A stretch of 64,000 bases of DNA from an uncultured Candidatus Peribacteria bacterium (GCA_964624905.1 CAZUYK010000003.1:7923-71922); one strand, 5' to 3'. Shown: positions 1-64,000, counted from the stretch's first letter. Notes: a model not told the origin generated them from the letters alone. Translations and numbers: made by a program.

Positions 1-127
1 AATATTCAACGGAAAGCGCTTCTGCAATGCCATCACTTAAAGTGTCAGGATGGCCCAATCCCTTTCTTTCCACTACCTCCACAGGCAGGCTTTGGACACT
101 TGTCTGTTGAAAGGCGGAAACTTTCAT
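1..127 (-). CDS. S-adenosylmethionine synthetase, archaeal type (N-terminal fragment; gene runs off the left edge)
   Basis: Not in the ORF track (too short within the window). Minus-strand ATG at 127 gives [50 protein letters not shown]-x3-D is the N-terminal signature of archaeal-type MAT. It starts 5 nt after the stop of the cofE-like gene. Confidence 0.65.
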
Positions 128-132
128 GGGTA

Positions 133-858
133 TCAGGAAATAATAACGGAAGAAATATCAGAATCCGTATCGCGCTCATATTGCATTCCTCTCACAACGA
201 TAATGGGCTGACCTTCATTCGCCTGACCCATGAGGATTGAAGCGGCAGAAGCAACCTGATCAACAACGTTTACGACAGAACCAGATGCATTTCCGTAGAA
301 ATCCTCCCCTTTCATTTTGGAAACACCAGAAATGCCGGAGAATCCAATCGCCTGACCTACTGCTCCTTGGCGGCTGGGATGCCCCAAACTATCGCTTATG
401 ATAACGGAGATGTGCTTCCCAAGTACGGATTCAATCTTTTCGCGAATGATTCTTGCACTCCTATCTGCATCCTCGGGCAACAATACGATCTTATTTCCAG
501 AATCGGAATCAAGGTTTGATTTGTCGACGCCTGCCGATGTACACACCATACCGTTACGTAGCTGCGTAACGATTACCTTGCCTTTTACTTCGAGAATTTT
601 TTCTGATTCATCGATAATGACTTGGCACAGCTTTGCATCGCGCCCTGTTTTTTGAGCAAGCTCCAGAGCATCCGAAGAAGGCACAACATTTCGCAGATCA
701 CAAATCCTACCCTCAGCCTTCGAAATAATTTTTTGGGCAATCACGATGATGTCCCTCTCTTCCAGGTCAGGCATGCGCTCCAGAATAATCTCGGCAATGT
801 CATCACCTTTATGTACACGAGGAACATCGGGAACTGCCAGAAGGGAAAGATTCTGCAT
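133..858 (-). CDS. CofE-like F420-0:gamma-glutamyl ligase family protein
   Basis: 241-aa ORF with full-length resemblance to the CofE/FbiB-N family ([34 protein letters not shown]). Confidence 0.75.
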
Positions 859-1130
859 ATAATGGAGGGAAAGAAGTGGATAATACTAGGAGAATGCCAG
901 AGGTATGACAAGTACTCCATACAAAGGTGTCTGCTTCCGCTTCCGCTCTGCCAGATTGGTTCTTCTCCTATTGGGGAAGTCATTCAACTATCCAAAGAAG
1001 CCTCTATTGCCTGTACTTCCTCCTTCCACTTCCTAAAGCTTCCTACGTAGATGATACGCAGTGGGATGGAATCGCAGGCATCCAACAGGGTTCGAGCCTC
1101 CAGGTTCTGGGGGGGCCATTTTGGCGTTTT

Positions 1131-1832
1131 TCATGATGGAGACGGATACAAAGAGGCGCAGCAACACTTTGCCAATATCCGCAATGAGTCATAGACCGTG
1201 ATCGGTAGCGGAAGGTCTTTCGCAAGAAGCGGCAGCTCCGTGCATCCGAGAATAACGGCTTCGCATCCTTGGGATACCAGACTCTCCACTACCGACGAAA
1301 GATGCACCCGTTCAGGCTCGCCTGCGCGGCCAGCAATGACTGAATGAATAGAGGAACCGAGCACTGCCTGTTCCGTCGCATCAGGGAGCAGTACGTCGAT
1401 GCCATACCCCCGCAACGGAGCAGTATATAAGTCGGAGCGCATCGTCGTGACGGACCCGAGAAGACCAACGCGTTTGCATCCATCCTTTCGCACCTCCGCG
1501 ACGACGGCGTCCACCATGGAGAGCAATGGCATTCCCGCGGCGCGCTCGTAGCGATCCGCATAGAGATGCATCGTGTTGCACGGCATTGCAAGGAGAGTCG
1601 CCCCCGCCTTAGAAAGACGCTCCGCTTCTTGTTCCACCATCCGCAAACCCTGCTCCCGTTCTTCTTGGGACGTCACGAGATCGGGCACCGGGATGCTGTC
1701 GATGAGAAGATGGGGGAAGTCCGCGTTTGAAACTGCGCCATGATCCTTGACACTGCATTCGATCAGCAACCGGTAGAAATGCTGGCTAGCCTGCGGACCC
1801 ATGCCGCCGAGAATTCCGAGGATCGGCTTCAT
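1131..1832 (-). CDS. Asp/Glu racemase family protein (aspartate racemase-like)
   Basis: 233 aa. It has LGGMGP at the N-terminus and two catalytic-Cys motifs (MPCNTMH and LGCTELP), typical of the Asp/Glu/hydantoin racemase family. Confidence 0.85.
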   Translation of the reverse strand: MKPILGILGGMGPQASQHFYRLLIECSVKDHGAVSNADFPHLLIDSIPVPDLVTSQEEREQGLRMVEQEAERLSKAGATLLAMPCNTMHLYADRYERAAGMPLLSMVDAVVAEVRKDGCKRVGLLGSVTTMRSDLYTAPLRGYGIDVLLPDATEQAVLGSSIHSVIAGRAGEPERVHLSSVVESLVSQGCEAVILGCTELPLLAKDLPLPITVYDSLRILAKCCCASLYPSPS

Positions 1833-2785
1833 CGTGCGTGGGGGTACAGAGAAGCGAGGACATCCGGCACAGCGCCATCGTCCCGCAGGGCAAGGAGATC
1901 TCGATGAATCGGGTCTTTGGATGAGGAGCGCAGCGCCATTCCGTATTCCTCGACGGACTGAGGGTCTCCGGGATACGCATAATAGGTGGGTCGCGATCCC
2001 AGCTGCGTCAACATCGGGAAGACACGCTTGCCGCTCAGGTCTGCCACCGCGGACGTGATCGCGAAAAACGGTTTTTCCGAGGCGCCCCCTATGGGCAACA
2101 GCGCTTCCGCGTTGTTTGGATGTTGTTTTCCCAAGGGGTACTGCGCGACCGCCCCGCTGTAAAGCACGTTCGCAGCGGCATATTGCTCATAACAATTCGA
2201 CTGAAGTGAATGGCGGCGTTCGCATTCTTGCAATTGTGACAACGCTTCTGCTATGCAATCGATCCGTGCCAGGCGTGATCGCATCACATCGATGATGGAT
2301 CCAAGATGTTCCCGCGTTTCCTCCGTATAGGCTTGGGTGAAATAAAAATGAACATGCCCGGCGATGCGTCCATGGAAGGTTTTCACATATCGCCGAAGAT
2401 ATGATTCCATTTTCGAGGCGCATTCCCGAGCCTTATCGACCGGATAACCGTTTGTCTGGGCGATAAAATCGGTCGCTTGATAGACGCGGTATTCAGGCGT
2501 AGGAAGACCTAGGGCAGTTAAGCGTTCCATAATCCGAAGGCCGGGAAGCAAAAGTGCTGGCAGGCGAAGAGGAATCCGAGAGGATGCATTCAGTCCGAAT
2601 CCTGTGGTCAGGACAAGATGCTTCGTCGACATGTTCTGGCGAGCGATATCACGCGCGATTTTTTCGACATGAACGGCATCCTGCGACCGAGCGGGGCGAA
2701 TATCGCCGATCATAGGCTCGTCATGCAAGCGGATCGCGCGATGGACAGAATTGTGCGTAGGAAAGACATTGGAAGAAGATTGCAT
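1829..2785 (-). CDS. hypothetical protein, weak class-Ic aaRS-like motif order (no HIGH/KMSKS)
   Basis: Long ORF 1829..2965 trimmed to the ATG at 2785 (MQSSSNVF), because the upstream part is Arg/Ser-rich junk crossing a terminator hairpin. It overlaps the racemase start by 4 nt. Coding-like composition; function unknown. Confidence 0.65.
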   Translation of the reverse strand: MQSSSNVFPTHNSVHRAIRLHDEPMIGDIRPARSQDAVHVEKIARDIARQNMSTKHLVLTTGFGLNASSRIPLRLPALLLPGLRIMERLTALGLPTPEYRVYQATDFIAQTNGYPVDKARECASKMESYLRRYVKTFHGRIAGHVHFYFTQAYTEETREHLGSIIDVMRSRLARIDCIAEALSQLQECERRHSLQSNCYEQYAAANVLYSGAVAQYPLGKQHPNNAEALLPIGGASEKPFFAITSAVADLSGKRVFPMLTQLGSRPTYYAYPGDPQSVEEYGMALRSSSKDPIHRDLLALRDDGAVPDVLASLYPHAR

Positions 2786-2806
2786 AGGTGAAAAGAAATG
2801 AATAAT

Positions 2807-2831
2807 AAAAACCCCTACCGTTCGGCAGGGG
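2807..2831 (-). promoter_or_regulatory. intrinsic-terminator hairpin inside a 5' leader (candidate attenuator or riboswitch expression platform)
   Basis: The minus-strand RNA reads CCCCUGCC-GAAC-GGUAGGGG followed by UUUUUAUUAUU. That is 8 bp including one G-U. On the plus strand the same position is an A-C mismatch and there is no U tract. It lies 22 nt upstream of the ATG at 2785, with no upstream minus-strand gene to terminate. Confidence 0.5.
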
Positions 2832-2952
2832 TCGAGACGCGTTTTCACGCATGACTCATCGCCAGCCGTACGGCGGTTGCTCGGGCTGCCGCCACCATGA
2901 ATTCCCGGTGTTTGCTTTGTACTGTTGCACCAGTACATCATTACATTTGAGG

Positions 2953-2981
2953 ATGACGAAGTCAAATGTATTTGCTATAAT
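2953..2981 (+). promoter_or_regulatory. sigma70-type promoter with extended -10 (ATGACG-17-TGcTATAAT), leaderless trpR-like gene
   Basis: TGcTATAAT at 2973-2981. The ATG at 2988 starts 6 nt after the hexamer. Confidence 0.5.
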
Positions 2982-2987
2982 GTCCTC

Positions 2988-3263
2988 ATGGCCATCAACA
3001 AAGCTTATAAAGAGCTCTTGGAACTCTTGTCATCAAAGAAATCGCCCACCGAATGGGACGCGTTGCTGCAGGACCTGCTCACGCCGCAGGAATTGGAATC
3101 GCTGATCGAACGTTGGCAGATCATCCAGCTACTTCATAAGGGTGTTCCCCAAAGGGTAATCGCGGAAAATTTGGGCGTCAGCATCAGTAAAATTACCCGG
3201 GGATCCAGGGTTTTATTAAACGGAAAGGGCGGATTCCGTATTGCCCTTGGAAAATTAAAATGA
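2988..3263 (+). CDS. TrpR-like YerC/YecD family protein
   Basis: MAINKAYKELLELL...LLTPQELESLIERWQIIQLL..GVPQRVIAENLGVSISKITRGSR is the YerC/YecD TrpR-like fold signature. The start is set at the ATG at 2988. Confidence 0.85.
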   Translation: MAINKAYKELLELLSSKKSPTEWDALLQDLLTPQELESLIERWQIIQLLHKGVPQRVIAENLGVSISKITRGSRVLLNGKGGFRIALGKLK

Positions 3264-3322
3264 AGTCACGGCTCGTTCGAACAGCCTGAACCACGTCGAG
3301 CCAATTTGTAAACCCATCATCC

Positions 3323-3694
3323 TTACGCCAATTTTTTCACAAATTCGCAGCGCAGCACGATCGCGGTCCCCCCTATTTTGCAATCGATCTCGTCGACATT
3401 GTCCGTCAACCTGATATTGGATGCCTTGGTACCGACCTTCAATACGACGGATGATCCTTTCAGCTTCAAATCCTTGATGAGTGCCACCGTATCTCCGTCA
3501 TGTAGCGCGGTCCCGTTGCTATCCTTCGGAATATCCCCGGAGATCTCCTCCTCCGCGGCAGGCTTTCCATGTCGTCCGTCCGTGCATGTACACTCTTCCA
3601 TCATTTCCCACTGGGCCGAACATCCCTGTGTTTCGCAGATTCCCATCTCCGAAAGGGAATCCCCGCAGTTGCCTTTGCATGCGTAATGAGCCAT
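3323..3694 (-). CDS. phnA: PhnA/YjdM family protein with Cys-rich N-terminus
   Basis: C-terminal DSNGTALHDGDTVALIKDLKLKGSSVVLKVGTKASNIRLTD..IDCKIGG..IVLRCEFVKK matches the PhnA C-terminal domain. The N-terminus has 8 Cys. Confidence 0.85.
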   Translation of the reverse strand: MAHYACKGNCGDSLSEMGICETQGCSAQWEMMEECTCTDGRHGKPAAEEEISGDIPKDSNGTALHDGDTVALIKDLKLKGSSVVLKVGTKASNIRLTDNVDEIDCKIGGTAIVLRCEFVKKLA

Positions 3695-3733
3695 ACGAGA
3701 CGATGGTACTTCAAATGCATCCGCTTCGCATCC

Positions 3734-4642
3734 TTACTTTCCCTCCGCCGCCTCCAGCAATTTCGCAAGGTCGAACTTCTTCATTTGCAAAAATTCCTTG
3801 GTGACGCGATCGATTTTCGCCTGATCCCCGCTGTTCATCATCTCGTCCATGGCCACGGGCGTTATCTGCCAACTGACGCCGAACTTGTCCTTCAACCATC
3901 CGCACTGTTCGGCCTCGGGCACGGCCGAGAGCTTTTCCCAGTAGTAGTCGATCTCCGCCTGGTCCTCGCACTTCACCAGGAACGAAAAGGCTTCGTTGAA
4001 CGCGAAGTCGTGTTTTCCGCCTCCGTCCATGGCCGCGAACCACTGGTTCTCCAGCTGAAAATCACCGAACATCAGGGTCCCTTCCTTGTTCGGCTCCATG
4101 CCCGCGGGATACCTGGTCACGCTTCCCTTGCGCGCATCCTTGAAAACGGACAGGTAGAAATCCAACGCGGCCTCGGCCTTACCGTACGACTCGTTGACGA
4201 AGAGCATGGAGGGAATGATGAACGGACGGGGCTCCCCTGCCGGATTGGTCAGTATGAGCTGCCATGTGAGGCCGAACTTATCTTTGATCCATCCGTACCG
4301 TTCGCTGAACGGGTATGTGTCCAGCGGCATGAGCGCTTCGCCCCCGTCGGACAACGCGGACCACAATGCATCGAGATGCTCGCGGGCCTGGGGATCCTGC
4401 GACGGATCGAAATTCACCATGAAGGAAATGGCCGGGTTCAATTTGAAAGCGGGCCCCGCGCTGATCGACATGATGGAGAATCCGCAAAGCTCGAAAGACA
4501 TGATGTCGCAATCACCCGAAGGCGTGTCCTTCAGGACCTTGGCGCTTTTAATCCTCGATCCGTTGCCGAACGCCTTCACGTAAAATTCAGCCGCTTCCTT
4601 CGCCTCTTTGTCGAACCAAAGATGTGGGATGATTTTTTGCAT
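3734..4642 (-). CDS. VOC-superfamily protein, tandem 3-demethylubiquinone-9 3-methyltransferase-like (PhnB-like) domains
   Basis: 302 aa. MQKIIPHLWFDKEAKEAAEFYVKAF and the repeated WGWLKDKFG[LV][ST]WQ motif occur twice, indicating a duplicated domain. Confidence 0.85.
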   Translation of the reverse strand: MQKIIPHLWFDKEAKEAAEFYVKAFGNGSRIKSAKVLKDTPSGDCDIMSFELCGFSIMSISAGPAFKLNPAISFMVNFDPSQDPQAREHLDALWSALSDGGEALMPLDTYPFSERYGWIKDKFGLTWQLILTNPAGEPRPFIIPSMLFVNESYGKAEAALDFYLSVFKDARKGSVTRYPAGMEPNKEGTLMFGDFQLENQWFAAMDGGGKHDFAFNEAFSFLVKCEDQAEIDYYWEKLSAVPEAEQCGWLKDKFGVSWQITPVAMDEMMNSGDQAKIDRVTKEFLQMKKFDLAKLLEAAEGK

Positions 4643-4648
4643 GCAATA

Positions 4649-4657
4649 ATTCTATCA
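4649..4657 (-). promoter_or_regulatory. extended -10 element TGaTAGAAT, 6 nt before the ATG at 4642 (leaderless)
   Basis: The reverse complement of 4643-4657 is TGATAGAAT-TATTGC followed by ATG. Confidence 0.45.
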
Positions 4658-4685
4658 CCTGTAAGAGAAAAACCGAGCGCTTGGT

Positions 4686-5312
4686 TCACTTTTTTCGCTG
4701 AGACCGGAAATACCAGTAGATCAGGACGCTCAGGACGGCAGAGAAGAAGCACCACACCGACACGAAGTTCGCCTGGAAGAAACGGTACGACACGATCGCG
4801 GCCAGGAACGTAAAGACGCCGAACATATTGACGAAGCGCCTGCTGGAAACCAAGCAACTCGCGCAGGTCGCGACCGAATACGGGGAGAGCACGAATGTTT
4901 GGTGGAAATATTTTCCTTGGTACGCAATGCAGTTATTGACGATCGCAGGCACAACGGAATCCGTGAGCAGGTAATACAAGAAATAGAAACCGACGACCAC
5001 GCCCGTGAGTACGAACGGAACGAGGATGATCCTGCGCCACTGCACCGCTTCCATACGCCACACGGCGAGCGGGATGAAGATAGGCCACAGAACGTGCGAA
5101 AACAGAAGGTATGCGAACGTGGCTACGGACTGTACTGCCGGGAATGCGAATGTGAGCCAGACCACGCCCTCGGTAAGCTGCTGCGCGCCAAACAGGAACG
5201 GAATGGATGCGAAGGGAATGTCGCGGCGGACCTTCGCCTGGCGGACGGACGCAACGCCCGCCGTACCCAGGAAGGCGGCGGCTGCGAAACTTGCTGTCGG
5301 TGAAAAGCACAT
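4686..5312 (-). CDS. multi-pass membrane protein (DUF6629-like, from memory)
   Basis: The ORF has about 6 hydrophobic helices. The start is trimmed to MCFSPTASF; the exact start is uncertain. Confidence 0.6.
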   Translation of the reverse strand: MCFSPTASFAAAAFLGTAGVASVRQAKVRRDIPFASIPFLFGAQQLTEGVVWLTFAFPAVQSVATFAYLLFSHVLWPIFIPLAVWRMEAVQWRRIILVPFVLTGVVVGFYFLYYLLTDSVVPAIVNNCIAYQGKYFHQTFVLSPYSVATCASCLVSSRRFVNMFGVFTFLAAIVSYRFFQANFVSVWCFFSAVLSVLIYWYFRSQRKK

Positions 5313-5416
5313 GGTACGAAGGGGAGGCATCAACGATACGCCTGAATGCAAATCATGGAAGAGGAAAGCCGGGTTGCGCTTCATACGTTCCCATCGAAGA
5401 AGTGTATGCTTCACGC

Positions 5417-5971
5417 ATGCTGGAAGCGATTCTCTTGCTCATCATCCTGGCACTCACGTCCTATTTCCCCCAGAACGCGCCTGTGCTTTTGCTCACGATG
5501 ATCTGCACCGTGCTCCTGTGCCTGCAATTCATCCGGGTGATACGGCACAAGTCCCCGCCGTTCATTCCCACGAAGCATGCGGACGTGGAGACCATGATCC
5601 GCCTGGCGGAAATCAGTCCGGGGGAGACGGTATGGGACCTGGGATGCGGCGACGGCCGGATCGTGAGGGCCGCGGCGAGAAAAGGAGCGGTTTCGACGGG
5701 TTTTGAAATATCCTATCCAACCTATCTGTTAGCCAAAATACTCTCTATTAGAACAAAAAATGTATTCATACGGTACGGCAATTTTTGGACGCTGGATTTT
5801 GGGCAGCCGGACGTACTCTTCTGTTTCTTGCTCACGAAAACCATGGGCCGTTTCCAGGAAGAAATCTGGCCGCGCCTGAAACCCGGAACCAGGGTCGTAT
5901 CGTACCTATTCCGCATGCCGGATATCCCCGTGACCCGGCAAGAAGGGGAAATCTACCTGTACGTGAAGTGA
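5417..5971 (+). CDS. class I SAM-dependent methyltransferase with N-terminal TM anchor
   Basis: Start at the ATG at 5417 (MLEAILLLIILAL). Motif I is VWDLGCGDGR. The upstream part of ORF 5207.. overlaps the divergent gene. Confidence 0.8.
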   Translation: MLEAILLLIILALTSYFPQNAPVLLLTMICTVLLCLQFIRVIRHKSPPFIPTKHADVETMIRLAEISPGETVWDLGCGDGRIVRAAARKGAVSTGFEISYPTYLLAKILSIRTKNVFIRYGNFWTLDFGQPDVLFCFLLTKTMGRFQEEIWPRLKPGTRVVSYLFRMPDIPVTRQEGEIYLYVK

Positions 5972-5974
5972 GGA

Positions 5975-8269
5975 TCAGTACCGCCGGGAGAGGATGGTCT
6001 TGCGTGCCCTGCCGATGACGGCGGGATTCGGCGTGGCGATTTTGCGATCGGGATTGGCGTTGGGATGTTGCGTGTAATACGGGGCGCGCGTTCCGGAGAA
6101 CGCGACGGCCGATCCCTTTCCCAACGCGCTGGCATGCGCGGCCATGAGCATGTCCTTCCATAGCGGGACCGCCGCATTGAGTCCGTCGGCGTTCGCGGCG
6201 AGCGGCGTCCCATCGACGTTTCCCATCCATACCCCTACGATGAACTTCGGCGTGTACCCCATGGCCCACACGTCGCGCGGGAGCATCTTCGTGCACGTCT
6301 TGCTGGCGTCGCGCTCCATGCAGACGTTGCTAGTTCCCGTCTTCACCGCTTCGTCAATGCCGGGAACATCGGTGATGCTGCGCCAGAATCCCGCCGGCCT
6401 GCTGCGCGATTCACTGAGCATGGAGGTCATCGTGTCCGCGATGGCCGCGGGTATCACCTGCTCCCCTTTCGTATCGCGTTTCAGGTAATCGTTGCCGTCG
6501 ATATCCGTCACGGATTTGATACCCGTCAGCGGCTTGTAGACGCCGCTATTCGCGAAGGTGCCGTACGCCTGGACCATTTCGACGAGCGGCACTTCTGCCG
6601 CGCCGATCGCGAGCGGCCAGCTGTAGTAGAAGTCGTTTCCGGCCTGGCGCAGCGCGGACTTATGCATGTAGGGCGTCGGGGCCCCTATGTCGGCGGCAAG
6701 CTCCAGGATCTTCTCCTCCCCCACTTCCGTAAACGCGCGTATGGCTGGGATGTTGCGGGATCTGTTGAGCGCGTTCATCACCGTCAATACCCCCTGGAAA
6801 TCACCGGCGTAATTGCGCGGACGGATGCCCCCGATCTCCAGCGGCGTATCCAGGACGGGCGTGTACGGCTTCCACCCGGCATATGCCATGGTCGTCGCAT
6901 ACACGATGGGCTTGAAACTGGAACCGGGCTGCCTGGGCATCACGGCCATGTCGATCATCGCACCGCTTCCGCCGCCAAAGTAATTCGCGTTCCCCACGTA
7001 CGCCAGGATCTCGCGCGTTTCGGAATCCGCGAGCACCATTGCCACGCCCTTCGCGCCGTACTTCGCCGCGATTCGCTGCGCGTGGGTGTTCACCAACTGC
7101 TCCGCCATGCGTTGCAGCTCGATATCGATCGTCGTGCGGACGGTAAGCTGCTTGCTGACGGCCTTTTCCTCCAACTCTTCCTCCAGCTTGTCGATCATGC
7201 CCAGCACGTAATGCGGCGCGTCGATCTTGCGGATGTTCGGGCGGAAACGCAGGGAAAACACGTTGTTGTCCGCCTTTCTTTTGGTCGCGTTATCGATGTA
7301 GCCCTGCTCGCGCATGGCCGTAAGCACTTGGTTGGCGCGTCCGCCAAGAACCAGCGCACCGCTGTGTCCCGGCAGTACCGCCGACGTTCCCGTCAGGCCG
7401 ATGACTATTTGTTTTTCGAGCCCGCGGTAATTTTCCAACGTGGCGCCGGATGCGATCATCGCGCGCCCGATCTGGGTGACCTGCGTGTACCGGTGGTCCC
7501 CGTACGGACTGAAGTACGACGGCCTCTGCGGAAGGGACGCCAATACCGCCGCCTCCGCGACAGAAAGGTTCTTCACGTCCTTGCCGAAGAAATGCTTACT
7601 CGCCTGTTGCACGCCAGCGACACCGCTGCCGAACGGGATCCAGTTGAGGTAATGAAGGAGGATATCTTCCTTGGACATGATCTGCTCCAGCTGGCACGCG
7701 AGGAGGATCTCTTTCGCCTTGCGCGAGAATTTCTTCTCGCGATTGAGCAACGCGGTGCGCACGAGTTGCTGGGTGATGGTAGACGCCCCCTGGGACTTGT
7801 AGGACGAAACGTTCGCCAGCAACGCGCGACCCATCGCGCGCGGATCCACGCATCCGCGCTCCCAATAACGCTGGTCCTCGATGGCGATGAACGCGTTGCG
7901 CACGTGCATCGGGATTTCCTCCATGGGCACCCATACGCGGTCCTCCTCCCCGTAAGCGACGTACATGTCCTTTCCGTTCCTATCCTGCACCGCGATGCTA
8001 TGGGGAGGATTCCATACCGAAGGATCTCGAACATCGGGAAGGCTGATGAAAAAAGCCAGGAATGCCGCCGACAACACGTAACTAGCCGCCATCATCGGAT
8101 ATGCCGCGACGGGGGCGAGACCGGACGGGCGCATGCTCGCGGATACGTCGGCGAACGTCTTTCGCACGTCGGCGTTCGCGAAAGAACGCAACTGTTCCAA
8201 TCTTCCCAGGGATCGCTCACTGATCTGCGCGTACATGACTCGCCACTGTTGGATGAACAGAAGTCGCAT
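5975..8269 (-). CDS. penicillin-binding protein 1A family (GT51 transglycosylase + transpeptidase)
   Basis: 764 aa with N-terminal TM, GT51 motifs (IAIEDQRYWERG, GASTITQQLVR) and transpeptidase motifs (PGSSFKP, KTGTS). Confidence 0.92.
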   Translation of the reverse strand: MRLLFIQQWRVMYAQISERSLGRLEQLRSFANADVRKTFADVSASMRPSGLAPVAAYPMMAASYVLSAAFLAFFISLPDVRDPSVWNPPHSIAVQDRNGKDMYVAYGEEDRVWVPMEEIPMHVRNAFIAIEDQRYWERGCVDPRAMGRALLANVSSYKSQGASTITQQLVRTALLNREKKFSRKAKEILLACQLEQIMSKEDILLHYLNWIPFGSGVAGVQQASKHFFGKDVKNLSVAEAAVLASLPQRPSYFSPYGDHRYTQVTQIGRAMIASGATLENYRGLEKQIVIGLTGTSAVLPGHSGALVLGGRANQVLTAMREQGYIDNATKRKADNNVFSLRFRPNIRKIDAPHYVLGMIDKLEEELEEKAVSKQLTVRTTIDIELQRMAEQLVNTHAQRIAAKYGAKGVAMVLADSETREILAYVGNANYFGGGSGAMIDMAVMPRQPGSSFKPIVYATTMAYAGWKPYTPVLDTPLEIGGIRPRNYAGDFQGVLTVMNALNRSRNIPAIRAFTEVGEEKILELAADIGAPTPYMHKSALRQAGNDFYYSWPLAIGAAEVPLVEMVQAYGTFANSGVYKPLTGIKSVTDIDGNDYLKRDTKGEQVIPAAIADTMTSMLSESRSRPAGFWRSITDVPGIDEAVKTGTSNVCMERDASKTCTKMLPRDVWAMGYTPKFIVGVWMGNVDGTPLAANADGLNAAVPLWKDMLMAAHASALGKGSAVAFSGTRAPYYTQHPNANPDRKIATPNPAVIGRARKTILSRRY

Positions 8270-8388
8270 GTTGATCAGAGGACGGTAAACGATCCATGTT
8301 ATGACACGTCACCCCCAAAAAACCGCTACCGAAAGAGCGGGAATGATGCACGGTGGAAATATTTTCATGATTTGAAATGGACACGCCG

Positions 8389-8424
8389 AAAAAAATCCGC
8401 ACCGCGCAGAAGACGGCGCGGCGA
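8389..8424 (-). terminator. rho-independent terminator after 8439..9029
   Basis: The minus strand carries a GC-rich stem (CGCCGCGCC...GCGCGGTGCGG) followed by a T7 run. Confidence 0.6.
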
Positions 8425-8438
8425 TCTGCTTTCGATTT

Positions 8439-9029
8439 TTATATACACATGGGCGACTTCTTCCAGCCCGCTTTTTCCGCCAACTCCTCGGAGCAGAATC
8501 TCTTTTCGTTTCGGGACAAATCGATGACGATGCTGTCGTACGTAAGACATCCCGGATGGTAGTAATACCGCTCTCCGGTAGCGGTTACCGTCCCCTTCAC
8601 GAAGCATCCCGCGGGCTTGCTTGATGCAAGGGACGACGGGGCGGAAGAAACAGCGGCTGACGATTGGAAGGAAGAAGACGACTTGGATGATTGTATTCCG
8701 AAGTTACGGAACATTCTCATCGTGATACGCTCAAAGTAAGAAATTTCGGTGGGAGTTCCGTCGGATACGCATTGCGTTTTCGTTTCGTTCCACATGAAGC
8801 CGCCCTTGCACTCGCAATCGAGTTTGCCAGCATGCGCCCCCTCGCCGAAGCGGCTCTTGCAGGAGCCCGTCGAGTTTGGCGGGATGTTCATCAATTTATA
8901 TGCCCGCACGTTATCTGCCGGAGTCGTGTAATCGATTTTGACCGCCCCGAGCAGGTTGGCTTTGGAGACAACCGTCGACGCAACGATAAAGAGAACGAGG
9001 AACGAAGCTGCTTTTCCTGTGTAAGACAT
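8439..9029 (-). CDS. exported protein with Ser-rich linker and C-terminal sunset-type domain
   Basis: Start at MSYTGKAASFLVLFIVAS (signal anchor). The C-terminus KGTVTATGERYYYHPGCLTYDSIVIDLSRNEKRFCSEELAEKAGWKKS matches the sunset-domain pattern. Confidence 0.6.
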   Translation of the reverse strand: MSYTGKAASFLVLFIVASTVVSKANLLGAVKIDYTTPADNVRAYKLMNIPPNSTGSCKSRFGEGAHAGKLDCECKGGFMWNETKTQCVSDGTPTEISYFERITMRMFRNFGIQSSKSSSSFQSSAAVSSAPSSLASSKPAGCFVKGTVTATGERYYYHPGCLTYDSIVIDLSRNEKRFCSEELAEKAGWKKSPMCI

Positions 9030-9264
9030 GGTACTGAGTATACGAATTCTTTCGCATACCAAGACATCTATCCCGTGTATTTCAAGCGAAGATCTCGGAT
9101 TCAGGAATGTCCTTGGAATCGCACTTCCACTCCGCGTCGCGGCGGTCGGGAATCGAAGAAATCCCGTTCCATCCAATACCCCGATCGCGCAAAGGCACGT
9201 GCGTATTTTTCCACGAGGCGCGCGCGGACGCGTTCGACCGGCCGTCGCTTGGAAGATATGTTCT

Positions 9265-9687
9265 TCATGCTTCGTGGCGGACGGACGTCACCCGCAGCTG
9301 GCCCGCGATGTCGTACACGTTCCAGGTGTGCCCGTCGATGTCGTCGAGCGGGACCAGCGTTCCTTCCACGACGACTTCTTCGTTCGTGGGAAAATCCCAG
9401 AATGCTTCCGTTTGCAGGACGCTGAGATCCAACGCGAAGTGCGTGCCGTCAGGGGCTTTCAAGCCGAGCGCGCATTCCATGGTCTGGGGGCCGGATGCAT
9501 CGCGGTGGGGCAGGCACACGGACATGCCGGACAGGGTCGCGTGGCGGGGGGCCTGGGCGATCTCATCGGCTTTGTGGGCGGACGTGGTCGAGCACGACGT
9601 CAGCAAGATACAACCGACGGCCACGAGCAGAGTCGAGGCAAGAAGGAGAGGATGGGACCGGTGGGTGGGGAGGTGGTGGGTTGTCAT
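9265..9687 (-). CDS. lipoprotein, function unknown
   Basis: Start at MTTHHL. It has a signal peptide with lipobox LLTSC. Confidence 0.55.
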   Translation of the reverse strand: MTTHHLPTHRSHPLLLASTLLVAVGCILLTSCSTTSAHKADEIAQAPRHATLSGMSVCLPHRDASGPQTMECALGLKAPDGTHFALDLSVLQTEAFWDFPTNEEVVVEGTLVPLDDIDGHTWNVYDIAGQLRVTSVRHEA

Positions 9688-9800
9688 ACATAAAGTCATA
9701 CGATGAAGAACGCGAAAGGTAACAATGAACATTCGCGCAACAACCATCATGCGGAATATGCCTTAGCCGGGACTTTGAGGTGCCTTTTGCGGCAGACAAT

Positions 9801-9847
9801 GGCAAGCAACCGCTTGCGCCGAGGTAAGCAACGACAAGGCAAGCAAC
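9801..9847 (+). repeat. three copies of G(G/T)(C/A)AAGCAAC upstream of the wall-protein gene
   Basis: GGCAAGCAAC at 9801 and 9838, and GTAAGCAAC at 9824. The first copy also forms GCAAGC-aacc-GCTTGC. Confidence 0.4.
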
Positions 9848-9970
9848 GTCTTAAAATAATCCAAAATCGCAATTTGCATTATTTAATCAGTAAGAAAACA
9901 GAAATGCCCCCGTCTCAATAGGCTTACGAGCGGACTTACTCGCTCGCTTCGCCTTCTTCCCTCCTCTTTT

Positions 9971-12595
9971 ATGCCCGTACGCACTTTGCGCAAACTCATT
10001 CCCCGAGGAACGACAGCGGGTGTCGCCGCCGTCGGGTCCGCCTTCCTTACATCGGTGCTGCTGGGCAGCATCGCATTCGGCGTATCCTCGCCGCACGCAT
10101 CGGCCATCGGCCCCTGCACCGTCGTCTCCCCCATCAACCTCGAAGCATATTGGAGGTTGGACGAAGGATCGGGATCCACGATCGCCGACGATTCCGGCAA
10201 CAGCCATTCGGGCGCGCTTTTGAACTCCCCGACGTGGACCACCGGCACCCCCAGCATCGCGCCCAATCCGTCCGCGCTCTCCTTTGATGGCACGGATGAT
10301 TATGCGCTCGTGTCCGACGTCACAGGACTTCCGTCCGGATCCGCCGCGCGTTCCATCTCGCTGTGGATGAACCAATCCGCCGTGACGGAACAGGCCACGC
10401 TCGTGTCCATCGGAAACGGCAACGACGCAAACCAGAAATTCATCCTGCAGATGGGAACGTCCGGCGCGGACACCTATCTGTTCACGGACGGCATCAACGC
10501 GGGTAACAACATCACGTTGTCCGGAAGCCAGATTCCCGCGGCAGGCTGGCACCACATCGGGTTCACGTACGACGGCGGAACCGACTGGGCCTATTACCTC
10601 GACGGAGTCCTGACGAAGTCCGGATCATTCCTCACGCCCATCAACACCGTGACCAACGCTTTGGAAATCGGAAGCAGACACGACGTGAATACTGGTTACT
10701 ACCAGGGAAGCCTGGATGACATTCAGATCTACGGACGCGAATTGTCGGGCGCGGAAATCGCGGATCTCGCGACCGGATGCAGCGACGCGAGCAGCAGCTC
10801 CAGCAGCGTCTCGTCGGGATCGGGAAGCTCCGTGTCTTCGGGCAGCGGATCATCCGTATCATCCAGCATTTCTTCTTCCAGCAGCTCCTCTTCTTCCAGC
10901 TTCTCGGGCACGCTTCTTATCGTTCAGCCGCAGAATCTCCAGGGCTGGGCATTCAATACATCAGGTACGGGCGCGACGGGAACGGGATCGTTCGGCCGCG
11001 GACCCGCCGTTCCTCCTTTGGGAACGGGCAGCGTAAAATTCACCACGGGGTCCGACGGTGACTACCTGGAATTGCGCAACGGAGCGTATGCCGGGAAAAT
11101 GCTCTCCGACCTGACGGAACTGACCTATTCCACATACGTTCCGACGGCATCCGGCTCATCGAACAACAACACCTGCCAGGCACCGTATCTCATCCTGACG
11201 ATCGATAACAGCGGCGACATGGATCCCGATGAAAACGGCGACAACACGTTGTTCTTCGAACCGTGTTACCAGAGCGGAACCGTCCTGAGGGATACCTGGC
11301 AAACTTGGAATGCATTCGAAGGACAATGGTATCCGGGATATGAAGACAACGGAGACACGCGCGTCTCGGGACCCCCGACGCAGACGCTTGCCGAATACAT
11401 CGCAACGCACAGCGGCGCCAAGATCGTGAATTCAAGTAACGGCAGGGGCGGCGTACGTATCGATGCAGGCGGCGGAGGCGAGATAACGTCCGATGATATT
11501 TATTACGCAGATGCATTCACCATCGACTTCGCATCCACGGGAAGAACAGGGTATGACTTCGAACCTGCCGACAGGGATGGCGACGGTTTGAATGATAACG
11601 TCGATAACTGTCCTCTCGCGTACAATCCGTCGCAAACCGACACGGATACTGATGGCATCGGTGATGCATGCGACAGCGTATCTTCGTCCAGCTCTTCGAG
11701 CATAGTGAATAGCGGAGGAGGAGGTGGTGGTGGTGGCGGTGGAGGTGGTGGTGGTGGTGGCGGACGCGGTAGGATCAGCTCGGCGTCCAGCTCAAGCAGA
11801 AGCAACGTACCGGGGGGAGGATTCGGAGGAGATGAACCGCTTCCCTTTGATGACGTTCCATCCAATGCATTCTACGAAGACGCATTGCGCTGGCTTCTGG
11901 ATATCGGAGCGATCGACGACACGCGATTCTTCCGCCCTGGCGCCAATGCCAACCGCGCGGAGAACGCCAAGCTCATCGTGGAAGTGATGGGAGGAATCCT
12001 GATGACCTCGCCGCCGAACACACCGAGCTTCGACGACGTCCGTCCGGGAACCTGGTACTACATGTACTTTGAAGACGCCGGTAACCGCGGCTACGTCCGC
12101 GGCGACAGCAACTGTTACGGCAGGCATCCATGCACCGGCCGCCCGGGAGACACCATCCTGCGCGCGGAAATGGCCGCTCTTATCGTCCGTGCCTTCGCCT
12201 TGCCGCGCACCGGCGAAGCCCCGAGAGCCAGCGATGTCTCCTCCGGACAGTGGTACACGCAATACATGGAAGCGGCGGCTGACCACTGCATCATCCGCGG
12301 TGATTCCGGCACGGGAAAGGCACGCCCGCTGCAAGCCATCAACCGTGCGGAGATCGCCATGATGCTCTATCGCGCATGGCAGGATCAGGAATACGACAAC
12401 GGATGCTCCGACATTCCCCGCTCCTCCAGTAGCAGCTCACGCAGCAGCATCTCGAGCAGGTCTTCGACAAGCTCCCGCAACAGCTCATCTTCGATGAGTT
12501 CGATGAGCCCCTCATCGTTCTCCTCCTCGATGAGCAGCATGTCTAGCACGAGCAGCAGCATGAGCTCCTCATCCTCTTCCTTCTCCAGCATTTAA
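9971..12595 (+). CDS. large exported wall protein: LamG/ConA-like + TSP type-3 repeat + poly-Gly + 3 SLH-like repeats + Ser-rich tail
   Basis: 874 aa with a signal peptide. The LamG_3 pattern runs YWRLDEGSGSTIADDSGN...FDGTDDYA...LDDIQIYGRELS. The TSP3 repeat is DRDGDGLNDNVDNCPLAYNPSQTDTDTDGIGDACD. There are three FDDV/SDV...W/FY repeats of SLH type. Confidence 0.8.
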   Translation: MPVRTLRKLIPRGTTAGVAAVGSAFLTSVLLGSIAFGVSSPHASAIGPCTVVSPINLEAYWRLDEGSGSTIADDSGNSHSGALLNSPTWTTGTPSIAPNPSALSFDGTDDYALVSDVTGLPSGSAARSISLWMNQSAVTEQATLVSIGNGNDANQKFILQMGTSGADTYLFTDGINAGNNITLSGSQIPAAGWHHIGFTYDGGTDWAYYLDGVLTKSGSFLTPINTVTNALEIGSRHDVNTGYYQGSLDDIQIYGRELSGAEIADLATGCSDASSSSSSVSSGSGSSVSSGSGSSVSSSISSSSSSSSSSFSGTLLIVQPQNLQGWAFNTSGTGATGTGSFGRGPAVPPLGTGSVKFTTGSDGDYLELRNGAYAGKMLSDLTELTYSTYVPTASGSSNNNTCQAPYLILTIDNSGDMDPDENGDNTLFFEPCYQSGTVLRDTWQTWNAFEGQWYPGYEDNGDTRVSGPPTQTLAEYIATHSGAKIVNSSNGRGGVRIDAGGGGEITSDDIYYADAFTIDFASTGRTGYDFEPADRDGDGLNDNVDNCPLAYNPSQTDTDTDGIGDACDSVSSSSSSSIVNSGGGGGGGGGGGGGGGGGRGRISSASSSSRSNVPGGGFGGDEPLPFDDVPSNAFYEDALRWLLDIGAIDDTRFFRPGANANRAENAKLIVEVMGGILMTSPPNTPSFDDVRPGTWYYMYFEDAGNRGYVRGDSNCYGRHPCTGRPGDTILRAEMAALIVRAFALPRTGEAPRASDVSSGQWYTQYMEAAADHCIIRGDSGTGKARPLQAINRAEIAMMLYRAWQDQEYDNGCSDIPRSSSSSSRSSISSRSSTSSRNSSSSMSSMSPSSFSSSMSSMSSTSSSMSSSSSSFSSI

Positions 12596-12623
12596 AAGAG
12601 TCGGCTAACGCATAGACCGGCGA

Positions 12624-12651
12624 AAAGGCCCCAGGGGTGGGGCCTTTTCTT
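12624..12651. terminator. bidirectional rho-independent terminator between convergent genes
   Basis: AAAAGGCCCC-aggggt-GGGGCCTTTTCTT. Confidence 0.7.
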
Positions 12652-12664
12652 AAAGAAATTTTCC

Positions 12665-13183
12665 TTACTGAGCCGAAGTTCCTTCCTCATCATGCTGCAT
12701 ACCGAACTCGCCTCGCTTCATTTTCATCATGAACGGACCTCCGTGTCCGCCCATGGGGCCGCCATGCCGTCCCTTGAACTTCATCATGTCTCCGCATGCC
12801 GCCCTCACTTCATCCATGGCGGTTTGGACCGCGGCAGGAACCTCCTTCTCCTTGGATGCCCTCATCTCCTCATGCGCGTCTTTCAGCGCCTGGGCACGCT
12901 GCGCGTCATCGGTGATGGCGGCTGCGGCGACAAGCGCATCGCGATGCGCGATCATTTTTTCCTTCCTCGCCTTGCTCATCTCATCGAATACGTCGACGTG
13001 GGCGGAAGCAAGATGCGCCATCGCCTCGGTGCAGGGCTGGGAAGGCGAGGGACGATTTTCGGCATCCGCCGCTTCGGACGCGACCTGGTCTGCGGAAGCG
13101 GCAAGTGCCATCTGGGCCATCAGCGGTACTCCGACGGCGAGGGCGGTCGCTCCAGCGGCGAATCCCTTGGTAAAAGATTTCAT
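12665..13183 (-). CDS. exported helical protein with Gly/Met/His-rich tail, unknown function
   Basis: 172 aa with signal peptide ...MAQMALAASA. The tail is HGGPMGGHGGPFMMKMK. Confidence 0.6.
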   Translation of the reverse strand: MKSFTKGFAAGATALAVGVPLMAQMALAASADQVASEAADAENRPSPSQPCTEAMAHLASAHVDVFDEMSKARKEKMIAHRDALVAAAAITDDAQRAQALKDAHEEMRASKEKEVPAAVQTAMDEVRAACGDMMKFKGRHGGPMGGHGGPFMMKMKRGEFGMQHDEEGTSAQ

Positions 13184-13244
13184 AGAATATGGGTAGAAAA
13201 GAAATAAAGATGATCGATCACGCGAGCAGCATACGAAGCGGCGC

Positions 13245-13272
13245 TTAAGGCGGAGTTAAGGGGAAGTTAAGG
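13245..13272. repeat. TTAAGG x3 with exact 11-bp phasing
   Basis: TTAAGG at 13245, 13256 and 13267, with TTATGG at 13278. They lie 62-90 nt upstream of the start at 13183. Confidence 0.5.
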
Positions 13273-13349
13273 AAGCCTTATGGTCCTGGCACGAAAGAAG
13301 GCCGCTCCCGCGGATGCAGGAACGGCCTTCTACACATTCTTTCCAGTGC

Positions 13350-13565
13350 TTACTGCGCGTCCGTGGGGGCCGGCGTCGTGACGTTCGGCAGATCCACGTT
13401 GATATCCGAACCCGTGTTATTCGCCGCGAACGGGAACACCTGCAACGCGTAGAGCGCGAAGCCAAGGATGAGGACGACCGCCAGAACGGCTATCACCGTA
13501 TTCATCGCTGATGAAGCGTCCGAGTCGCTCCTGTGATGTACATCGCGTTCGATGATGGTTGCCAT
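13350..13565 (-). CDS. small single-pass membrane protein
   Basis: 71 aa with a central TM helix (VIAVLAVVLILGFALYAL) and backbone-like codon usage. Confidence 0.45.
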   Translation of the reverse strand: MATIIERDVHHRSDSDASSAMNTVIAVLAVVLILGFALYALQVFPFAANNTGSDINVDLPNVTTPAPTDAQ

Positions 13566-13692
13566 AGGATAGATGGGAAAGAAGTAAATGCTCTGTACTT
13601 GTAGACAGAAAACGCGGGCGTTTATGGCAAAATTACGCTTACAATTTGAACAAATTTTGTATTCATAAAATACGGACCAGAAAAAGAATATT

Positions 13693-13725
13693 GCATAGGG
13701 AATTAAGCCGATAGCTTCCCTATGC
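13693..13725 (+). promoter_or_regulatory. perfect 10-bp inverted repeat 8 nt before the deacetylase ATG
   Basis: GCATAGGGAA-13 nt-TTCCCTATGC. It could be an operator or a 5' UTR hairpin. Confidence 0.35.
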
Positions 13726-13732
13726 TGTTTCC

Positions 13733-14638
13733 ATGCGTCGCTCCCCCCTCATCTTCTCTACCGTATTCATTGCATGCCTCGTTCTTGGCGCCTGCCAAGC
13801 CGAAGGACGGATGGCTCCTGCGAAAACAGCCTCCGCTTCTTCCGCATCTTCTTCCAGCGCCTTCAGCAAGAGCAGCGTGCGGACGGTCGGATCGCTGTTC
13901 CAGAAGCGCGCGGCGGATCGCGGGGGAACGGTCTCGGTCAGCAGCACTTCGCGTGCGGCAACGCCGCCGACCAACAAGTCGATTCCGATCCTTGTGTACC
14001 ACCATGTACGGCCAACCAAGGGAATGGATAAGAGCACGTGGACATGGAAAATGTCCGTGTCCCCGGAGAATTTCGACAAGCAAATGAAGCACCTGCAAGA
14101 CAACGGATACACGACGATCGACCTCACGACCTACGTCCAAATCATGAAGGGCGAAACCGACGGCCCCGCAAAGCCCGTTGTCATCACCTTCGACGATAAC
14201 CAGCCGACCCAGTACGACGCGGCCTTGCCGATCATCGAGAAGTACGGGCACATGGCCGTGTTCTATATGGTTTCCAACCGCATCGGCGTGAAGGGCTTCC
14301 TGAGCGCCGAACAGATCCTGGATATGCAGAAGCGCGGCATGGACATCGAATCGCACACCATCGCCCACCGCGTCCTCACCGCCCTTCCGGCGGCGGAAGT
14401 GGAACGGGATCTCGCCGAGAGCAAGAAAGTCCTGGAAGACTTGCTGGGGAAGCCGGTGCTTCACGTGGCGTATCCCGGTACCGCGCACAACCAGACCGTC
14501 CGCGACCGCGCGAAGGCCGCGGGCTACGTGACGGGCACCATCATGGATCCGCGCAATGCCACGGAAAAGGATGATTTCTTCCGTCTTCCGCGCATCATGA
14601 TGACGGATGATTCCAACCTTGCTAAGGTTTTGCCCTGA
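13733..14638 (+). CDS. polysaccharide deacetylase (NodB homology) family protein
   Basis: Signal or lipoprotein-like N-terminus, then a Ser-rich linker. NodB motifs are ITFDDN, HMAVFYM and ESHTIAHRVL. Confidence 0.85.
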   Translation: MRRSPLIFSTVFIACLVLGACQAEGRMAPAKTASASSASSSSAFSKSSVRTVGSLFQKRAADRGGTVSVSSTSRAATPPTNKSIPILVYHHVRPTKGMDKSTWTWKMSVSPENFDKQMKHLQDNGYTTIDLTTYVQIMKGETDGPAKPVVITFDDNQPTQYDAALPIIEKYGHMAVFYMVSNRIGVKGFLSAEQILDMQKRGMDIESHTIAHRVLTALPAAEVERDLAESKKVLEDLLGKPVLHVAYPGTAHNQTVRDRAKAAGYVTGTIMDPRNATEKDDFFRLPRIMMTDDSNLAKVLP

Positions 14639-14656
14639 GTATTTCCCCTACGCTCC

Positions 14657-15193
14657 ATGGACTTCACCTCGTCCCTCGTCACCGGTTACTCCGTCCTCAC
14701 GGTCGGCACGCAGGTCGCCACCCTCCTGCTTGCGATCTCCCTGCTCGCAAAGCCCCTTTCCTCGTACCTCGCATGGATGAAGGAAAACGCCCTCGCGATC
14801 ATGTTCGCCGGCGCGCTGCTCGCGACGGTCGGCAGCCTCTATTTTTCGGAAATCGCAGGCTGGACGCCGTGCGTGAAATGCTGGTACCAGCGCATCTTCA
14901 TGTATCCGCAAGCGGTGATCCTCCTGGTCGCGCTTGTAAGGAAAGACCGGACCGTCTCGTATTCCGTCCTAGCGCTCTCGCTTATCGGACTTGTGATCGC
15001 CGGGGACCACTACGCAGAACAGCTCAATCTCGTGCTGAACCCTGCTGATCCCGCGATGCCCTGCGACGAAACGGGCGTCTCGTGCGCACGCACGCCGTTC
15101 TTTCACTTCGGATACATCACGATCCCCATGATGGCCGCCAGCGTCTTCCTACTAAACGCGCTGCTGTCCTGGACGGTGATCCGGAAGAAGTGA
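14657..15193 (+). CDS. disulfide bond formation protein B (BdbC/DsbB type)
   Basis: 4 TM helices, with WTPCVKCWYQRIFMYP (the CxxC loop) and a second Cys pair PCDETGVSC. Confidence 0.85.
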   Translation: MDFTSSLVTGYSVLTVGTQVATLLLAISLLAKPLSSYLAWMKENALAIMFAGALLATVGSLYFSEIAGWTPCVKCWYQRIFMYPQAVILLVALVRKDRTVSYSVLALSLIGLVIAGDHYAEQLNLVLNPADPAMPCDETGVSCARTPFFHFGYITIPMMAASVFLLNALLSWTVIRKK

Positions 15194-15196
15194 GGC

Positions 15197-15688
15197 TTAC
15201 GCGTCCCATTCATCGAAGACCTTTCCATCGATCGCGTACTGCACCTTCTTGATTTCCGGGAACTGCAGCAATGTCTTTTCGATTGGCTGCTTCGCCATCA
15301 TCTGGCGCGCGGCTGCGGAGTTCAGGATTTCCAACGCGGACTGCTTGAAGTTCACCGTCGCCGTTTCACCTTCCACCTTCACGTCGATCAGGTCATCTGC
15401 AAGCGCGCGGAGGTCTTCCGACATGCGGGCGTTCAGGCGGCGGGCCTCGTCCTTGGACGGACCTTTCAGGAGCTCGCGAACGGCGGCTTCGTACAGCATG
15501 TTCTCGCGGTAGGAGATGGTGCGTGCGACGATGACCGGCTGGTCGTACGTGGCGTTATTCAGATCCCTGAGGCTGTAGTAGTAGAGCTGGACGCCTTTGG
15601 ATTCGGACGGCGCACAAGCGACGAGAAGGCCAGCGAGGGCAAAACCGGAGAAGAGGGAGGAGAAACGCATAGGAAGAACAGAATACAT
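15197..15688 (-). CDS. GerMN domain lipoprotein
   Basis: Lipobox LLVAC. The GerMN-like pattern is LYYY...AAVRELLKGPS...VNF...PEIKKVQYAIDGK. Confidence 0.7.
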   Translation of the reverse strand: MYSVLPMRFSSLFSGFALAGLLVACAPSESKGVQLYYYSLRDLNNATYDQPVIVARTISYRENMLYEAAVRELLKGPSKDEARRLNARMSEDLRALADDLIDVKVEGETATVNFKQSALEILNSAAARQMMAKQPIEKTLLQFPEIKKVQYAIDGKVFDEWDA

Positions 15689-15723
15689 CGTGGAAAGGAA
15701 TGAATCCAGTATATCGATCAGTT

Positions 15724-16464
15724 TTACTCAAGGAACGTCAGGACGAACATCAACCCGATACCGGCGATGAGCGCCACGACCTGGAAGAAGGAATGGAGCG
15801 GCTTCGTATGCTTGTGCAACTCGGGCAGAAGATCTCCCACGGCGATGTACAGGAAATTTCCGGCGACGAAGGGGAACAGGTAGCGCTCCAAGTCCGGCAC
15901 GTTACCCTGGAGTCCTACGACGATGGCCGCGCCGACGACCGACGCCAACGCAGTCAAAAGATTGAGCATCAAGGCGCGCATCTTGCTGTATCCGCTGTAG
16001 AGGAGCACGCCGATATCCCCGAATTCCTGGGGGATTTCGTGCAAGATCACGGCGACGGTCGTCGCGATGCCCGCATTGATGTCCACCAGATAGCTGCTGG
16101 CGATGATAAGACCGTCGATGAAATTGTGGGCGGCGTCGCCGACGAGGCTCATGGTGCCGACGGGATGCATGGCGTAGTCCTCACCGTGGCAGTGCCTCCA
16201 GTGAATGAACTTCTCCAGGATGAACGAGAGCATGATACCCCCGATAACGAAGAGGGAAGCGGTCGGGAAGAATTCCGGCGAGCCCTCGGCCATTTCCGGA
16301 AGAATATGGATGAACACGTCGCCCATAAGCGCGCCCGCGGCGAAGCTGATAAGGAATGTCAGCACCTCGTGTATCCATTTGTCCTTCAGGAGAAACAAGG
16401 AGATGCCCAGCAGGGAAATCGCGCTGACAAGCAGGACGCTTCCGAAGATGTAGAGGGAAACCAT
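15724..16464 (-). CDS. ZIP family metal (zinc) transporter
   Basis: HNFIDGLIIASSY and HEIPQEFGD motifs, with 8 TM helices. Confidence 0.9.
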   Translation of the reverse strand: MVSLYIFGSVLLVSAISLLGISLFLLKDKWIHEVLTFLISFAAGALMGDVFIHILPEMAEGSPEFFPTASLFVIGGIMLSFILEKFIHWRHCHGEDYAMHPVGTMSLVGDAAHNFIDGLIIASSYLVDINAGIATTVAVILHEIPQEFGDIGVLLYSGYSKMRALMLNLLTALASVVGAAIVVGLQGNVPDLERYLFPFVAGNFLYIAVGDLLPELHKHTKPLHSFFQVVALIAGIGLMFVLTFLE

Positions 16465-16479
16465 AAAAGAAGGGAGAAG

Positions 16480-16902
16480 TTATTGACAGGAATGGCAGGT
16501 ACCGAGGATCTCGCTCACGTGCCGGTCGGGACGGAACCCGGCGGAACGCGCGACAGCATCTTCTTGTTCGCAAAGGGAATGATCGTGCTTCTCTTCGACT
16601 TTTCCGCACGCGTCGCAGTGGAGCAGGACATGATGCCCGTGCACGGAGGGGATGTGGCATACGGAATACAGACCATCGTTGGAATGACGATGCACGGCGC
16701 CGATCTTTTCCAACAAATCCAGGATGCGATACACGGTGACGATCCCGACGGAGCGCGAGCGTTCGCGCGCGATCCATTCGTGCAAATCCTTGGCGGACGC
16801 AGGTGCGTCGATACCGCACAAGGCTTCGGCGACGAGCCGGCGGGGCGCCGTATCTTTCAGGCCGGTGGCCCGGAACGCGTCGAGGATGGAGACAGATTGC
16901 AT
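16480..16902 (-). CDS. Fur family transcriptional repressor (probably Zur)
   Basis: TVYRILDLLEKIGAVHR wHTH plus two CxxC pairs. It lies immediately upstream of the ZIP transporter gene. Start set at the ATG at 16902. Confidence 0.85.
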   Translation of the reverse strand: MQSVSILDAFRATGLKDTAPRRLVAEALCGIDAPASAKDLHEWIARERSRSVGIVTVYRILDLLEKIGAVHRHSNDGLYSVCHIPSVHGHHVLLHCDACGKVEEKHDHSLCEQEDAVARSAGFRPDRHVSEILGTCHSCQ

Positions 16903-17094
16903 GGCTCCGTATGATAGGGCGATTTCCCTCCAAACGCAACTTTTTTCATTTAGATTAAAGAGCCCTAATTGAAGCCATTTTATAAATGACAAAAAACATG
17001 AATTCGCTGAATTGCCCGTTTGAAGGAGCAGGGCTGAAACAGGCCATATCCCCTCTTTAAAATGCCAAACAGACGTGAAATACAGACCAACTTA

Positions 17095-17103
17095 TGCTAT
17101 AAT
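17095..17103 (+). promoter_or_regulatory. extended -10 element TGcTATAAT
   Basis: It lies 21 nt upstream of the ATG at 17125. Confidence 0.4.
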
Positions 17104-17124
17104 GAAAGGGACCCACACAAACAC

Positions 17125-17781
17125 ATGTACATAACAGACCCTCTCCACTTCGTCCCGACATTCCTCTTTATTTTCGTGCTGTCCGTCGTGACGGCGCTCT
17201 TTGAGATCCAGATCGAGGGAGCGAACGGATGGGCAGAGAAATTGCCGACGTGGCGCTACGCACCGGCATGGATCCACCGTTACTTCAACCTGACGGAACT
17301 CACCGGATACCACGTGTACCTCACCTGCGTCCTCCTGTTGCTTTTCCATTTCCCGATCATCCTGACGGGATGGTCTCTGTACGCGGAGCTGACGGCGTTG
17401 TCCGGCTACTTCGCGTTCAACGTCATTTGGGATTTCCTCTGGTTCGTTTTGAACCCGGCGTACGGTTGGTGCCGTTATGAGAAAAACTCGATTTGGTGGT
17501 TCCAGAAATGGGTCGGAAGTTTCCCGTTGAATTATTACAGCGCCATGACCGTGAGCCTTCTGTTCGCGGTGATGCGCGGCCTCACGCCCGAGGCGGCCGG
17601 AAACGAACTCTTCGGATCCATGGCTATTCCTTTGCAGCACGCAATGGGCTGGCTGATCGGCATCTCTTTCAACATCGGGTTCATCACGTACATCATCCGC
17701 AGGCACGGCAAGTGCAAGCTGCCGAACATCCCGGACCACAGCATGTCCCCGATGATTACGATGCCGGCGCACGGAAAGTAA
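17125..17781 (+). CDS. multi-pass membrane protein, unknown function
   Basis: Start at MYITDPLHF, with about 6 TM helices. Confidence 0.6.
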   Translation: MYITDPLHFVPTFLFIFVLSVVTALFEIQIEGANGWAEKLPTWRYAPAWIHRYFNLTELTGYHVYLTCVLLLLFHFPIILTGWSLYAELTALSGYFAFNVIWDFLWFVLNPAYGWCRYEKNSIWWFQKWVGSFPLNYYSAMTVSLLFAVMRGLTPEAAGNELFGSMAIPLQHAMGWLIGISFNIGFITYIIRRHGKCKLPNIPDHSMSPMITMPAHGK

Positions 17782-18032
17782 GGATTGATTCAGGGAAGAA
17801 AGCCTGTAAGTCCTGGCGTTTTCATGCGTCTTCTATGGCGTATGAGAACTTCACGCGCACTCCACTGGCCCCATTTGCTCGCTCCGAAGGAAGAACAAAT
17901 CATGTTCCCCTTTCTCTGGATGGGAACAATCGCCCTGATGCTGACGACGCTGGCAATCTACGCCTACGCCGCCGTCACGGGATTCTGAAGCGATCGATTG
18001 TCTCGCGTATCGCCGGGCGCTAGCCTGTACGC

Positions 18033-19160
18033 ATGACACACGCACGCCTGTTTCTTGCATCCTTACTCACGCTCGCTTTCCTGCCGACGGCGCAAGCCCA
18101 GGTGGAGGACCCTACGAGTGATGATTTTTTCAAAGCGACGGTCGATGCAATCGTATCCGAACAAACGGACGAGGATCCCTCTTTCCCGCGCACGGTGCAA
18201 ACGGTGCGCTTCCGGTTGGAAAACGGCGAAACGTTCGTACTGGAGTACGACGTGCAGGGCGAGCATGCACCGAAGCTATCGATTGGTGAAACGGTTGTGG
18301 CGGAACGGCTGACGAAATCCGACGGATCCGTGGAATATTTCGTGAAGGAAAAATACCGCCTCACCGGCATCCTGTGGCTGCTCGCGATCTTCGCGGTCGC
18401 TGTCGTCGCGTTGGGCGGCAAGACGGGACTCAGTTCGATCGCCGGTCTCCTCGTGAGTATCGGCATCCTCGTCTTCTTCGTCATGCCGCGCATCATCGCG
18501 GGAGGCGACCCCCTCCTCGCCTGCTTCCTGGGATCCGTCGCCATCGCGTGCACGTCCCTGTACCTCGCCCACGGTTTCCGCAGGAGAACATCCGTGGCAT
18601 TGGCATCGACGCTCATCACGTTGACGGCGAGCCTGGCACTGTCCGTCATTTTCGTGACTGTCGCGAAATTATTCGGAATGGGAACGGAGGAAGCGATGTT
18701 CCTGCAATCCGGCCAACTGCAAGGAATTGACCTGAAAGGACTGTTACTGGGAGGCATCATCATCGGATGTCTCGGCGTGCTCGACGACATCACGACGGCC
18801 CAGACCGCCGCCGTGGACGAAATCCGCAAGGCGAACCCCTCGCTGACGAAATCCAAACTCCGCGCCGCAGGCCTGTCGGTGGGCAAGGAACATATCGCAT
18901 CCCTCATCAATACGCTCGCACTCGCCTACATCGGCACATCACTCCCCCTTTTGCTGCTCTTGCATTCGCAATCGAACCAAGCCTTTCCCGTCTGGGTGAC
19001 GTTGAACGGCGAATTCCTGGCGGAGGAAATCGTACGCACGCTGGTGGGAAGCATGACGCTGCTCATCGCGGTTCCCGTCTCGACCTGGATGGCTTCCTTA
19101 TTGCTGACCAAAGACACGCCCGATGACGGACGCGGACACCACCATGTCCATTCTCACTGA
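18033..19160 (+). CDS. YibE/F family membrane protein
   Basis: Signal peptide, then a soluble N-terminal domain, then the multi-TM YibE/F region (GVLDDITTAQTAAVDEI). Confidence 0.85.
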   Translation: MTHARLFLASLLTLAFLPTAQAQVEDPTSDDFFKATVDAIVSEQTDEDPSFPRTVQTVRFRLENGETFVLEYDVQGEHAPKLSIGETVVAERLTKSDGSVEYFVKEKYRLTGILWLLAIFAVAVVALGGKTGLSSIAGLLVSIGILVFFVMPRIIAGGDPLLACFLGSVAIACTSLYLAHGFRRRTSVALASTLITLTASLALSVIFVTVAKLFGMGTEEAMFLQSGQLQGIDLKGLLLGGIIIGCLGVLDDITTAQTAAVDEIRKANPSLTKSKLRAAGLSVGKEHIASLINTLALAYIGTSLPLLLLLHSQSNQAFPVWVTLNGEFLAEEIVRTLVGSMTLLIAVPVSTWMASLLLTKDTPDDGRGHHHVHSH

Positions 19161-20101
19161 GAAGCAGACGTTCTCCTGCGCCTCCAGTGCGATTCGTAGA
19201 CCAGCAGCGCCAACGAGGACGCGGCGAGCGGAATGACGTAGAACAGGATGCGGAACGCCAGCACCGCAGCGAACACCGTTTCGGGAGCGTAGAAGTTGCC
19301 GAGTAACAGGAGGACCATCGCGTCGAACACGCCGATGCCTCCGGGGATCTGCGCGGCGAACGTCACCACCTGCATGATGATGTACAAACCCAGGAACGCG
19401 GGCAGGGACAATGCATCGGAAGGCGGCAGGAGGAAATACAGGACCGACCCCGTCAGGATCACTTCCCCGCCGGACAGGAGGATTTGGGAAAAGGAAATCT
19501 TGAACGAAGGGACGTGCACCTCCCTTCCGAACACGCGGACATCCTGTCCGGCATGCAGCAACGACGTGGCCAGGTACGCCACTACCGGGATCAGAAGCAA
19601 CACACCGATCAGTTGGATCGTAGGCACGGGCAAGAAGATGAGGTGCGCCAACGTATCGGGCGCGATCAGCATCGTCACTCCCGAGATGAGGAAGAGGCAG
19701 AGGGTGAACGTCGTGAAACCGAATGCGATGATCTTCGCGATTTCCCCCGTATTCAACCCTGCGTCGGAATAGATGCGGTAGCGCACCGCCCCTCCGGTGA
19801 CGAGCGCGAGGCCGACGGCGTAGCTGAAAATGCTGGCGATGAGGGATGCGAAGAAGACCCGGGGGAAACTGACATCATGCTTGAAATACAACACGGCAAG
19901 CATGTCGTACGTGCCCATGATCGCGTAGATGCCCGCCGTGGAAAGAGCGGCATACAAGACGCGGCGAGGCGCGATGCTTTGGAACGACGCCCACACCTCG
20001 TTCATATCGTAGGTACGCACCATGTCGAACAGGACCCATGCCGCCACGGCGAAAATGGCGATACTGACGAACGACCCGATGAGGTGTTTGCGGGAAAGCA
20101 T
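19154..20101 (-). CDS. flippase-like / lysylphosphatidylglycerol-synthase TM-region family protein
   Basis: 315 aa with 8 TM helices and the PGGIGVFDA motif. It lies downstream of the GT2 gene. Confidence 0.8.
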   Translation of the reverse strand: MLSRKHLIGSFVSIAIFAVAAWVLFDMVRTYDMNEVWASFQSIAPRRVLYAALSTAGIYAIMGTYDMLAVLYFKHDVSFPRVFFASLIASIFSYAVGLALVTGGAVRYRIYSDAGLNTGEIAKIIAFGFTTFTLCLFLISGVTMLIAPDTLAHLIFLPVPTIQLIGVLLLIPVVAYLATSLLHAGQDVRVFGREVHVPSFKISFSQILLSGGEVILTGSVLYFLLPPSDALSLPAFLGLYIIMQVVTFAAQIPGGIGVFDAMVLLLLGNFYAPETVFAAVLAFRILFYVIPLAASSLALLVYESHWRRRRTSASQ

Positions 20102-20106
20102 GGGGA

Positions 20107-20823
20107 TTACCGACGGTGGTCAGCATACTCCTTCGTCACGGTTTTCTCGAAATACGCCTGCGTGAAGTAATTGATGGCGTACTTCGTGCCAGCGCGGACG
20201 AATCCTTCCGCCTTGAGCCTGCGTGCGGACGAATAGTTGAAGAAGCGAGTGTTCCATTTCACCTTGCCCACCTTGTGCAGGCGTCGCGCGATGTTCGTAT
20301 CGTCGCCGTAGAACGGGATGCTCGTGTCGAATCCCCCGATCTGCACCAATGCGTCGCGCTTCACCACGTGGTTCGCGCCGAGCGCGGCGAATTTCTTGTG
20401 CCAGTAGGCAGGCAGGGCACCGGCCATCCACCATGCGTAGACCATCGCGCTCTGGACCTTCGGGAGATCGTAGTATTTGAACGGCCCGCTGAGCGACACG
20501 ATCTCCGGGTCCTTGGCGAATTCATCCTTGATCATGGGAATCCATTCGTCGTGGATGCGGCTGTCGGCGTCGATGTAGGCGATGAGATGCCCCTTGGCTT
20601 CCTCGAATCCGCGGTGACGGGCGAAACCCGTTCCCTTGCGATGTTCGTGCACGACCTTCACGCCGGGATACGACGCGGCGACCTCCGCGGTTTTATCCTG
20701 GGAGGCATTATTCACCACTATGATTTCGATGACGTCGTCCGTCTTATGCCGAAGGACACTTTCGAGGCAGGCCCCGATGAATTGTTCCTCGTTATAAGCG
20801 GGAATGACGATACTGATGGTCAT
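20107..20823 (-). CDS. glycosyltransferase family 2
   Basis: MTISIVIPAYNEEQFIGACLESV and the DADS motif. Confidence 0.9.
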   Translation of the reverse strand: MTISIVIPAYNEEQFIGACLESVLRHKTDDVIEIIVVNNASQDKTAEVAASYPGVKVVHEHRKGTGFARHRGFEEAKGHLIAYIDADSRIHDEWIPMIKDEFAKDPEIVSLSGPFKYYDLPKVQSAMVYAWWMAGALPAYWHKKFAALGANHVVKRDALVQIGGFDTSIPFYGDDTNIARRLHKVGKVKWNTRFFNYSSARRLKAEGFVRAGTKYAINYFTQAYFEKTVTKEYADHRR

Positions 20824-20920
20824 AGGGTTGGGACCGATCCATTTTACTTGTCTTGTGTTCGGCGGGCAATCAGAATAGGCTTGATGTGGATAGGCTCACT
20901 TTCGCCAATAAAGCCTTTTT

Positions 20921-21724
20921 ATGCGTTCCATTGCCCACATTTCCGATCTGCACTTCGGCCGCGAGGATCCGGAGATCGCTGAAGCGTTGCTGAAGGATCT
21001 GCAATCGTTCCAACCGTCGCTTGTGATCGTGAGCGGGGACCTGACGCAACGCGCGAGCAAAGTGCAGTTCAAGGCGGCCGCATCCTATTTGAAACGCATC
21101 CCCTTCCCTTTGTTCATCGTACCGGGCAACCATGATATCCCCCTGTACAACGTCCTCAGGAGATTCATCAGCCCCCTACGCCAGTATAAGAAGCATATTT
21201 CCCCCGACGTCGGCCCCCTGTTCAACGACGGGAAGATCGCTGTGGTGGGAATCAACACCGCGAAGTCCCTCGCGATCAAGAACGGGCGCATTTCCAAAAA
21301 ACAAATCGGCATCCTGACCGAGAGCATTTCGACGATTGAAAAATCGATCTTCACCATCGTCGTCACGCATCATCCGCTCATCACCCCGCACGCGAAGCGC
21401 ATGCAAAAATTCGTCATCCGGTCGAACATGGCGCTCAACGCCCTGGACGAAAGCGGCGTCGATCTGCTTCTTTCGGGCCACAAGCACAAAACGTACCACG
21501 GCGACATCCGCGATCTGCGCCCCACCACCAAGTGTTCGATGATCCTCGCGCAGGCAGGCACGGCGATATCTGAACGCAGGCGCAACGAACCCAACGCCTA
21601 CAACGTCATCAAGGTGAAGAAGTCGACGGTACAGGTGATCGTGAGATCGTTCGACGATGGCACATTCCGCACCATCGCGGAAACGACGTACGTGAGAAAG
21701 GACAACAAGTGGATGACGGCCTGA
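20921..21724 (+). CDS. metallophosphoesterase
   Basis: IAHISDLHFG, VSGDLT, GNHD and GHKH motifs. Confidence 0.9.
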   Translation: MRSIAHISDLHFGREDPEIAEALLKDLQSFQPSLVIVSGDLTQRASKVQFKAAASYLKRIPFPLFIVPGNHDIPLYNVLRRFISPLRQYKKHISPDVGPLFNDGKIAVVGINTAKSLAIKNGRISKKQIGILTESISTIEKSIFTIVVTHHPLITPHAKRMQKFVIRSNMALNALDESGVDLLLSGHKHKTYHGDIRDLRPTTKCSMILAQAGTAISERRRNEPNAYNVIKVKKSTVQVIVRSFDDGTFRTIAETTYVRKDNKWMTA

Positions 21725-21790
21725 GAATTCCTGGCGAAAAACAGATCAATCGTATGAAATAGGAGTTACCTCGGAGTACAATCCGTACCA

Positions 21791-23896
21791 ATGGACGCGC
21801 TTCTCTCCTATCTTCCGGATTTCCAAACGATCGCGTCCCTCGGGTACTGGCTCGTATTCATCGCGGTCCTCGGCGAATCGATCGCATTCCTCGGGTTTTT
21901 CGTCCCGGGATCCATTATCGTCGTCATTTCGGGCGGCATGGCCGCGCAAGGGGTCTACGATCTTCGCACCCTGTTTTACGTGGTCGTCGCAGCGGCGCTC
22001 ACCGGAAACACCATCAGTTATTTGCTGGGAAGGCACGGCAAGAAAATCCTCCGGAAATATCCTTCGCTCTGGAAGCATCTGGAAAAGGGGCAATCGTTCT
22101 TCAAGCGCCACGGCGGCAAGAGCATCTTCCTGGGACACTTCCTCGGCCCGCTGAGACACTTGATCCCGATGGTCGCGGGATTGGCAGAAATGCCGGTTTT
22201 GCCGTTCCAACTGGTGAACATCGTGAGCATCTTCGCGTGGAGCGCGGCGCATATCGCAGTGGGATTCTTGTTCGGGGGACTTTGGGACATCGCGCTACTG
22301 TGGCTCTCGCGCTTCGGCATCGCGATTGTACTGGTTATCGCGGTCATCGCGCTCTTCGCATGGACATGGGAATGGGTATTGAAAAAAGGAAAGGAATCCG
22401 TGCGTCTTCTGCACTCCCTCTTTGAATCCGTGACGGAAATCATAGGACGCCAACCCAATGTGAAGAAATTCCTTGTAAAACACGAAACATCAGTTTCTTT
22501 TATTGCGGCCCGTTTCTCACGGCAAAGTTTCTTCGGACTTCCTTTTACCCTGCTGGCAATCGTCAGTATCTATGGACTTGGTCTCCTTACCGATTTCGTG
22601 CGCGAAATCACCTTCCCCTCTTCCTTCTCGGCGCTGGACGAGCGCATCGCCCACCTGCTCTTCGATTTCCGCCATCCTCTTGTTGCGAACTTCTTCTATT
22701 TCATCACGCTTTTCGCCCAGACCGGAGTGATCATCGCGGTCATGTTCTTTCTCACCCTTCTCCTATGGCAGAAGAGGCACGCCATCTTCGCGTTCGGTTT
22801 GTGGCTGACGCTGTTCCTCAGCGAACTCCTCACCCAGGGCGGCAAAATCCTGTTCCAACGCCTGCGGCCGGAGGAACTGCTCCGCGCGATAAGCGAGGAT
22901 TCCTTCTCGTTCCCCAGCATGCACGCCGCCACGGCGGCCGCGTTCACCGGTTACATCGCGTACATGGTGGTGCGCACGTCGCACTCCTGGACGCTGAAAG
23001 TGGGCGCGGTGTTCACGTCGGTCATCGCGATCTTCCTCATCGACCTGAGCCGCATGTACCTGGGCCTTCATTACCTCAGCGACGTCGTCGCCGGCGACCT
23101 TGTGGGGCTCCTCTGCGTCGCCATCGTCATCAGCATTACCGAGTGGCTGCTCGGCAGGGAACAAGAAAATATACCAGTGCTTCCCATGAAGGTGCTGCAG
23201 CGAACGGCTATCTTCCAGATAGTGGTGGTCGTGTGCCTTTTCTTCCTGGTCCCCTCCCCGCTCCTGCAGCAAAGCCCTCCGCCTCCCGAACGCATCAGCG
23301 TTGCCGAAATGCAAAACCTGTTCAAGGACGGCGTCCTTCCGCGCACGACGCAGACGCTGGCGGGAGCAGAGCGACAGCCGTTGAACGTGCTGTTCCTGGG
23401 ATCCAGGAAATGCGTTCTGGCAAACCTGAAGCGGGCAGGATGGGTCCGCTCGGACGATATTTCCGTCTCTGCCACATTCCGACTTCTCCGTTCCGTGATG
23501 TTGGGGGAAGCGTATGCATCGGCGCCGTTCGCCCCTGCGTTTTATAACTCCGCACCCCATACTTTCGGATTCGCCCGCGTCCTTAGCGAAAACGAGCTAC
23601 GCCCGCATCTCCACCTAAGGATGTGGGAAACGGACTACGATACGAACTACGGCCGGCTCTTCGTCGCGACCGTGAGCTACGATACACGCACCCGCTGGGG
23701 CATCAGCCATTCTATCGATCCCGCCATAGACACCCAACGCAATAACGTCCTGCGCGACCTCCTGCGCGTTGGCGCGGTTTCGGTTTACCAAATCCTGCCG
23801 TTCACCCCTCGCATCCCGGACAATGCGGAAGCAGGGACGCCTTATAAGACGGACGGAAAAACCGTTCTTATTTTCTTGAACGGTTGTTCCTCCTGA
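21791..23896 (+). CDS. DedA (VTT) + PAP2 phosphatase + LssY-like C-terminal domain fusion protein
   Basis: 701 aa. The N-terminal DedA pattern is FFVPGSIIV..GKSIFLGHFLGPLR. PAP2 motifs are KILFQRLRP, SFPSMH and GLHYLSDV. The C-terminal soluble region resembles LssY_C. Confidence 0.75.
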   Translation: MDALLSYLPDFQTIASLGYWLVFIAVLGESIAFLGFFVPGSIIVVISGGMAAQGVYDLRTLFYVVVAAALTGNTISYLLGRHGKKILRKYPSLWKHLEKGQSFFKRHGGKSIFLGHFLGPLRHLIPMVAGLAEMPVLPFQLVNIVSIFAWSAAHIAVGFLFGGLWDIALLWLSRFGIAIVLVIAVIALFAWTWEWVLKKGKESVRLLHSLFESVTEIIGRQPNVKKFLVKHETSVSFIAARFSRQSFFGLPFTLLAIVSIYGLGLLTDFVREITFPSSFSALDERIAHLLFDFRHPLVANFFYFITLFAQTGVIIAVMFFLTLLLWQKRHAIFAFGLWLTLFLSELLTQGGKILFQRLRPEELLRAISEDSFSFPSMHAATAAAFTGYIAYMVVRTSHSWTLKVGAVFTSVIAIFLIDLSRMYLGLHYLSDVVAGDLVGLLCVAIVISITEWLLGREQENIPVLPMKVLQRTAIFQIVVVVCLFFLVPSPLLQQSPPPPERISVAEMQNLFKDGVLPRTTQTLAGAERQPLNVLFLGSRKCVLANLKRAGWVRSDDISVSATFRLLRSVMLGEAYASAPFAPAFYNSAPHTFGFARVLSENELRPHLHLRMWETDYDTNYGRLFVATVSYDTRTRWGISHSIDPAIDTQRNNVLRDLLRVGAVSVYQILPFTPRIPDNAEAGTPYKTDGKTVLIFLNGCSS

Positions 23897-23901
23897 TACC
23901 T

Positions 23902-25704
23902 ATGGCTTCCCTCATTGCCACCTTGTTCCTCGCGGGTGTCCTGACCATCCTGCTCCCGTGCATCCTCCCGCTCATCCCCATCGTGCTCGGGGTCAGCATC
24001 GCGGACCGCGACAAGATCCGTCCGCTCGCGATCGTCGCGGGAATGACCGTGAGCTTCGTCGGTTTCACCTTCGTCCTGCAGGTGTTCCTGAACCAGTTCG
24101 CGGAACTTGCCGATTACCTGCGCATCGCGACCTATTACGTCCTGCTGCTCTTCGGATTCGGGTTCTTCTTTGAAAAACGCGCACCGCGTTTCGCGGGTGC
24201 GGTCATCGGAAGCCTGTTCTTCCTGGGTAAGGGATGGACCGCAGTGGCATGCGCCGCGATCCTGGGATGCGTCGCGACGGAAATCGGCGGCACGGTCGCA
24301 TCGAGGATCCAACAGCTTGGAGCGGACATCCAGCAAACGACCCGGACAAAATTGGGATCACACGCGTTCCTGAGCCCGTTCCTCATGGGACTCACGCTCG
24401 GACTGGTATGGGTGCCCTGCGCCGGTCCCGCCCTCGGTTTCGCGCTCGCGCTCGTGCGCGAACAGCCGGGCATCACCGCACTCTTCCTTCTCGGCGTCTA
24501 CGCGTTGGGCTCCGCGATCCCGTTGCTGCTCATCGGATACGGCGGACAGGCGGCTGTGCATTCGGTCCGCGTCCTGAGCAAGTACAGCGAGACTGTAAAG
24601 AAGATATCGGGCGTGCTGCTGATCCTCTCCGCGATCGGATTCCAATTGAACTTCTTCACCGACTTGCAGACGTGGATTGCCGGCAACACCGGCTACGGCG
24701 CGTTCGCGAACAGGTTGGAGGAATCCTTCTTCGGCGGCGCCCCGACGAACGAGGAATCTCCGCGGGACGGCGCGCTGCCGATCCTGGGACGGGCGCCCTT
24801 CTCGTTCGTGAACCCGGGAACGTGGCACAATACCGAACCGCTGAAGCTGGAGGATCTGCGCGGCAAGGTAGTGCTGATCGATTTCTGGACGTATAGCTGC
24901 ATCAATTGCATTCGCACGTTGCCGCACATCCAAGGGTACTGGGAGAAATATAAAGATTCCCCCTTCGTCTTGGTCGGCGTGCATACGCCGGAGTTCGTCT
25001 TCGAGAAAAACGATGCGAACGTCGCCGCGGCGATCAAGAAGTACGGCCTGACGTATCCCGTCGTGCAGGACAATGACTTCGGAACGTGGAATGCGTTTCG
25101 CAACCGGTACTGGCCGGCAAAATATCTCATCGATACGGAAGGAAACGTACGCTACGTGCACTTCGGCGAAGGAGGATACGACGAAACCGATGCCGCGATC
25201 GCGGCACTGCTGAAGGAAATCGGCGTGGAGATGCCATCTTCTCTGTCGTCTATTTCTTCTATCGATTCTATTCCCTCCGATACCGGACCCGTCACGCCCG
25301 AAACGTACCTGCACTCCCGAAGCTGGCAGAGTTTCGGCAACAGGAAGGGCGGACCGACCGCCGTGCAGACGGATTACGTCCTGCCCGAGAAGATGGAAAC
25401 GGATTCGTACTACCTGGGCGGAACGTGGCAGTTGGTCGACGACGAACGCCAGGTTTTGCGCAGCGACAAGGGCTCCGTTGGAATCCGCGCCCTGGCCGGA
25501 GAAGTGAACCTGGTGCTGGGACCGGAAACGGAAGGAACGTCCGTAAACGCGGACGTGTTCGTGGACGGGGAGAAAACGAAGACGCTGACGATCGACCATC
25601 ACGATCTCTACGAACTCTACAAAGGAGAGTACGGCGAACACGACGTCGTAGTGACGTTCGCGAAAAAAGGGATTGCGGGATACGCCTATACGTTTGGTCG
25701 TTGA
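23902..25704 (+). CDS. dipZ: DipZ-type protein: CcdA/DsbD membrane domain + thioredoxin-like domain
   Basis: The CcdA-like TM core has LPCILPLIP and VPCAGP. The redoxin domain has WTYSCINCIRTLPH. Start set at the ATG at 23902. Confidence 0.85.
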   Translation: MASLIATLFLAGVLTILLPCILPLIPIVLGVSIADRDKIRPLAIVAGMTVSFVGFTFVLQVFLNQFAELADYLRIATYYVLLLFGFGFFFEKRAPRFAGAVIGSLFFLGKGWTAVACAAILGCVATEIGGTVASRIQQLGADIQQTTRTKLGSHAFLSPFLMGLTLGLVWVPCAGPALGFALALVREQPGITALFLLGVYALGSAIPLLLIGYGGQAAVHSVRVLSKYSETVKKISGVLLILSAIGFQLNFFTDLQTWIAGNTGYGAFANRLEESFFGGAPTNEESPRDGALPILGRAPFSFVNPGTWHNTEPLKLEDLRGKVVLIDFWTYSCINCIRTLPHIQGYWEKYKDSPFVLVGVHTPEFVFEKNDANVAAAIKKYGLTYPVVQDNDFGTWNAFRNRYWPAKYLIDTEGNVRYVHFGEGGYDETDAAIAALLKEIGVEMPSSLSSISSIDSIPSDTGPVTPETYLHSRSWQSFGNRKGGPTAVQTDYVLPEKMETDSYYLGGTWQLVDDERQVLRSDKGSVGIRALAGEVNLVLGPETEGTSVNADVFVDGEKTKTLTIDHHDLYELYKGEYGEHDVVVTFAKKGIAGYAYTFGR

Positions 25705-25734
25705 TTGCCTGCATGTAAAGGAGGGATTACTCTT

Positions 25735-26082
25735 ATGTCTCCATCCTTTTCCCATTTTCCCATGAAGAACAAAATCATTTCCCTGGCACTCGCCGCATCG
25801 CTGCTGGCACCGATGGCCGCATTCGCCGACAGCGACGACAATGAAACGGAGGCACTGCTCAAGGCCAAGCGCGAGGAAATCCGCATGATCCTGCGCGACA
25901 AGAAAAAGGAAGTGAAGCAGTTCCGCAAGGACATCAAGGTCAGCCGCCGCACGTTGAAGCAGCAGTTGGACGACCTGAGGGACGAGACGAAGCGTATCCG
26001 CCGATCCAAGCATTCATCCTCGTCGTCCTCCTCTTCCTCGAGCACGTCATCGGCCTCCACGAGCAGCGCTTCGTCGAATTAA
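25735..26082 (+). CDS. small exported coiled-coil protein with poly-Ser tail
   Basis: AAAGGAGGG lies 9 nt before the ATG at 25735. Signal peptide ...APMAAFA, and a tail of Ser/Thr/Ala. Confidence 0.6.
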   Translation: MSPSFSHFPMKNKIISLALAASLLAPMAAFADSDDNETEALLKAKREEIRMILRDKKKEVKQFRKDIKVSRRTLKQQLDDLRDETKRIRRSKHSSSSSSSSSSTSSASTSSASSN

Positions 26083-26101
26083 CACGGATTCCCGACGTAC
26101 G

Positions 26102-26128
26102 AAAAACCCCGGAACGCCGGGGTTTTTT
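26102..26128. terminator. bidirectional rho-independent terminator
   Basis: AAAAACCCCGG-aacg-CCGGGGTTTTTT. Confidence 0.75.
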
Positions 26129-26759
26129 ACATGCTTTTTTTACGCTTCCAGTAGTGCCAGCCGAGGAGTGCGACGACTCCCGCGACAATCACGATCTGCA
26201 GCACCTTCTCGGCGGAATCAAGCCCCGACATCAGCGACTCCGCAGCGTTCAGGCCCGTGTAGCCGATGAGCATGAAGCATAGGTTTCTGATGTAGAAGCC
26301 GACGAACGTGGCGATAAAGAATGTGAACAGGTTGATTTTCAGGATTCCGCACAGCAAGGACACCGGCGTGGACGGCATGACCGGGATGGCCCGGATGAAC
26401 GCAAGGATGAAATCGTCCTTGCGCGTGCCCGTGAATTTCTTGCCGAAGTATTCCAGCTCCGCATGCGACACTCCGATGTACTTTCCGAAGCGCGGCACCG
26501 CGAGATCTTCCAGCTTGTCGCCGATGAAGTAGAAGATGTACGCACTGAGGGTCTTCGTAAACGTTGCAAGGAGGCAAATGAAAAGCAGGTACGGGATACC
26601 GAGCTGCTGCGTGGCAGTGATGCTGCCGGAAAGCGTGGAAACGAGAGGCGACGGGATGGGTGCAATGATCTCTTCCACCACTCCCCCGACCATGACGAAC
26701 ACGGGAAGAGGGACAATCTCGGCAATGCCTTTAAGCCATTCGATAACGGATGCGAACAT
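26127..26759 (-). CDS. DedA/VTT family membrane protein
   Basis: Start at MFASVIEWLKG. Pattern EEIIAPIPSPLV...RAIPVMPSTPVS. Confidence 0.7.
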   Translation of the reverse strand: MFASVIEWLKGIAEIVPLPVFVMVGGVVEEIIAPIPSPLVSTLSGSITATQQLGIPYLLFICLLATFTKTLSAYIFYFIGDKLEDLAVPRFGKYIGVSHAELEYFGKKFTGTRKDDFILAFIRAIPVMPSTPVSLLCGILKINLFTFFIATFVGFYIRNLCFMLIGYTGLNAAESLMSGLDSAEKVLQIVIVAGVVALLGWHYWKRKKSM

Positions 26760-26836
26760 GCGCCCATGGTAGCTCAAACTTCGCGCCATTGCTGGAAAAA
26801 TTGCGATTACGTCCTGAAGAGATTATGATTTGTCCC

Positions 26837-27139
26837 ATGAAACGCACATTCGCCATCGGCTACGCCTGCCTCCTACTGGCGGCATGCTCCTCGAACACCG
26901 CGAGCATCTTGGACGCGACGCTGGAAAACCCTTCGGGCTTCACCGGCGTGGAAACGATGAACGCGTGCGCGATTGCCTCGGGGGATTGCTTTGCGTTGGA
27001 GGTGGAAAGCGATGGGAAGGGCATCACGCGGATCCATTACCCCACGGATATCTGGGTGGACACCACGGACTCGGGCTGCAGCAACGGATACTGCTGGGCG
27101 ACGGACGCGAACGGCGGGGAATGGAAGATGGAACCTTGA
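26837..27139 (+). CDS. small lipoprotein, 6 further Cys after the lipobox Cys
   Basis: MKRTFAIGYACLLLAAC contains the lipobox. Confidence 0.55.
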   Translation: MKRTFAIGYACLLLAACSSNTASILDATLENPSGFTGVETMNACAIASGDCFALEVESDGKGITRIHYPTDIWVDTTDSGCSNGYCWATDANGGEWKMEP

Positions 27140-27220
27140 TATTCGCTTGTTACTTTTTGACTCCCGCCTCGTATAACCTTATGCAGCTCACAGAGACTGC
27201 CGTCTTTCCTTCCCTTTCCC

Positions 27221-27796
27221 GTGATGCAGCAAACTGAAGAAGCACTCATAGAATCCTGCCAGAACGGCCGTCTGGTTGATTTTGAGGAACTCTACGTTCG
27301 CTATCTGAAAGGTATCTACGCGTTCATTTTCTACCGCACGATGGACCGGCCGGTCGCCGAAGACCTCACGAGCCAAACGTTCCTGAAGGCCTTGGAACAT
27401 ATCGGCTCATACGACCGGAACAAAGGGGCGTTCTCGACCTGGCTCTACAGGATCGCGCGCAATACGGTGCACGACCACTTCCGTACCAACCGCGACCACA
27501 GGGACATCGAGACCGTCTGGGACCTTCCTTCGGAAGACAACCCGTTCCTCTCCACCGAACAGTCCATCGCCGCACGCGAAATCCACGAAGCCCTGCAGGG
27601 CGTCGACAAGCAGAAACGCGACATACTCCTTCTCCGACTCTGGGATAACCTGCCCTACGCGGAGATCGCTCGCATCACGGGAAAGTCGGAGGCAAGTTGC
27701 AAGATGACCGTCTCCCGGACTCTCGACGATCTACGCACCGTACTCTCACCGTCCGCACTGCTCATTCTCACCCTTTTCCTCCCGACACTCCTATGA
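27221..27796 (+). CDS. RNA polymerase ECF-type sigma-70 factor
   Basis: Region 2 (DLTSQTFLKALEH...FSTWLYRIARNTVHDHFR) and region 4 (LPYAEIARITGKSEASCKMTVSR). Confidence 0.9.
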   Translation: MMQQTEEALIESCQNGRLVDFEELYVRYLKGIYAFIFYRTMDRPVAEDLTSQTFLKALEHIGSYDRNKGAFSTWLYRIARNTVHDHFRTNRDHRDIETVWDLPSEDNPFLSTEQSIAAREIHEALQGVDKQKRDILLLRLWDNLPYAEIARITGKSEASCKMTVSRTLDDLRTVLSPSALLILTLFLPTLL

Positions 27797-29289
27797 ATGA
27801 GATCCAATCCATCCTGAAAGAACTGCTCGCGGCCGATCCGTCGTTGAAAGACCGGGAGAAGGAACTCCTTCCTCTCCTGCAGCTTCTCGTCGAGAACAAG
27901 CCGGCAGCAGAGCCGACGGAAGACTTCAAACGCCGCCTGCATGCCGAAATCCGGATGCATACGCGCGCCGAGCCATCCGAATCCCCCCTTACCTCCTTCT
28001 TTTCCTTCCTTATGAACAAGCAATATTCCGTCGCCCTCGCAGGCCTCCTGCTCGGCGTCCTCATCACCGGCCCCGTGGTGTACTACGGCCTTCCTTCCGG
28101 CAATAACGGAGGTACGCCGTCCGGCACCCCGCTCTTCTCCTACTCCGTATCCGACACGGGTGCCAACGCGTTCGGCGATTTCTCCGCCGTCTCCGCTCTC
28201 GGCGCCCGCGGCCAAGGTGGCGGAGGAGGAGGCAATCCTGCTCCAGCCATGATGGCAACGGAAGGCTCTGCCGCGACCGATTCCAAGATGGTCGCTCCTG
28301 ATAGCATGATCTACCGCCCCCAGGTCTTCAAATTCAAGATCGACGGCGAGATCCCCGCGCTGACCGAGACCCAGGTCCAGGTCCTGCGCCGCAACAAAGT
28401 CATCACGTCCGCGGACGCCCAGGCCCTCCTGAAGACGTTCAACCTCGGATCGATCGACCTTGGCAGCTTCGGCTCGCTCAAGACCGATTCCGTCTCTCTC
28501 TACCAGGACGGCAAGAACGGCTACATGATGTACATCAGCTTCCGCGAAGGATCCGTATCCATCAACCAGAACTGGGAGACATGGGATCATCCGGAATCCA
28601 AGTGCACCACGGAAGCCTGCTTCCAGCAGTACCGCATTAAGGAATCCGACATCCCCGCCGATGACGTCCTCATCGGCATCGCCGACGACTTCGTGAAGGC
28701 GCACGGCATCGACCTCACGCAATTCGGACCCGGCGAAGTGGATAACTCCTGGCGCACGAGCCTAGCCGCCATGAGCGCCACGGATAGGGCGATGTACTGG
28801 TTCCCCGAGAGCGCGCGCGTCATCTACCCGCAGCTCATCGACGGAAAGCCCGTGTATGAACAGGGCGGCACGAAGGCCGGCATCTCCATCGGCGTCCACG
28901 TCCGCCAGAAGAAAGTTTCCGACGCGTACGGCATCCTGAGCCAGAACTACACTCGCTCCACCTACGAAGCAGTCACCACGTCGGGCGCGATCATCGACTT
29001 CCTCGACAGGTCGGGAAACATGTACGGCGGCGGCATGCCCCCGAACACGATCCCCCAGACGGTGGACGTCACGCTCGGTGCACCGACCCTCGGATTCACG
29101 AAGGTGTACAGCTACGAAGACGGCAAGGCGGACGAACTCGTCGTCCCCGCCCTCATCTTCCCGGTGAAGAGCGTGCCGGAAGGTTCGTACTACTACCAGC
29201 AGAGCGTCACGGTTCCGTTGGCGAAAGAGCTGATGGACAAGCTGCTGCTGCAGTACCCGGTGATGCCGATGGAGGGCGCGGTCCGCTAA
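27793..29289 (+). CDS. membrane-anchored protein downstream of the ECF sigma gene (putative anti-sigma factor / sensor)
   Basis: Its ATG overlaps the sigma stop (ATGA). It has a short cytoplasmic N-terminus, one TM helix (VALAGLLLGVLITGPVVYY) and a roughly 380-aa extracytoplasmic domain. Confidence 0.65.
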   Translation: MNEIQSILKELLAADPSLKDREKELLPLLQLLVENKPAAEPTEDFKRRLHAEIRMHTRAEPSESPLTSFFSFLMNKQYSVALAGLLLGVLITGPVVYYGLPSGNNGGTPSGTPLFSYSVSDTGANAFGDFSAVSALGARGQGGGGGGNPAPAMMATEGSAATDSKMVAPDSMIYRPQVFKFKIDGEIPALTETQVQVLRRNKVITSADAQALLKTFNLGSIDLGSFGSLKTDSVSLYQDGKNGYMMYISFREGSVSINQNWETWDHPESKCTTEACFQQYRIKESDIPADDVLIGIADDFVKAHGIDLTQFGPGEVDNSWRTSLAAMSATDRAMYWFPESARVIYPQLIDGKPVYEQGGTKAGISIGVHVRQKKVSDAYGILSQNYTRSTYEAVTTSGAIIDFLDRSGNMYGGGMPPNTIPQTVDVTLGAPTLGFTKVYSYEDGKADELVVPALIFPVKSVPEGSYYYQQSVTVPLAKELMDKLLLQYPVMPMEGAVR

Positions 29290-29316
29290 GCAAACAGCCG
29301 ATTCTCAGGCTTTGGA

Positions 29317-29343
29317 AAGGCCCCTGAACAAGGGGCTTTTTCT
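29317..29343 (+). terminator. rho-independent terminator
   Basis: AAGGCCCCT-gaaca-AGGGGCTTTTT. Confidence 0.7.
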
Positions 29344-29379
29344 TGTATTGAACGCCTGATTTTGCGTACACTACCGCCC

Positions 29380-30270
29380 ATGCAAGCCCCCTGGCACATC
29401 GTCACCTTCTACAAATTCCTCCCCATCCCGAAAGCGGATGTGGAGTCGCTGCGCGACGCGTGGAAGAAGGAAGGCGAGCGCCTGGAAATCTGCGGCCTCT
29501 TCCTGGTAGCCGAAGAAGGGGTGAACGCGACGATCGCGGGAAGCAGGGAAAACGTCGGGGCGTTCCTGTCCATCGTGGAACGTACGACGGGACCGCTGAC
29601 GGTAAAAAGCAGCGAAGCGGAGAACAAGCCGTTCCGCAGATGGAAGGTCGCGATCCGCGAAGAGATCGTCGCCATTGGAAAACCCTCGATGCATCCGTCG
29701 TCGGAGATGAACAGGCACCTGACACCAGAGGAATTCAAGAAAACGATCGAAACGGAAGACGTGGTGATCATCGACGCGCGCAACACCTACGAAACGGCGA
29801 TCGGGAAATTCAAGAACGCGTTCGACCCGAAGACGAGGACCTTCCAGGAGTTCCCCGACGCGGTGAAAAACGCGAACCTTCCCAAGGACAAGAAAATCCT
29901 GATGTACTGCACCGGCGGAATCCGCTGCGAGAAGGCGCTGATGGAGATGCAGGAGCAGGGCTACGAACATGTCTATCAATTGCAGGGCGGCATCCTCTCG
30001 TACCTGGAAGCGTTCCCCCAGACGCACTTCGAAGGCGAATGCTTCGTCTTCGACCATCGCGTCGCTGTGGACCAGACGCTGAAGCCCTCGACACACTACG
30101 GACTCTGCATCTTCTGCGGCGATCCCGGCGACGTGCGCGCGTCCTGCGAATGCTGCAACCAGGAATCCGTCCGATGCGTGCGATGCGCCCCGTCGAAGCC
30201 GGCCGTTTGCAGCAAACTTTGCTTGCAACGGCGCGAGCAGAAACTCGCGAGAGAAGCCCGGGCCGCGTAA
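29380..30270 (+). CDS. trhO: rhodanese-domain tRNA uridine(34) hydroxylase TrhO (UPF0176/YceA)
   Basis: IVTFYKF..., CTGGIRCEKA, and a Cys-rich C-terminus. Confidence 0.85.
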   Translation: MQAPWHIVTFYKFLPIPKADVESLRDAWKKEGERLEICGLFLVAEEGVNATIAGSRENVGAFLSIVERTTGPLTVKSSEAENKPFRRWKVAIREEIVAIGKPSMHPSSEMNRHLTPEEFKKTIETEDVVIIDARNTYETAIGKFKNAFDPKTRTFQEFPDAVKNANLPKDKKILMYCTGGIRCEKALMEMQEQGYEHVYQLQGGILSYLEAFPQTHFEGECFVFDHRVAVDQTLKPSTHYGLCIFCGDPGDVRASCECCNQESVRCVRCAPSKPAVCSKLCLQRREQKLAREARAA

Positions 30271-30327
30271 GAGGCGGCTTTTCGGTACGTCTATTCACTC
30301 ACTTTCCCCCATTACCCCCTTTCCCGT

Positions 30328-30489
30328 ATGGCTGCATACCTCATGGATGACGAAGACGATGACGCGACTCCGGTGACGGACGACGCCGTTTTGGATGACG
30401 ACGAAGAGGCAGATGATCTTGATGAAACGGATGACGAAGAAGGAGATGACGAAGAGCTGCTCGTCGTGGACGAAGACGGCGACGAATAA
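30328..30489 (+). CDS. 53-aa hyper-acidic protein (candidate)
   Basis: Not in the ORF track (under 60 aa). MAAYLMDDEDDDATPVTDDAVLDDDEEADDLDETDDEEGDDEELLVVDEDGDE has 30 D/E and no K/R/H. It fills an otherwise empty gap with backbone-like codons. Confidence 0.4.
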   Translation: MAAYLMDDEDDDATPVTDDAVLDDDEEADDLDETDDEEGDDEELLVVDEDGDE

Positions 30490-30506
30490 TCACGAAATAA
30501 ATTCGC

Positions 30507-32999
30507 TCAGGCTGCGCGGCGCCTCTGGTGCGCCGCCAGTTTGAAGCACTCAAGCGCCATGAATCCCGCTACGGCGACGCCGAGGATCACGGCCCAATCG
30601 CGGATGGTGATCGGGGATATGTCGAAGAGGACGTACGTCGGGGGCGAGAGCAGGATGCCGACCTGCAGGAGCAGGGGGATCAGGACGGCCCCGAGCAGCC
30701 ACTTGTTCGAGAAGAACCCGATGGTCCACAGCGGGCGCGAACTGCGGCTGGTAAAGGCGAGGAGGATTTCGAAAAGAATCGAGAACGTGAACACGATGGC
30801 GCGGACCTTGGGCAGGTTTTCCTCGCCGAACCACACCGTGCTGGCCTTCAGATACACAAGGAACGTGAGTCCGCATGCGAGGATGGCACCGAGGAGCAGA
30901 CGCGGCCACTCCCCCGCGAAGAGGCTTTCCCTCTGCCTGCGCGGCTGGCGCTGCATGATGCCAGGTTCCTCGTTTTCCATACCCAGGGCGAGTGCCGGCA
31001 GGCCGTCGGTCATGAGGTTGATCCAGAGCAAGTGGACGGGCAGCAGCGGCAGCGGCAGGCCCATGATGACCGTAAGCGTGATGAGCGCCATCTGCCCCAG
31101 GTTCGCGCGTACGAGGTACAGGATGAACTTGCGGATGTTGTCGTAGATACGCCGTCCTTCGCGGATCGCCATGACGATCGTGGCGTAATTGTCGTCGGTG
31201 AGGACAAGGCTCGCCGCCTCGCGCGCCACCTGCGTTCCGTCGCGTCCCATCGCGATGCCGACGTGCGCGGCTTTCAAAGCGGGCGCGTCGTTCACGCCGT
31301 CCCCCGTCATTGCCACCACGTTGCCGTGCGATTGCAACGCCTTGAGGATATCGATCTTGTGCTGCGGCGACACGCGCGCGTAAATGGACACGTACTGCAC
31401 GGCATCCTTCAGCTGCTCAGGCGTCATGCGGTCCAGCGCGGCGCCGTCGAGCGCGTGCCCCTTGATGCCGACCTTCCTGGCGATCGCGGAAGCGGTATCC
31501 ACGTTGTCGCCCGTGATCATCACGGTGCGGATGCCGGCGGACGCGGCGTCCCTCATGGCCCGCATCACTTCCTTGCGCGGGGGATCCTGCATACCCATAA
31601 GCCCGATCAGACGGAGTTCGCCCTTCTCCTCCATGGCCATGGCGAGCACGCGGAGTCCGTTGCCTGCCATACGCATGGTCTGGGCAAGCACCTCGGCTTG
31701 GTCGCAATGGTCGCAAAGCGCGACGATCTTCTCGGGCGCGCCTTTCATGAACAACCTGGGACCGTGGCGGGTCTGCATGTACTTCAGCTCGGATGAGAAC
31801 GGCACGGTTTCCTCGTCGATATCCAGGCGCTCGATGCCCTTGCCCTTGGCGTAATGGAGCAGTCCGATCTCCGTGGGATCGCCCAGGTTCGGCAGCGACG
31901 CGCGATTGCAGGAAATGGCGATCTGCACGAGCAACTTTTCGCTTTCCCCTTCCGCCACCCATATTTCCGTCACCTTCATCTTGTTTTCGGTAATCGTCCC
32001 CGTCTTATCGGAACAGATGATGTTGACGCTACCCAGCGTTTCGAGCGCATCGAGCCGCATGACGAGCGCGTTCTTCGCGGCCATGCGCTTCACGCCCATG
32101 GCAAGGCACGCGGTCACGACTGCGGGCAAACCTTCGGGCACGGCGGATACCGCGAGACTGACGCCGAGCAGCACGACGGACAACGCCGGTTCGCCGCGAT
32201 TCCATTGCAATACCGCGAGCGCGGCGCTGAGCGGGACGACGACCGCCCCGATGAGCGCGCTGAAATGCTTCATGCGGTTTTCCAGCGGCGTCGGCGGGGT
32301 TTCGGATTGCGTGACAAGCGTGGCGATGGTGCCAATCTGCGTATCTTTTCCGATGGACGTGACGACGTACTCGGCGGACCCGCGCGTGACGAGCGTTCCC
32401 GCGAAGAGCATGTTCTTCTGGTCGCTGATCCCGGCCTCGCGCGGTACGGCATCGCTCGTTTTCCCTGCCGGCAAACTCTCGCCGGTCAGGCTCGACTCGT
32501 CCGCCTCGGCATGAGACAACTCCAAAATGCGTCCGTCGGCGGAAATACGGTCGCCCGCTTCGACGATGACGATGTCCCCGGGAACAAGCTCGCGCGACGT
32601 GATGAGCATCTCGCGGCCGGCCCTGCGCACGCGTGCATGGGGGGACGTGAGATCCTGCAAACTCTCCAGCGCCTTCCCTGCGCGGTACTCCTGCACGAAA
32701 CCGAGGACGGCATTCAGGATGAGAATGGCGAGGATCGCCCCGATGTCGACGTTCTCTTCCCAGGACCCCGAGCCCTCCAACACGCGCAGCGCGATGGAGA
32801 GGAACAGCGCGACGATGAGGATATACACCAAAATATCCTGGAACTGGCGCAGGAACAGGAAGATCAAACTCTTCTTCTTATGCGGCAGTTCGTTCCATCC
32901 GTGCTCCCTCCGTTTCAACTCAATGGACGCGTCGTCCAACCCCTCGCGGAAACTCCCGAGACGGATGAGCGTTTCGTCCGATGACAGCGAGTGGAACAT
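30507..32999 (-). CDS. P-type cation-transporting ATPase (P2/Ca2+-type)
   Basis: ICSDKTGTITENKM, MITGDN and MTGDGVNDAPALK, with 10 TM helices. Confidence 0.95.
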   Translation of the reverse strand: MFHSLSSDETLIRLGSFREGLDDASIELKRREHGWNELPHKKKSLIFLFLRQFQDILVYILIVALFLSIALRVLEGSGSWEENVDIGAILAILILNAVLGFVQEYRAGKALESLQDLTSPHARVRRAGREMLITSRELVPGDIVIVEAGDRISADGRILELSHAEADESSLTGESLPAGKTSDAVPREAGISDQKNMLFAGTLVTRGSAEYVVTSIGKDTQIGTIATLVTQSETPPTPLENRMKHFSALIGAVVVPLSAALAVLQWNRGEPALSVVLLGVSLAVSAVPEGLPAVVTACLAMGVKRMAAKNALVMRLDALETLGSVNIICSDKTGTITENKMKVTEIWVAEGESEKLLVQIAISCNRASLPNLGDPTEIGLLHYAKGKGIERLDIDEETVPFSSELKYMQTRHGPRLFMKGAPEKIVALCDHCDQAEVLAQTMRMAGNGLRVLAMAMEEKGELRLIGLMGMQDPPRKEVMRAMRDAASAGIRTVMITGDNVDTASAIARKVGIKGHALDGAALDRMTPEQLKDAVQYVSIYARVSPQHKIDILKALQSHGNVVAMTGDGVNDAPALKAAHVGIAMGRDGTQVAREAASLVLTDDNYATIVMAIREGRRIYDNIRKFILYLVRANLGQMALITLTVIMGLPLPLLPVHLLWINLMTDGLPALALGMENEEPGIMQRQPRRQRESLFAGEWPRLLLGAILACGLTFLVYLKASTVWFGEENLPKVRAIVFTFSILFEILLAFTSRSSRPLWTIGFFSNKWLLGAVLIPLLLQVGILLSPPTYVLFDISPITIRDWAVILGVAVAGFMALECFKLAAHQRRRAA

Positions 33000-33951
33000 C
33001 GGCAGTGATTATATTGTTTTATTGTAGTTGTAACCACTTCTAGGAGTGGATTAAGTGAGTTATTTGCTTTTTAAATATGATAATGAGATCATAAGAATCC
33101 ACGGAAACAAACCGTGTCAACGAATCGCCACAAAACTTCGAGACGAAAAGTCAGAAAGAGACCCCTAATACAAATACAATTGATGTTAGAGAAGGGATTC
33201 GTGTTGTTGTAGAAAACCAAGAAAAGATAAATGGCAATTGGCTTTATGCAAAACCTGTTTGGCAGTTCATCCAAGATGCAAAAAATGGAACATTTCTCAG
33301 TGATAGTTTAGTCGAAGAATATATTCGAACATTTCATCACGAGCCACCAGAAGCAGAAGTTGAATCATGGAATCGGTCATTAATTTCAATAGCGAATCTT
33401 CTTGAGAGAGCAGAATTTTTCAATCAATTTATATTTTTGGAATATTTGATTCCATCGAATAATGAAAACCCCAGAAGAATTGATGTTGCAATAGCTGGAA
33501 CCGATATAAATGGAGATGAGCATTTGGTGCTTTGTGAGTTAAAACAATGGCAGGCATGTGAAATGGAGGAATCGATCGATTCAGACAAGATAAGAATTAA
33601 AATAAATAAAAAACTTATGAATGTTTTACACCCATCAATACAACTCGATAACTACGAACGCCAGATGAAAGAGGTTTTAGAAAAATGCGGCCGAGATGAT
33701 TCATTTCTAAAACTGCATTCATTTGTTTATTTTCACAATGAAAATTACCTCTCAAAACAAAAACAGGAAATTCTTTTTGCAGAGAAATTCAGAGAAAAAA
33801 CTGATACAACTAAGATTTATACAAGAAAATTTGATAGAAAAATCATTAAATTGTTAAGAGAAAAAGTAGGAGCTGGACATGGCCTTATGGTTGCAAGAAA
33901 ACTGCAATATCTTCAAGGAAAATACTTGCAGCTACTTAATGCAAAATAATC
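33000..33951. other. AT-rich compositional islet
   Basis: There is a visibly abrupt drop in GC between the ATPase start (32999) and the typA stop (33952). Confidence 0.7.
33077..33949 (+). pseudogene. decayed DUF2075-type gene: N-terminal PD-(D/E)xK-like domain only
   Basis: ATG at 33077 followed by an in-frame TAA at 33092. The same frame stays open from 33095 to 33949 with no ATG/GTG/TTG before 33437. The translation EVESWNRSLISIANLLE...FLEYLIPSNNENPRRIDVAIAG...LVLCELKQW...VLHPSIQLDNY matches the DUF2075 N-terminus. No P-loop ATPase half follows. Confidence 0.6.
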
Positions 33952-35763
<1,812 letters not shown>

Positions 35764-35850
35764 ACGAAAGAGGGTCAAAAAAGCATCCCGAAATCGGGAG
35801 CCACCCTTATAGTGTGTAAAAGGCCGAAAATCAATCGAAAATGGCTGTTT

Positions 35851-36321
35851 CTATGCCGTTTTGGCCGCTTCATGCTTCAATAACCATTCTTTCCTCTCCA
35901 TGCCCCAGGCATACCCTCCGCCGTTCTCGCCTTTGGGAAGGATCCGATGGCAGGGAACGATAAGGCATAAGGGGTTCCTGCCCAACGCCGTACCGACAGC
36001 GCGGACCGCTTCCGGATGCCCGATGGCCGCGGCGATATCGCCGTAGTGGACCGTCTCCCCGAAACGAACGTCGGACGTCGCTTCCCACACCTTCAGCTGG
36101 AACTCCGTTCCGCGCAATACCAGCGGGAGCGAGTCGAACGCCTTGCGGGAACCCCCGAAATATTCCTGGACCTGCGCGACGCATTGGAGAAACGCGACAG
36201 GGAGATGGTCCATCGACTCTTCCTTCTCCTCCGCAAAATCCACGTGCGTGATGCCGCGCTCCGTGCCGCTGATGCGCACGCGTCCTATGGGGGAATCGAC
36301 GTACGTCCTGAATATTTGCAT
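35851..36321 (-). CDS. ogt: methylated-DNA--protein-cysteine methyltransferase
   Basis: IVPCHRIL active site and a GGSRKAF..LKVWEA pattern. Confidence 0.9.
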   Translation of the reverse strand: MQIFRTYVDSPIGRVRISGTERGITHVDFAEEKEESMDHLPVAFLQCVAQVQEYFGGSRKAFDSLPLVLRGTEFQLKVWEATSDVRFGETVHYGDIAAAIGHPEAVRAVGTALGRNPLCLIVPCHRILPKGENGGGYAWGMERKEWLLKHEAAKTA

Positions 36322-36373
36322 GCTTTCATCCTACTCCGGGGAAACGCGCAATCAAACAAACGGGAGGGATTTG

Positions 36374-36382
36374 TGGTATGAT
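36374..36382 (+). promoter_or_regulatory. extended -10 element TGgTATGAT, 6 nt before the ATG at 36389 (leaderless)
   Basis: TGGTATGAT-CGGCAC-ATG. Confidence 0.45.
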
Positions 36383-36388
36383 CGGCAC

Positions 36389-36592
36389 ATGTGGTTCCCC
36401 ATGCATCCCAGGCAACCGTACGAAAAAGGTCCGTCCGCGGCGCGGTCGTGGCTTTTGCTCCTGAGCATCGTTTGCATCGTGTTCGGACTGGCCATCATCG
36501 AGGCTCCGGAACTGCTCGCATACATCGTCGCATCATTCTTCATCCTCACCGGCGTTTCCCTCCTGCTCACATGGTGGAAGCTCTTCCGGTAA
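36389..36592 (+). CDS. small two-TM membrane protein (DUF3096-like)
   Basis: MWFPMHPRQ...WLLLLSIVCIVFGLAIIEAPELLAYIVASFFILTGVSLLL. Confidence 0.55.
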   Translation: MWFPMHPRQPYEKGPSAARSWLLLLSIVCIVFGLAIIEAPELLAYIVASFFILTGVSLLLTWWKLFR

Positions 36593-36723
36593 CCGACCCG
36601 GCCTGCACGATCGAAACCAAGTGCTACGTCTGCGGCGGCGAATTGAAAGAACGCAGGCTGAAGAAACACTGCACGGTCTGCGGCACGTTGTGCGAGACTT
36701 GTTGCGATAACGGAAGGGAGTAA
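36571..36723 (+). CDS. 50-aa Cys-rich zinc-ribbon-like peptide (candidate)
   Basis: MVEALPVTDPACTIETKCYVCGGELKERRLKKHCTVCGTLCETCCDNGRE contains CxxC-x11-CxxC plus CC. It overlaps the previous gene by 22 nt. No SD seen. Confidence 0.3.
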   Translation: MVEALPVTDPACTIETKCYVCGGELKERRLKKHCTVCGTLCETCCDNGRE

Positions 36724-36747
36724 CATCGCGTACTTTCCCATTTTTCC

Positions 36748-37281
36748 ATGGAGAATCAGACGGAAACCCCGGGCCACGATGCGTTAGGAGACGATTTGGC
36801 GCAACAGATACTGAAATTGGATCTTCCGGAGGGAAGCAAGATCGATATATCGGGACTGGATGCCGAGGGCATCAAGAATCTTCTCACAGAGCTATCCAAG
36901 GGCGATGGAGCGGATGCGGAACAGAGGGCGCGCCTCCACTTGCCTTCCGGCAGCTTGGTGGACATTGCCGGACTGACCGAGGAAGGAATGCGAAGCCTGC
37001 TGGCAACCCTTCCGGAAGACGTGCGCCTGGATATGGCGACCGGCGGCGTGAGCGCGACGGACAAGGGTTTCCTGGAAGGCGTGAAGCAGCACGTCCTGGA
37101 AAAGGTCGCCCCGGCACACGCGACGGGAAAGGAAATCCGCAGGAACGTGAAGGAAGTCATGAGCGGTTTCGGAGCCGGAACCATCAGAAATACAAAGGAA
37201 GCACCGGGACGCAACGATCCCTGCTCCTGCGGCAGCGGGAAAAAATACAAACAGTGCTGCCTGGGCAAAAAGAGGAAATAA
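36748..37281 (+). CDS. SEC-C motif domain protein
   Basis: The C-terminal GRNDPCSCGSGKKYKQCC is the SecA-type metal-binding motif. Confidence 0.8.
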   Translation: MENQTETPGHDALGDDLAQQILKLDLPEGSKIDISGLDAEGIKNLLTELSKGDGADAEQRARLHLPSGSLVDIAGLTEEGMRSLLATLPEDVRLDMATGGVSATDKGFLEGVKQHVLEKVAPAHATGKEIRRNVKEVMSGFGAGTIRNTKEAPGRNDPCSCGSGKKYKQCCLGKKRK

Positions 37282-37323
37282 AAAATCCGCCAGACGCATG
37301 GGTCTGGCGGGGGTTGGTTTTTC
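37281..37323. terminator. bidirectional rho-independent terminator
   Basis: AAAAAT-CCGCCAGAC-gcatgg-GTCTGGCGG...TTTTT. On the minus strand the stem is followed directly by ATTTTTTATTT. Confidence 0.7.
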
Positions 37324-37352
37324 TCGGCCGCCTGACCGGTGGGGGCAGGCAG

Positions 37353-37835
37353 CTATACGGTTGCGGGAACTCGACGTTCGGTTTGCTTCGGGCGAAACTT
37401 CTCGGCCGTCTTTTGAATGACGGCGATGGCGGCCGCGGACATGTACAGGCCGGGTCCGTCGTACTCTTCGCCCGGCGCCGCGATTTTTACGTCGCGTGCG
37501 ACGGCTTCGAGCAAATGAGGCGTCTTTTTCTTGCATGCCCCGATCGCATTCGGGATCTGGCCGTGGGGAACGAGAACGCCGAAGTTCAACTCCATCGAAT
37601 TTTCGTCGATGATGAAGAACGATTCGCTCCGTTCCATGAGGCGTTCGGCGTCGCGGCGACCGAACGATTCGCGCAACTGTCGCCTGACCCACTCTTCCCC
37701 TTCGGATCGGCTGCCGACATCCTCGCTGTAGGTGAGACTGTGGGTACCGTCGGACTTTCTCTTCAGGTACGCGAACGCGCCCTCGCCGGACGAAGCGCAG
37801 ATGACGAGCAAACGGACTTTAAACTTGGCGGACAC
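37353..37835 (-). CDS. hypothetical protein, degenerate Nudix-like (paralog 1)
   Basis: This is the real part of the 433-aa track ORF. GTG at 37835 is preceded by GAAAGGAG at an 8-nt spacing, giving 160 aa. GSRSEGEEWVRRQLRESFG resembles a partial Nudix box. Confidence 0.6.
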   Translation of the reverse strand: MSAKFKVRLLVICASSGEGAFAYLKRKSDGTHSLTYSEDVGSRSEGEEWVRRQLRESFGRRDAERLMERSESFFIIDENSMELNFGVLVPHGQIPNAIGACKKKTPHLLEAVARDVKIAAPGEEYDGPGLYMSAAAIAVIQKTAEKFRPKQTERRVPATV

Positions 37836-37973
37836 TGGGAACACTCCTTTCGTGCGATGCTTCCGTAACCGGATATGAAAAATGAACAGATTGATGAAAA
37901 ACCGTTCGCGCGATATATCACCGTGGCCCTTTCCTGTAAAGGGTCTAAGAGAGAACTTTCCCTGACTTTCGCA

Positions 37974-38003
37974 TGGAAAAACGGCAGACCGCGAGGGTCT
38001 GCC
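37974..38003 (-). terminator. rho-independent terminator after 38042..38527
   Basis: Minus strand GGCAGACC-ctcgc-GGTCTGCC followed by GTTTTTCC. Confidence 0.6.
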
Positions 38004-38041
38004 GCGTTCCGGCTTTTCAGCCGCTCCAAACGGCCGCGTCG

Positions 38042-38527
38042 CTATGCGGCGAAGAGTTTGAAAGCGTTTTCCAGGGCCTCCATACCGTGAATCGCCATGA
38101 AGTACGCATCGGGTCCCAGCCGGAGATCGGCTTCGTTGTTCTGGCGAACGGCGATCTTGGTTTCCCGGGTGACGGGAACGGTGCGCTCGGGCCACGTTTC
38201 CCGCGGCACATCCATTTCCAAGGCGTACAACTGCAAATGGACTGTCTCCGATTCGTCTTCGGCGACGAGCTGGGCATGGTGGATATTCCGCAGGAGCATT
38301 TCGCCGACATCGTGGCCGAACAAGGCATTGGCACTGCTGATGATGTTGAGGAACCGAGGATCCCCCTTCGCCAGCGGCGTCTTGCCGTCGGGACGCCACA
38401 TACCGAAACACGTGACGGAACAATCCTTCGTACCTTCGTCTTCCATGCGCTGCATGAGCAACGCGGTCTTTTTCCCTTGGTGTTTCGTGACAAGGATCAA
38501 CCCCGTATCGAGACGTTTCTCTTCCAT
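38042..38527 (-). CDS. hypothetical protein, degenerate Nudix-like (paralog 2)
   Basis: ATG at 38527 with GGAG 6 nt upstream, giving 161 aa. The order of motifs (LILV..ALLMQR..GMWRPDG..helix..ED-rich strand..GPDAY) parallels paralog 1. Confidence 0.6.
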   Translation of the reverse strand: MEEKRLDTGLILVTKHQGKKTALLMQRMEDEGTKDCSVTCFGMWRPDGKTPLAKGDPRFLNIISSANALFGHDVGEMLLRNIHHAQLVAEDESETVHLQLYALEMDVPRETWPERTVPVTRETKIAVRQNNEADLRLGPDAYFMAIHGMEALENAFKLFAA

Positions 38528-38632
38528 GTGCAACTCCATTCTTAGGTAAGGCGCTGATGCAAAAAACCGGAGGCCGTGTATACCATCTGGCGGCATCCAA
38601 GTAAATGCCCTTAGACCTTCTACGGGAACCGT

Positions 38633-40369
38633 TCACCTTCCCTTCCCCAACCATGCCTCGAACTTTTTCAAGGGCAAGGTGTTCAGCACATCGGCTTTAG
38701 TCAGCCATCCCCGCTGCGCCTGGGTGATGCCGTAGACGTAGTTGAGCTCGCCCGGATTGTGCGCGTCGGCGTTGATGATGAGCGTGCATCCCAGGTCCTT
38801 CGCACGCTTGCAGAGCACATCGTTCAAGTCCAGGCGATCGACGGACGCACTCACCTCCAGGGCCACCCCGCTCTCGGCCGCCGCGCGGAACACCTTGTCC
38901 ACGTCGAAGTCGATGGGATCGCGCTTGAGCAATTTCCGCGCGGTAGGATGCGCCAACAACCGGACGTGGGGATTCTCGATGGCGCGCAGAAGACGGTTCG
39001 TCATGTCCTCGCGCGACATCTTGAAGTTGCCGTGGATGGACGCGACCACCCAATCCAGCTGGGCCAGCACCTTGTCGTCCAGGTACAGCGATCCGTCATC
39101 CAAGATATCCACTTCGGTTCCCGCGAAGATGCGGATGCCCGGCACGGCCTTGCGCGCTTTCTCGATGAGCTTCAGGTATTCCTTGATGTTGCCTTTCTTG
39201 ATGCCGGCCACCATGCCCATCGGGGAGGCATGGTCCGTGATGGCTATGTACTCGTGCCCGTGGTCCAGCGCGGACTTGGCCATCTCCGTCATCGTCGCGC
39301 TTCCGTCGCTGAAGTTGCTGTGCATGTGCAGGTCCCCGCGCAGGTCCGCCGCCTCGATGAGTACGGGCAACTCCCCTTTCATCGCCAACTGCACTTCTCC
39401 GCGGTCCTCGCGCAATACCGGCGGAACGTACGAGAGCCCGACCGCCTTGTATACGTCTTCCTCGGTACACGACGCGAGCAACTTTCCCTTTTTCTCGGCG
39501 GTTCCCTTGTGCACCCCGTATTCGTTGATGGTCATCCCCTTCTTGATACCCAGCGAACGCACCGCGACGTTGTGTTCCTTGCTGCCGGTGAAGTAGTGCA
39601 GGGCCGCGCCGAACACTTCCTCGTCCACCACGCGCAAGTCCGCGTTCACACCGGCGCTCAGCTGCACGCTGGATTTTGTCTCTCCTTTACCCAGCACCCG
39701 CTCCACCAACGCGTAATTGCAGAACACATCCATCACTTTCTCGGGATGCTTGCTGCTCACCAAGATATCGATGTCCCCGATGCTCTCTTTCCTGCGCCGC
39801 ACGCTTCCCGCAACCTCGATGTTCGTGCACAGCTTCGTCGCCTTCAGCTCCATCACGATATTCTCCGCGATCTTCAACGCGACGGGTAATGCGATGCGCG
39901 ACCCGTGGGACTGCATGGACTGGATACCGAGCAACACGTTCTGGATGCTCTTCTCGCCCCAGTTCTTCACCCCTTCCAACTTCCCGGATTCCATGAGCTT
40001 CTTCAGGTCCGCGACGGTCTCCACCTTGTATTCCTTCCACACGAAGTGCGTTTTCTTGGGACCCATCCCTTGGATCTGCATGATGTCGAAGAGTCCCGGC
40101 GGCACCTCCTTCAGCATCTTCTCCAAGTACTCCAACTTCCCGGTGTTCACCAACTCTTCGATCTTCGACGCGAGATCCTGCCCGATGCCCGGGATCTCCA
40201 TGAGACCATCGGTCCCCTTCTCCTTATAGATGGATGCGAGATCCTCCGTGAGCGACAAAATGGTCATCGCCGCGCGGTCGTAAGCGCGAATGCGAAAGGG
40301 ATTCTCGTCTTTTAAGGTGAGTATTTTTCCAATACGCTCGAAGATGGAGGCGATCTCGGCGTTGGTCAT
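38633..40369 (-). CDS. polX: DNA polymerase X family with C-terminal PHP domain
   Basis: The N-terminus [32 protein letters not shown] (HhH), the pol-beta palm [17 protein letters not shown], and PHP motifs HMHSNFSDG...ITDH. Confidence 0.9.
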
Positions 40370-40420
40370 ATAACCAGGATATGCCAAAAGAGCCGATGAG
40401 AAAACGTGTTATCTTTGCTT

Positions 40421-42052
40421 TCACTGAAGTGGCAATTCCACAAAGAATGTGGTGCCCTTCCCTTCTTCACTTTCAAACCAGATCTTTCCACCCTGGGCTT
40501 CCACGGCACCCTTGGCGACATAGAGTCCGAACCCGTTTCCATCAACGGTGTTACGGACGTTGCTTGCACGGAACAGTTTGCCGAAGATCTTCTCTTGGTC
40601 TGCCTTCGGGATACCTACTCCCGTATCCTTCACGACACAGTGTAATGTATTGCCAGTGATAGTAACCGTGAAATCAACTTCTCCTTTCTCCGGAGTGTAT
40701 TTCACGGCATTACTCAGAAGGTTCTCGATTGTCATATGCGTATAACGCTTATCAAGTTTGGCAATAGGTAAAGTGGCAGGCAACATCTTCACTAAGCTTA
40801 CCTTCTTTTCCAAAGCTTTAGGCTCGATGATCTCCAATATCTCCTTGAAGAAGCCATTCAGATCGAGCTCTTGTTTCTCGATGTGCATCTTACCAAGCTG
40901 AATGCGTGATACATCAAGAATCATGCTCACAAGATCGGATAGATTGGCTGAAACTTCCTGCATAGAAGTAACGTGCTTCAACTGTTCATCCGTCAACTTT
41001 CCTAGGTCACCATCTTTCATCATTTCTAGATACCACTTCACTGAAGACACCGGAGTGGCAAGCTGGTGACTAACGATACTAAGAAGTTCGTCCTTCTGAC
41101 GATCTAAATCTTTAAGCTGAGAGTTCGCCAATTCTAAATCATGGGCGAGTTTTTCAATTTTTTCACGAGCTTTAGCTTCCCTCCTTTCGCTTCGCACTAA
41201 GAGAACTCCAAATCCAAGAGACAAAATGAATGTAAGAACGGTTAATGTTTTATCGGTCGCATTGTCTAAGAAAAAGAATTGAGAGCCCACCATGATCACC
41301 AGTGTGTATGCAAGCAACTGTGATCCGATCAGCTTAATTTTGAAAATTTCCAAATTAATAACTGCATAAATAATCATGAACAAGAAAACAGGTAGCACGA
41401 ACAAGCTATAAAGATTTATTTCATAGATTCCTGTTTGACTCGAAATATATTCAGTAACCGCAAATGTTGCGAAGAACAAAGTTAGTGCGGATGCAACAAT
41501 AATAATTTGAACTCTCTTTGCACCCACTACCTTCCTTCCTTTAAGGAAGGCAAAAACCATAATGAACGCAATAATCAAATACTCAATAATAAGCTTGAGT
41601 TCTGTTAGCAATTCACTGTTATAAGCTTCGCAAACTGGCTGATAAAAATCGCTGATTGAATTATTAGTTACAGTTATTAACCATGCTGGCAGCGTTGCAA
41701 CAACTAGAGCAAGTTTTGCCCATTTTGAGAGATCTTTCTCTGTAACTAATACAACAAAGAAATACGCTCCTAAAATATAAAAGGCAATATTCAAATAATC
41801 CAAAGGCGCCCAAAAAAATGACACTAGATGATAGTTTGGAGAAGTCCATGTAACCACATCTCCAATTAGCCATAAACAGAATGATCCAGTAAACGCAGTA
41901 AAGATTTTCGATAAGAAGGAAAATTTCGATTTTACTAAAACGAAAATGCTAACAAGAATTGTGAGAAATAATGGAATACAATGTGAATACAGGGCTATCG
42001 TGTGATAGTCTTTTGTAGTTTCAAAGCAGGTGTTTAGGATATTTAAATCCAT
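40421..42052 (-). CDS. sensor histidine kinase with about 7-TM N-terminal input domain
   Basis: HisKA H-box LSIVSHQLATPVSS. HATPase_c has the N box LLSNAVKYTP plus DTGVGIP and GNGFGLYVAKG. There is no response regulator in the window. Confidence 0.9.
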   Translation of the reverse strand: MDLNILNTCFETTKDYHTIALYSHCIPLFLTILVSIFVLVKSKFSFLSKIFTAFTGSFCLWLIGDVVTWTSPNYHLVSFFWAPLDYLNIAFYILGAYFFVVLVTEKDLSKWAKLALVVATLPAWLITVTNNSISDFYQPVCEAYNSELLTELKLIIEYLIIAFIMVFAFLKGRKVVGAKRVQIIIVASALTLFFATFAVTEYISSQTGIYEINLYSLFVLPVFLFMIIYAVINLEIFKIKLIGSQLLAYTLVIMVGSQFFFLDNATDKTLTVLTFILSLGFGVLLVRSERREAKAREKIEKLAHDLELANSQLKDLDRQKDELLSIVSHQLATPVSSVKWYLEMMKDGDLGKLTDEQLKHVTSMQEVSANLSDLVSMILDVSRIQLGKMHIEKQELDLNGFFKEILEIIEPKALEKKVSLVKMLPATLPIAKLDKRYTHMTIENLLSNAVKYTPEKGEVDFTVTITGNTLHCVVKDTGVGIPKADQEKIFGKLFRASNVRNTVDGNGFGLYVAKGAVEAQGGKIWFESEEGKGTTFFVELPLQ

Positions 42053-42071
42053 CTGAACATTATATCATTTT

Positions 42072-42881
42072 TCAGTCCTTTATACAATCCAGCACTTTTA
42101 ATGAATAATTGCTCCAGAACGCTTCATTTTGACTTTCTAAGGGCAATAAAGAAACTATTAAAGGCTTCTTTCCTGTTTTTTTCCACATATCAAAAAATGC
42201 AGGAAGAAAGATCTCTTTAGTAAAATTCAACTCTTCTCCGGAAAGAATAAAATTCTCAAATAAGATTCCGTTTCGGATAAACAAAGAAATATACTTCAAA
42301 TAGTACTCCCTAGCATATTTACCGGCTCTAAAAAACCAGTCAGATGCATCATATAAATAATTGTTTTCACCAGGGTATATCGCGTCTAAAAGTTCATGAT
42401 GAAAAGAAACTAATGGCTGACCCCACGTGGTCACAATTTCATTAATTTTTCTCCCTTCATTCTTTTGAAGATCTATCACCTCTTTAGGAATAATATTACT
42501 TGATCCCTTTATTTCTTCTTGAAAGATTAATTGGCCCAAAGCAAATTTAATAGGATTTTTTTCTGTGAATTTGTCGTTCAAATATTCAAATATTACAGGA
42601 TCGCAACTTGATCCTTTTATTTTATTCAAGAAATAAGATAATTCATAATTCGGAGTACACAATTGCCTAAACAAAACAGCTCGAGGAGCTTCAAGAAGTG
42701 GTCCGGGTATATCTCCTTTTAAATATTCATATACTTTTTTTTCTAGCTCTTTATCAGCCCATCTTTCTGTTATTTCAAGGACAGCTTCTTCAAAGGGGGT
42801 GTAAATAAAACTATTAAACTTCTCATTATCGGAAACGAGTTCATTAAGACTCAATTCATTTAGATTTAATTCTTCTTTCAT
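42072..42881 (-). CDS. hypothetical cytoplasmic protein (orphan)
   Basis: 269 aa with no TM helix or signal peptide. AT-rich, and 5 nt after the upstream gene. Confidence 0.65.
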   Translation of the reverse strand: MKEELNLNELSLNELVSDNEKFNSFIYTPFEEAVLEITERWADKELEKKVYEYLKGDIPGPLLEAPRAVLFRQLCTPNYELSYFLNKIKGSSCDPVIFEYLNDKFTEKNPIKFALGQLIFQEEIKGSSNIIPKEVIDLQKNEGRKINEIVTTWGQPLVSFHHELLDAIYPGENNYLYDASDWFFRAGKYAREYYLKYISLFIRNGILFENFILSGEELNFTKEIFLPAFFDMWKKTGKKPLIVSLLPLESQNEAFWSNYSLKVLDCIKD

Positions 42882-42886
42882 TTAAG

Positions 42887-43234
42887 TCAGTTGATAGTAG
42901 TACAATCATCGCCTGCTTCCGAATCACACTGGATCTGTTCACATTGTATTGTACCATTTTTACACTCCTCAGTACAGTAATCATCAGTACATTTAGCAAA
43001 ATCATACGCCTTAATATAAAACTCCTTGTATTCAGAGAGTCCATTAGGAGGGCATTCATCAGGATTGGAGCAATCCCTGGTAAAACAAATTTCCTTTTTT
43101 GAATCACATTCAGCTTCAATAATAAAATTATAATCTTTTAAATAATAATATTTATAAAAACTTGAAATCACCGGAGCGGCCAATACTACAATAAGCAACG
43201 TTAGGAATCCGAACCTTTTTATTGAATTAGCCAT
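42887..43234 (-). CDS. small exported/anchored Cys-rich protein (10 Cys)
   Basis: N-terminal hydrophobic anchor FGFLTLLIVVLAAPVI, followed by 10 Cys within about 75 aa. Confidence 0.6.
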   Translation of the reverse strand: MANSIKRFGFLTLLIVVLAAPVISSFYKYYYLKDYNFIIEAECDSKKEICFTRDCSNPDECPPNGLSEYKEFYIKAYDFAKCTDDYCTEECKNGTIQCEQIQCDSEAGDDCTTIN

Positions 43235-43293
43235 AATAAATGTATATTCTTAACTAGTTTATTTTACAAGCAGAGTTTGGTTTCAAAAAGCAT

Positions 43294-43866
43294 TTATATT
43301 GCTTTGATAATAAAATTCCATATTGCTTGAACAATTGTAATTCCAAGATAAACAGCCAATGTCCAGTAGGCATTTCCGATGATGATGCTTGTAATAAAGA
43401 TCTTCCAATCGCGTTTTGAAAGACCATTAAACTGATGAGCACCATGCCTGATGTGAATAACCGTAATAAACGGATCGAATTTTATAGATAAAAAAATCAA
43501 TAAAACTGCATCACTTTTTTTCATTATCCATGCGCTTATCTCACCAATATAATTGATAATTTTAATGATAGACCTCTTAAATTCATTTTCTGGAAGTGGT
43601 CTTGGCTTGAAATCCTCGATTTCTTTAAGTGTCTCGATGCCTAACCAATCTTTTTTTGTTCCATCATAAAAAAGTATTAATCCATAACAGAGTAAAAATG
43701 ATAAAAAGGTCATTACTACACCCCCAACTAAAATTCCATAAGTTGAAAGTACAACTGGATAGAGTAGAAAATCGAATGCCCATGAAATAGCCCATTTACC
43801 GAAGATACCAACACTTATGGTTCCAAACCTTTTTGTAAGCCTCTCAAACCTACTATAATTTCTCAT
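43294..43866 (-). CDS. membrane protein (about 4 TM), orphan
   Basis: 190 aa with hydrophobic helices at both ends and a charged central loop. Confidence 0.6.
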   Translation of the reverse strand: MRNYSRFERLTKRFGTISVGIFGKWAISWAFDFLLYPVVLSTYGILVGGVVMTFLSFLLCYGLILFYDGTKKDWLGIETLKEIEDFKPRPLPENEFKRSIIKIINYIGEISAWIMKKSDAVLLIFLSIKFDPFITVIHIRHGAHQFNGLSKRDWKIFITSIIIGNAYWTLAVYLGITIVQAIWNFIIKAI

Positions 43867-43919
43867 ATATCAATTTTAATTCAAAAGGCTTTGCTTAACT
43901 AGATCAGCACACTAACGAT

Positions 43920-45464
43920 TTATACAAATGATCTATTAAAGGCAATAAACCTTAATCCAATAAATAATAGGAAGAATCCAAAAAAGTAGTAGAAAACATT
44001 AAATGTTTGACTAACTAATTTATTTAAATCACTTGCATTAATATCGACCCCAACAATCGCAATAACATCATTGTTATTATTTTTTATAGGTGCTGCGCCT
44101 GAAATAAAAGTACCCCAATCATCAGAATAAGGCTTGGAATCTGCGCCAACCTCGCCATTTAATGCTAACGCAAAAGAACCTTCATTGACACTATCTTTAT
44201 ATAAATCTCCGAAAGAAGAAGGAGAGCGGTTAGCACTACTTACAAAAGTAGTATGTGGCATGACATCAATTATAAATTGCAATACTTTTGGATCTTTTGT
44301 TGGTCTCAATATATAAGCATATTGGATATCTGCATTACTGTTAATAATTGAATTAATTGATTTAGCAATTTTTTTGTATTCTTGCTTTTCAACATCCATC
44401 GTTGTTTGAATTTGATTAATATCACTAGCATCAAAGTACCCTGCGCCCGTTGCAGCAATTGCTTTTACTTTTTCCTGAATTTTCTCTAAATTTAGAGATA
44501 AATTTTGTTGGTAGAGAAAAAAAGTTACAATTCCTGCAAACAAATTACATAGTAGAAAAAAAATTATACTGCTTGGACTCAAGAAGAACTCCCTCACTTG
44601 CGAAAGCACCTTCGTTTTCGTCGGCACCGCCATCGGCACAGAAACGACTGGCAATGGATTGAGATCCACTACCGGCTCCACCCCCTCGTCGGGGTGCTGC
44701 AACTTCATGTTCCAGAGCCTCTCGAAGAACTGACGCTCGCGTTCAGCGAGTTCCTTATATTCGATAAAGCACGCCTCCTGCGTTTCATGCTGGAAGCAGG
44801 CAACCGTATTTCCGACGACGATCTTCTCAAAGGCGAACGGATACAGGTTCTCGTTCACAAGTACAGTCTTCCTGTATTCGAACGGATCCCTGTTCTGGAA
44901 TCGACGCCCAAGCGGCGTGTTGTGCGCGATGACACGGAGGAAGATGTTTCTCTTCCGACGCTCGCGGAAATACTGCACATTGAACTCCCGCAGAGGATCT
45001 TCCGTTTCCGTATAGAGAATCGGGCCGTACTGTACAAAGTCATTCCCCTTTTCCAGGAGAAGCGTGTATGCCTTCTTCAATCCCTCGACACCTTGGAAGA
45101 ACTGCATCTCTGGCCGCTTTTTCCCGGACGTAATGGAAGAAATGAATGATTCGAAGTTTTGGTGGCGCAGTTCCAGGACATTCTTTTTCTGCTTCATGTC
45201 ATCCTGCAGCCACTTCGACACGGATTCCAACGAATGAAGAACGTACTTCGGCGTGCCATTAATCATCTCGCGAACGACTATCTTCTTTTTCAGAAGTTTC
45301 TTCATGGCCTGGTCCAATACCCCCGTGCTCTTTCCCGTCTTGAACGCAAGGTCTCGCAGGGTCATGGCATCCCCTTCCACAAGCTTTTTAATAATGGCGA
45401 TCTCCGTGCCGGAGAAGCCCGCCTCTTGGAAATACGTCTCGATGCTGGAAGGGAGGCTGTTCAT
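43920..45464 (-). CDS. TrmB-like wHTH regulator fused to TM + Cache-like extracytoplasmic domain + C-terminal TM
   Basis: The N-terminus AGFSGTEIAIIKKLVEGDAMTLRDLAFKTGKSTGVLDQAMKKLLKKKIV is a TrmB-type HTH. TM helix at IIFFLLCNLFAGIVTFFLY. Cache-like pattern DIQYAYILRP...PYSDDWGTFISGAAPIKNNNNDVIAIVGVDI. Terminal TM. GAGGAG SD before the ATG. Confidence 0.75.
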   Translation of the reverse strand: MNSLPSSIETYFQEAGFSGTEIAIIKKLVEGDAMTLRDLAFKTGKSTGVLDQAMKKLLKKKIVVREMINGTPKYVLHSLESVSKWLQDDMKQKKNVLELRHQNFESFISSITSGKKRPEMQFFQGVEGLKKAYTLLLEKGNDFVQYGPILYTETEDPLREFNVQYFRERRKRNIFLRVIAHNTPLGRRFQNRDPFEYRKTVLVNENLYPFAFEKIVVGNTVACFQHETQEACFIEYKELAERERQFFERLWNMKLQHPDEGVEPVVDLNPLPVVSVPMAVPTKTKVLSQVREFFLSPSSIIFFLLCNLFAGIVTFFLYQQNLSLNLEKIQEKVKAIAATGAGYFDASDINQIQTTMDVEKQEYKKIAKSINSIINSNADIQYAYILRPTKDPKVLQFIIDVMPHTTFVSSANRSPSSFGDLYKDSVNEGSFALALNGEVGADSKPYSDDWGTFISGAAPIKNNNNDVIAIVGVDINASDLNKLVSQTFNVFYYFFGFFLLFIGLRFIAFNRSFV

Positions 45465-45591
45465 AGCTCCTCACTCTACGGGACAAGGTTTTATGAAACA
45501 AACACGCGTTCCACTCACGGAATACGGCACGTGAGAAATAGCTTCCAAAAGCCATGGTTACCGTTCCACACCCCCTCGGAACGGAAGCCCC

Positions 45592-46623
45592 TTACACATT
45601 ACCCATCATCAATTCCAACGTCTCTTCGTTGATAAGCCCCTTCTTCTTCAGATCCTTCAGATCTGCCTCGAAGGAACGCATGCCCAGCTCCTTGCCTGTC
45701 TGGAGGACGGATGCCAACTCCTGCACGCGGTTATCGCGGATGATGTTCTGCGCTGCCGGCGTGTTGATGAGCACTTCGCGGAGAGCCACGCGTCCCCCGC
45801 CTTCCTTCGGCAGAAGCTTCTGGGCGATGATCGCCTTCAGGGACAGCGCAAGCTGCGAACGAACCTGCGGCTGCTGGTGCGGCGGGAAGACATCGACGAT
45901 GCGGTCGATGGTCTGCATGACATTCGGCGTATGGAGCGTCGCAAGAACCAGGTGACCCGTTTCGGCAAGCGTGAGGGCCGCGGCGATCGTTTCGGGATCG
46001 CGCATTTCACCCACCATGATGATGTTCGGATCCTGGCGCAGGATGCGCTTCATCGCCTCGGGGAATGACAGGAAGTCTTCCATGTACTGGCGCTGGCGGA
46101 TGACGCCCTTGCCCTTCGGGAAGAGGAACTCGATGGGGTCTTCCAAGGTGATGATGTTCTCCGCGCGCGAGTCATTGATGCTCTGCAAAAGCGCCGCGAG
46201 CGACGTGCTCTTTCCGGATCCCGTGGGACCCGTGAACAGGATGAGTCCTTCGCGAAGTCCCACGACCTGCGTCGCGATGTCCGTGAGATCGACATCCGCG
46301 AGACTGGGGATTTCCGTGGGAATGATGCGAGCGGCGATGGCCATGTTGCCGCGTTCGAAGTGGCAGTTCACGCGGAGACGGACGCCGTTGGGCAATCCGT
46401 GGGCCATGTCGATTTCCTTCTCTTTCTGGAAACGCTCGAATGCGGGGGCGCCCAGGAGGTCCTTCACGAATGCTTCCACCTCCTTCGGACTCACGTCGGT
46501 CTGCGTCTGCGGCGTAAGCACGCCGTCGATGCGGAACAATAAAGGAGCACCGGCGACGATGTGGACGTCGGATGCTTTGGCCGCCAGGGCTTTTTCGAAT
46601 ACGGAATCGGGAAGGGAAGACAT
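45592..46623 (-). CDS. pilT: type IV pilus retraction ATPase PilT
   Basis: Walker A GPTGSGKST, then EDPIEF, MVGEMRD and ATLHT. Confidence 0.9.
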   Translation of the reverse strand: MSSLPDSVFEKALAAKASDVHIVAGAPLLFRIDGVLTPQTQTDVSPKEVEAFVKDLLGAPAFERFQKEKEIDMAHGLPNGVRLRVNCHFERGNMAIAARIIPTEIPSLADVDLTDIATQVVGLREGLILFTGPTGSGKSTSLAALLQSINDSRAENIITLEDPIEFLFPKGKGVIRQRQYMEDFLSFPEAMKRILRQDPNIIMVGEMRDPETIAAALTLAETGHLVLATLHTPNVMQTIDRIVDVFPPHQQPQVRSQLALSLKAIIAQKLLPKEGGGRVALREVLINTPAAQNIIRDNRVQELASVLQTGKELGMRSFEADLKDLKKKGLINEETLELMMGNV

Positions 46624-46629
46624 CCAATC

Positions 46630-46638
46630 AGTATAGCA
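46630..46638 (-). promoter_or_regulatory. extended -10 element TGcTATACT, 6 nt before the pilT ATG (leaderless)
   Basis: The reverse complement of 46624-46638 is TGCTATACT-GATTGG followed by ATG. Confidence 0.45.
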
Positions 46639-46911
46639 GAATCTGGCTTGTTTTTGAAGTCATTTTGACTATCCTCTGGGCCTTCCGAAGCCCAAAGGAA
46701 GATATTTGACTTTATAGTTAAATATATTATTATAAGCATCCAGGTCATTCAAAACACCATTCCTGACCCCCATATACCCTTTCTAGGGGCTGCGTCCGCA
46801 CGACATTCTCTTACAGATTGTCGGGGAGCGACAGTCTAGAAAGGATTCGTGGGGGAGCAGATTTTCCATTTTTTGTTACTACAGTTACTCCAGAAACGAA
46901 GGATCGACTTA

Positions 46912-47595
46912 ATGACATCCATGCTTTCACAACGTTTGGAAGAAGCACGCGGCTTGCTGGATATCGTCCTGCCGAAACCGGGACAAGGACAGAAGACCGA
47001 TTTCGTCGTCTTGAATTCCGGAAACGACGTCGTCGTCCGATGTCTGAACGATCGCCACTACAGCTTCCGCACGAAGGTCGCGAAGGGATTCGAAGCAAAT
47101 TTCGCCATCTCCGACGCCGAATGCGTCATATCGCTGCCGAGCAACATCGGCAGGATCGAAGTTGTTTCGAACCTGGAACACGACAAGGTCGTGATGCTGG
47201 AAATCGGCGGCCGTAATCCGGCCTGCAACTGCGGTCGGTGCAACACGCTGACCGTCCGACTTCCGTCGATCCGCACCGGCTTCGTGACCAACCTCGATCA
47301 ACCGATCAGCAGCATGCAGCCGTTCAACCTCGGCGAATTGCTGCCGGCCGGTGGCTTCATGGGCGGTAGCTCGCCGTTCGCCGAAATGTTTGGCGGCGGA
47401 GGAGGCGTTCACGTCATCGACCTCGGCGAATTGCTCGGCGGGGGCGAAGGCGATCTCGGCAAGATGCTCGACGAAAGCGGCTTGGGCATGTTGCTCAGCC
47501 GTCTCGGTCGCGGTCGCCGCGGTCACAGCGCTTCGGCCGAGCCCGGTCGTAACGGCAGCCGTCGCGAAACCGCCGGCTCCGGCGCGAAGAGTTAG
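46912..47595 (+). CDS. hypothetical protein with Gly-rich C-terminal half
   Basis: AAGGA lies 10 nt before the ATG at 46912. The N-terminal half is beta-rich. A long antisense shadow ORF exists, so the strand choice is not certain. Confidence 0.5.
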   Translation: MTSMLSQRLEEARGLLDIVLPKPGQGQKTDFVVLNSGNDVVVRCLNDRHYSFRTKVAKGFEANFAISDAECVISLPSNIGRIEVVSNLEHDKVVMLEIGGRNPACNCGRCNTLTVRLPSIRTGFVTNLDQPISSMQPFNLGELLPAGGFMGGSSPFAEMFGGGGGVHVIDLGELLGGGEGDLGKMLDESGLGMLLSRLGRGRRGHSASAEPGRNGSRRETAGSGAKS

Positions 47596-47627
47596 TAGCA
47601 AAAATATCTTCATCCTTGGATGAAGGT

Positions 47628-47653
47628 GGGAAAATCGTAGCTCCCCTACGATT
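47628..47653 (-). terminator. rho-independent terminator after 47675..47926
   Basis: Minus strand AATCGTAG-gggag-CTACGATT followed by TTTCCC. Confidence 0.5.
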
Positions 47654-47674
47654 TCTCGTGCCTGAAAATCAGCT

Positions 47675-47926
47675 TTAGCCTTCCTTTGCCTTCTTCGCCA
47701 ATGCGGCGACGGCGCGGAAGACCTTTTCCACGCTCTCCTCGTCCATGCCGCGCTCGGTGGCGGATTCCACCATCAGGTCGACATCGTCGTGTTCGGACGC
47801 ATCGGAATCATCCTTCTCTTCCTCCTCTTCTTCATCCGCATCGGCATAGAGCAGCGTGAGCTCCTCGAGGGCATCGAGGATGACTGCGTACTGCTTCATG
47901 GTTTCCTGGTGGAGATCTTTGCCCAT
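47675..47926 (-). CDS. small acidic protein
   Basis: 83 aa with the central run DADEEEEEEKDDSDASEHDDVD, followed by a terminator. Confidence 0.5.
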   Translation of the reverse strand: MGKDLHQETMKQYAVILDALEELTLLYADADEEEEEEKDDSDASEHDDVDLMVESATERGMDEESVEKVFRAVAALAKKAKEG

Positions 47927-47928
47927 AA

Positions 47929-50217
<2,289 letters not shown>

Positions 50218-50223
50218 TCCCCT

Positions 50224-50688
50224 TCAGTACTTGCGCTGGTATTTTCCGCGCTCGAGGTCCTTCAGGATGTCGTGCACGAACATCATGCACTGGAGATTCT
50301 GGGAACACACTTCGAACGCCATCATATCGCGCTCTTCCAAAGCGTCCTGTTCGCGCCATCGGTCGCACTTCTGATGCGCGTCACTGATCCTTTGCTGGAG
50401 ATACATCCGGGCCGCCAGCACCTCCTTCGCAAGAAGACAGATGGTGATCCTCTCTTTTACTTCGCCCCGGGCGTCATCGACAATCTGCTTTCTCTCTTCC
50501 CGGCGCTCGGCCTCGCCGGGCAAGTCGCTGTCCTTGAAAATATCACCTGCCAGAAAGCGCGCGTCGACGCACTCGACGAGCGTATCCGCATACTCATCGA
50601 CGCCCCATACGTCCTCGGTATCGACGATCCTGTTCCGTGGAAGCATGCGCCTATGACACTCCCATAAACCAAATACGTCAAGATGCAT
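50224..50688 (-). CDS. hypothetical all-helical protein (possible HEPN-like Rx4H)
   Basis: 154 aa. RISDAH fits Rx4-6H. Otherwise unrecognised. Confidence 0.5.
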   Translation of the reverse strand: MHLDVFGLWECHRRMLPRNRIVDTEDVWGVDEYADTLVECVDARFLAGDIFKDSDLPGEAERREERKQIVDDARGEVKERITICLLAKEVLAARMYLQQRISDAHQKCDRWREQDALEERDMMAFEVCSQNLQCMMFVHDILKDLERGKYQRKY

Positions 50689-50732
50689 GCGATTGGCATG
50701 TCCTGGCGCCGTAACTCCTGTATCCTAGGGCC

Positions 50733-51620
50733 ATGAACTTCCTCCAGGACCATTTCTCGGCTTTCACGGATTTCCAGTTGCTCGACACGGGCGACGGATA
50801 CCGCCTGGAACAATGGGGACCCTACCGCCTCGCGCGACCGGATCCCCAGATCATCTGGAACAAGCACCTGGACGACAACGAATGGAACGCCTGCGACGCC
50901 CGGTATGAAACCCGCGGGGACAAAGGCAACTGGAACATGATCACGAAGATGCCCGCGTCCTGGCCGATCAAGTACGACGTGCCGGGAACGTCGACGCAGC
51001 TCTCGTTCAAGGCGCGCCTCACGCCGTTCAAGCACACGGGAGTGTTCGCAGAGCAGGCGGCGAACTGGGAGTGGATGGCCAAGAAGCTGGACGGAAAGAA
51101 GGGACGCAAGATCCTGAACCTGTTCGGATACACCGGCGCGGCGAGCGTGATGCTCACGGCGCTCGGACACAGCGTGACGCACGTGGACGCCAGCAAGCCG
51201 GCGATCGGTTGGGCGAAGGAAAACCAGGAACTGAACAAGCTCCCTGCGGATTCCATCCGTTGGATACTGGACGACGCGTCCAAGTTCGTGATGCGCGAGA
51301 TCAAGCGCGGCCAGAAGTACGACGGCATCATCATGGATCCTCCGGCGTTCGGACACTCCCCCGACGGACGCACGTGGAAATTCAACGACGACGTGCCGAA
51401 TCTTTTGAGCGATTGCGTGGAACTGCTGACGGATGACGCGGATTTCCTGATCATCAACGGATACGCGACGAACTCCTCGGCGATCGCATTGAAGAACCTG
51501 CTGGAAGACGCGACGGCGAAGAAAAAAGGAAAACTGGAATACGGCGAACTGTGCCTGGAGCAGAAGGACAAACGGCTGATCTCCACGGGCATCTTCGCAC
51601 GCTGGTCGCAGGCGATGTAA
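50733..51620 (+). CDS. class I SAM-dependent (RlmI/YwbD-like) methyltransferase
   Basis: ILNLFGYTGAASV..VTHVDAS...YDGIIMDPPAFG. Confidence 0.85.
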   Translation: MNFLQDHFSAFTDFQLLDTGDGYRLEQWGPYRLARPDPQIIWNKHLDDNEWNACDARYETRGDKGNWNMITKMPASWPIKYDVPGTSTQLSFKARLTPFKHTGVFAEQAANWEWMAKKLDGKKGRKILNLFGYTGAASVMLTALGHSVTHVDASKPAIGWAKENQELNKLPADSIRWILDDASKFVMREIKRGQKYDGIIMDPPAFGHSPDGRTWKFNDDVPNLLSDCVELLTDDADFLIINGYATNSSAIALKNLLEDATAKKKGKLEYGELCLEQKDKRLISTGIFARWSQAM

Positions 51621-51651
51621 AAATAATCATACTTGGCAGCGTTCGGGCGAG

Positions 51652-51660
51652 TGCTACTGT
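51652..51660 (+). promoter_or_regulatory. extended -10-like element TGcTACTGT, 6 nt before the ATG at 51667 (leaderless)
   Basis: TGCTACTGT-TTGGTC-ATG. Confidence 0.35.
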
Positions 51661-51666
51661 TTGGTC

Positions 51667-52419
51667 ATGTCGAACGCCCTCAAAGGGAGCGATTCCGGCA
51701 GACACTCAAAATCAAACGAACACCACAATATTCCCTGTTCCCGCGGAGGCAGCGACCACGACGTGAATATTTCGGACGTGCCGAAAAGCCGGCATGCCGA
51801 TTTCCACCAGTGGGCATCGAACCGGGATCCGGGACAACTGGCACGCCACATCGCGCTTCATTCCCTTGGCAAAGGGGAATCCAGCATCGGCAATGACAGG
51901 CTCAATACCCTTTTCCAAATCACAACCCTGCTGCAATGGTCCAACCTCTACGACGCGCATGCGTTCCGCCCGTCGGTGGACGTGTCGGGATACGCGTCCA
52001 TGCTGACGGCGTTCGCGCATTTCAAAACGCAGATCATGGAAGAAATCGTATGGGTTCGCAAAACGATCGAGACACTGAACGGAAACGGCGACTTCCCGAC
52101 GAATAATCACACCCTTCTTCCGCTGGCCCTCGGCTTCTTCGGGACAAAAAGCCCGAGCAAGGCGATAGAGGGACTGATGACGGAGGAGCATTACGGCATG
52201 CTCTCGTGGGTGAAGCCGATGAAGACGGAAACGCGCGATGCCATCCTTGCGACGGTTCGCACGCACAAGGGACGCAATGATTCGAAGGAAAACACACTCT
52301 CGATATTGGGCATCCAGGAAAAACACCTCGTGCACGCGGACAAGCTGATCGACAAGGTGTTCTCGTTGAACGGCATCGCATTCGAACCGCCGCCCGAGCC
52401 GCGATCACCTCAGTGCTGA
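51667..52419 (+). CDS. HNH-like N-terminal motif protein with unknown C-terminal domain
   Basis: EHHNIPCSRGGSDHDVNISDVPKSRHADFHQW fits an HNH (HH..P.SRGGS....N....H..FH) core without Zn-knuckle Cys residues. It is followed by about 180 aa that I cannot assign. Confidence 0.6.
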   Translation: MSNALKGSDSGRHSKSNEHHNIPCSRGGSDHDVNISDVPKSRHADFHQWASNRDPGQLARHIALHSLGKGESSIGNDRLNTLFQITTLLQWSNLYDAHAFRPSVDVSGYASMLTAFAHFKTQIMEEIVWVRKTIETLNGNGDFPTNNHTLLPLALGFFGTKSPSKAIEGLMTEEHYGMLSWVKPMKTETRDAILATVRTHKGRNDSKENTLSILGIQEKHLVHADKLIDKVFSLNGIAFEPPPEPRSPQC

Positions 52420-52436
52420 GGGACAACCCACGCTCC

Positions 52437-53054
52437 TTACATGAGATCCAAGAGCATGACTGCGGCCATCAGGGCCATGCCGAAATCCTCGATGATGGTT
52501 ACTTTCGTGAGGGGGACCTTGATGAACGTACCAAGGCATGCGCACTGGAATTTCCTTTTCTGCATGACGCTTTGCACGACGCCGATGCCGCTGAATGACA
52601 TGAGGACCAATGCGAACCAGTTGGTGAAAAGGGGTTCGAAGCGGGTGAGATACGCGAGTCCGAGCAGCAATTCAAGGAACGGATACACGTAGCCGTACGC
52701 CTTCACGCGGCGGGCGAGCAGATCGTACGTGGAATACCCCTCCGCGAAACCCGGGACATCCAGCAACTTCAGGCCCGAGAAAACCAAAAAGAAACCCGCC
52801 ATGAAATTCTGCATCGCGTCCGTCCAATGCGATGGCGTGACGAGGGACACCGCGATCACAGGAAGAAGGATAAGCCCCACGATGATGAAGAGCGGCCTGT
52901 AGGTAGCGAAGAATCCTTCGGTCACCTCCACTGAATGATGGGCGCTGTTCGCCGCATCGTTTTCGGGAACCAATTGCATGCCGCCGCATTTGGGGCACGT
53001 TCCCGGGTGATCCTGGCGAATCTCGGGGTGCATGGGGCAAACGTACATGGTCAT
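52437..53054 (-). CDS. heavy-metal-binding (CPMHPE) domain fused to MauE/DoxX-like membrane domain
   Basis: Start at MTMYVCPMHPEIRQDHPGTCPKCGGMQLV, then 4 TM helices with an internal CAC. Confidence 0.7.
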   Translation of the reverse strand: MTMYVCPMHPEIRQDHPGTCPKCGGMQLVPENDAANSAHHSVEVTEGFFATYRPLFIIVGLILLPVIAVSLVTPSHWTDAMQNFMAGFFLVFSGLKLLDVPGFAEGYSTYDLLARRVKAYGYVYPFLELLLGLAYLTRFEPLFTNWFALVLMSFSGIGVVQSVMQKRKFQCACLGTFIKVPLTKVTIIEDFGMALMAAVMLLDLM

Positions 53055-53077
53055 GGGAAGGGGTGGAAACGCCGGGA

Positions 53078-53086
53078 AGTATAGCA
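53078..53086 (-). promoter_or_regulatory. extended -10 element TGcTATACT
   Basis: The reverse complement of 53078-53086 lies about 23 nt upstream of the ATG at 53054. Confidence 0.4.
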
Positions 53087-53212
53087 TTTGCTGGGTTTTT
53101 GAGGCTATTTCAATCCGAAGAAAAATGTGGCAGCCTTGATTTTTAGGCGAGAAATCGCTATTCAATGCCCCTGCAAACGCAGTTTTAGGCGCTTGCTCTT
53201 CCTTATTGTCCC

Positions 53213-54547
53213 ATGAGACTGACAAAAATGGTGTGTACCCTCGGACCCACCTCCAACTCCCCCGAAGGAATCCGCGCGCTTGCGAAGGCCGGCATGAACG
53301 TCGCTCGTCTCAATTTCTCGCACGGAACGGTGCAGAGCCAGCAGGAAGTCCTGCAGCGCGTGAAAGCCGTGAACGCCGAGGGCGAATTCACGCTTGGTAT
53401 CCTCCTGGATACGAAGGGCGCGGAAATCCGCACGGGCGAAGTCACCGAGCCGATCATCGTCGTGCCGGGACAGGAAGTCCTCTTCTCCTTCGAGGAGATC
53501 GCGAACCCCGACCTAACGGTCATCCGCGTGAACTACAAGGAATTCAGCCAGGACGTGAAGAAGGCCGAGTGCATCCTCGTCGACAACGGCGAGACGATCT
53601 TTGACGTCATCGAGGTCCGTGCCGACGGAGCTGTACACGCAAAGAGCCGTGACAACGGCAAGATCGGTTCCCGCCGCCACATTAACCTTCCGGGCGCGGA
53701 CGTGTCCCTTCCGTCCCTCATGCCGACCGATTGGGAAGCCATCGAGATGGGATGCAAGGAAGACGCCGACTTCGTCGCATTGTCCTTCATCCGCCGCGGA
53801 GACGAGATCCCCGAGGTGCGCGAATTCATCAAGAAGCACGGCGGCACCATGAAGATCATCACGAAGGTGGAGACGCGCCAGTCGGTGGAAGACATCGAGG
53901 CCGTCATCCGCGAGTCCGACGGCATCATGGTGGCCCGCGGCGACCTGGGAGCGGAAATGCCCTTCGAGAAAATCCCCCGCGTCCAAAACGACATCGTCGA
54001 CCGCTGCATCAAGGCCGGAAAGCCGGTGATCGTCGCCACGCACATGTTGGAAAGCATGATCCAGAACCCCATCCCGACTCGCGCCGAAGTGACGGACGTG
54101 TTCCATGCGGCGGAAACGTACGCAGACTCAACGATGCTCTCGGGCGAGTCCGCGAACGGCAAATACCCCTTCAAGTCCGCCGAATCCATGGCGAAGATCC
54201 TCGTGGAAGCCGAATCGACGAAGCAGCGCGGATCCATCGTGGAGCGCGCGCCGCACCACTCCGACGCCATGCGCATCATCAACGAAGCGAAGGCCGACGA
54301 CGTGGAAGCGATCGTGATCTCGACTGAAACGGAAGAATTGCCCGCGGCCATCTCGGCCCTGCGCCCGAACATGCCCATCGTCGTCTGCTCCGGCAACGCG
54401 AAGATCCTGCGCATGCTCCAGTTGCGCTTCGCCATCTATCCCGTCGCAGGCAGCGACCTCTCCGGAGCCAAGAAGTGGCTGAAGGCCGGAACCAAGGTGG
54501 TCACCGCTTCCGCGGACAACCCGGCCCCCTCGGTCGTCACCCTCTGA
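53213..54547 (+). CDS. pyk: pyruvate kinase
   Basis: TKMVCTLGPTS, NVARLNFSHG, MVARGDLG and full-length organisation. Confidence 0.95.
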   Translation: MRLTKMVCTLGPTSNSPEGIRALAKAGMNVARLNFSHGTVQSQQEVLQRVKAVNAEGEFTLGILLDTKGAEIRTGEVTEPIIVVPGQEVLFSFEEIANPDLTVIRVNYKEFSQDVKKAECILVDNGETIFDVIEVRADGAVHAKSRDNGKIGSRRHINLPGADVSLPSLMPTDWEAIEMGCKEDADFVALSFIRRGDEIPEVREFIKKHGGTMKIITKVETRQSVEDIEAVIRESDGIMVARGDLGAEMPFEKIPRVQNDIVDRCIKAGKPVIVATHMLESMIQNPIPTRAEVTDVFHAAETYADSTMLSGESANGKYPFKSAESMAKILVEAESTKQRGSIVERAPHHSDAMRIINEAKADDVEAIVISTETEELPAAISALRPNMPIVVCSGNAKILRMLQLRFAIYPVAGSDLSGAKKWLKAGTKVVTASADNPAPSVVTL

Positions 54548-54583
54548 TCTCCTACACACCTACTTCCTACCTCCTAACATCAC

Positions 54584-55849
54584 ATGCCTACCATCGTCTC
54601 CCTCAAGGCCCGACAAATCCTCGACTCCCGCGGCAACCCCACGGTGGAAGTCGACTGCATGCTCGATGACGGTTCCTTCGGCCGCGCGGCCGTGCCGTCC
54701 GGAGCATCCACCGGTTCGCACGAAGCGCTCGAGCTGCGCGACGGCGACAAGTCCGTTTACCTCGGCAAATCCGTCCTGAAGGCCGTGGAGAACGTGAACA
54801 CGGCGATCGCCAACGAATTGAAGGGAAAGGACGTCTCCGACCAGCGCGCCATCGACGCCGCCATGCTCGCCCTGGACGGAACGCCGAACAAGTCCAAGCT
54901 GGGAGCCAATGCCATCCTGGGCGCTTCCATGGCCGTCTCCAAGGCCCGCGCCGCCAGCGAGAAACTGCCGCTCTACGCTTCGCTCGCGAAGCAGTTCGGC
55001 GTGGCCGACACGACGCTGCTCCCCGTCCCCTTGATGAACGTCATCAACGGAGGCGCGCACGCGGACAGCGGACTCTCCTTCCAGGAGTGCATGCTCGTCC
55101 CCACGGATTTCAACACCTTCAGCGACGCGCTTCGCGCCGGAGCCGAGGTATTCCACAACCTCAAATCCATCCTGAAGGCCAAGGGTCACGTCACGGCCGT
55201 CGGCGATGAAGGAGGATTCGCCCCGCACCTCACGAACAGCGACGACGCGTTCGCCGTGCTGACGGAAGCGATCGAGAAGGCCGGCTACACGGGCCGCATC
55301 AAATTCGCCATCGACGCCGCCGCATCCGAGTTCTACAAGGACGGCATGTACCACATCGACGGGAAGACTCTCTCCTCCCAGGAACTCGTCGCCTACTACG
55401 AAGCGCTCTGCGCCAAGTACCCGATCGTTTCCATCGAGGACAGCCACGCCGAGGATGACTGGGAAGGTTTCCAGACGATGGTGCAAAAGATGGAAGGAAA
55501 GGTGCAGATCGTCGGAGACGACTTGCTCGTCACGAACGTCCAGCGCATCGAGAAGGCCATCGGCTCCAAGGCCGCGTCCAGCGTGCTCATCAAGCTGAAC
55601 CAGATCGGATCCGTTTCCGAGACCGTCGACGCCATCCAGATGGCGCAGAAGGCCGGATGGACCGCCATCTCCAGCCACCGCTCCGGAGAAACCGAAGACA
55701 CCTTCATCGCGGATCTCGCGGTGGGACTCGGCACGGGACAAATCAAGACCGGTTCCCTCTCCCGCACGGACCGCATCTGCAAGTACAACCAGCTCCTGCG
55801 CATCGAGGAAGAACTCGGTTCCAAGGCCCGCTACGTGAGCCCGTTCTAA
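54584..55849 (+). CDS. eno: enolase
   Basis: [21 protein letters not shown] and [23 protein letters not shown]. Confidence 0.97.
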
Positions 55850-55870
55850 GCCAAACCGAACATCGAACTA

Positions 55871-55895
55871 AAAGCGCCCCTCGAGGGGCGCTTTT
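55871..55895. terminator. bidirectional rho-independent terminator
   Basis: AAAGCGCCCCTCGAGGGGCGCTTTT is a perfect palindrome. Confidence 0.8.
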
Positions 55896-55926
55896 CAATA
55901 TCAATCGTAAGATGCGGTGATGACGC

Positions 55927-56643
55927 TCAGTAGGCGGGCACAGCGACGCGGCTGTGTCCGTGGTCACTGACCTTGGTTTCCTTCCTGTGGGCCTGGGGCA
56001 GAAGCTTCAGGATACGTTCGGCCATGATGCCGCGCACTTGTTCGATATCGCCCAGGGCGTCGATAAGCAGGAGTTTGTCGCGCTCCGCGAAGCGGGGAAG
56101 GACCACGTCCTTCAGCATCTTCCCATCATCCAGGCGCCTGCTTCGCTTTTCCGGATCAATATCTTCAGGACGGGGAATTCTGCCCTCTTCAATCGCCTTC
56201 TCTCCGCGCTTGATCATACGCTCTTCCGCCACCTCCGCGGGAACATCGAGGAACACCATGATGTCCTTCCTGCCGAGCTCGTCCATGAGATCCATGTACG
56301 GTCCCGTCTGATCCTCCGTGCGCGGCGCGCCGTCGATCACGGCGATCGCCCTTCTATCGATCTCGCGGATCCACTGCCAGATGTTATCGTTGATAATCTC
56401 CGCGGGGACCATGATGCCGTTCTCCTGGTACTGCTGGCAGACGAGTCCGAACTCGGTTCCTTCCTCTTTCTCCCTGCGAATACGATCGCCCGTCCCCAGG
56501 TAGGAATACTGCAAGCCGCGTTCTTTGATCTGCTGTTCCAGGTATTCGTTCGCGGTCCCCTTGCCGGAGCCCGGAAGGCCGGAAATGCAGATGGTATCGA
56601 TGGTCTGGGCGTCGTCGGACGCCATATTGACGGTTTGATGCAT
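55927..56643 (-). CDS. adenylate kinase-like nucleoside monophosphate kinase
   Basis: P-loop GLPGSGKGT and an adk-like core with a long C-terminal extension. The start (56643 or 56625) is uncertain. Confidence 0.7.
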   Translation of the reverse strand: MHQTVNMASDDAQTIDTICISGLPGSGKGTANEYLEQQIKERGLQYSYLGTGDRIRREKEEGTEFGLVCQQYQENGIMVPAEIINDNIWQWIREIDRRAIAVIDGAPRTEDQTGPYMDLMDELGRKDIMVFLDVPAEVAEERMIKRGEKAIEEGRIPRPEDIDPEKRSRRLDDGKMLKDVVLPRFAERDKLLLIDALGDIEQVRGIMAERILKLLPQAHRKETKVSDHGHSRVAVPAY

Positions 56644-56787
56644 AACAATGACGGAAAATGGAGAATGCACGCGGAACCGGCATTCCGACGCCGCGCGAGC
56701 AGAGCTTGTACCTTTTGGCCAAATTAATTGCAAGGGTTTTTTGGCCCAAGTGAGCTGTTTTCCCCTAGTTTTGCCATCGAGGAAGCC

Positions 56788-57378
56788 TTAATCCGTCACC
56801 ATCACGTACTCGAAGTGCGAGTAGCAGGCCGGAGCCCCGCCGCCCGCGGGTTCGTAGTCGCGATTCAACGTGATGGTCACGAGATTGCGCGGATTGGATT
56901 TGAGGATGACCGCGGAGTCGGCGGCACTGATTGTGCGCGGAGACATGTACGTATCCGCATCCGCCACCTCGCTCACGATCGTCTTGCCATCGCCGGACAC
57001 GCAGCCAAGACCGATCATCCCCCGACCCGCGTAGGAATTTCCTTCGTTATCGCCGAGGAATTCCCGCAGGGCCGCCGTCTCGCCATCGGTGATGTTGAAA
57101 AATACATACTGGTACGTCTTGCAATTGCTCTCGCAGAACGGCTCCCTCGCTTCCCTCTTCGTCACGTATCCGGTGAGTGTCACCATGCCGAGGTAGCCCT
57201 TGTCCGTCCTTCGGAATTCACCGGCATCCCAAGACGGCGACGAAGACGCGACGCGGGAGGCGGCAGGGTTTGACGACGCGGAAGAAGACGACGAAGAACC
57301 GCCATCGGTCGAAGCACCCCAGCATCCGGAAAGAAGCAGGAGACTGAGAAGGCCGGCGGAAGAGGGCGAAAAACGCAT
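56788..57378 (-). CDS. lipoprotein with Ser-rich linker, unknown function
   Basis: Lipobox LLLSGC, then GGSSSSSSASS. Confidence 0.65.
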   Translation of the reverse strand: MRFSPSSAGLLSLLLLSGCWGASTDGGSSSSSSASSNPAASRVASSSPSWDAGEFRRTDKGYLGMVTLTGYVTKREAREPFCESNCKTYQYVFFNITDGETAALREFLGDNEGNSYAGRGMIGLGCVSGDGKTIVSEVADADTYMSPRTISAADSAVILKSNPRNLVTITLNRDYEPAGGGAPACYSHFEYVMVTD

Positions 57379-57466
57379 AGGGAGAGATTGGTGATACTAA
57401 GACGGACGGTACGGCGAACTATGACAAGAATCAAGCAAAGCCCTGATTTAAGCCTTTTTCTCATTA

Positions 57467-57495
57467 TTCACATATAACAATAAATATGTTATAAT
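57467..57495 (+). promoter_or_regulatory. near-consensus sigma70 promoter TTCACA-17-TGtTATAAT
   Basis: -35 at 57467-72 and extended -10 at 57487-95. The ATG at 57505 is 9 nt downstream. It overlaps the inverted repeat TATAACA-7-TGTTATA. Confidence 0.55.
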
Positions 57496-57504
57496 TATAC
57501 ATTA

Positions 57505-58401
57505 ATGTTACAAACACTCTTCACCCTCTTCTCGGTCGTCTTCATCATCTGGGTCGTGTTCGGCACGGAGGCCGGTGATGCGAAAGGAGACAAAAAGAAA
57601 TCCGATGGAAAAGGCGGCGGTCTGCTGATCGGTTTGCTGTTCGCGCCGTTCGTCCTCATCGGATGGCTGATGTTCGGACTGGGCCAGATGGCATTGGTCC
57701 TTGCGCAGGCGATCGCCGCGCTGTGGGAAATGATCACGCCGATGTTCCGCACGATCTTCGAATGGATCGGGAAACTGATCGAATGGATCGTGAAGATGAT
57801 CAAGGGACTCCTCAAGAACCTGGGCCCGATCTTACGCGGACTGGCCAAGACGATGCGCTACGCATTGCGCACGCTCTGGAACGCGGTCTCGGGGATTATC
57901 AGCGCCATCACGGGCTTCATCCGATCCGTCTTCTCGTTCATCGGCGATCTCATCCGCGATTTCCCGGGCTTGCTACGCACCATGGGCACCGTCCTGAAAC
58001 CACTCGCATGGCTGCTGAGGATGCTGCGCGACGCGTTCGGAACAATCCTCGATGCATTCTTTTTCCTGATAGGCGGGATGCTCGCATGGATCGGGATGCG
58101 CCACAAAAAGACGAAGGACTACGTCACCCGCGATATCGAGGAAACAGATCCGACCGACCCCGCGGATCTCCTGCTCGCCGTTCCGCTTGCGGTGGCCACC
58201 GGAGCGAAGCGCACGAAGAAACGGTTGAAGGAAACGAAAGAAAGAAGCGGCATCGGTTTGTTCCCGAAAACGGCACGCCTTGTGGCGACGAACCCGATGA
58301 AGAAGGGTATCACCCAGAAGAAAAAGGCCTCCGACCCGCACGTGATGAAGCGCCTCCAGCACATCGGCTGGGAGACCAGGCGGAAGATGGGAAGGGCATA
58401 A
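57505..58401 (+). CDS. membrane protein with amphipathic repeats, unknown function
   Basis: 298 aa with several TM or amphipathic helices and a basic C-terminal tail. Confidence 0.6.
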   Translation: MLQTLFTLFSVVFIIWVVFGTEAGDAKGDKKKSDGKGGGLLIGLLFAPFVLIGWLMFGLGQMALVLAQAIAALWEMITPMFRTIFEWIGKLIEWIVKMIKGLLKNLGPILRGLAKTMRYALRTLWNAVSGIISAITGFIRSVFSFIGDLIRDFPGLLRTMGTVLKPLAWLLRMLRDAFGTILDAFFFLIGGMLAWIGMRHKKTKDYVTRDIEETDPTDPADLLLAVPLAVATGAKRTKKRLKETKERSGIGLFPKTARLVATNPMKKGITQKKKASDPHVMKRLQHIGWETRRKMGRA

Positions 58402-58503
58402 GCCTGACTGTTTGTATTAGTATGGTAACGAGGGGGTTACTGAATTCTATATTTTGGCCTCCGAGTTTGGTACGAGTAAACATCGCAAAATGCTATTATC
58501 ACG

Positions 58504-59064
58504 ATGATGTCTAGCAGCTTACGTAAGGCCATCAGCGAATCGAGAGTAAACGGCGAAGAGCCAAAACTTCAAAAAGAAAAAATGGAAGTTTTAAGAAGCC
58601 AATATCCTGATTTGTCATGTGAATTTGTGAGATCATTTGAAGAGCCATTCTCATGTTTTATTTTTGGTTTAGGCTTGAGTTCAAATCAAAAAGCAATCAG
58701 GAATGATCCACGGTTATTTTTTCAATTCCAAGATAAAGATTATTTTGAATCCGACAGTTTGGCAGTGAGGCTCTTCGAATATTGCCTTACACCTTGCGCA
58801 AAAGAGGAGTGTGAGAATGGAGACTTGGTTCTGTATTTTAACAAAAGTAATTGCGGATTTATTTCCGCATCGCATGCAGGGCAAATTGAAAATGACCTAA
58901 TTGTATCCAAGTGGGGCCATTCACCTTCCAATTGTGTATGGAGACATAAACTTGAGCATGTACCCGTGACCTACCAAGACGAAACAGGGAATGTTTCAGC
59001 TCGCTTCTTCAAAATTGATCGTGATCTTTTGGCATCCTATTTGAATGCAAATTGTATTTATTGA
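58504..59064 (+). CDS. hypothetical protein (AT-rich islet)
   Basis: 186 aa. It contains GDLVLYFNKSNCGFISASHAGQI...SKWGH, a Cys/His pattern of uncertain meaning. Confidence 0.55.
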   Translation: MMSSSLRKAISESRVNGEEPKLQKEKMEVLRSQYPDLSCEFVRSFEEPFSCFIFGLGLSSNQKAIRNDPRLFFQFQDKDYFESDSLAVRLFEYCLTPCAKEECENGDLVLYFNKSNCGFISASHAGQIENDLIVSKWGHSPSNCVWRHKLEHVPVTYQDETGNVSARFFKIDRDLLASYLNANCIY

Positions 59065-59345
59065 ATAATACTTGAACCTGAAGCGCTGGTGTTATTTAGA
59101 ATTTTAGATTCGATCTCGCTAACTCTTAGATCAAGGTTATACATTTGAAATAAAGTCAGTCCCAATGTTGCAATCGTTGCGATAGCTAAGATCCAAGTAG
59201 GACGAATAAGTTCAGCTTGCAATCGATGGTCGAGAGCAATTTTCGCCATAATAAATTCTGGCGAACCAGTTGGCTGATTGCCAAGAAATTGGATATTTTC
59301 TCTCTTCGAAGCCTTTAGTTGCCTTTCTAATAAATTTGGATCCAT
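59058..59345 (-). CDS. small membrane-anchored protein (AT-rich islet)
   Basis: Trimmed to MDPNLLERQ because the upstream part of the ORF overlaps the tRNA. One TM helix, WILAIATIATLGLTLF. Confidence 0.45.
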   Translation of the reverse strand: MDPNLLERQLKASKRENIQFLGNQPTGSPEFIMAKIALDHRLQAELIRPTWILAIATIATLGLTLFQMYNLDLRVSEIESKILNNTSASGSSIIQ

Positions 59346-59367
59346 CAGTGTTCTAGTAAACCCTATA

Positions 59368-59454
59368 TGGTGCCGTGGAGAGGACTCGAACCTCCACAAG
59401 ATTACTCTTACACGCCCCTCAAGCGTGCGCGTCTACCAATTCCGCCACCACGGC
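59368..59454 (-). tRNA. tRNA-Leu (anticodon GAG)
   Basis: The reverse complement is GCCGTGGTGGCGGAATTGGTAGACGCGCACGCTTGAGGGGCGTGTAAGAGTAATCTTGTGGAGGTTCGAGTCCTCTCCACGGCACCA. It has a 7-bp acceptor stem, anticodon loop TT-GAG-GG, a long variable arm, a T-arm GGAGG-TTCGAGT-CCTCT (terminal G-T pair) and an encoded CCA. Confidence 0.95.
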
Positions 59455-59560
59455 ACGTGGTTTTGTTCGCGAGGGATTTCACAATGAAAGAAAGACCGAG
59501 GGCCAAAGTGTACCAATATTAACACGCAGGGCAACCCGGAATTAGCCTTCCTGAGGCTAT

Positions 59561-61528
59561 TTAAAGGCTTTTTTCCTCCGCTCCTTCTACCGGAGCGATG
59601 ACTTTCTTCTTTGTCTTGCGCTTCGTCTCGATCGCCTCGGCGGAGGTCTTTCCTTCGAACAGCTCGATGAATTCCTCGGCACTGAGCGTCTCTTCCTTCA
59701 TCAACACCACCTCGATGCTGCGGAGCTTGTCCTCGTGCTTCACGAGCATGTCCATGGCGCGCTTGTACTGCGCGTCCAAGGTCGTCTTCACGAACGTATC
59801 GATCTTGCGTGCGCTTTCCTCCGAGTAGTTGCGTGCCAGGTGCGGATCCACGCCCGTGGCCGTCATGCCGTTGGATTCGCCGTAGGCCACGAGTCCCAGT
59901 TCCTCATCCATGCCGTAACGCATCGCCATGTTGCGGGCGATCAGCGAGGCGCGCTCGATATCGTTGGATGCACCCGTGGAGATGTCGTTGAAGATCAGCT
60001 TCTCCGCGGCACGGCCTGCGAGGAGTCCGCAGATCTCATCGAGGAATTTGTTGCGGCTGGTGGTGTACTGGTCTTCCTCCGGCAAGAACCACGTGACGCC
60101 CAGGGCTGAGCCGCGCGACACGATGGAGACCTTGTGGAGCTTGTCGGATTCCTTGCAGAGGTGGCCGACGATGGCGTGGCCGAGTTCGTGATACGCCGTA
60201 ATCTCCTTTTCCTTCTGCGTCAGCTTGCGGGACTTGCGTTCGGGGCCGATGCTGACTTTTTCGAGGGCATCCACGATATCCTGCTGCGTGATGCTCTTGC
60301 GGTTGCGCTTGGCGGCGAAGATGGCGGCCTCGTTCATGACGCTCTCCAGGTCCGCTCCCGTCATGCCCACCGTCTGGCGGGCGATGGCGTTGAGGTCGAT
60401 ACCCTTGGCCAGCGGCTTGTTGCGGGCGTGCACGGCCAGGATTTCCTCGCGTGCATCGATGTCGGGCTTATCCAGGTAGACGTGGCGGTCGAAGCGGCCC
60501 GGACGCAGCAATGCGCTGTCGAGAACGTCGGGGCGGTTCGTGGCGGCCATGACGATGACGTTCGTGCCCTGCTCGAAACCGTCCATTTCGGTAAGGATCT
60601 GGTTCAATGTCTGCTCGCGCTCGTCGTGTCCTCCGCCGAAACCGGCACCTCCGCGCTGGCGGCCCACGGCGTCGATTTCATCGATGAAGATGATGCACGG
60701 CGCGTTGCGCTTGGCGCGGACGAACAGGTCGCGGACGCGGGACGCTCCCACGCCGACGAACATTTCCACGAATTCGGAACCGGAGATGGAGAAGAACGGA
60801 ACGCCCGCTTCGCCGGCGACGGCGCGCGCGAGCAAGGTCTTGCCCGTTCCCGGCGAACCGACCAGCAACACGCCCTTCGGGATCTTCGCGCCGATATCGA
60901 GGTATTTCTTCGGCGCCTTCAGGAAGTCCACGACTTCGACAAGCTCCTCCTTTGCCTCCGCCACGCCCGCCACGTCCTTGAAACGCGTCTTCACTTGCTT
61001 GGCGTCCGCCACGCGCGCGCGGGACTTTCCGAACGACATGGCGTTGTTCTGGCTGCGCGAGATGCCCCGGAAGAGCCAGACCACTCCTCCTATGACCAAT
61101 ACGAAGAAGAGGAGATCCGGCAAGACGGCGAAGAACATGTTCGCCGCTTCGCGATTCTCCACCTGCACGACGGTCGGGTTCCTGGGATTGTTCCAGCCGA
61201 GCTGGCTGACGGTATCGAGGGTCTCCTTGTAGGACTGCAATACGACGCCCGTGGACGTCGTCGCGTAGACCTTGTTGTCGCGGACGAGGATCTTGCTGAA
61301 CCTGCTCTCGTTGTACCCCTTCGTAATCTCGCTGATGGAAACCTCCTTGGCCATCGCGTACTGCTCCTCCTGGCCGCGCTCGGGGGCGGTGAGGTAATAG
61401 AATGACAACGACAAAAGGGACGCGAAGAGAAGTAGGCTCAGGAGCCATTGCTGTCGGTTACCCGGTGATCTGCGCGGCGTCATTGGAATACGTCGCATTG
61501 TAGCGCGTTTTCGGCGATAGTCACGCAT
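59561..61528 (-). CDS. ftsH: ATP-dependent zinc metalloprotease FtsH
   Basis: Walker [12 protein letters not shown] region, and HELGHA zinc site. Confidence 0.95.
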
Positions 61529-61541
61529 CTAAGCGAGTTTT

Positions 61542-62021
61542 TTACGGCTTGTATCCGGCCGCTTCCGCGGATTGCCGATCGGGAAAATACACGCGGTTCT
61601 TGGGCAGAAGGCGGTTCCCCATGGCCGAGGTCACGTCGTAATACTTCTTGCCGGTTTTGGAAGCCACGTACTTCATGCCGGGCGGGACGGGTACCTCGAC
61701 GACGATGGGCAGGCTTCCGTTCATGACACCCGCGAATGCGCCACTCCCTTGTGCGACCAGATCGCTCCCGAGCAGCAGCCTGGCGTCGCCGTACAGCCGC
61801 CCCTCGAATCGTCCTGCCGGCGCGGCTTCGATGACGACCGTAGGCAGAGCCGCGGCGGCGTCGTCGACCTCGAACACAAGGGCATCCGATTCCCACAGGA
61901 ACGCCGATGCCATCCCCATCGCCATGCCCGCGCAAACGCCGATCAGCAATAAAAGAACGCGAAGGATTTCTTCACGCGCGGAAAGCATGGAGCGCCAGGC
62001 ATGTGCGATTGTTTGCCTCAC
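61542..62021 (-). CDS. membrane-anchored protein with C-terminal Ada/sunset-like (Cys-less) motif
   Basis: TM helix LRVLLLLIGVCAGMAMGMA. The C-terminus is KYVASKTGKKYYDVTSAMGNRLLPKNRVYFPDRQSAEAAGYKP. Confidence 0.6.
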   Translation of the reverse strand: MRQTIAHAWRSMLSAREEILRVLLLLIGVCAGMAMGMASAFLWESDALVFEVDDAAAALPTVVIEAAPAGRFEGRLYGDARLLLGSDLVAQGSGAFAGVMNGSLPIVVEVPVPPGMKYVASKTGKKYYDVTSAMGNRLLPKNRVYFPDRQSAEAAGYKP

Positions 62022-62031
62022 GCTTCCAGTA

Positions 62032-62490
62032 TCACCGCCCGCGCTTCAGATGCCATCCCCGTCCCACCATATATGTCTTGATAAATCCTGACGGGACTTC
62101 CAGAGCCATCGCTGCCGGTTCCGCCGAAGCGTAGATCGTGCAAGGATCGGCGGCGCACGGAACCATCGACGCACTGGATACGAAGGAGCCGTCGGCATCG
62201 AAGAAGACAATGTCCAAGGGGATCAGCGTATCTTTCATCCAGAAGGAGAGAGGCTGCTCCTGTTCAAAAACAAAAAGCATCCCGGTTCCTCCGGACAATG
62301 CCGTACGATGCATGAGCCCGCGCTCCCGCTCGGCCGGAGTGTCCGCAATCTCCACGTCGACGGTGATGCGCGTCTCTTGCCGTCCGGTGAGAGTGACTGT
62401 TTCCATCGATACGGAGGGTGCCAAAGTCATTGCGAGCATCCCCAGAATGATGACGCAAACGATACCGATGAACCACTGCAAGCTTCTCAT
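62032..62490 (-). CDS. DUF192 domain protein
   Basis: ADTPAERERGLMHR...GMLFVF...SFWMKDTLIPLDIVFFD. The ATG at 62490 overlaps the rpe stop. Confidence 0.85.
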   Translation of the reverse strand: MRSLQWFIGIVCVIILGMLAMTLAPSVSMETVTLTGRQETRITVDVEIADTPAERERGLMHRTALSGGTGMLFVFEQEQPLSFWMKDTLIPLDIVFFDADGSFVSSASMVPCAADPCTIYASAEPAAMALEVPSGFIKTYMVGRGWHLKRGR

Positions 62491-63119
62491 CCCCGGATCT
62501 TGGAAATCGCGTCGGCCCTGTCGGTCGCAAGGAACACGGCATTGCCCGCGACGAGATTGTTGGCGCCGGCCTCGCGGCACAACGCGGCGGTTTCCACGTT
62601 GATACCACCGTCCATCTGGATCATGAGGTCCGGGAAGCGTTCGCGCAGCTTCACGACCTTTGCCAAGACAGACTGATCGAAGGGCTGGCCGGAGAAACCG
62701 GGCTCCACGGACATGATAAGCACAAGATCGACATCTTCCACCACATCGTCGATGTCTTCCAGGGGCGTTCCCGGGCGCAGCGCGATTCCGGCGGTCGCAT
62801 CACCATCGCGGATGGCTTGTATCAGGGCTCTTCGCGAATCGGTCTGATGCACCGCCTCGGCATGGAAGGTGATGTTCTTCACCTTGAGCTCCAGGAATTC
62901 CTCGATGCGGTCCTCGGGATTTTCCACCATGAGGTGGATGTCGAGCGGGAGTGTGGTGCGCAAATGCTTGAGAATCGGGGCGCCGAAGGAAAGGTTGGGA
63001 ACGAAGTGTCCGTCCATCACGTCCACCTGCAACCAGTCGGCGGACGAGACGCTGTCCACTTCGTCTTGGAGGTGACTGAGATCGGCCGCGAGGATGGAGG
63101 GGGCGACAAGGGCTTTCAT
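62487..63119 (-). CDS. rpe: ribulose-phosphate 3-epimerase
   Basis: APSILAADL..., HFDVMDG-type motif (QVDVMDGHFVPN), and MSVEPGFSGQ. Confidence 0.95.
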   Translation of the reverse strand: MKALVAPSILAADLSHLQDEVDSVSSADWLQVDVMDGHFVPNLSFGAPILKHLRTTLPLDIHLMVENPEDRIEEFLELKVKNITFHAEAVHQTDSRRALIQAIRDGDATAGIALRPGTPLEDIDDVVEDVDLVLIMSVEPGFSGQPFDQSVLAKVVKLRERFPDLMIQMDGGINVETAALCREAGANNLVAGNAVFLATDRADAISKIRG

Positions 63120-63562
63120 GATGCGAGGGGGGTATCGAGATCGTTGATGCGTGCGATATGGCGCCCTCCTTCGAATGCTGTCGTAAGGAAGATGTCGACC
63201 AAGGCACGAGCGAGATCGGGTTCGATAAGGCGTGCGCCAAGGCTCATCACGTTTGCATCGTTATGTGCGCGTGCGAGTCGGGCGGATTCCTCGGACCAGC
63301 ACACGGCTGCGCGAATCCCCTTCACCTTATTGGCTGCCATTGCTTCTCCATTGCCGCTACCGCCGAAGAAGATGCCGGGAACGCCTTCGTCCACCACGAT
63401 CCGCGCACCGGCGCGCATGATGACGGGATAATCGACGGGATCCGTGGAGTCCGTTCCCACATCCTCCACCTCAATCCCCTTTTCTTCCAAATACGCTTTG
63501 ATCTCCTCCTTCAGGTGGAAGCCGGCGTGATCGGTCGCGAGAACGACTTTCGAGATGCTCAT
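63116..63562 (-). CDS. rpiB: ribose 5-phosphate isomerase B
   Basis: VVLATDHAGFHLKEEIKAYL and GSGNGEAMAANKVKGIRAA. The start is either 63562 or 63580. Confidence 0.93.
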   Translation of the reverse strand: MSISKVVLATDHAGFHLKEEIKAYLEEKGIEVEDVGTDSTDPVDYPVIMRAGARIVVDEGVPGIFFGGSGNGEAMAANKVKGIRAAVCWSEESARLARAHNDANVMSLGARLIEPDLARALVDIFLTTAFEGGRHIARINDLDTPLAS

Positions 63563-63839
63563 AATGTAAAAAGGATACATGATTCTGAAATAGAATTAAG
63601 AGATGATTTCTCTCATACTTTCTTGTCATGGCGAGAAGAAAGTATGCAAAGAAGCGCTCCCGCGACCAATTTTCCCACTCCGCTCGCCCCTTCACCCCCC
63701 GTGGTCGCGGGTACCCTCCAGTCTTTGCCTTGAAACAATTAAAATAAGTTGCGTCGAACGAGGGCTCCGCCCGACGTGCAGACGCTCCTTGCCCGGAGGA
63801 TAGCTCATGAAAGGAACCACGGAGTGGTGCCTTTCATGC

Positions 63840-64000
63840 CTATTTCTTCGCGAGCCCTTCGATCGCCTTCAGCACTTCCACCGGAACCATCCATACCGTC
63901 GTGTTGGATTGGTCGGAGCTGATGTCGTTGATGCTCTGCAGCGTGCGCAGGTGCAACGCGCCCGGAACAGTCGCGAGCATTTCCGCGGCCTTGGCCATGT
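63840..64000 (-). CDS. SPFH/band-7 (stomatin-like) protein, C-terminal fragment (gene runs off the right edge)
   Basis: The minus-strand translation ...AKAAEMLATVPGALHLRTLQSINDISSDQSNTTVWMVPVEVLKAIEGLAKK* is a typical stomatin/slipin C-terminus. Confidence 0.6.
   Translation of the reverse strand, partial: MAKAAEMLATVPGALHLRTLQSINDISSDQSNTTVWMVPVEVLKAIEGLAKK

Follow-up and report, generated by a model that had tools for sequence, protein, structure and literature searches.

An AT-rich block of about 4 kb in a Peribacteria genome, lying within a 64-kb window (the whole stretch of DNA analysed, 64,000 nucleotides), is best explained as an allele of a replacement-type hypervariable island that is of long standing, occurs throughout the class and is probably exchanged by homologous recombination. 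The island starts in-frame inside the gene of a membrane-anchored regulator and ends in or beside the gene of a histidine kinase, so that sensors and cargo would be swapped while the DNA-binding and kinase parts are kept. The preliminary description of this DNA proposed a foreign cassette recombined in-frame into resident signalling genes; the interpretation is supported in part, in that the composition steps and the intragenic edges hold and a single insertion does not.

The block and its flanks

The GC content is 28-43 % between 40.65 and 44.55 kb, against 52-64 % in the flanks and 55.6 % in the whole window; summarised over 40.6-44.6 kb it is 30-34 %, against 55-62 % for the backbone. GC3 is 0.17-0.33 in all three middle ORFs (o190, o115 and o269) and, as o269 has no predicted TM segment, the AT shift is regional and synonymous, not an amino-acid effect of membrane proteins, as had been argued from the sequence. 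A chimeric assembly or bin mixing two organisms, one GC-rich and the other AT-rich, would be a most improbable source of the contrast, as would membrane-protein composition. This is a metagenome-derived CPR genome and Logan contigs do break at the island edges, but the junctions are crossed, with reading frames unbroken, in assemblies made independently from several samples and several projects. One of these, the Logan contig L001, matches the window at 100 % over both block edges. Furthermore, the third-position shift is also seen in proteins without TM segments (o269; SpeE, Aldedh and methyltransferases in relatives), while a membrane protein of the same window, the P-type ATPase at 30.5-33.0 kb, is GC-rich.

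The same cassette is present in a second strain, L086, which was recovered from a different sample and shows 96.6 % ungapped identity over 40,298-44,604. Nucleotide identity is uniform, at 95-98 % over the whole 4.3 kb, and this even strain-level divergence of about 3 % argues against local hypermutation. A diversity-generating retroelement was rejected together with hypermutation: no template-like repeats were found, and whole genes differ between species. A classical integrative island or mobile element was also considered and rejected. There is no recombinase among the five block genes, and no tRNA, integrase, att site, or meaningful or flanking repeat at the block edges; the sole tRNA of the window lies at 59,368-59,454.

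The block is framed by two GC-rich genes that are syntenic in relatives. On the left is a PilT-like T2SSE ATPase (45592..46623, minus strand; Pfam T2SSE E=8.5e-47; GC3 0.67-0.90), which shares 96.5 % of amino acids and 75 % of 4-fold sites with the close relative L007. On the right is PolX (38633..40387, minus strand; Pol beta-like and PHP domains by Pfam; GC3 0.60-0.93), with 88-92 % amino acid and 58-62 % 4-fold identity to L007, L002 and L004, and 84 % and 52 % to L006. The order PilT-regulator-[variable]-kinase-PolX is present in L002/L005 and L007, and L004 and L006 show regulator-[variable]-kinase-PolX, PilT being cut off by the contig start.

The two bracketing signalling genes

The regulator (43920..45464, minus strand; 514 aa) has a predicted wHTH-TM-Cache architecture. 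Its cytoplasmic half (aa 1-295; 44580..45464, minus strand) comprises the wHTH and a TrmB-type C-terminal domain and ends in the juxtamembrane motif REFFLSP, while the rest (aa 296-514; 43920..44579, minus strand) is a putative extracytoplasmic PDC/Cache-like sensor between TM1 and TM2 (predicted at aa 299-317 and 490-508) and represents the AT-rich, hypervariable allele. GC3 is 0.62-0.78 over aa 1-280 and 0.12-0.40 over aa 281-514. The maximum-likelihood change-point falls at codon 295 (~44,579), four codons before TM1, with GC3 of 0.70 and 0.20 on its two sides. Its LLR of 67.8 compares with a highest value of 8.4 in 500 permutations and is the top of 39 ORFs of at least 200 aa (median LLR 3.6). 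The preliminary description had seen an abrupt switch at ~44585-44600, at the border between the wHTH half and TM1; the border is confirmed and the position was right to about 10-20 nt.

Comparison with relatives places the left junction (44565..44590) at the same point. Amino acid identity of the regulator to close relatives is 95-100 % up to about aa 280 and 20-60 % thereafter; taken as halves, the cytoplasmic part is 95-98 % identical to L007, L002 and L004 and the sensor part 37-44 % identical to close relatives. In the codon alignment with L007 near-identity extends through AGT CCA, the end of REFFLSP, and divergence is immediate after it (breakpoint ~44,575), sharp to about one codon, with third positions switching from S to W. 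The regulators of four other species fall from a GC3 of 0.65-0.93 to 0.12-0.40 at about codon 280, followed by different cargo.

For the N-terminal half, Foldseek retrieves TrmBL2 structures (5bqt, 5bpi and 5bpd; E=3e-9 over ~260 columns). The Pfam TrmB match of the window regulator is below threshold (E=0.0076), and PF01978 is precomputed on many homologues. The sensor half matches MCP-like_PDC_1 (E=2.4e-4) and dCache_1 (E=1.2e-3), both under the gathering score, and the KinD, TlpA and PacA sensor domains by Foldseek (E=3-7e-3), in a model with pLDDT<50 at aa 403-441; a search of PDB sequences with the sensor-family profile found none. On these models the protein reads as a TrmB-family fold followed by a PDC/Cache-like sensor, and the earlier TrmB-like and Cache-like domain calls agree with Foldseek at E=3e-9 and ~3e-3. 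Like TrmBL2 (PDB 5bqt), the N-terminal 260 aa contain a wHTH, a long helix and a C-terminal domain; differently to it, they continue via a TM helix into a Cache-like extracytoplasmic sensor, which a second TM follows. To our knowledge, no such membrane-anchored TrmB architecture (TM-Cache-TM fusion) has been characterised so far. Full-length homologues of the regulator were found everywhere, which makes the wHTH-TM-Cache architecture ancestral. What has replaced the sensor half is a different allele from the same family of domains; no novel type of input was brought in. The GC content of the cytoplasmic half follows that of the host backbone (r=0.67), and we propose that this half is both a conserved "output" module and the left recombination anchor.

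At the other end, the kinase (40421..42052, minus strand) shows a weaker and more gradual step. Its input half (HKin; aa 1-328; 41069..42052, minus strand) contains about seven TM-like segments and belongs to cassette type B; its output half (HKout; 40421..41068, minus strand), the right-hand transition zone, contains HisKA (3.8e-11) and HATPase_c (6.5e-27), the only domains that Pfam identifies in this protein. A tblastn search of the 64-kb window with the receivers of PhoB, CheY and Spo0F (E<=1) detected no receiver domain. GC3 is about 0.3 over aa 1-240 and 0.33-0.68 thereafter, with a change-point at codon 328 (~41,068, the H-box) separating 0.33 from 0.53 (LLR 10.5, permutation p<0.002). 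The two halves are unequal in both ORFs, and the GC climb reported for the kinase is a real step. The right edge is nevertheless a gradient without a sharp junction, and the HATPase end (GC3 0.46-0.68) stays short of the backbone (~0.8), so that its earlier placement at backbone level was an overstatement.

The similarities of the two kinase halves point in opposite directions. HKin is unalignable with close relatives (2-27 %) and 65-66 % identical to the distant L065 and L010, whereas HKout is 87 % identical to L007 and 47-55 % to L065 and L010, spanning 55-100 % across the close relatives in which HKin reaches only 2-27 %. The HKout protein, 87 % identical to that of L007, shares only 30 % of 4-fold sites with it; against close relatives 4-fold identity is 27-39 % (at 75-90 % of amino acids), compared with 52-75 % in the PilT and PolX flanks. 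Because saturation at these sites extends to every close relative, HKout is not resident backbone DNA: its sequence indicates a conserved protein whose DNA diverged anciently. The proposal that input modules were exchanged in-frame while outputs were kept holds for the mosaic structure at both edges, but not for HKout as resident DNA.

Cargo, module histories and the class-wide pattern

The cargo of the locus differs between species: AdoMetDC/EamA/SpeE in L002, Aldedh in L004 and L006, a methyltransferase in L007, and o190/o115/o269 in the window. These sets are non-homologous although the flank proteins are 90-98 % identical. Most islands elsewhere carry metabolic cargo (amine- or SAM-linked enzymes) and exporters. 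In the window, o190 (43294..43866, minus strand; GC3 0.20-0.33) is a multi-TM membrane protein, judged by its TM-like segments; L010 and L051 have a homologue in the corresponding place (66 % and 62 % identical, respectively), and Pfam, PADLOC and PHROG give no match. The 115-aa, Cys-rich o115 (42887..43234, minus strand) begins with a single TM-like segment or signal anchor at aa 8-26, contains 10 Cys and is probably secreted or surface-exposed; its homologues occur in nine loci, each time next to a 7-TM kinase and a gene resembling o269. The third protein, o269 (42072..42881, minus strand), is cytosolic and of unknown fold: its AF2 model (pLDDT 93.3) matches no fold in the PDB (best E=0.047). 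It has 181 homologues across CPR, one of them (in L018) fused to a SET domain. None of the three contains a Pfam family, but the "orphans" of the preliminary description recur as conserved partners within the cassettes of distant Peribacteria and of other CPR.

Module histories were compared with RegN, a single gene half, as the proxy for the species tree. HKin, o115 and o269 rank the other loci as L010~L065>L038>L083~L056, and HKout as L007>L056/L083/L020>>L010>L065. Distances of HKin and HKout show no relation (Mantel r=-0.10), so that the histories of the two kinase halves appear uncorrelated, whereas HKin and o269 covary (r=0.81, p=0.001), which suggests that o269 is co-inherited with the 7-TM input; o115 covaries with HKin as well. 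The best matches of the window cassette (o190, o115, o269 and the 7-TM input) are in distant species, and in both edge genes the identity break coincides with the composition break. The search turned up no recent donor: the best full-length kinase match is 69 % identical and the best match to the regulator sensor allele ~43 %, so the exchanges are old or the donors unsampled; nor was a recent exchange observed among otherwise near-identical genomes. Cassette proteins are 50-66 % identical to those of L010, compared with 55 % for RegN and 64 % for PilT, figures compatible with vertical descent of the cassette in the window lineage and its replacement in sisters instead.

The pattern recurs across the class. 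Among ~45 species-level Peribacteria loci anchored on the regulator start, GC does not deviate on average (0.00) in the upstream DNA or as far as +500 nt; the mean deviation is then -0.08 at +1000 and -0.11 to -0.13 across +1500 to +4500. An AT-rich block with the same left edge in the orthologous regulator is present in most loci, and 29 of the 45 contain, from +1000, at least 1.5 kb lying at least 0.07 under backbone GC. Island GC is 0.365 +/- 0.04 and uncorrelated with host GC (0.35-0.68; r=-0.03, p=0.84). This independence implies that no amelioration takes place: the island is kept AT-rich and does not simply bear the mark of a recent foreign arrival.

It is very unlikely that the block results from a single horizontal gain, from a low-GC donor, of an AT-rich cassette inserted in-frame into two resident genes, as first described. 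The sharp composition contrast and the three middle genes without Pfam family would fit such a gain. So would the fact that other CPR, mostly AT-rich ones (e.g., Paceibacterota), also have members of the families of o269 and the 7-TM kinase. However, the same block and left edge occur class-wide, at the same codon despite ~50 % divergence at 4-fold sites of the flanks; the regulator architecture is ancestral, the closest donor candidate reaches only 69 %, mobile-element hallmarks are missing, and the other loci are not independent recent insertions from one donor pool with near-identical sequences.

Vertical inheritance, with the segment of sensor and cargo diverging rapidly in situ because selection on it is diversifying or relaxed, is a less remote alternative, though we consider it unlikely. 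A segment too divergent to recombine with the population would escape GC-biased gene conversion or selection and decay to an AT-rich mutational equilibrium, its edges lying where protein conservation restores DNA homology. The convergence of island GC on ~0.365 whatever the host GC is as this predicts, and cassette and backbone have diverged from L010 to much the same degree. Among orthologues, HKout GC3 (0.19-0.90) follows the GC of the DNA past its 3' end (rho=0.73, p=7e-5), and HKin stays at 0.21-0.42. What decay in place does not account for is the non-homologous cargo between species with 90-98 % identical flank proteins, kinase input types that are unalignable inside a close clade, the break against L007 with no decay gradient, the uncorrelated kinase modules, and the uniform strain-level divergence. 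Escape from a GC-raising force may still cause the AT-richness, even alongside cassette exchange.

Exchange of cassettes by homologous recombination would work as follows. A membrane-anchored TrmB-type regulator and a histidine kinase bracket a variable cargo set, and the variable AT-rich unit comprises the TM/sensor half of the regulator, the cargo and, from the kinase, the input half or in some cases the entire protein. Its alleles probably pass between lineages through crossovers in conserved DNA coding for output modules: at the left edge in the cytoplasmic part of the regulator, as far as the REFFLSP codons, and at the right edge either in the HisKA/HATPase region or in the backbone gene that follows. 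Sensed input and cargo would then change as a unit, perhaps with joint functional specificity, while DNA-binding and kinase outputs stay fixed. The conserved adjacency of regulator, cargo and kinase is what hints at a functional link between them.

Related systems and a possible role

The closest parallel is with replacement flexible genomic islands, such as O-antigen or glycosylation islands, which are exchanged by homologous recombination (Lopez-Perez, Martin-Cuadrado & Rodriguez-Valera 2014, PMC4033161). In both cases gene sets that are often non-homologous between relatives occupy the same chromosomal position, have atypically low GC and concern exposed cell structures, with recombination in conserved flanks (here a likely reading) and no integrase or att site. 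The Peribacteria edges differ in being intragenic, in-frame and at domain boundaries of two signalling proteins, so that the locus swaps protein modules and not genes alone. Its content is sensors and small-molecule enzymes or exporters instead of glycosyltransferases, and the pattern is kept across a whole CPR class rather than among strains of a species.

In the staphylococcal agr locus, the hypervariable region covers the C-terminal part of agrB, agrD and the sensor part of agrC (PMC10482373). There too the variable segment runs from inside one gene, over the gene of a small secreted product, into the sensor half of a kinase with a conserved catalytic core. The block shows no AgrB, AgrD or AgrC homology (Pfam: HisKA and HATPase_c alone for the kinase, no match for the cargo), its left-hand gene encodes a DNA-binding regulator with its own sensor, nothing marks o115 as a signal or the system as quorum sensing, and Peribacteria cargo is often metabolic. 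In Bacillus comQXPA pherotypes, as outlined in PMC4624242 (citing Tran et al. 2000), ComX and the ComP N-terminal domain are divergent; a multi-TM kinase input and adjacent small genes likewise covary while the kinase C-terminus and downstream parts are conserved. By Pfam, neither a ComQ-like isoprenyl transferase nor ComX is encoded in the block, an adjacent response regulator is lacking, and exchange in Peribacteria would be between species or genera, not strains.

A bolder reading, offered as speculation that may well prove wrong, is that Peribacteria, and perhaps a wider range of CPR, maintain a plug-and-play locus dedicated to sensing. The fixed outputs, a kinase core and a TrmB-type DNA-binding domain, would serve as permanent recombination docks between which matched sensor and cargo sets are swapped, these sets would define lineage-specific recognition of a signal, partner or host in these episymbionts, and the insulated, non-ameliorating AT-rich state would be part of the mechanism. 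If so, that state could stem from the absence of GC-biased conversion where homology is lacking, or from a shared pool of AT-rich cassettes, and the locus would offer a natural experiment for asking what makes flexible DNA AT-rich.

Composition of the block and the genes at its edges

The window averages 55.6 % GC, but from about 44.55 down to 40.65 kb sliding GC is 28-43 %, against 52-64 % on either side, and the change is located at synonymous sites (GC3). In the regulator, a 514-aa ORF on the minus strand (43920..45464), GC3 is 0.62-0.78 for residues 1-280 and 0.12-0.40 beyond. A likelihood change-point search places the step at codon 295 (window ~44,579; GC3 0.70/0.20), four codons ahead of the first predicted membrane helix (TM1, aa 299-317), with an LLR of 67.8; 500 permutations gave at most 8.4, and 39 long window ORFs have a median LLR of 3.6. 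The three ORFs between regulator and kinase (o190, o115 and o269) have GC3 values of 0.17-0.33. The histidine kinase (40421..42052, minus strand) has GC3 0.33 before and 0.53 after codon 328 (~41,068), which lies at the HisKA H-box (LLR 10.5, p<0.002), a weaker and more gradual step than that of the regulator. The sliding-GC and change-point analysis proposed in the preliminary description thus bears out an AT-rich block with both edges inside signalling ORFs and a regulator step just before the first TM helix. The described rise of the kinase to backbone level stands as regards the step at the H-box, but the HATPase end stays below the backbone GC3 of ~0.8. An amino-acid bias of membrane proteins is ruled out, since the shift sits in GC3 and also occurs in cytosolic enzymes.

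An independent Logan contig (L001, corresponding to window 39162-45480) is 100 % identical over both block edges, and a sister strain from a different sample (L086) is 96.6 % identical, with no gaps, over 40298-44604. Therefore, the block is no assembly artefact, and a chimera is ruled out by independent contigs and samples that cross its edges. The L086 contig ends coincide with the two edges of the block, while L001 reaches ~0.9-1.2 kb further on each side, as far as the regulator 5' end and PolX. Breakage of L086 at these points suggests branching of the assembly graph between co-existing strains or species with common flanks and different cassettes; sample SRR12487045 contains both the window organism and the species of L003, a close relative.

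Elsewhere in the window, GC is moderately reduced (0.46-0.49) at 1-1000 and at 58000-60000, where the sole tRNA, tRNA-Leu GAG, is found (59368-59454). A second AT-rich patch (33000-33950, 28-38 % GC) lies between a P-type ATPase (30507..32999, minus strand) and BipA/TypA (33952..35778, minus strand), and its only ORF (33437..33949, plus strand, 170 aa) has just a faint PHROG match. Both flanking genes are ~50 bp apart in the related locus L002, which makes the patch a private insertion into an intergenic region, with ordinary edges between genes; as such it is ruled out as an instance of the same phenomenon.

The regulator (514 aa) is a one-component protein anchored in the membrane. Over its first 260 residues it matches the entire TrmB-family fold (TrmBL2, Foldseek E=3e-9), and the extracytoplasmic domain between its two TM helices gives weak PDC/Cache signals (Pfam matches below threshold) and Foldseek matches to the sensor domains of KinD, TlpA and PacA (E=3-7e-3). 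The family profile A1 retrieved nothing useful from PDB sequences. Judged by their source names, homologues place the organism in Peribacteria/Peregrinibacteria (CPR). Full-length homologues occur throughout Peribacteria (40-72 % identity, ~100 % coverage), most of them being longer proteins in which the sensor is repeated two or three times. This architecture is thus ancestral rather than a new fusion, and what had been proposed as an exchange of the regulator's input is replacement of the sensor by another allele within one domain family. Tandem duplicate or partial regulator copies are present in L019 (-75..+2276, +2273..+4516) and L049 (-9..+1538, +2088..+4244; offsets counted from the regulator start), and a partial copy lies upstream in L051 and L077.

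The kinase is of the ordinary HisKA/HATPase_c type with a 7-TM input. A tblastn search with PhoB, CheY and Spo0F receivers (E<=1) found no receiver domain in the 64-kb window, where no partner response regulator is encoded. Two kinase input types exist in Peribacteria islands. Type A kinases (~480 aa) carry an extracytoplasmic domain paralogous to the Cache-like regulator sensor, so that the same kind of sensor stands at both island edges in most species. Type B kinases (537-590 aa) have seven TM helices and always have o115-like and o269-like genes alongside. The window kinase is type B and those of all close relatives are type A. The common 470-490-aa type A kinase (e.g. L081 +2674..+4131 from the regulator start at locus position 10001) and the regulator sensor have the motifs AYIMR...EFVADADSL...DQW...APIxD...GIDV in common.

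Variation among close relatives and across Peribacteria

The nearest relatives of the locus (L002/L003, L004, L005/L006 and L007) have a common frame of LigA, orf83, PilT, regulator, variable region, kinase and PolX. GC3 falls near regulator codon 280 in every one (in L004 from 0.75 to 0.30 and then 0.17), and the AT-rich tract extends through the cargo. Compared with the window proteins, the cytoplasmic part of the regulator is 95-100 % identical in amino acids and the remainder 20-60 %; for the kinase, identity is 2-27 % over the input and 55-100 % over the output. Codons of the window and L007 are near-identical up to ...AGG GAG TTC TTC TTG AGT CCA (the juxtamembrane motif REFFLSP) and diverge from the codon directly after it, with third positions changing from G/C to A/T. 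Judging from the aligned codons, this break is the signature of a putative recombination junction at a conserved motif.

Judged by 4-fold degenerate sites, the clade is not very close: identity is 59-75 % for PilT, 52-62 % for PolX and 38-69 % for the cytoplasmic half of the regulator (RegN). In the kinase output half (HKout), 4-fold sites are saturated (27-39 % identity) though the protein is 75-90 % identical, and its GC3 spans 0.31-0.84 among five loci. HKout is therefore kept by protein constraint and does not belong to the resident backbone DNA, contrary to the earlier view of the retained output as resident DNA.

Scanning one genome per species yielded 79 Peribacteria loci. In most, regulator GC3 after TM1 is below that of the cytoplasmic part (e.g. 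0.81 to 0.42, 0.85 to 0.46), the drop being most extreme in the clade of the window. With loci aligned at the regulator start, GC departs from the upstream backbone by a mean of 0.00 through +500 nt. At +1000 the departure is -0.08, over +1500..+4500 it is -0.11 to -0.13, and near +9500 it is back at 0. A frequent layout consists of the regulator (GC3 high to low), small AT-rich genes and the kinase (GC3 low to high). The minimum 2-kb GC of the island stands at 0.365 +/- 0.04 and shows no correlation with backbone GC of the host (0.35-0.68; r=-0.03, p=0.84), while GC of the cytoplasmic part of the regulator tracks the host (r=0.67). AT-richness is therefore a maintained, non-ameliorating state. 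The one-off foreign insertion originally envisaged gives way to a locus that is ancient, recurrent and polymorphic class-wide.

At the far island boundary of L010, L012, L013, L025, L056, L063, L071 and L083, a minus-strand ORF of 1000-1770 aa (~+6000..+11500 from the regulator start) falls in GC3 from ~0.8 to ~0.5 towards the island (L056 0.84/0.51), and is the third gene to show a composition gradient of its own. Upstream of the regulator, L043 (-6000..-2000) and L023 (-4500..-500) have additional AT-rich tracts (31-44 % GC), and in these two species the locus may be flanked by two islands.

Module histories and mechanism of exchange

The nearest relatives agree among the cassette genes of the window. 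For the kinase input half (HKin) they are L065 (66 %), L010 (65 %), L038 (60 %), L083 (59 %) and L056 (56 %); for o269, L010 (50 %) and L065 (47 %); for o115, L010 and L065 (56 %); and for o190, L010 (66 %). The order differs for HKout, with L007 at 87 %, L056/L083/L020 at 73-74 %, L010 at 55 % and L065 at 47 %. In Mantel tests over ten type B loci, HKin correlates with o269 (r=0.81, p=0.001) and not with HKout (r=-0.10, p=0.71); HKout and RegN give r=-0.09. The kinase is therefore a mosaic whose input moves with the cargo. These uncorrelated histories, together with the codon-sharp regulator break, uphold the proposal of an in-frame input exchange with the output kept. Among 5.8 billion proteins searched, the best full-length match to the window kinase is 69 % identical, and no recent donor of kinase or cassette was found in these databases. 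Members of the kinase and o269 families are also present in further CPR groups, most of which are AT-rich.

How are the cassettes exchanged? An integrative element is ruled out, as there is no tRNA, integrase or flanking repeat at the block edges. DGR-like local hypermutation is ruled out by strain divergence inside the island, which is uniform (95-98 % identity). Recurrent replacement of alleles through homologous recombination is the model with the best support, the recombination being anchored, on this model, in conserved output-module DNA; such exchange has been put forward for replacement flexible genomic islands (PMC4033161). The hypervariable region of agr (PMC10482373) and the variable region of comQXPA (PMC4624242) likewise terminate inside the membrane input half of a kinase. 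The locus is best classed as a replacement-type hypervariable island, or an agr/comQXP-like variable signalling region.

HKout GC3 ranges from 0.19 to 0.90 among orthologues and follows GC beyond the 3' end (rho=0.73, p=7e-5, n=23 loci, the H-box regular expression having overlooked 13 of 33 kinases), while HKin GC3 is always 0.21-0.42. Composition tracks position relative to the island edge. This hints at a recombination-linked GC-raising force (PMC4450053) limited to sites with homology to the population, for which HKout GC3 tracking the DNA beyond the 3' end is the expected outcome. Alternatively, a shared pool of AT-rich cassettes may keep the island AT-rich, which is compatible with the GC-raising force.

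Cargo genes and significance of the island

None of o190 (a multi-TM protein), o115 (Cys-rich, with one N-terminal TM) and o269 belongs to a Pfam or NCBIfam family, and a defence-system or phage origin was rejected after PADLOC and PHROGs gave no matches. The term 'orphans' used for them in the preliminary description does not apply, as o269 has 181 homologues across CPR, including Paceibacterota and Parcubacteria, and o115 and o190 recur in other Peribacteria islands; these middle genes are conserved cassette partners. The sole near-identical o269 (97 %) is that of the same cassette in the sister strain. The AlphaFold model of o269 from the window (42072-42881; pLDDT 93.3, pTM 0.90) has no significant Foldseek match in the PDB (best E=0.047, TM<=0.26); judging from the model, the fold may be undescribed. 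A promoter scan found promoter-like sites at chance level and uninformative terminator-like sites.

Cargo differs among close relatives: L002 holds AdoMetDC, EamA and spermidine synthase, plus an inverted kinase, L004 and L006 an aldehyde dehydrogenase, and L007 a methyltransferase. Recurrent island cargo comprises EamA exporters (13 loci) and o115-like proteins (9 loci), together with o269-like, SET-domain and AdoMetDC-like proteins, NNMT/PNMT-type and class-I methyltransferases and ABC transporters. Among the AdoMetDC homologues of Peribacteria, one has been demonstrated to be an ornithine decarboxylase (PMC10407285). L018 encodes a 454-aa fusion of an o269-like domain and a SET-domain methyltransferase (+2785..+4149 from the regulator start at locus position 10001), and stand-alone SET-like proteins, assigned like the former from motifs judged by eye (NHSCDPN...EELTxDY...CxC), occur in islands of ~7 other species (L011, L013, L025, L052, L057, L079 and L082).

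We infer that two sensors with exposed domains vary as a unit with exporters, amine/SAM-linked enzymes or a secreted Cys-rich protein, which suggests that the island holds lineage-specific sense-and-respond cassettes between fixed outputs. The locus goes unmentioned in a 2016 paper on complete genomes of Peribacteria (PMC4736985). It is an unusually clean system for asking why hypervariable and accessory DNA is AT-rich, because GC3 of one conserved kinase domain varies with edge position and island GC ignores the host, and o269 is an example of its protein families that lack a known fold. In signalling proteins, cassette exchange at the level of domains emerges as a stable class-wide feature of an uncultivated CPR lineage, with output modules as putative recombination anchors and sensor modules plus cargo as the exchanged unit. 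This suggests that organisms with tiny genomes could diversify sensing without regulator duplication.
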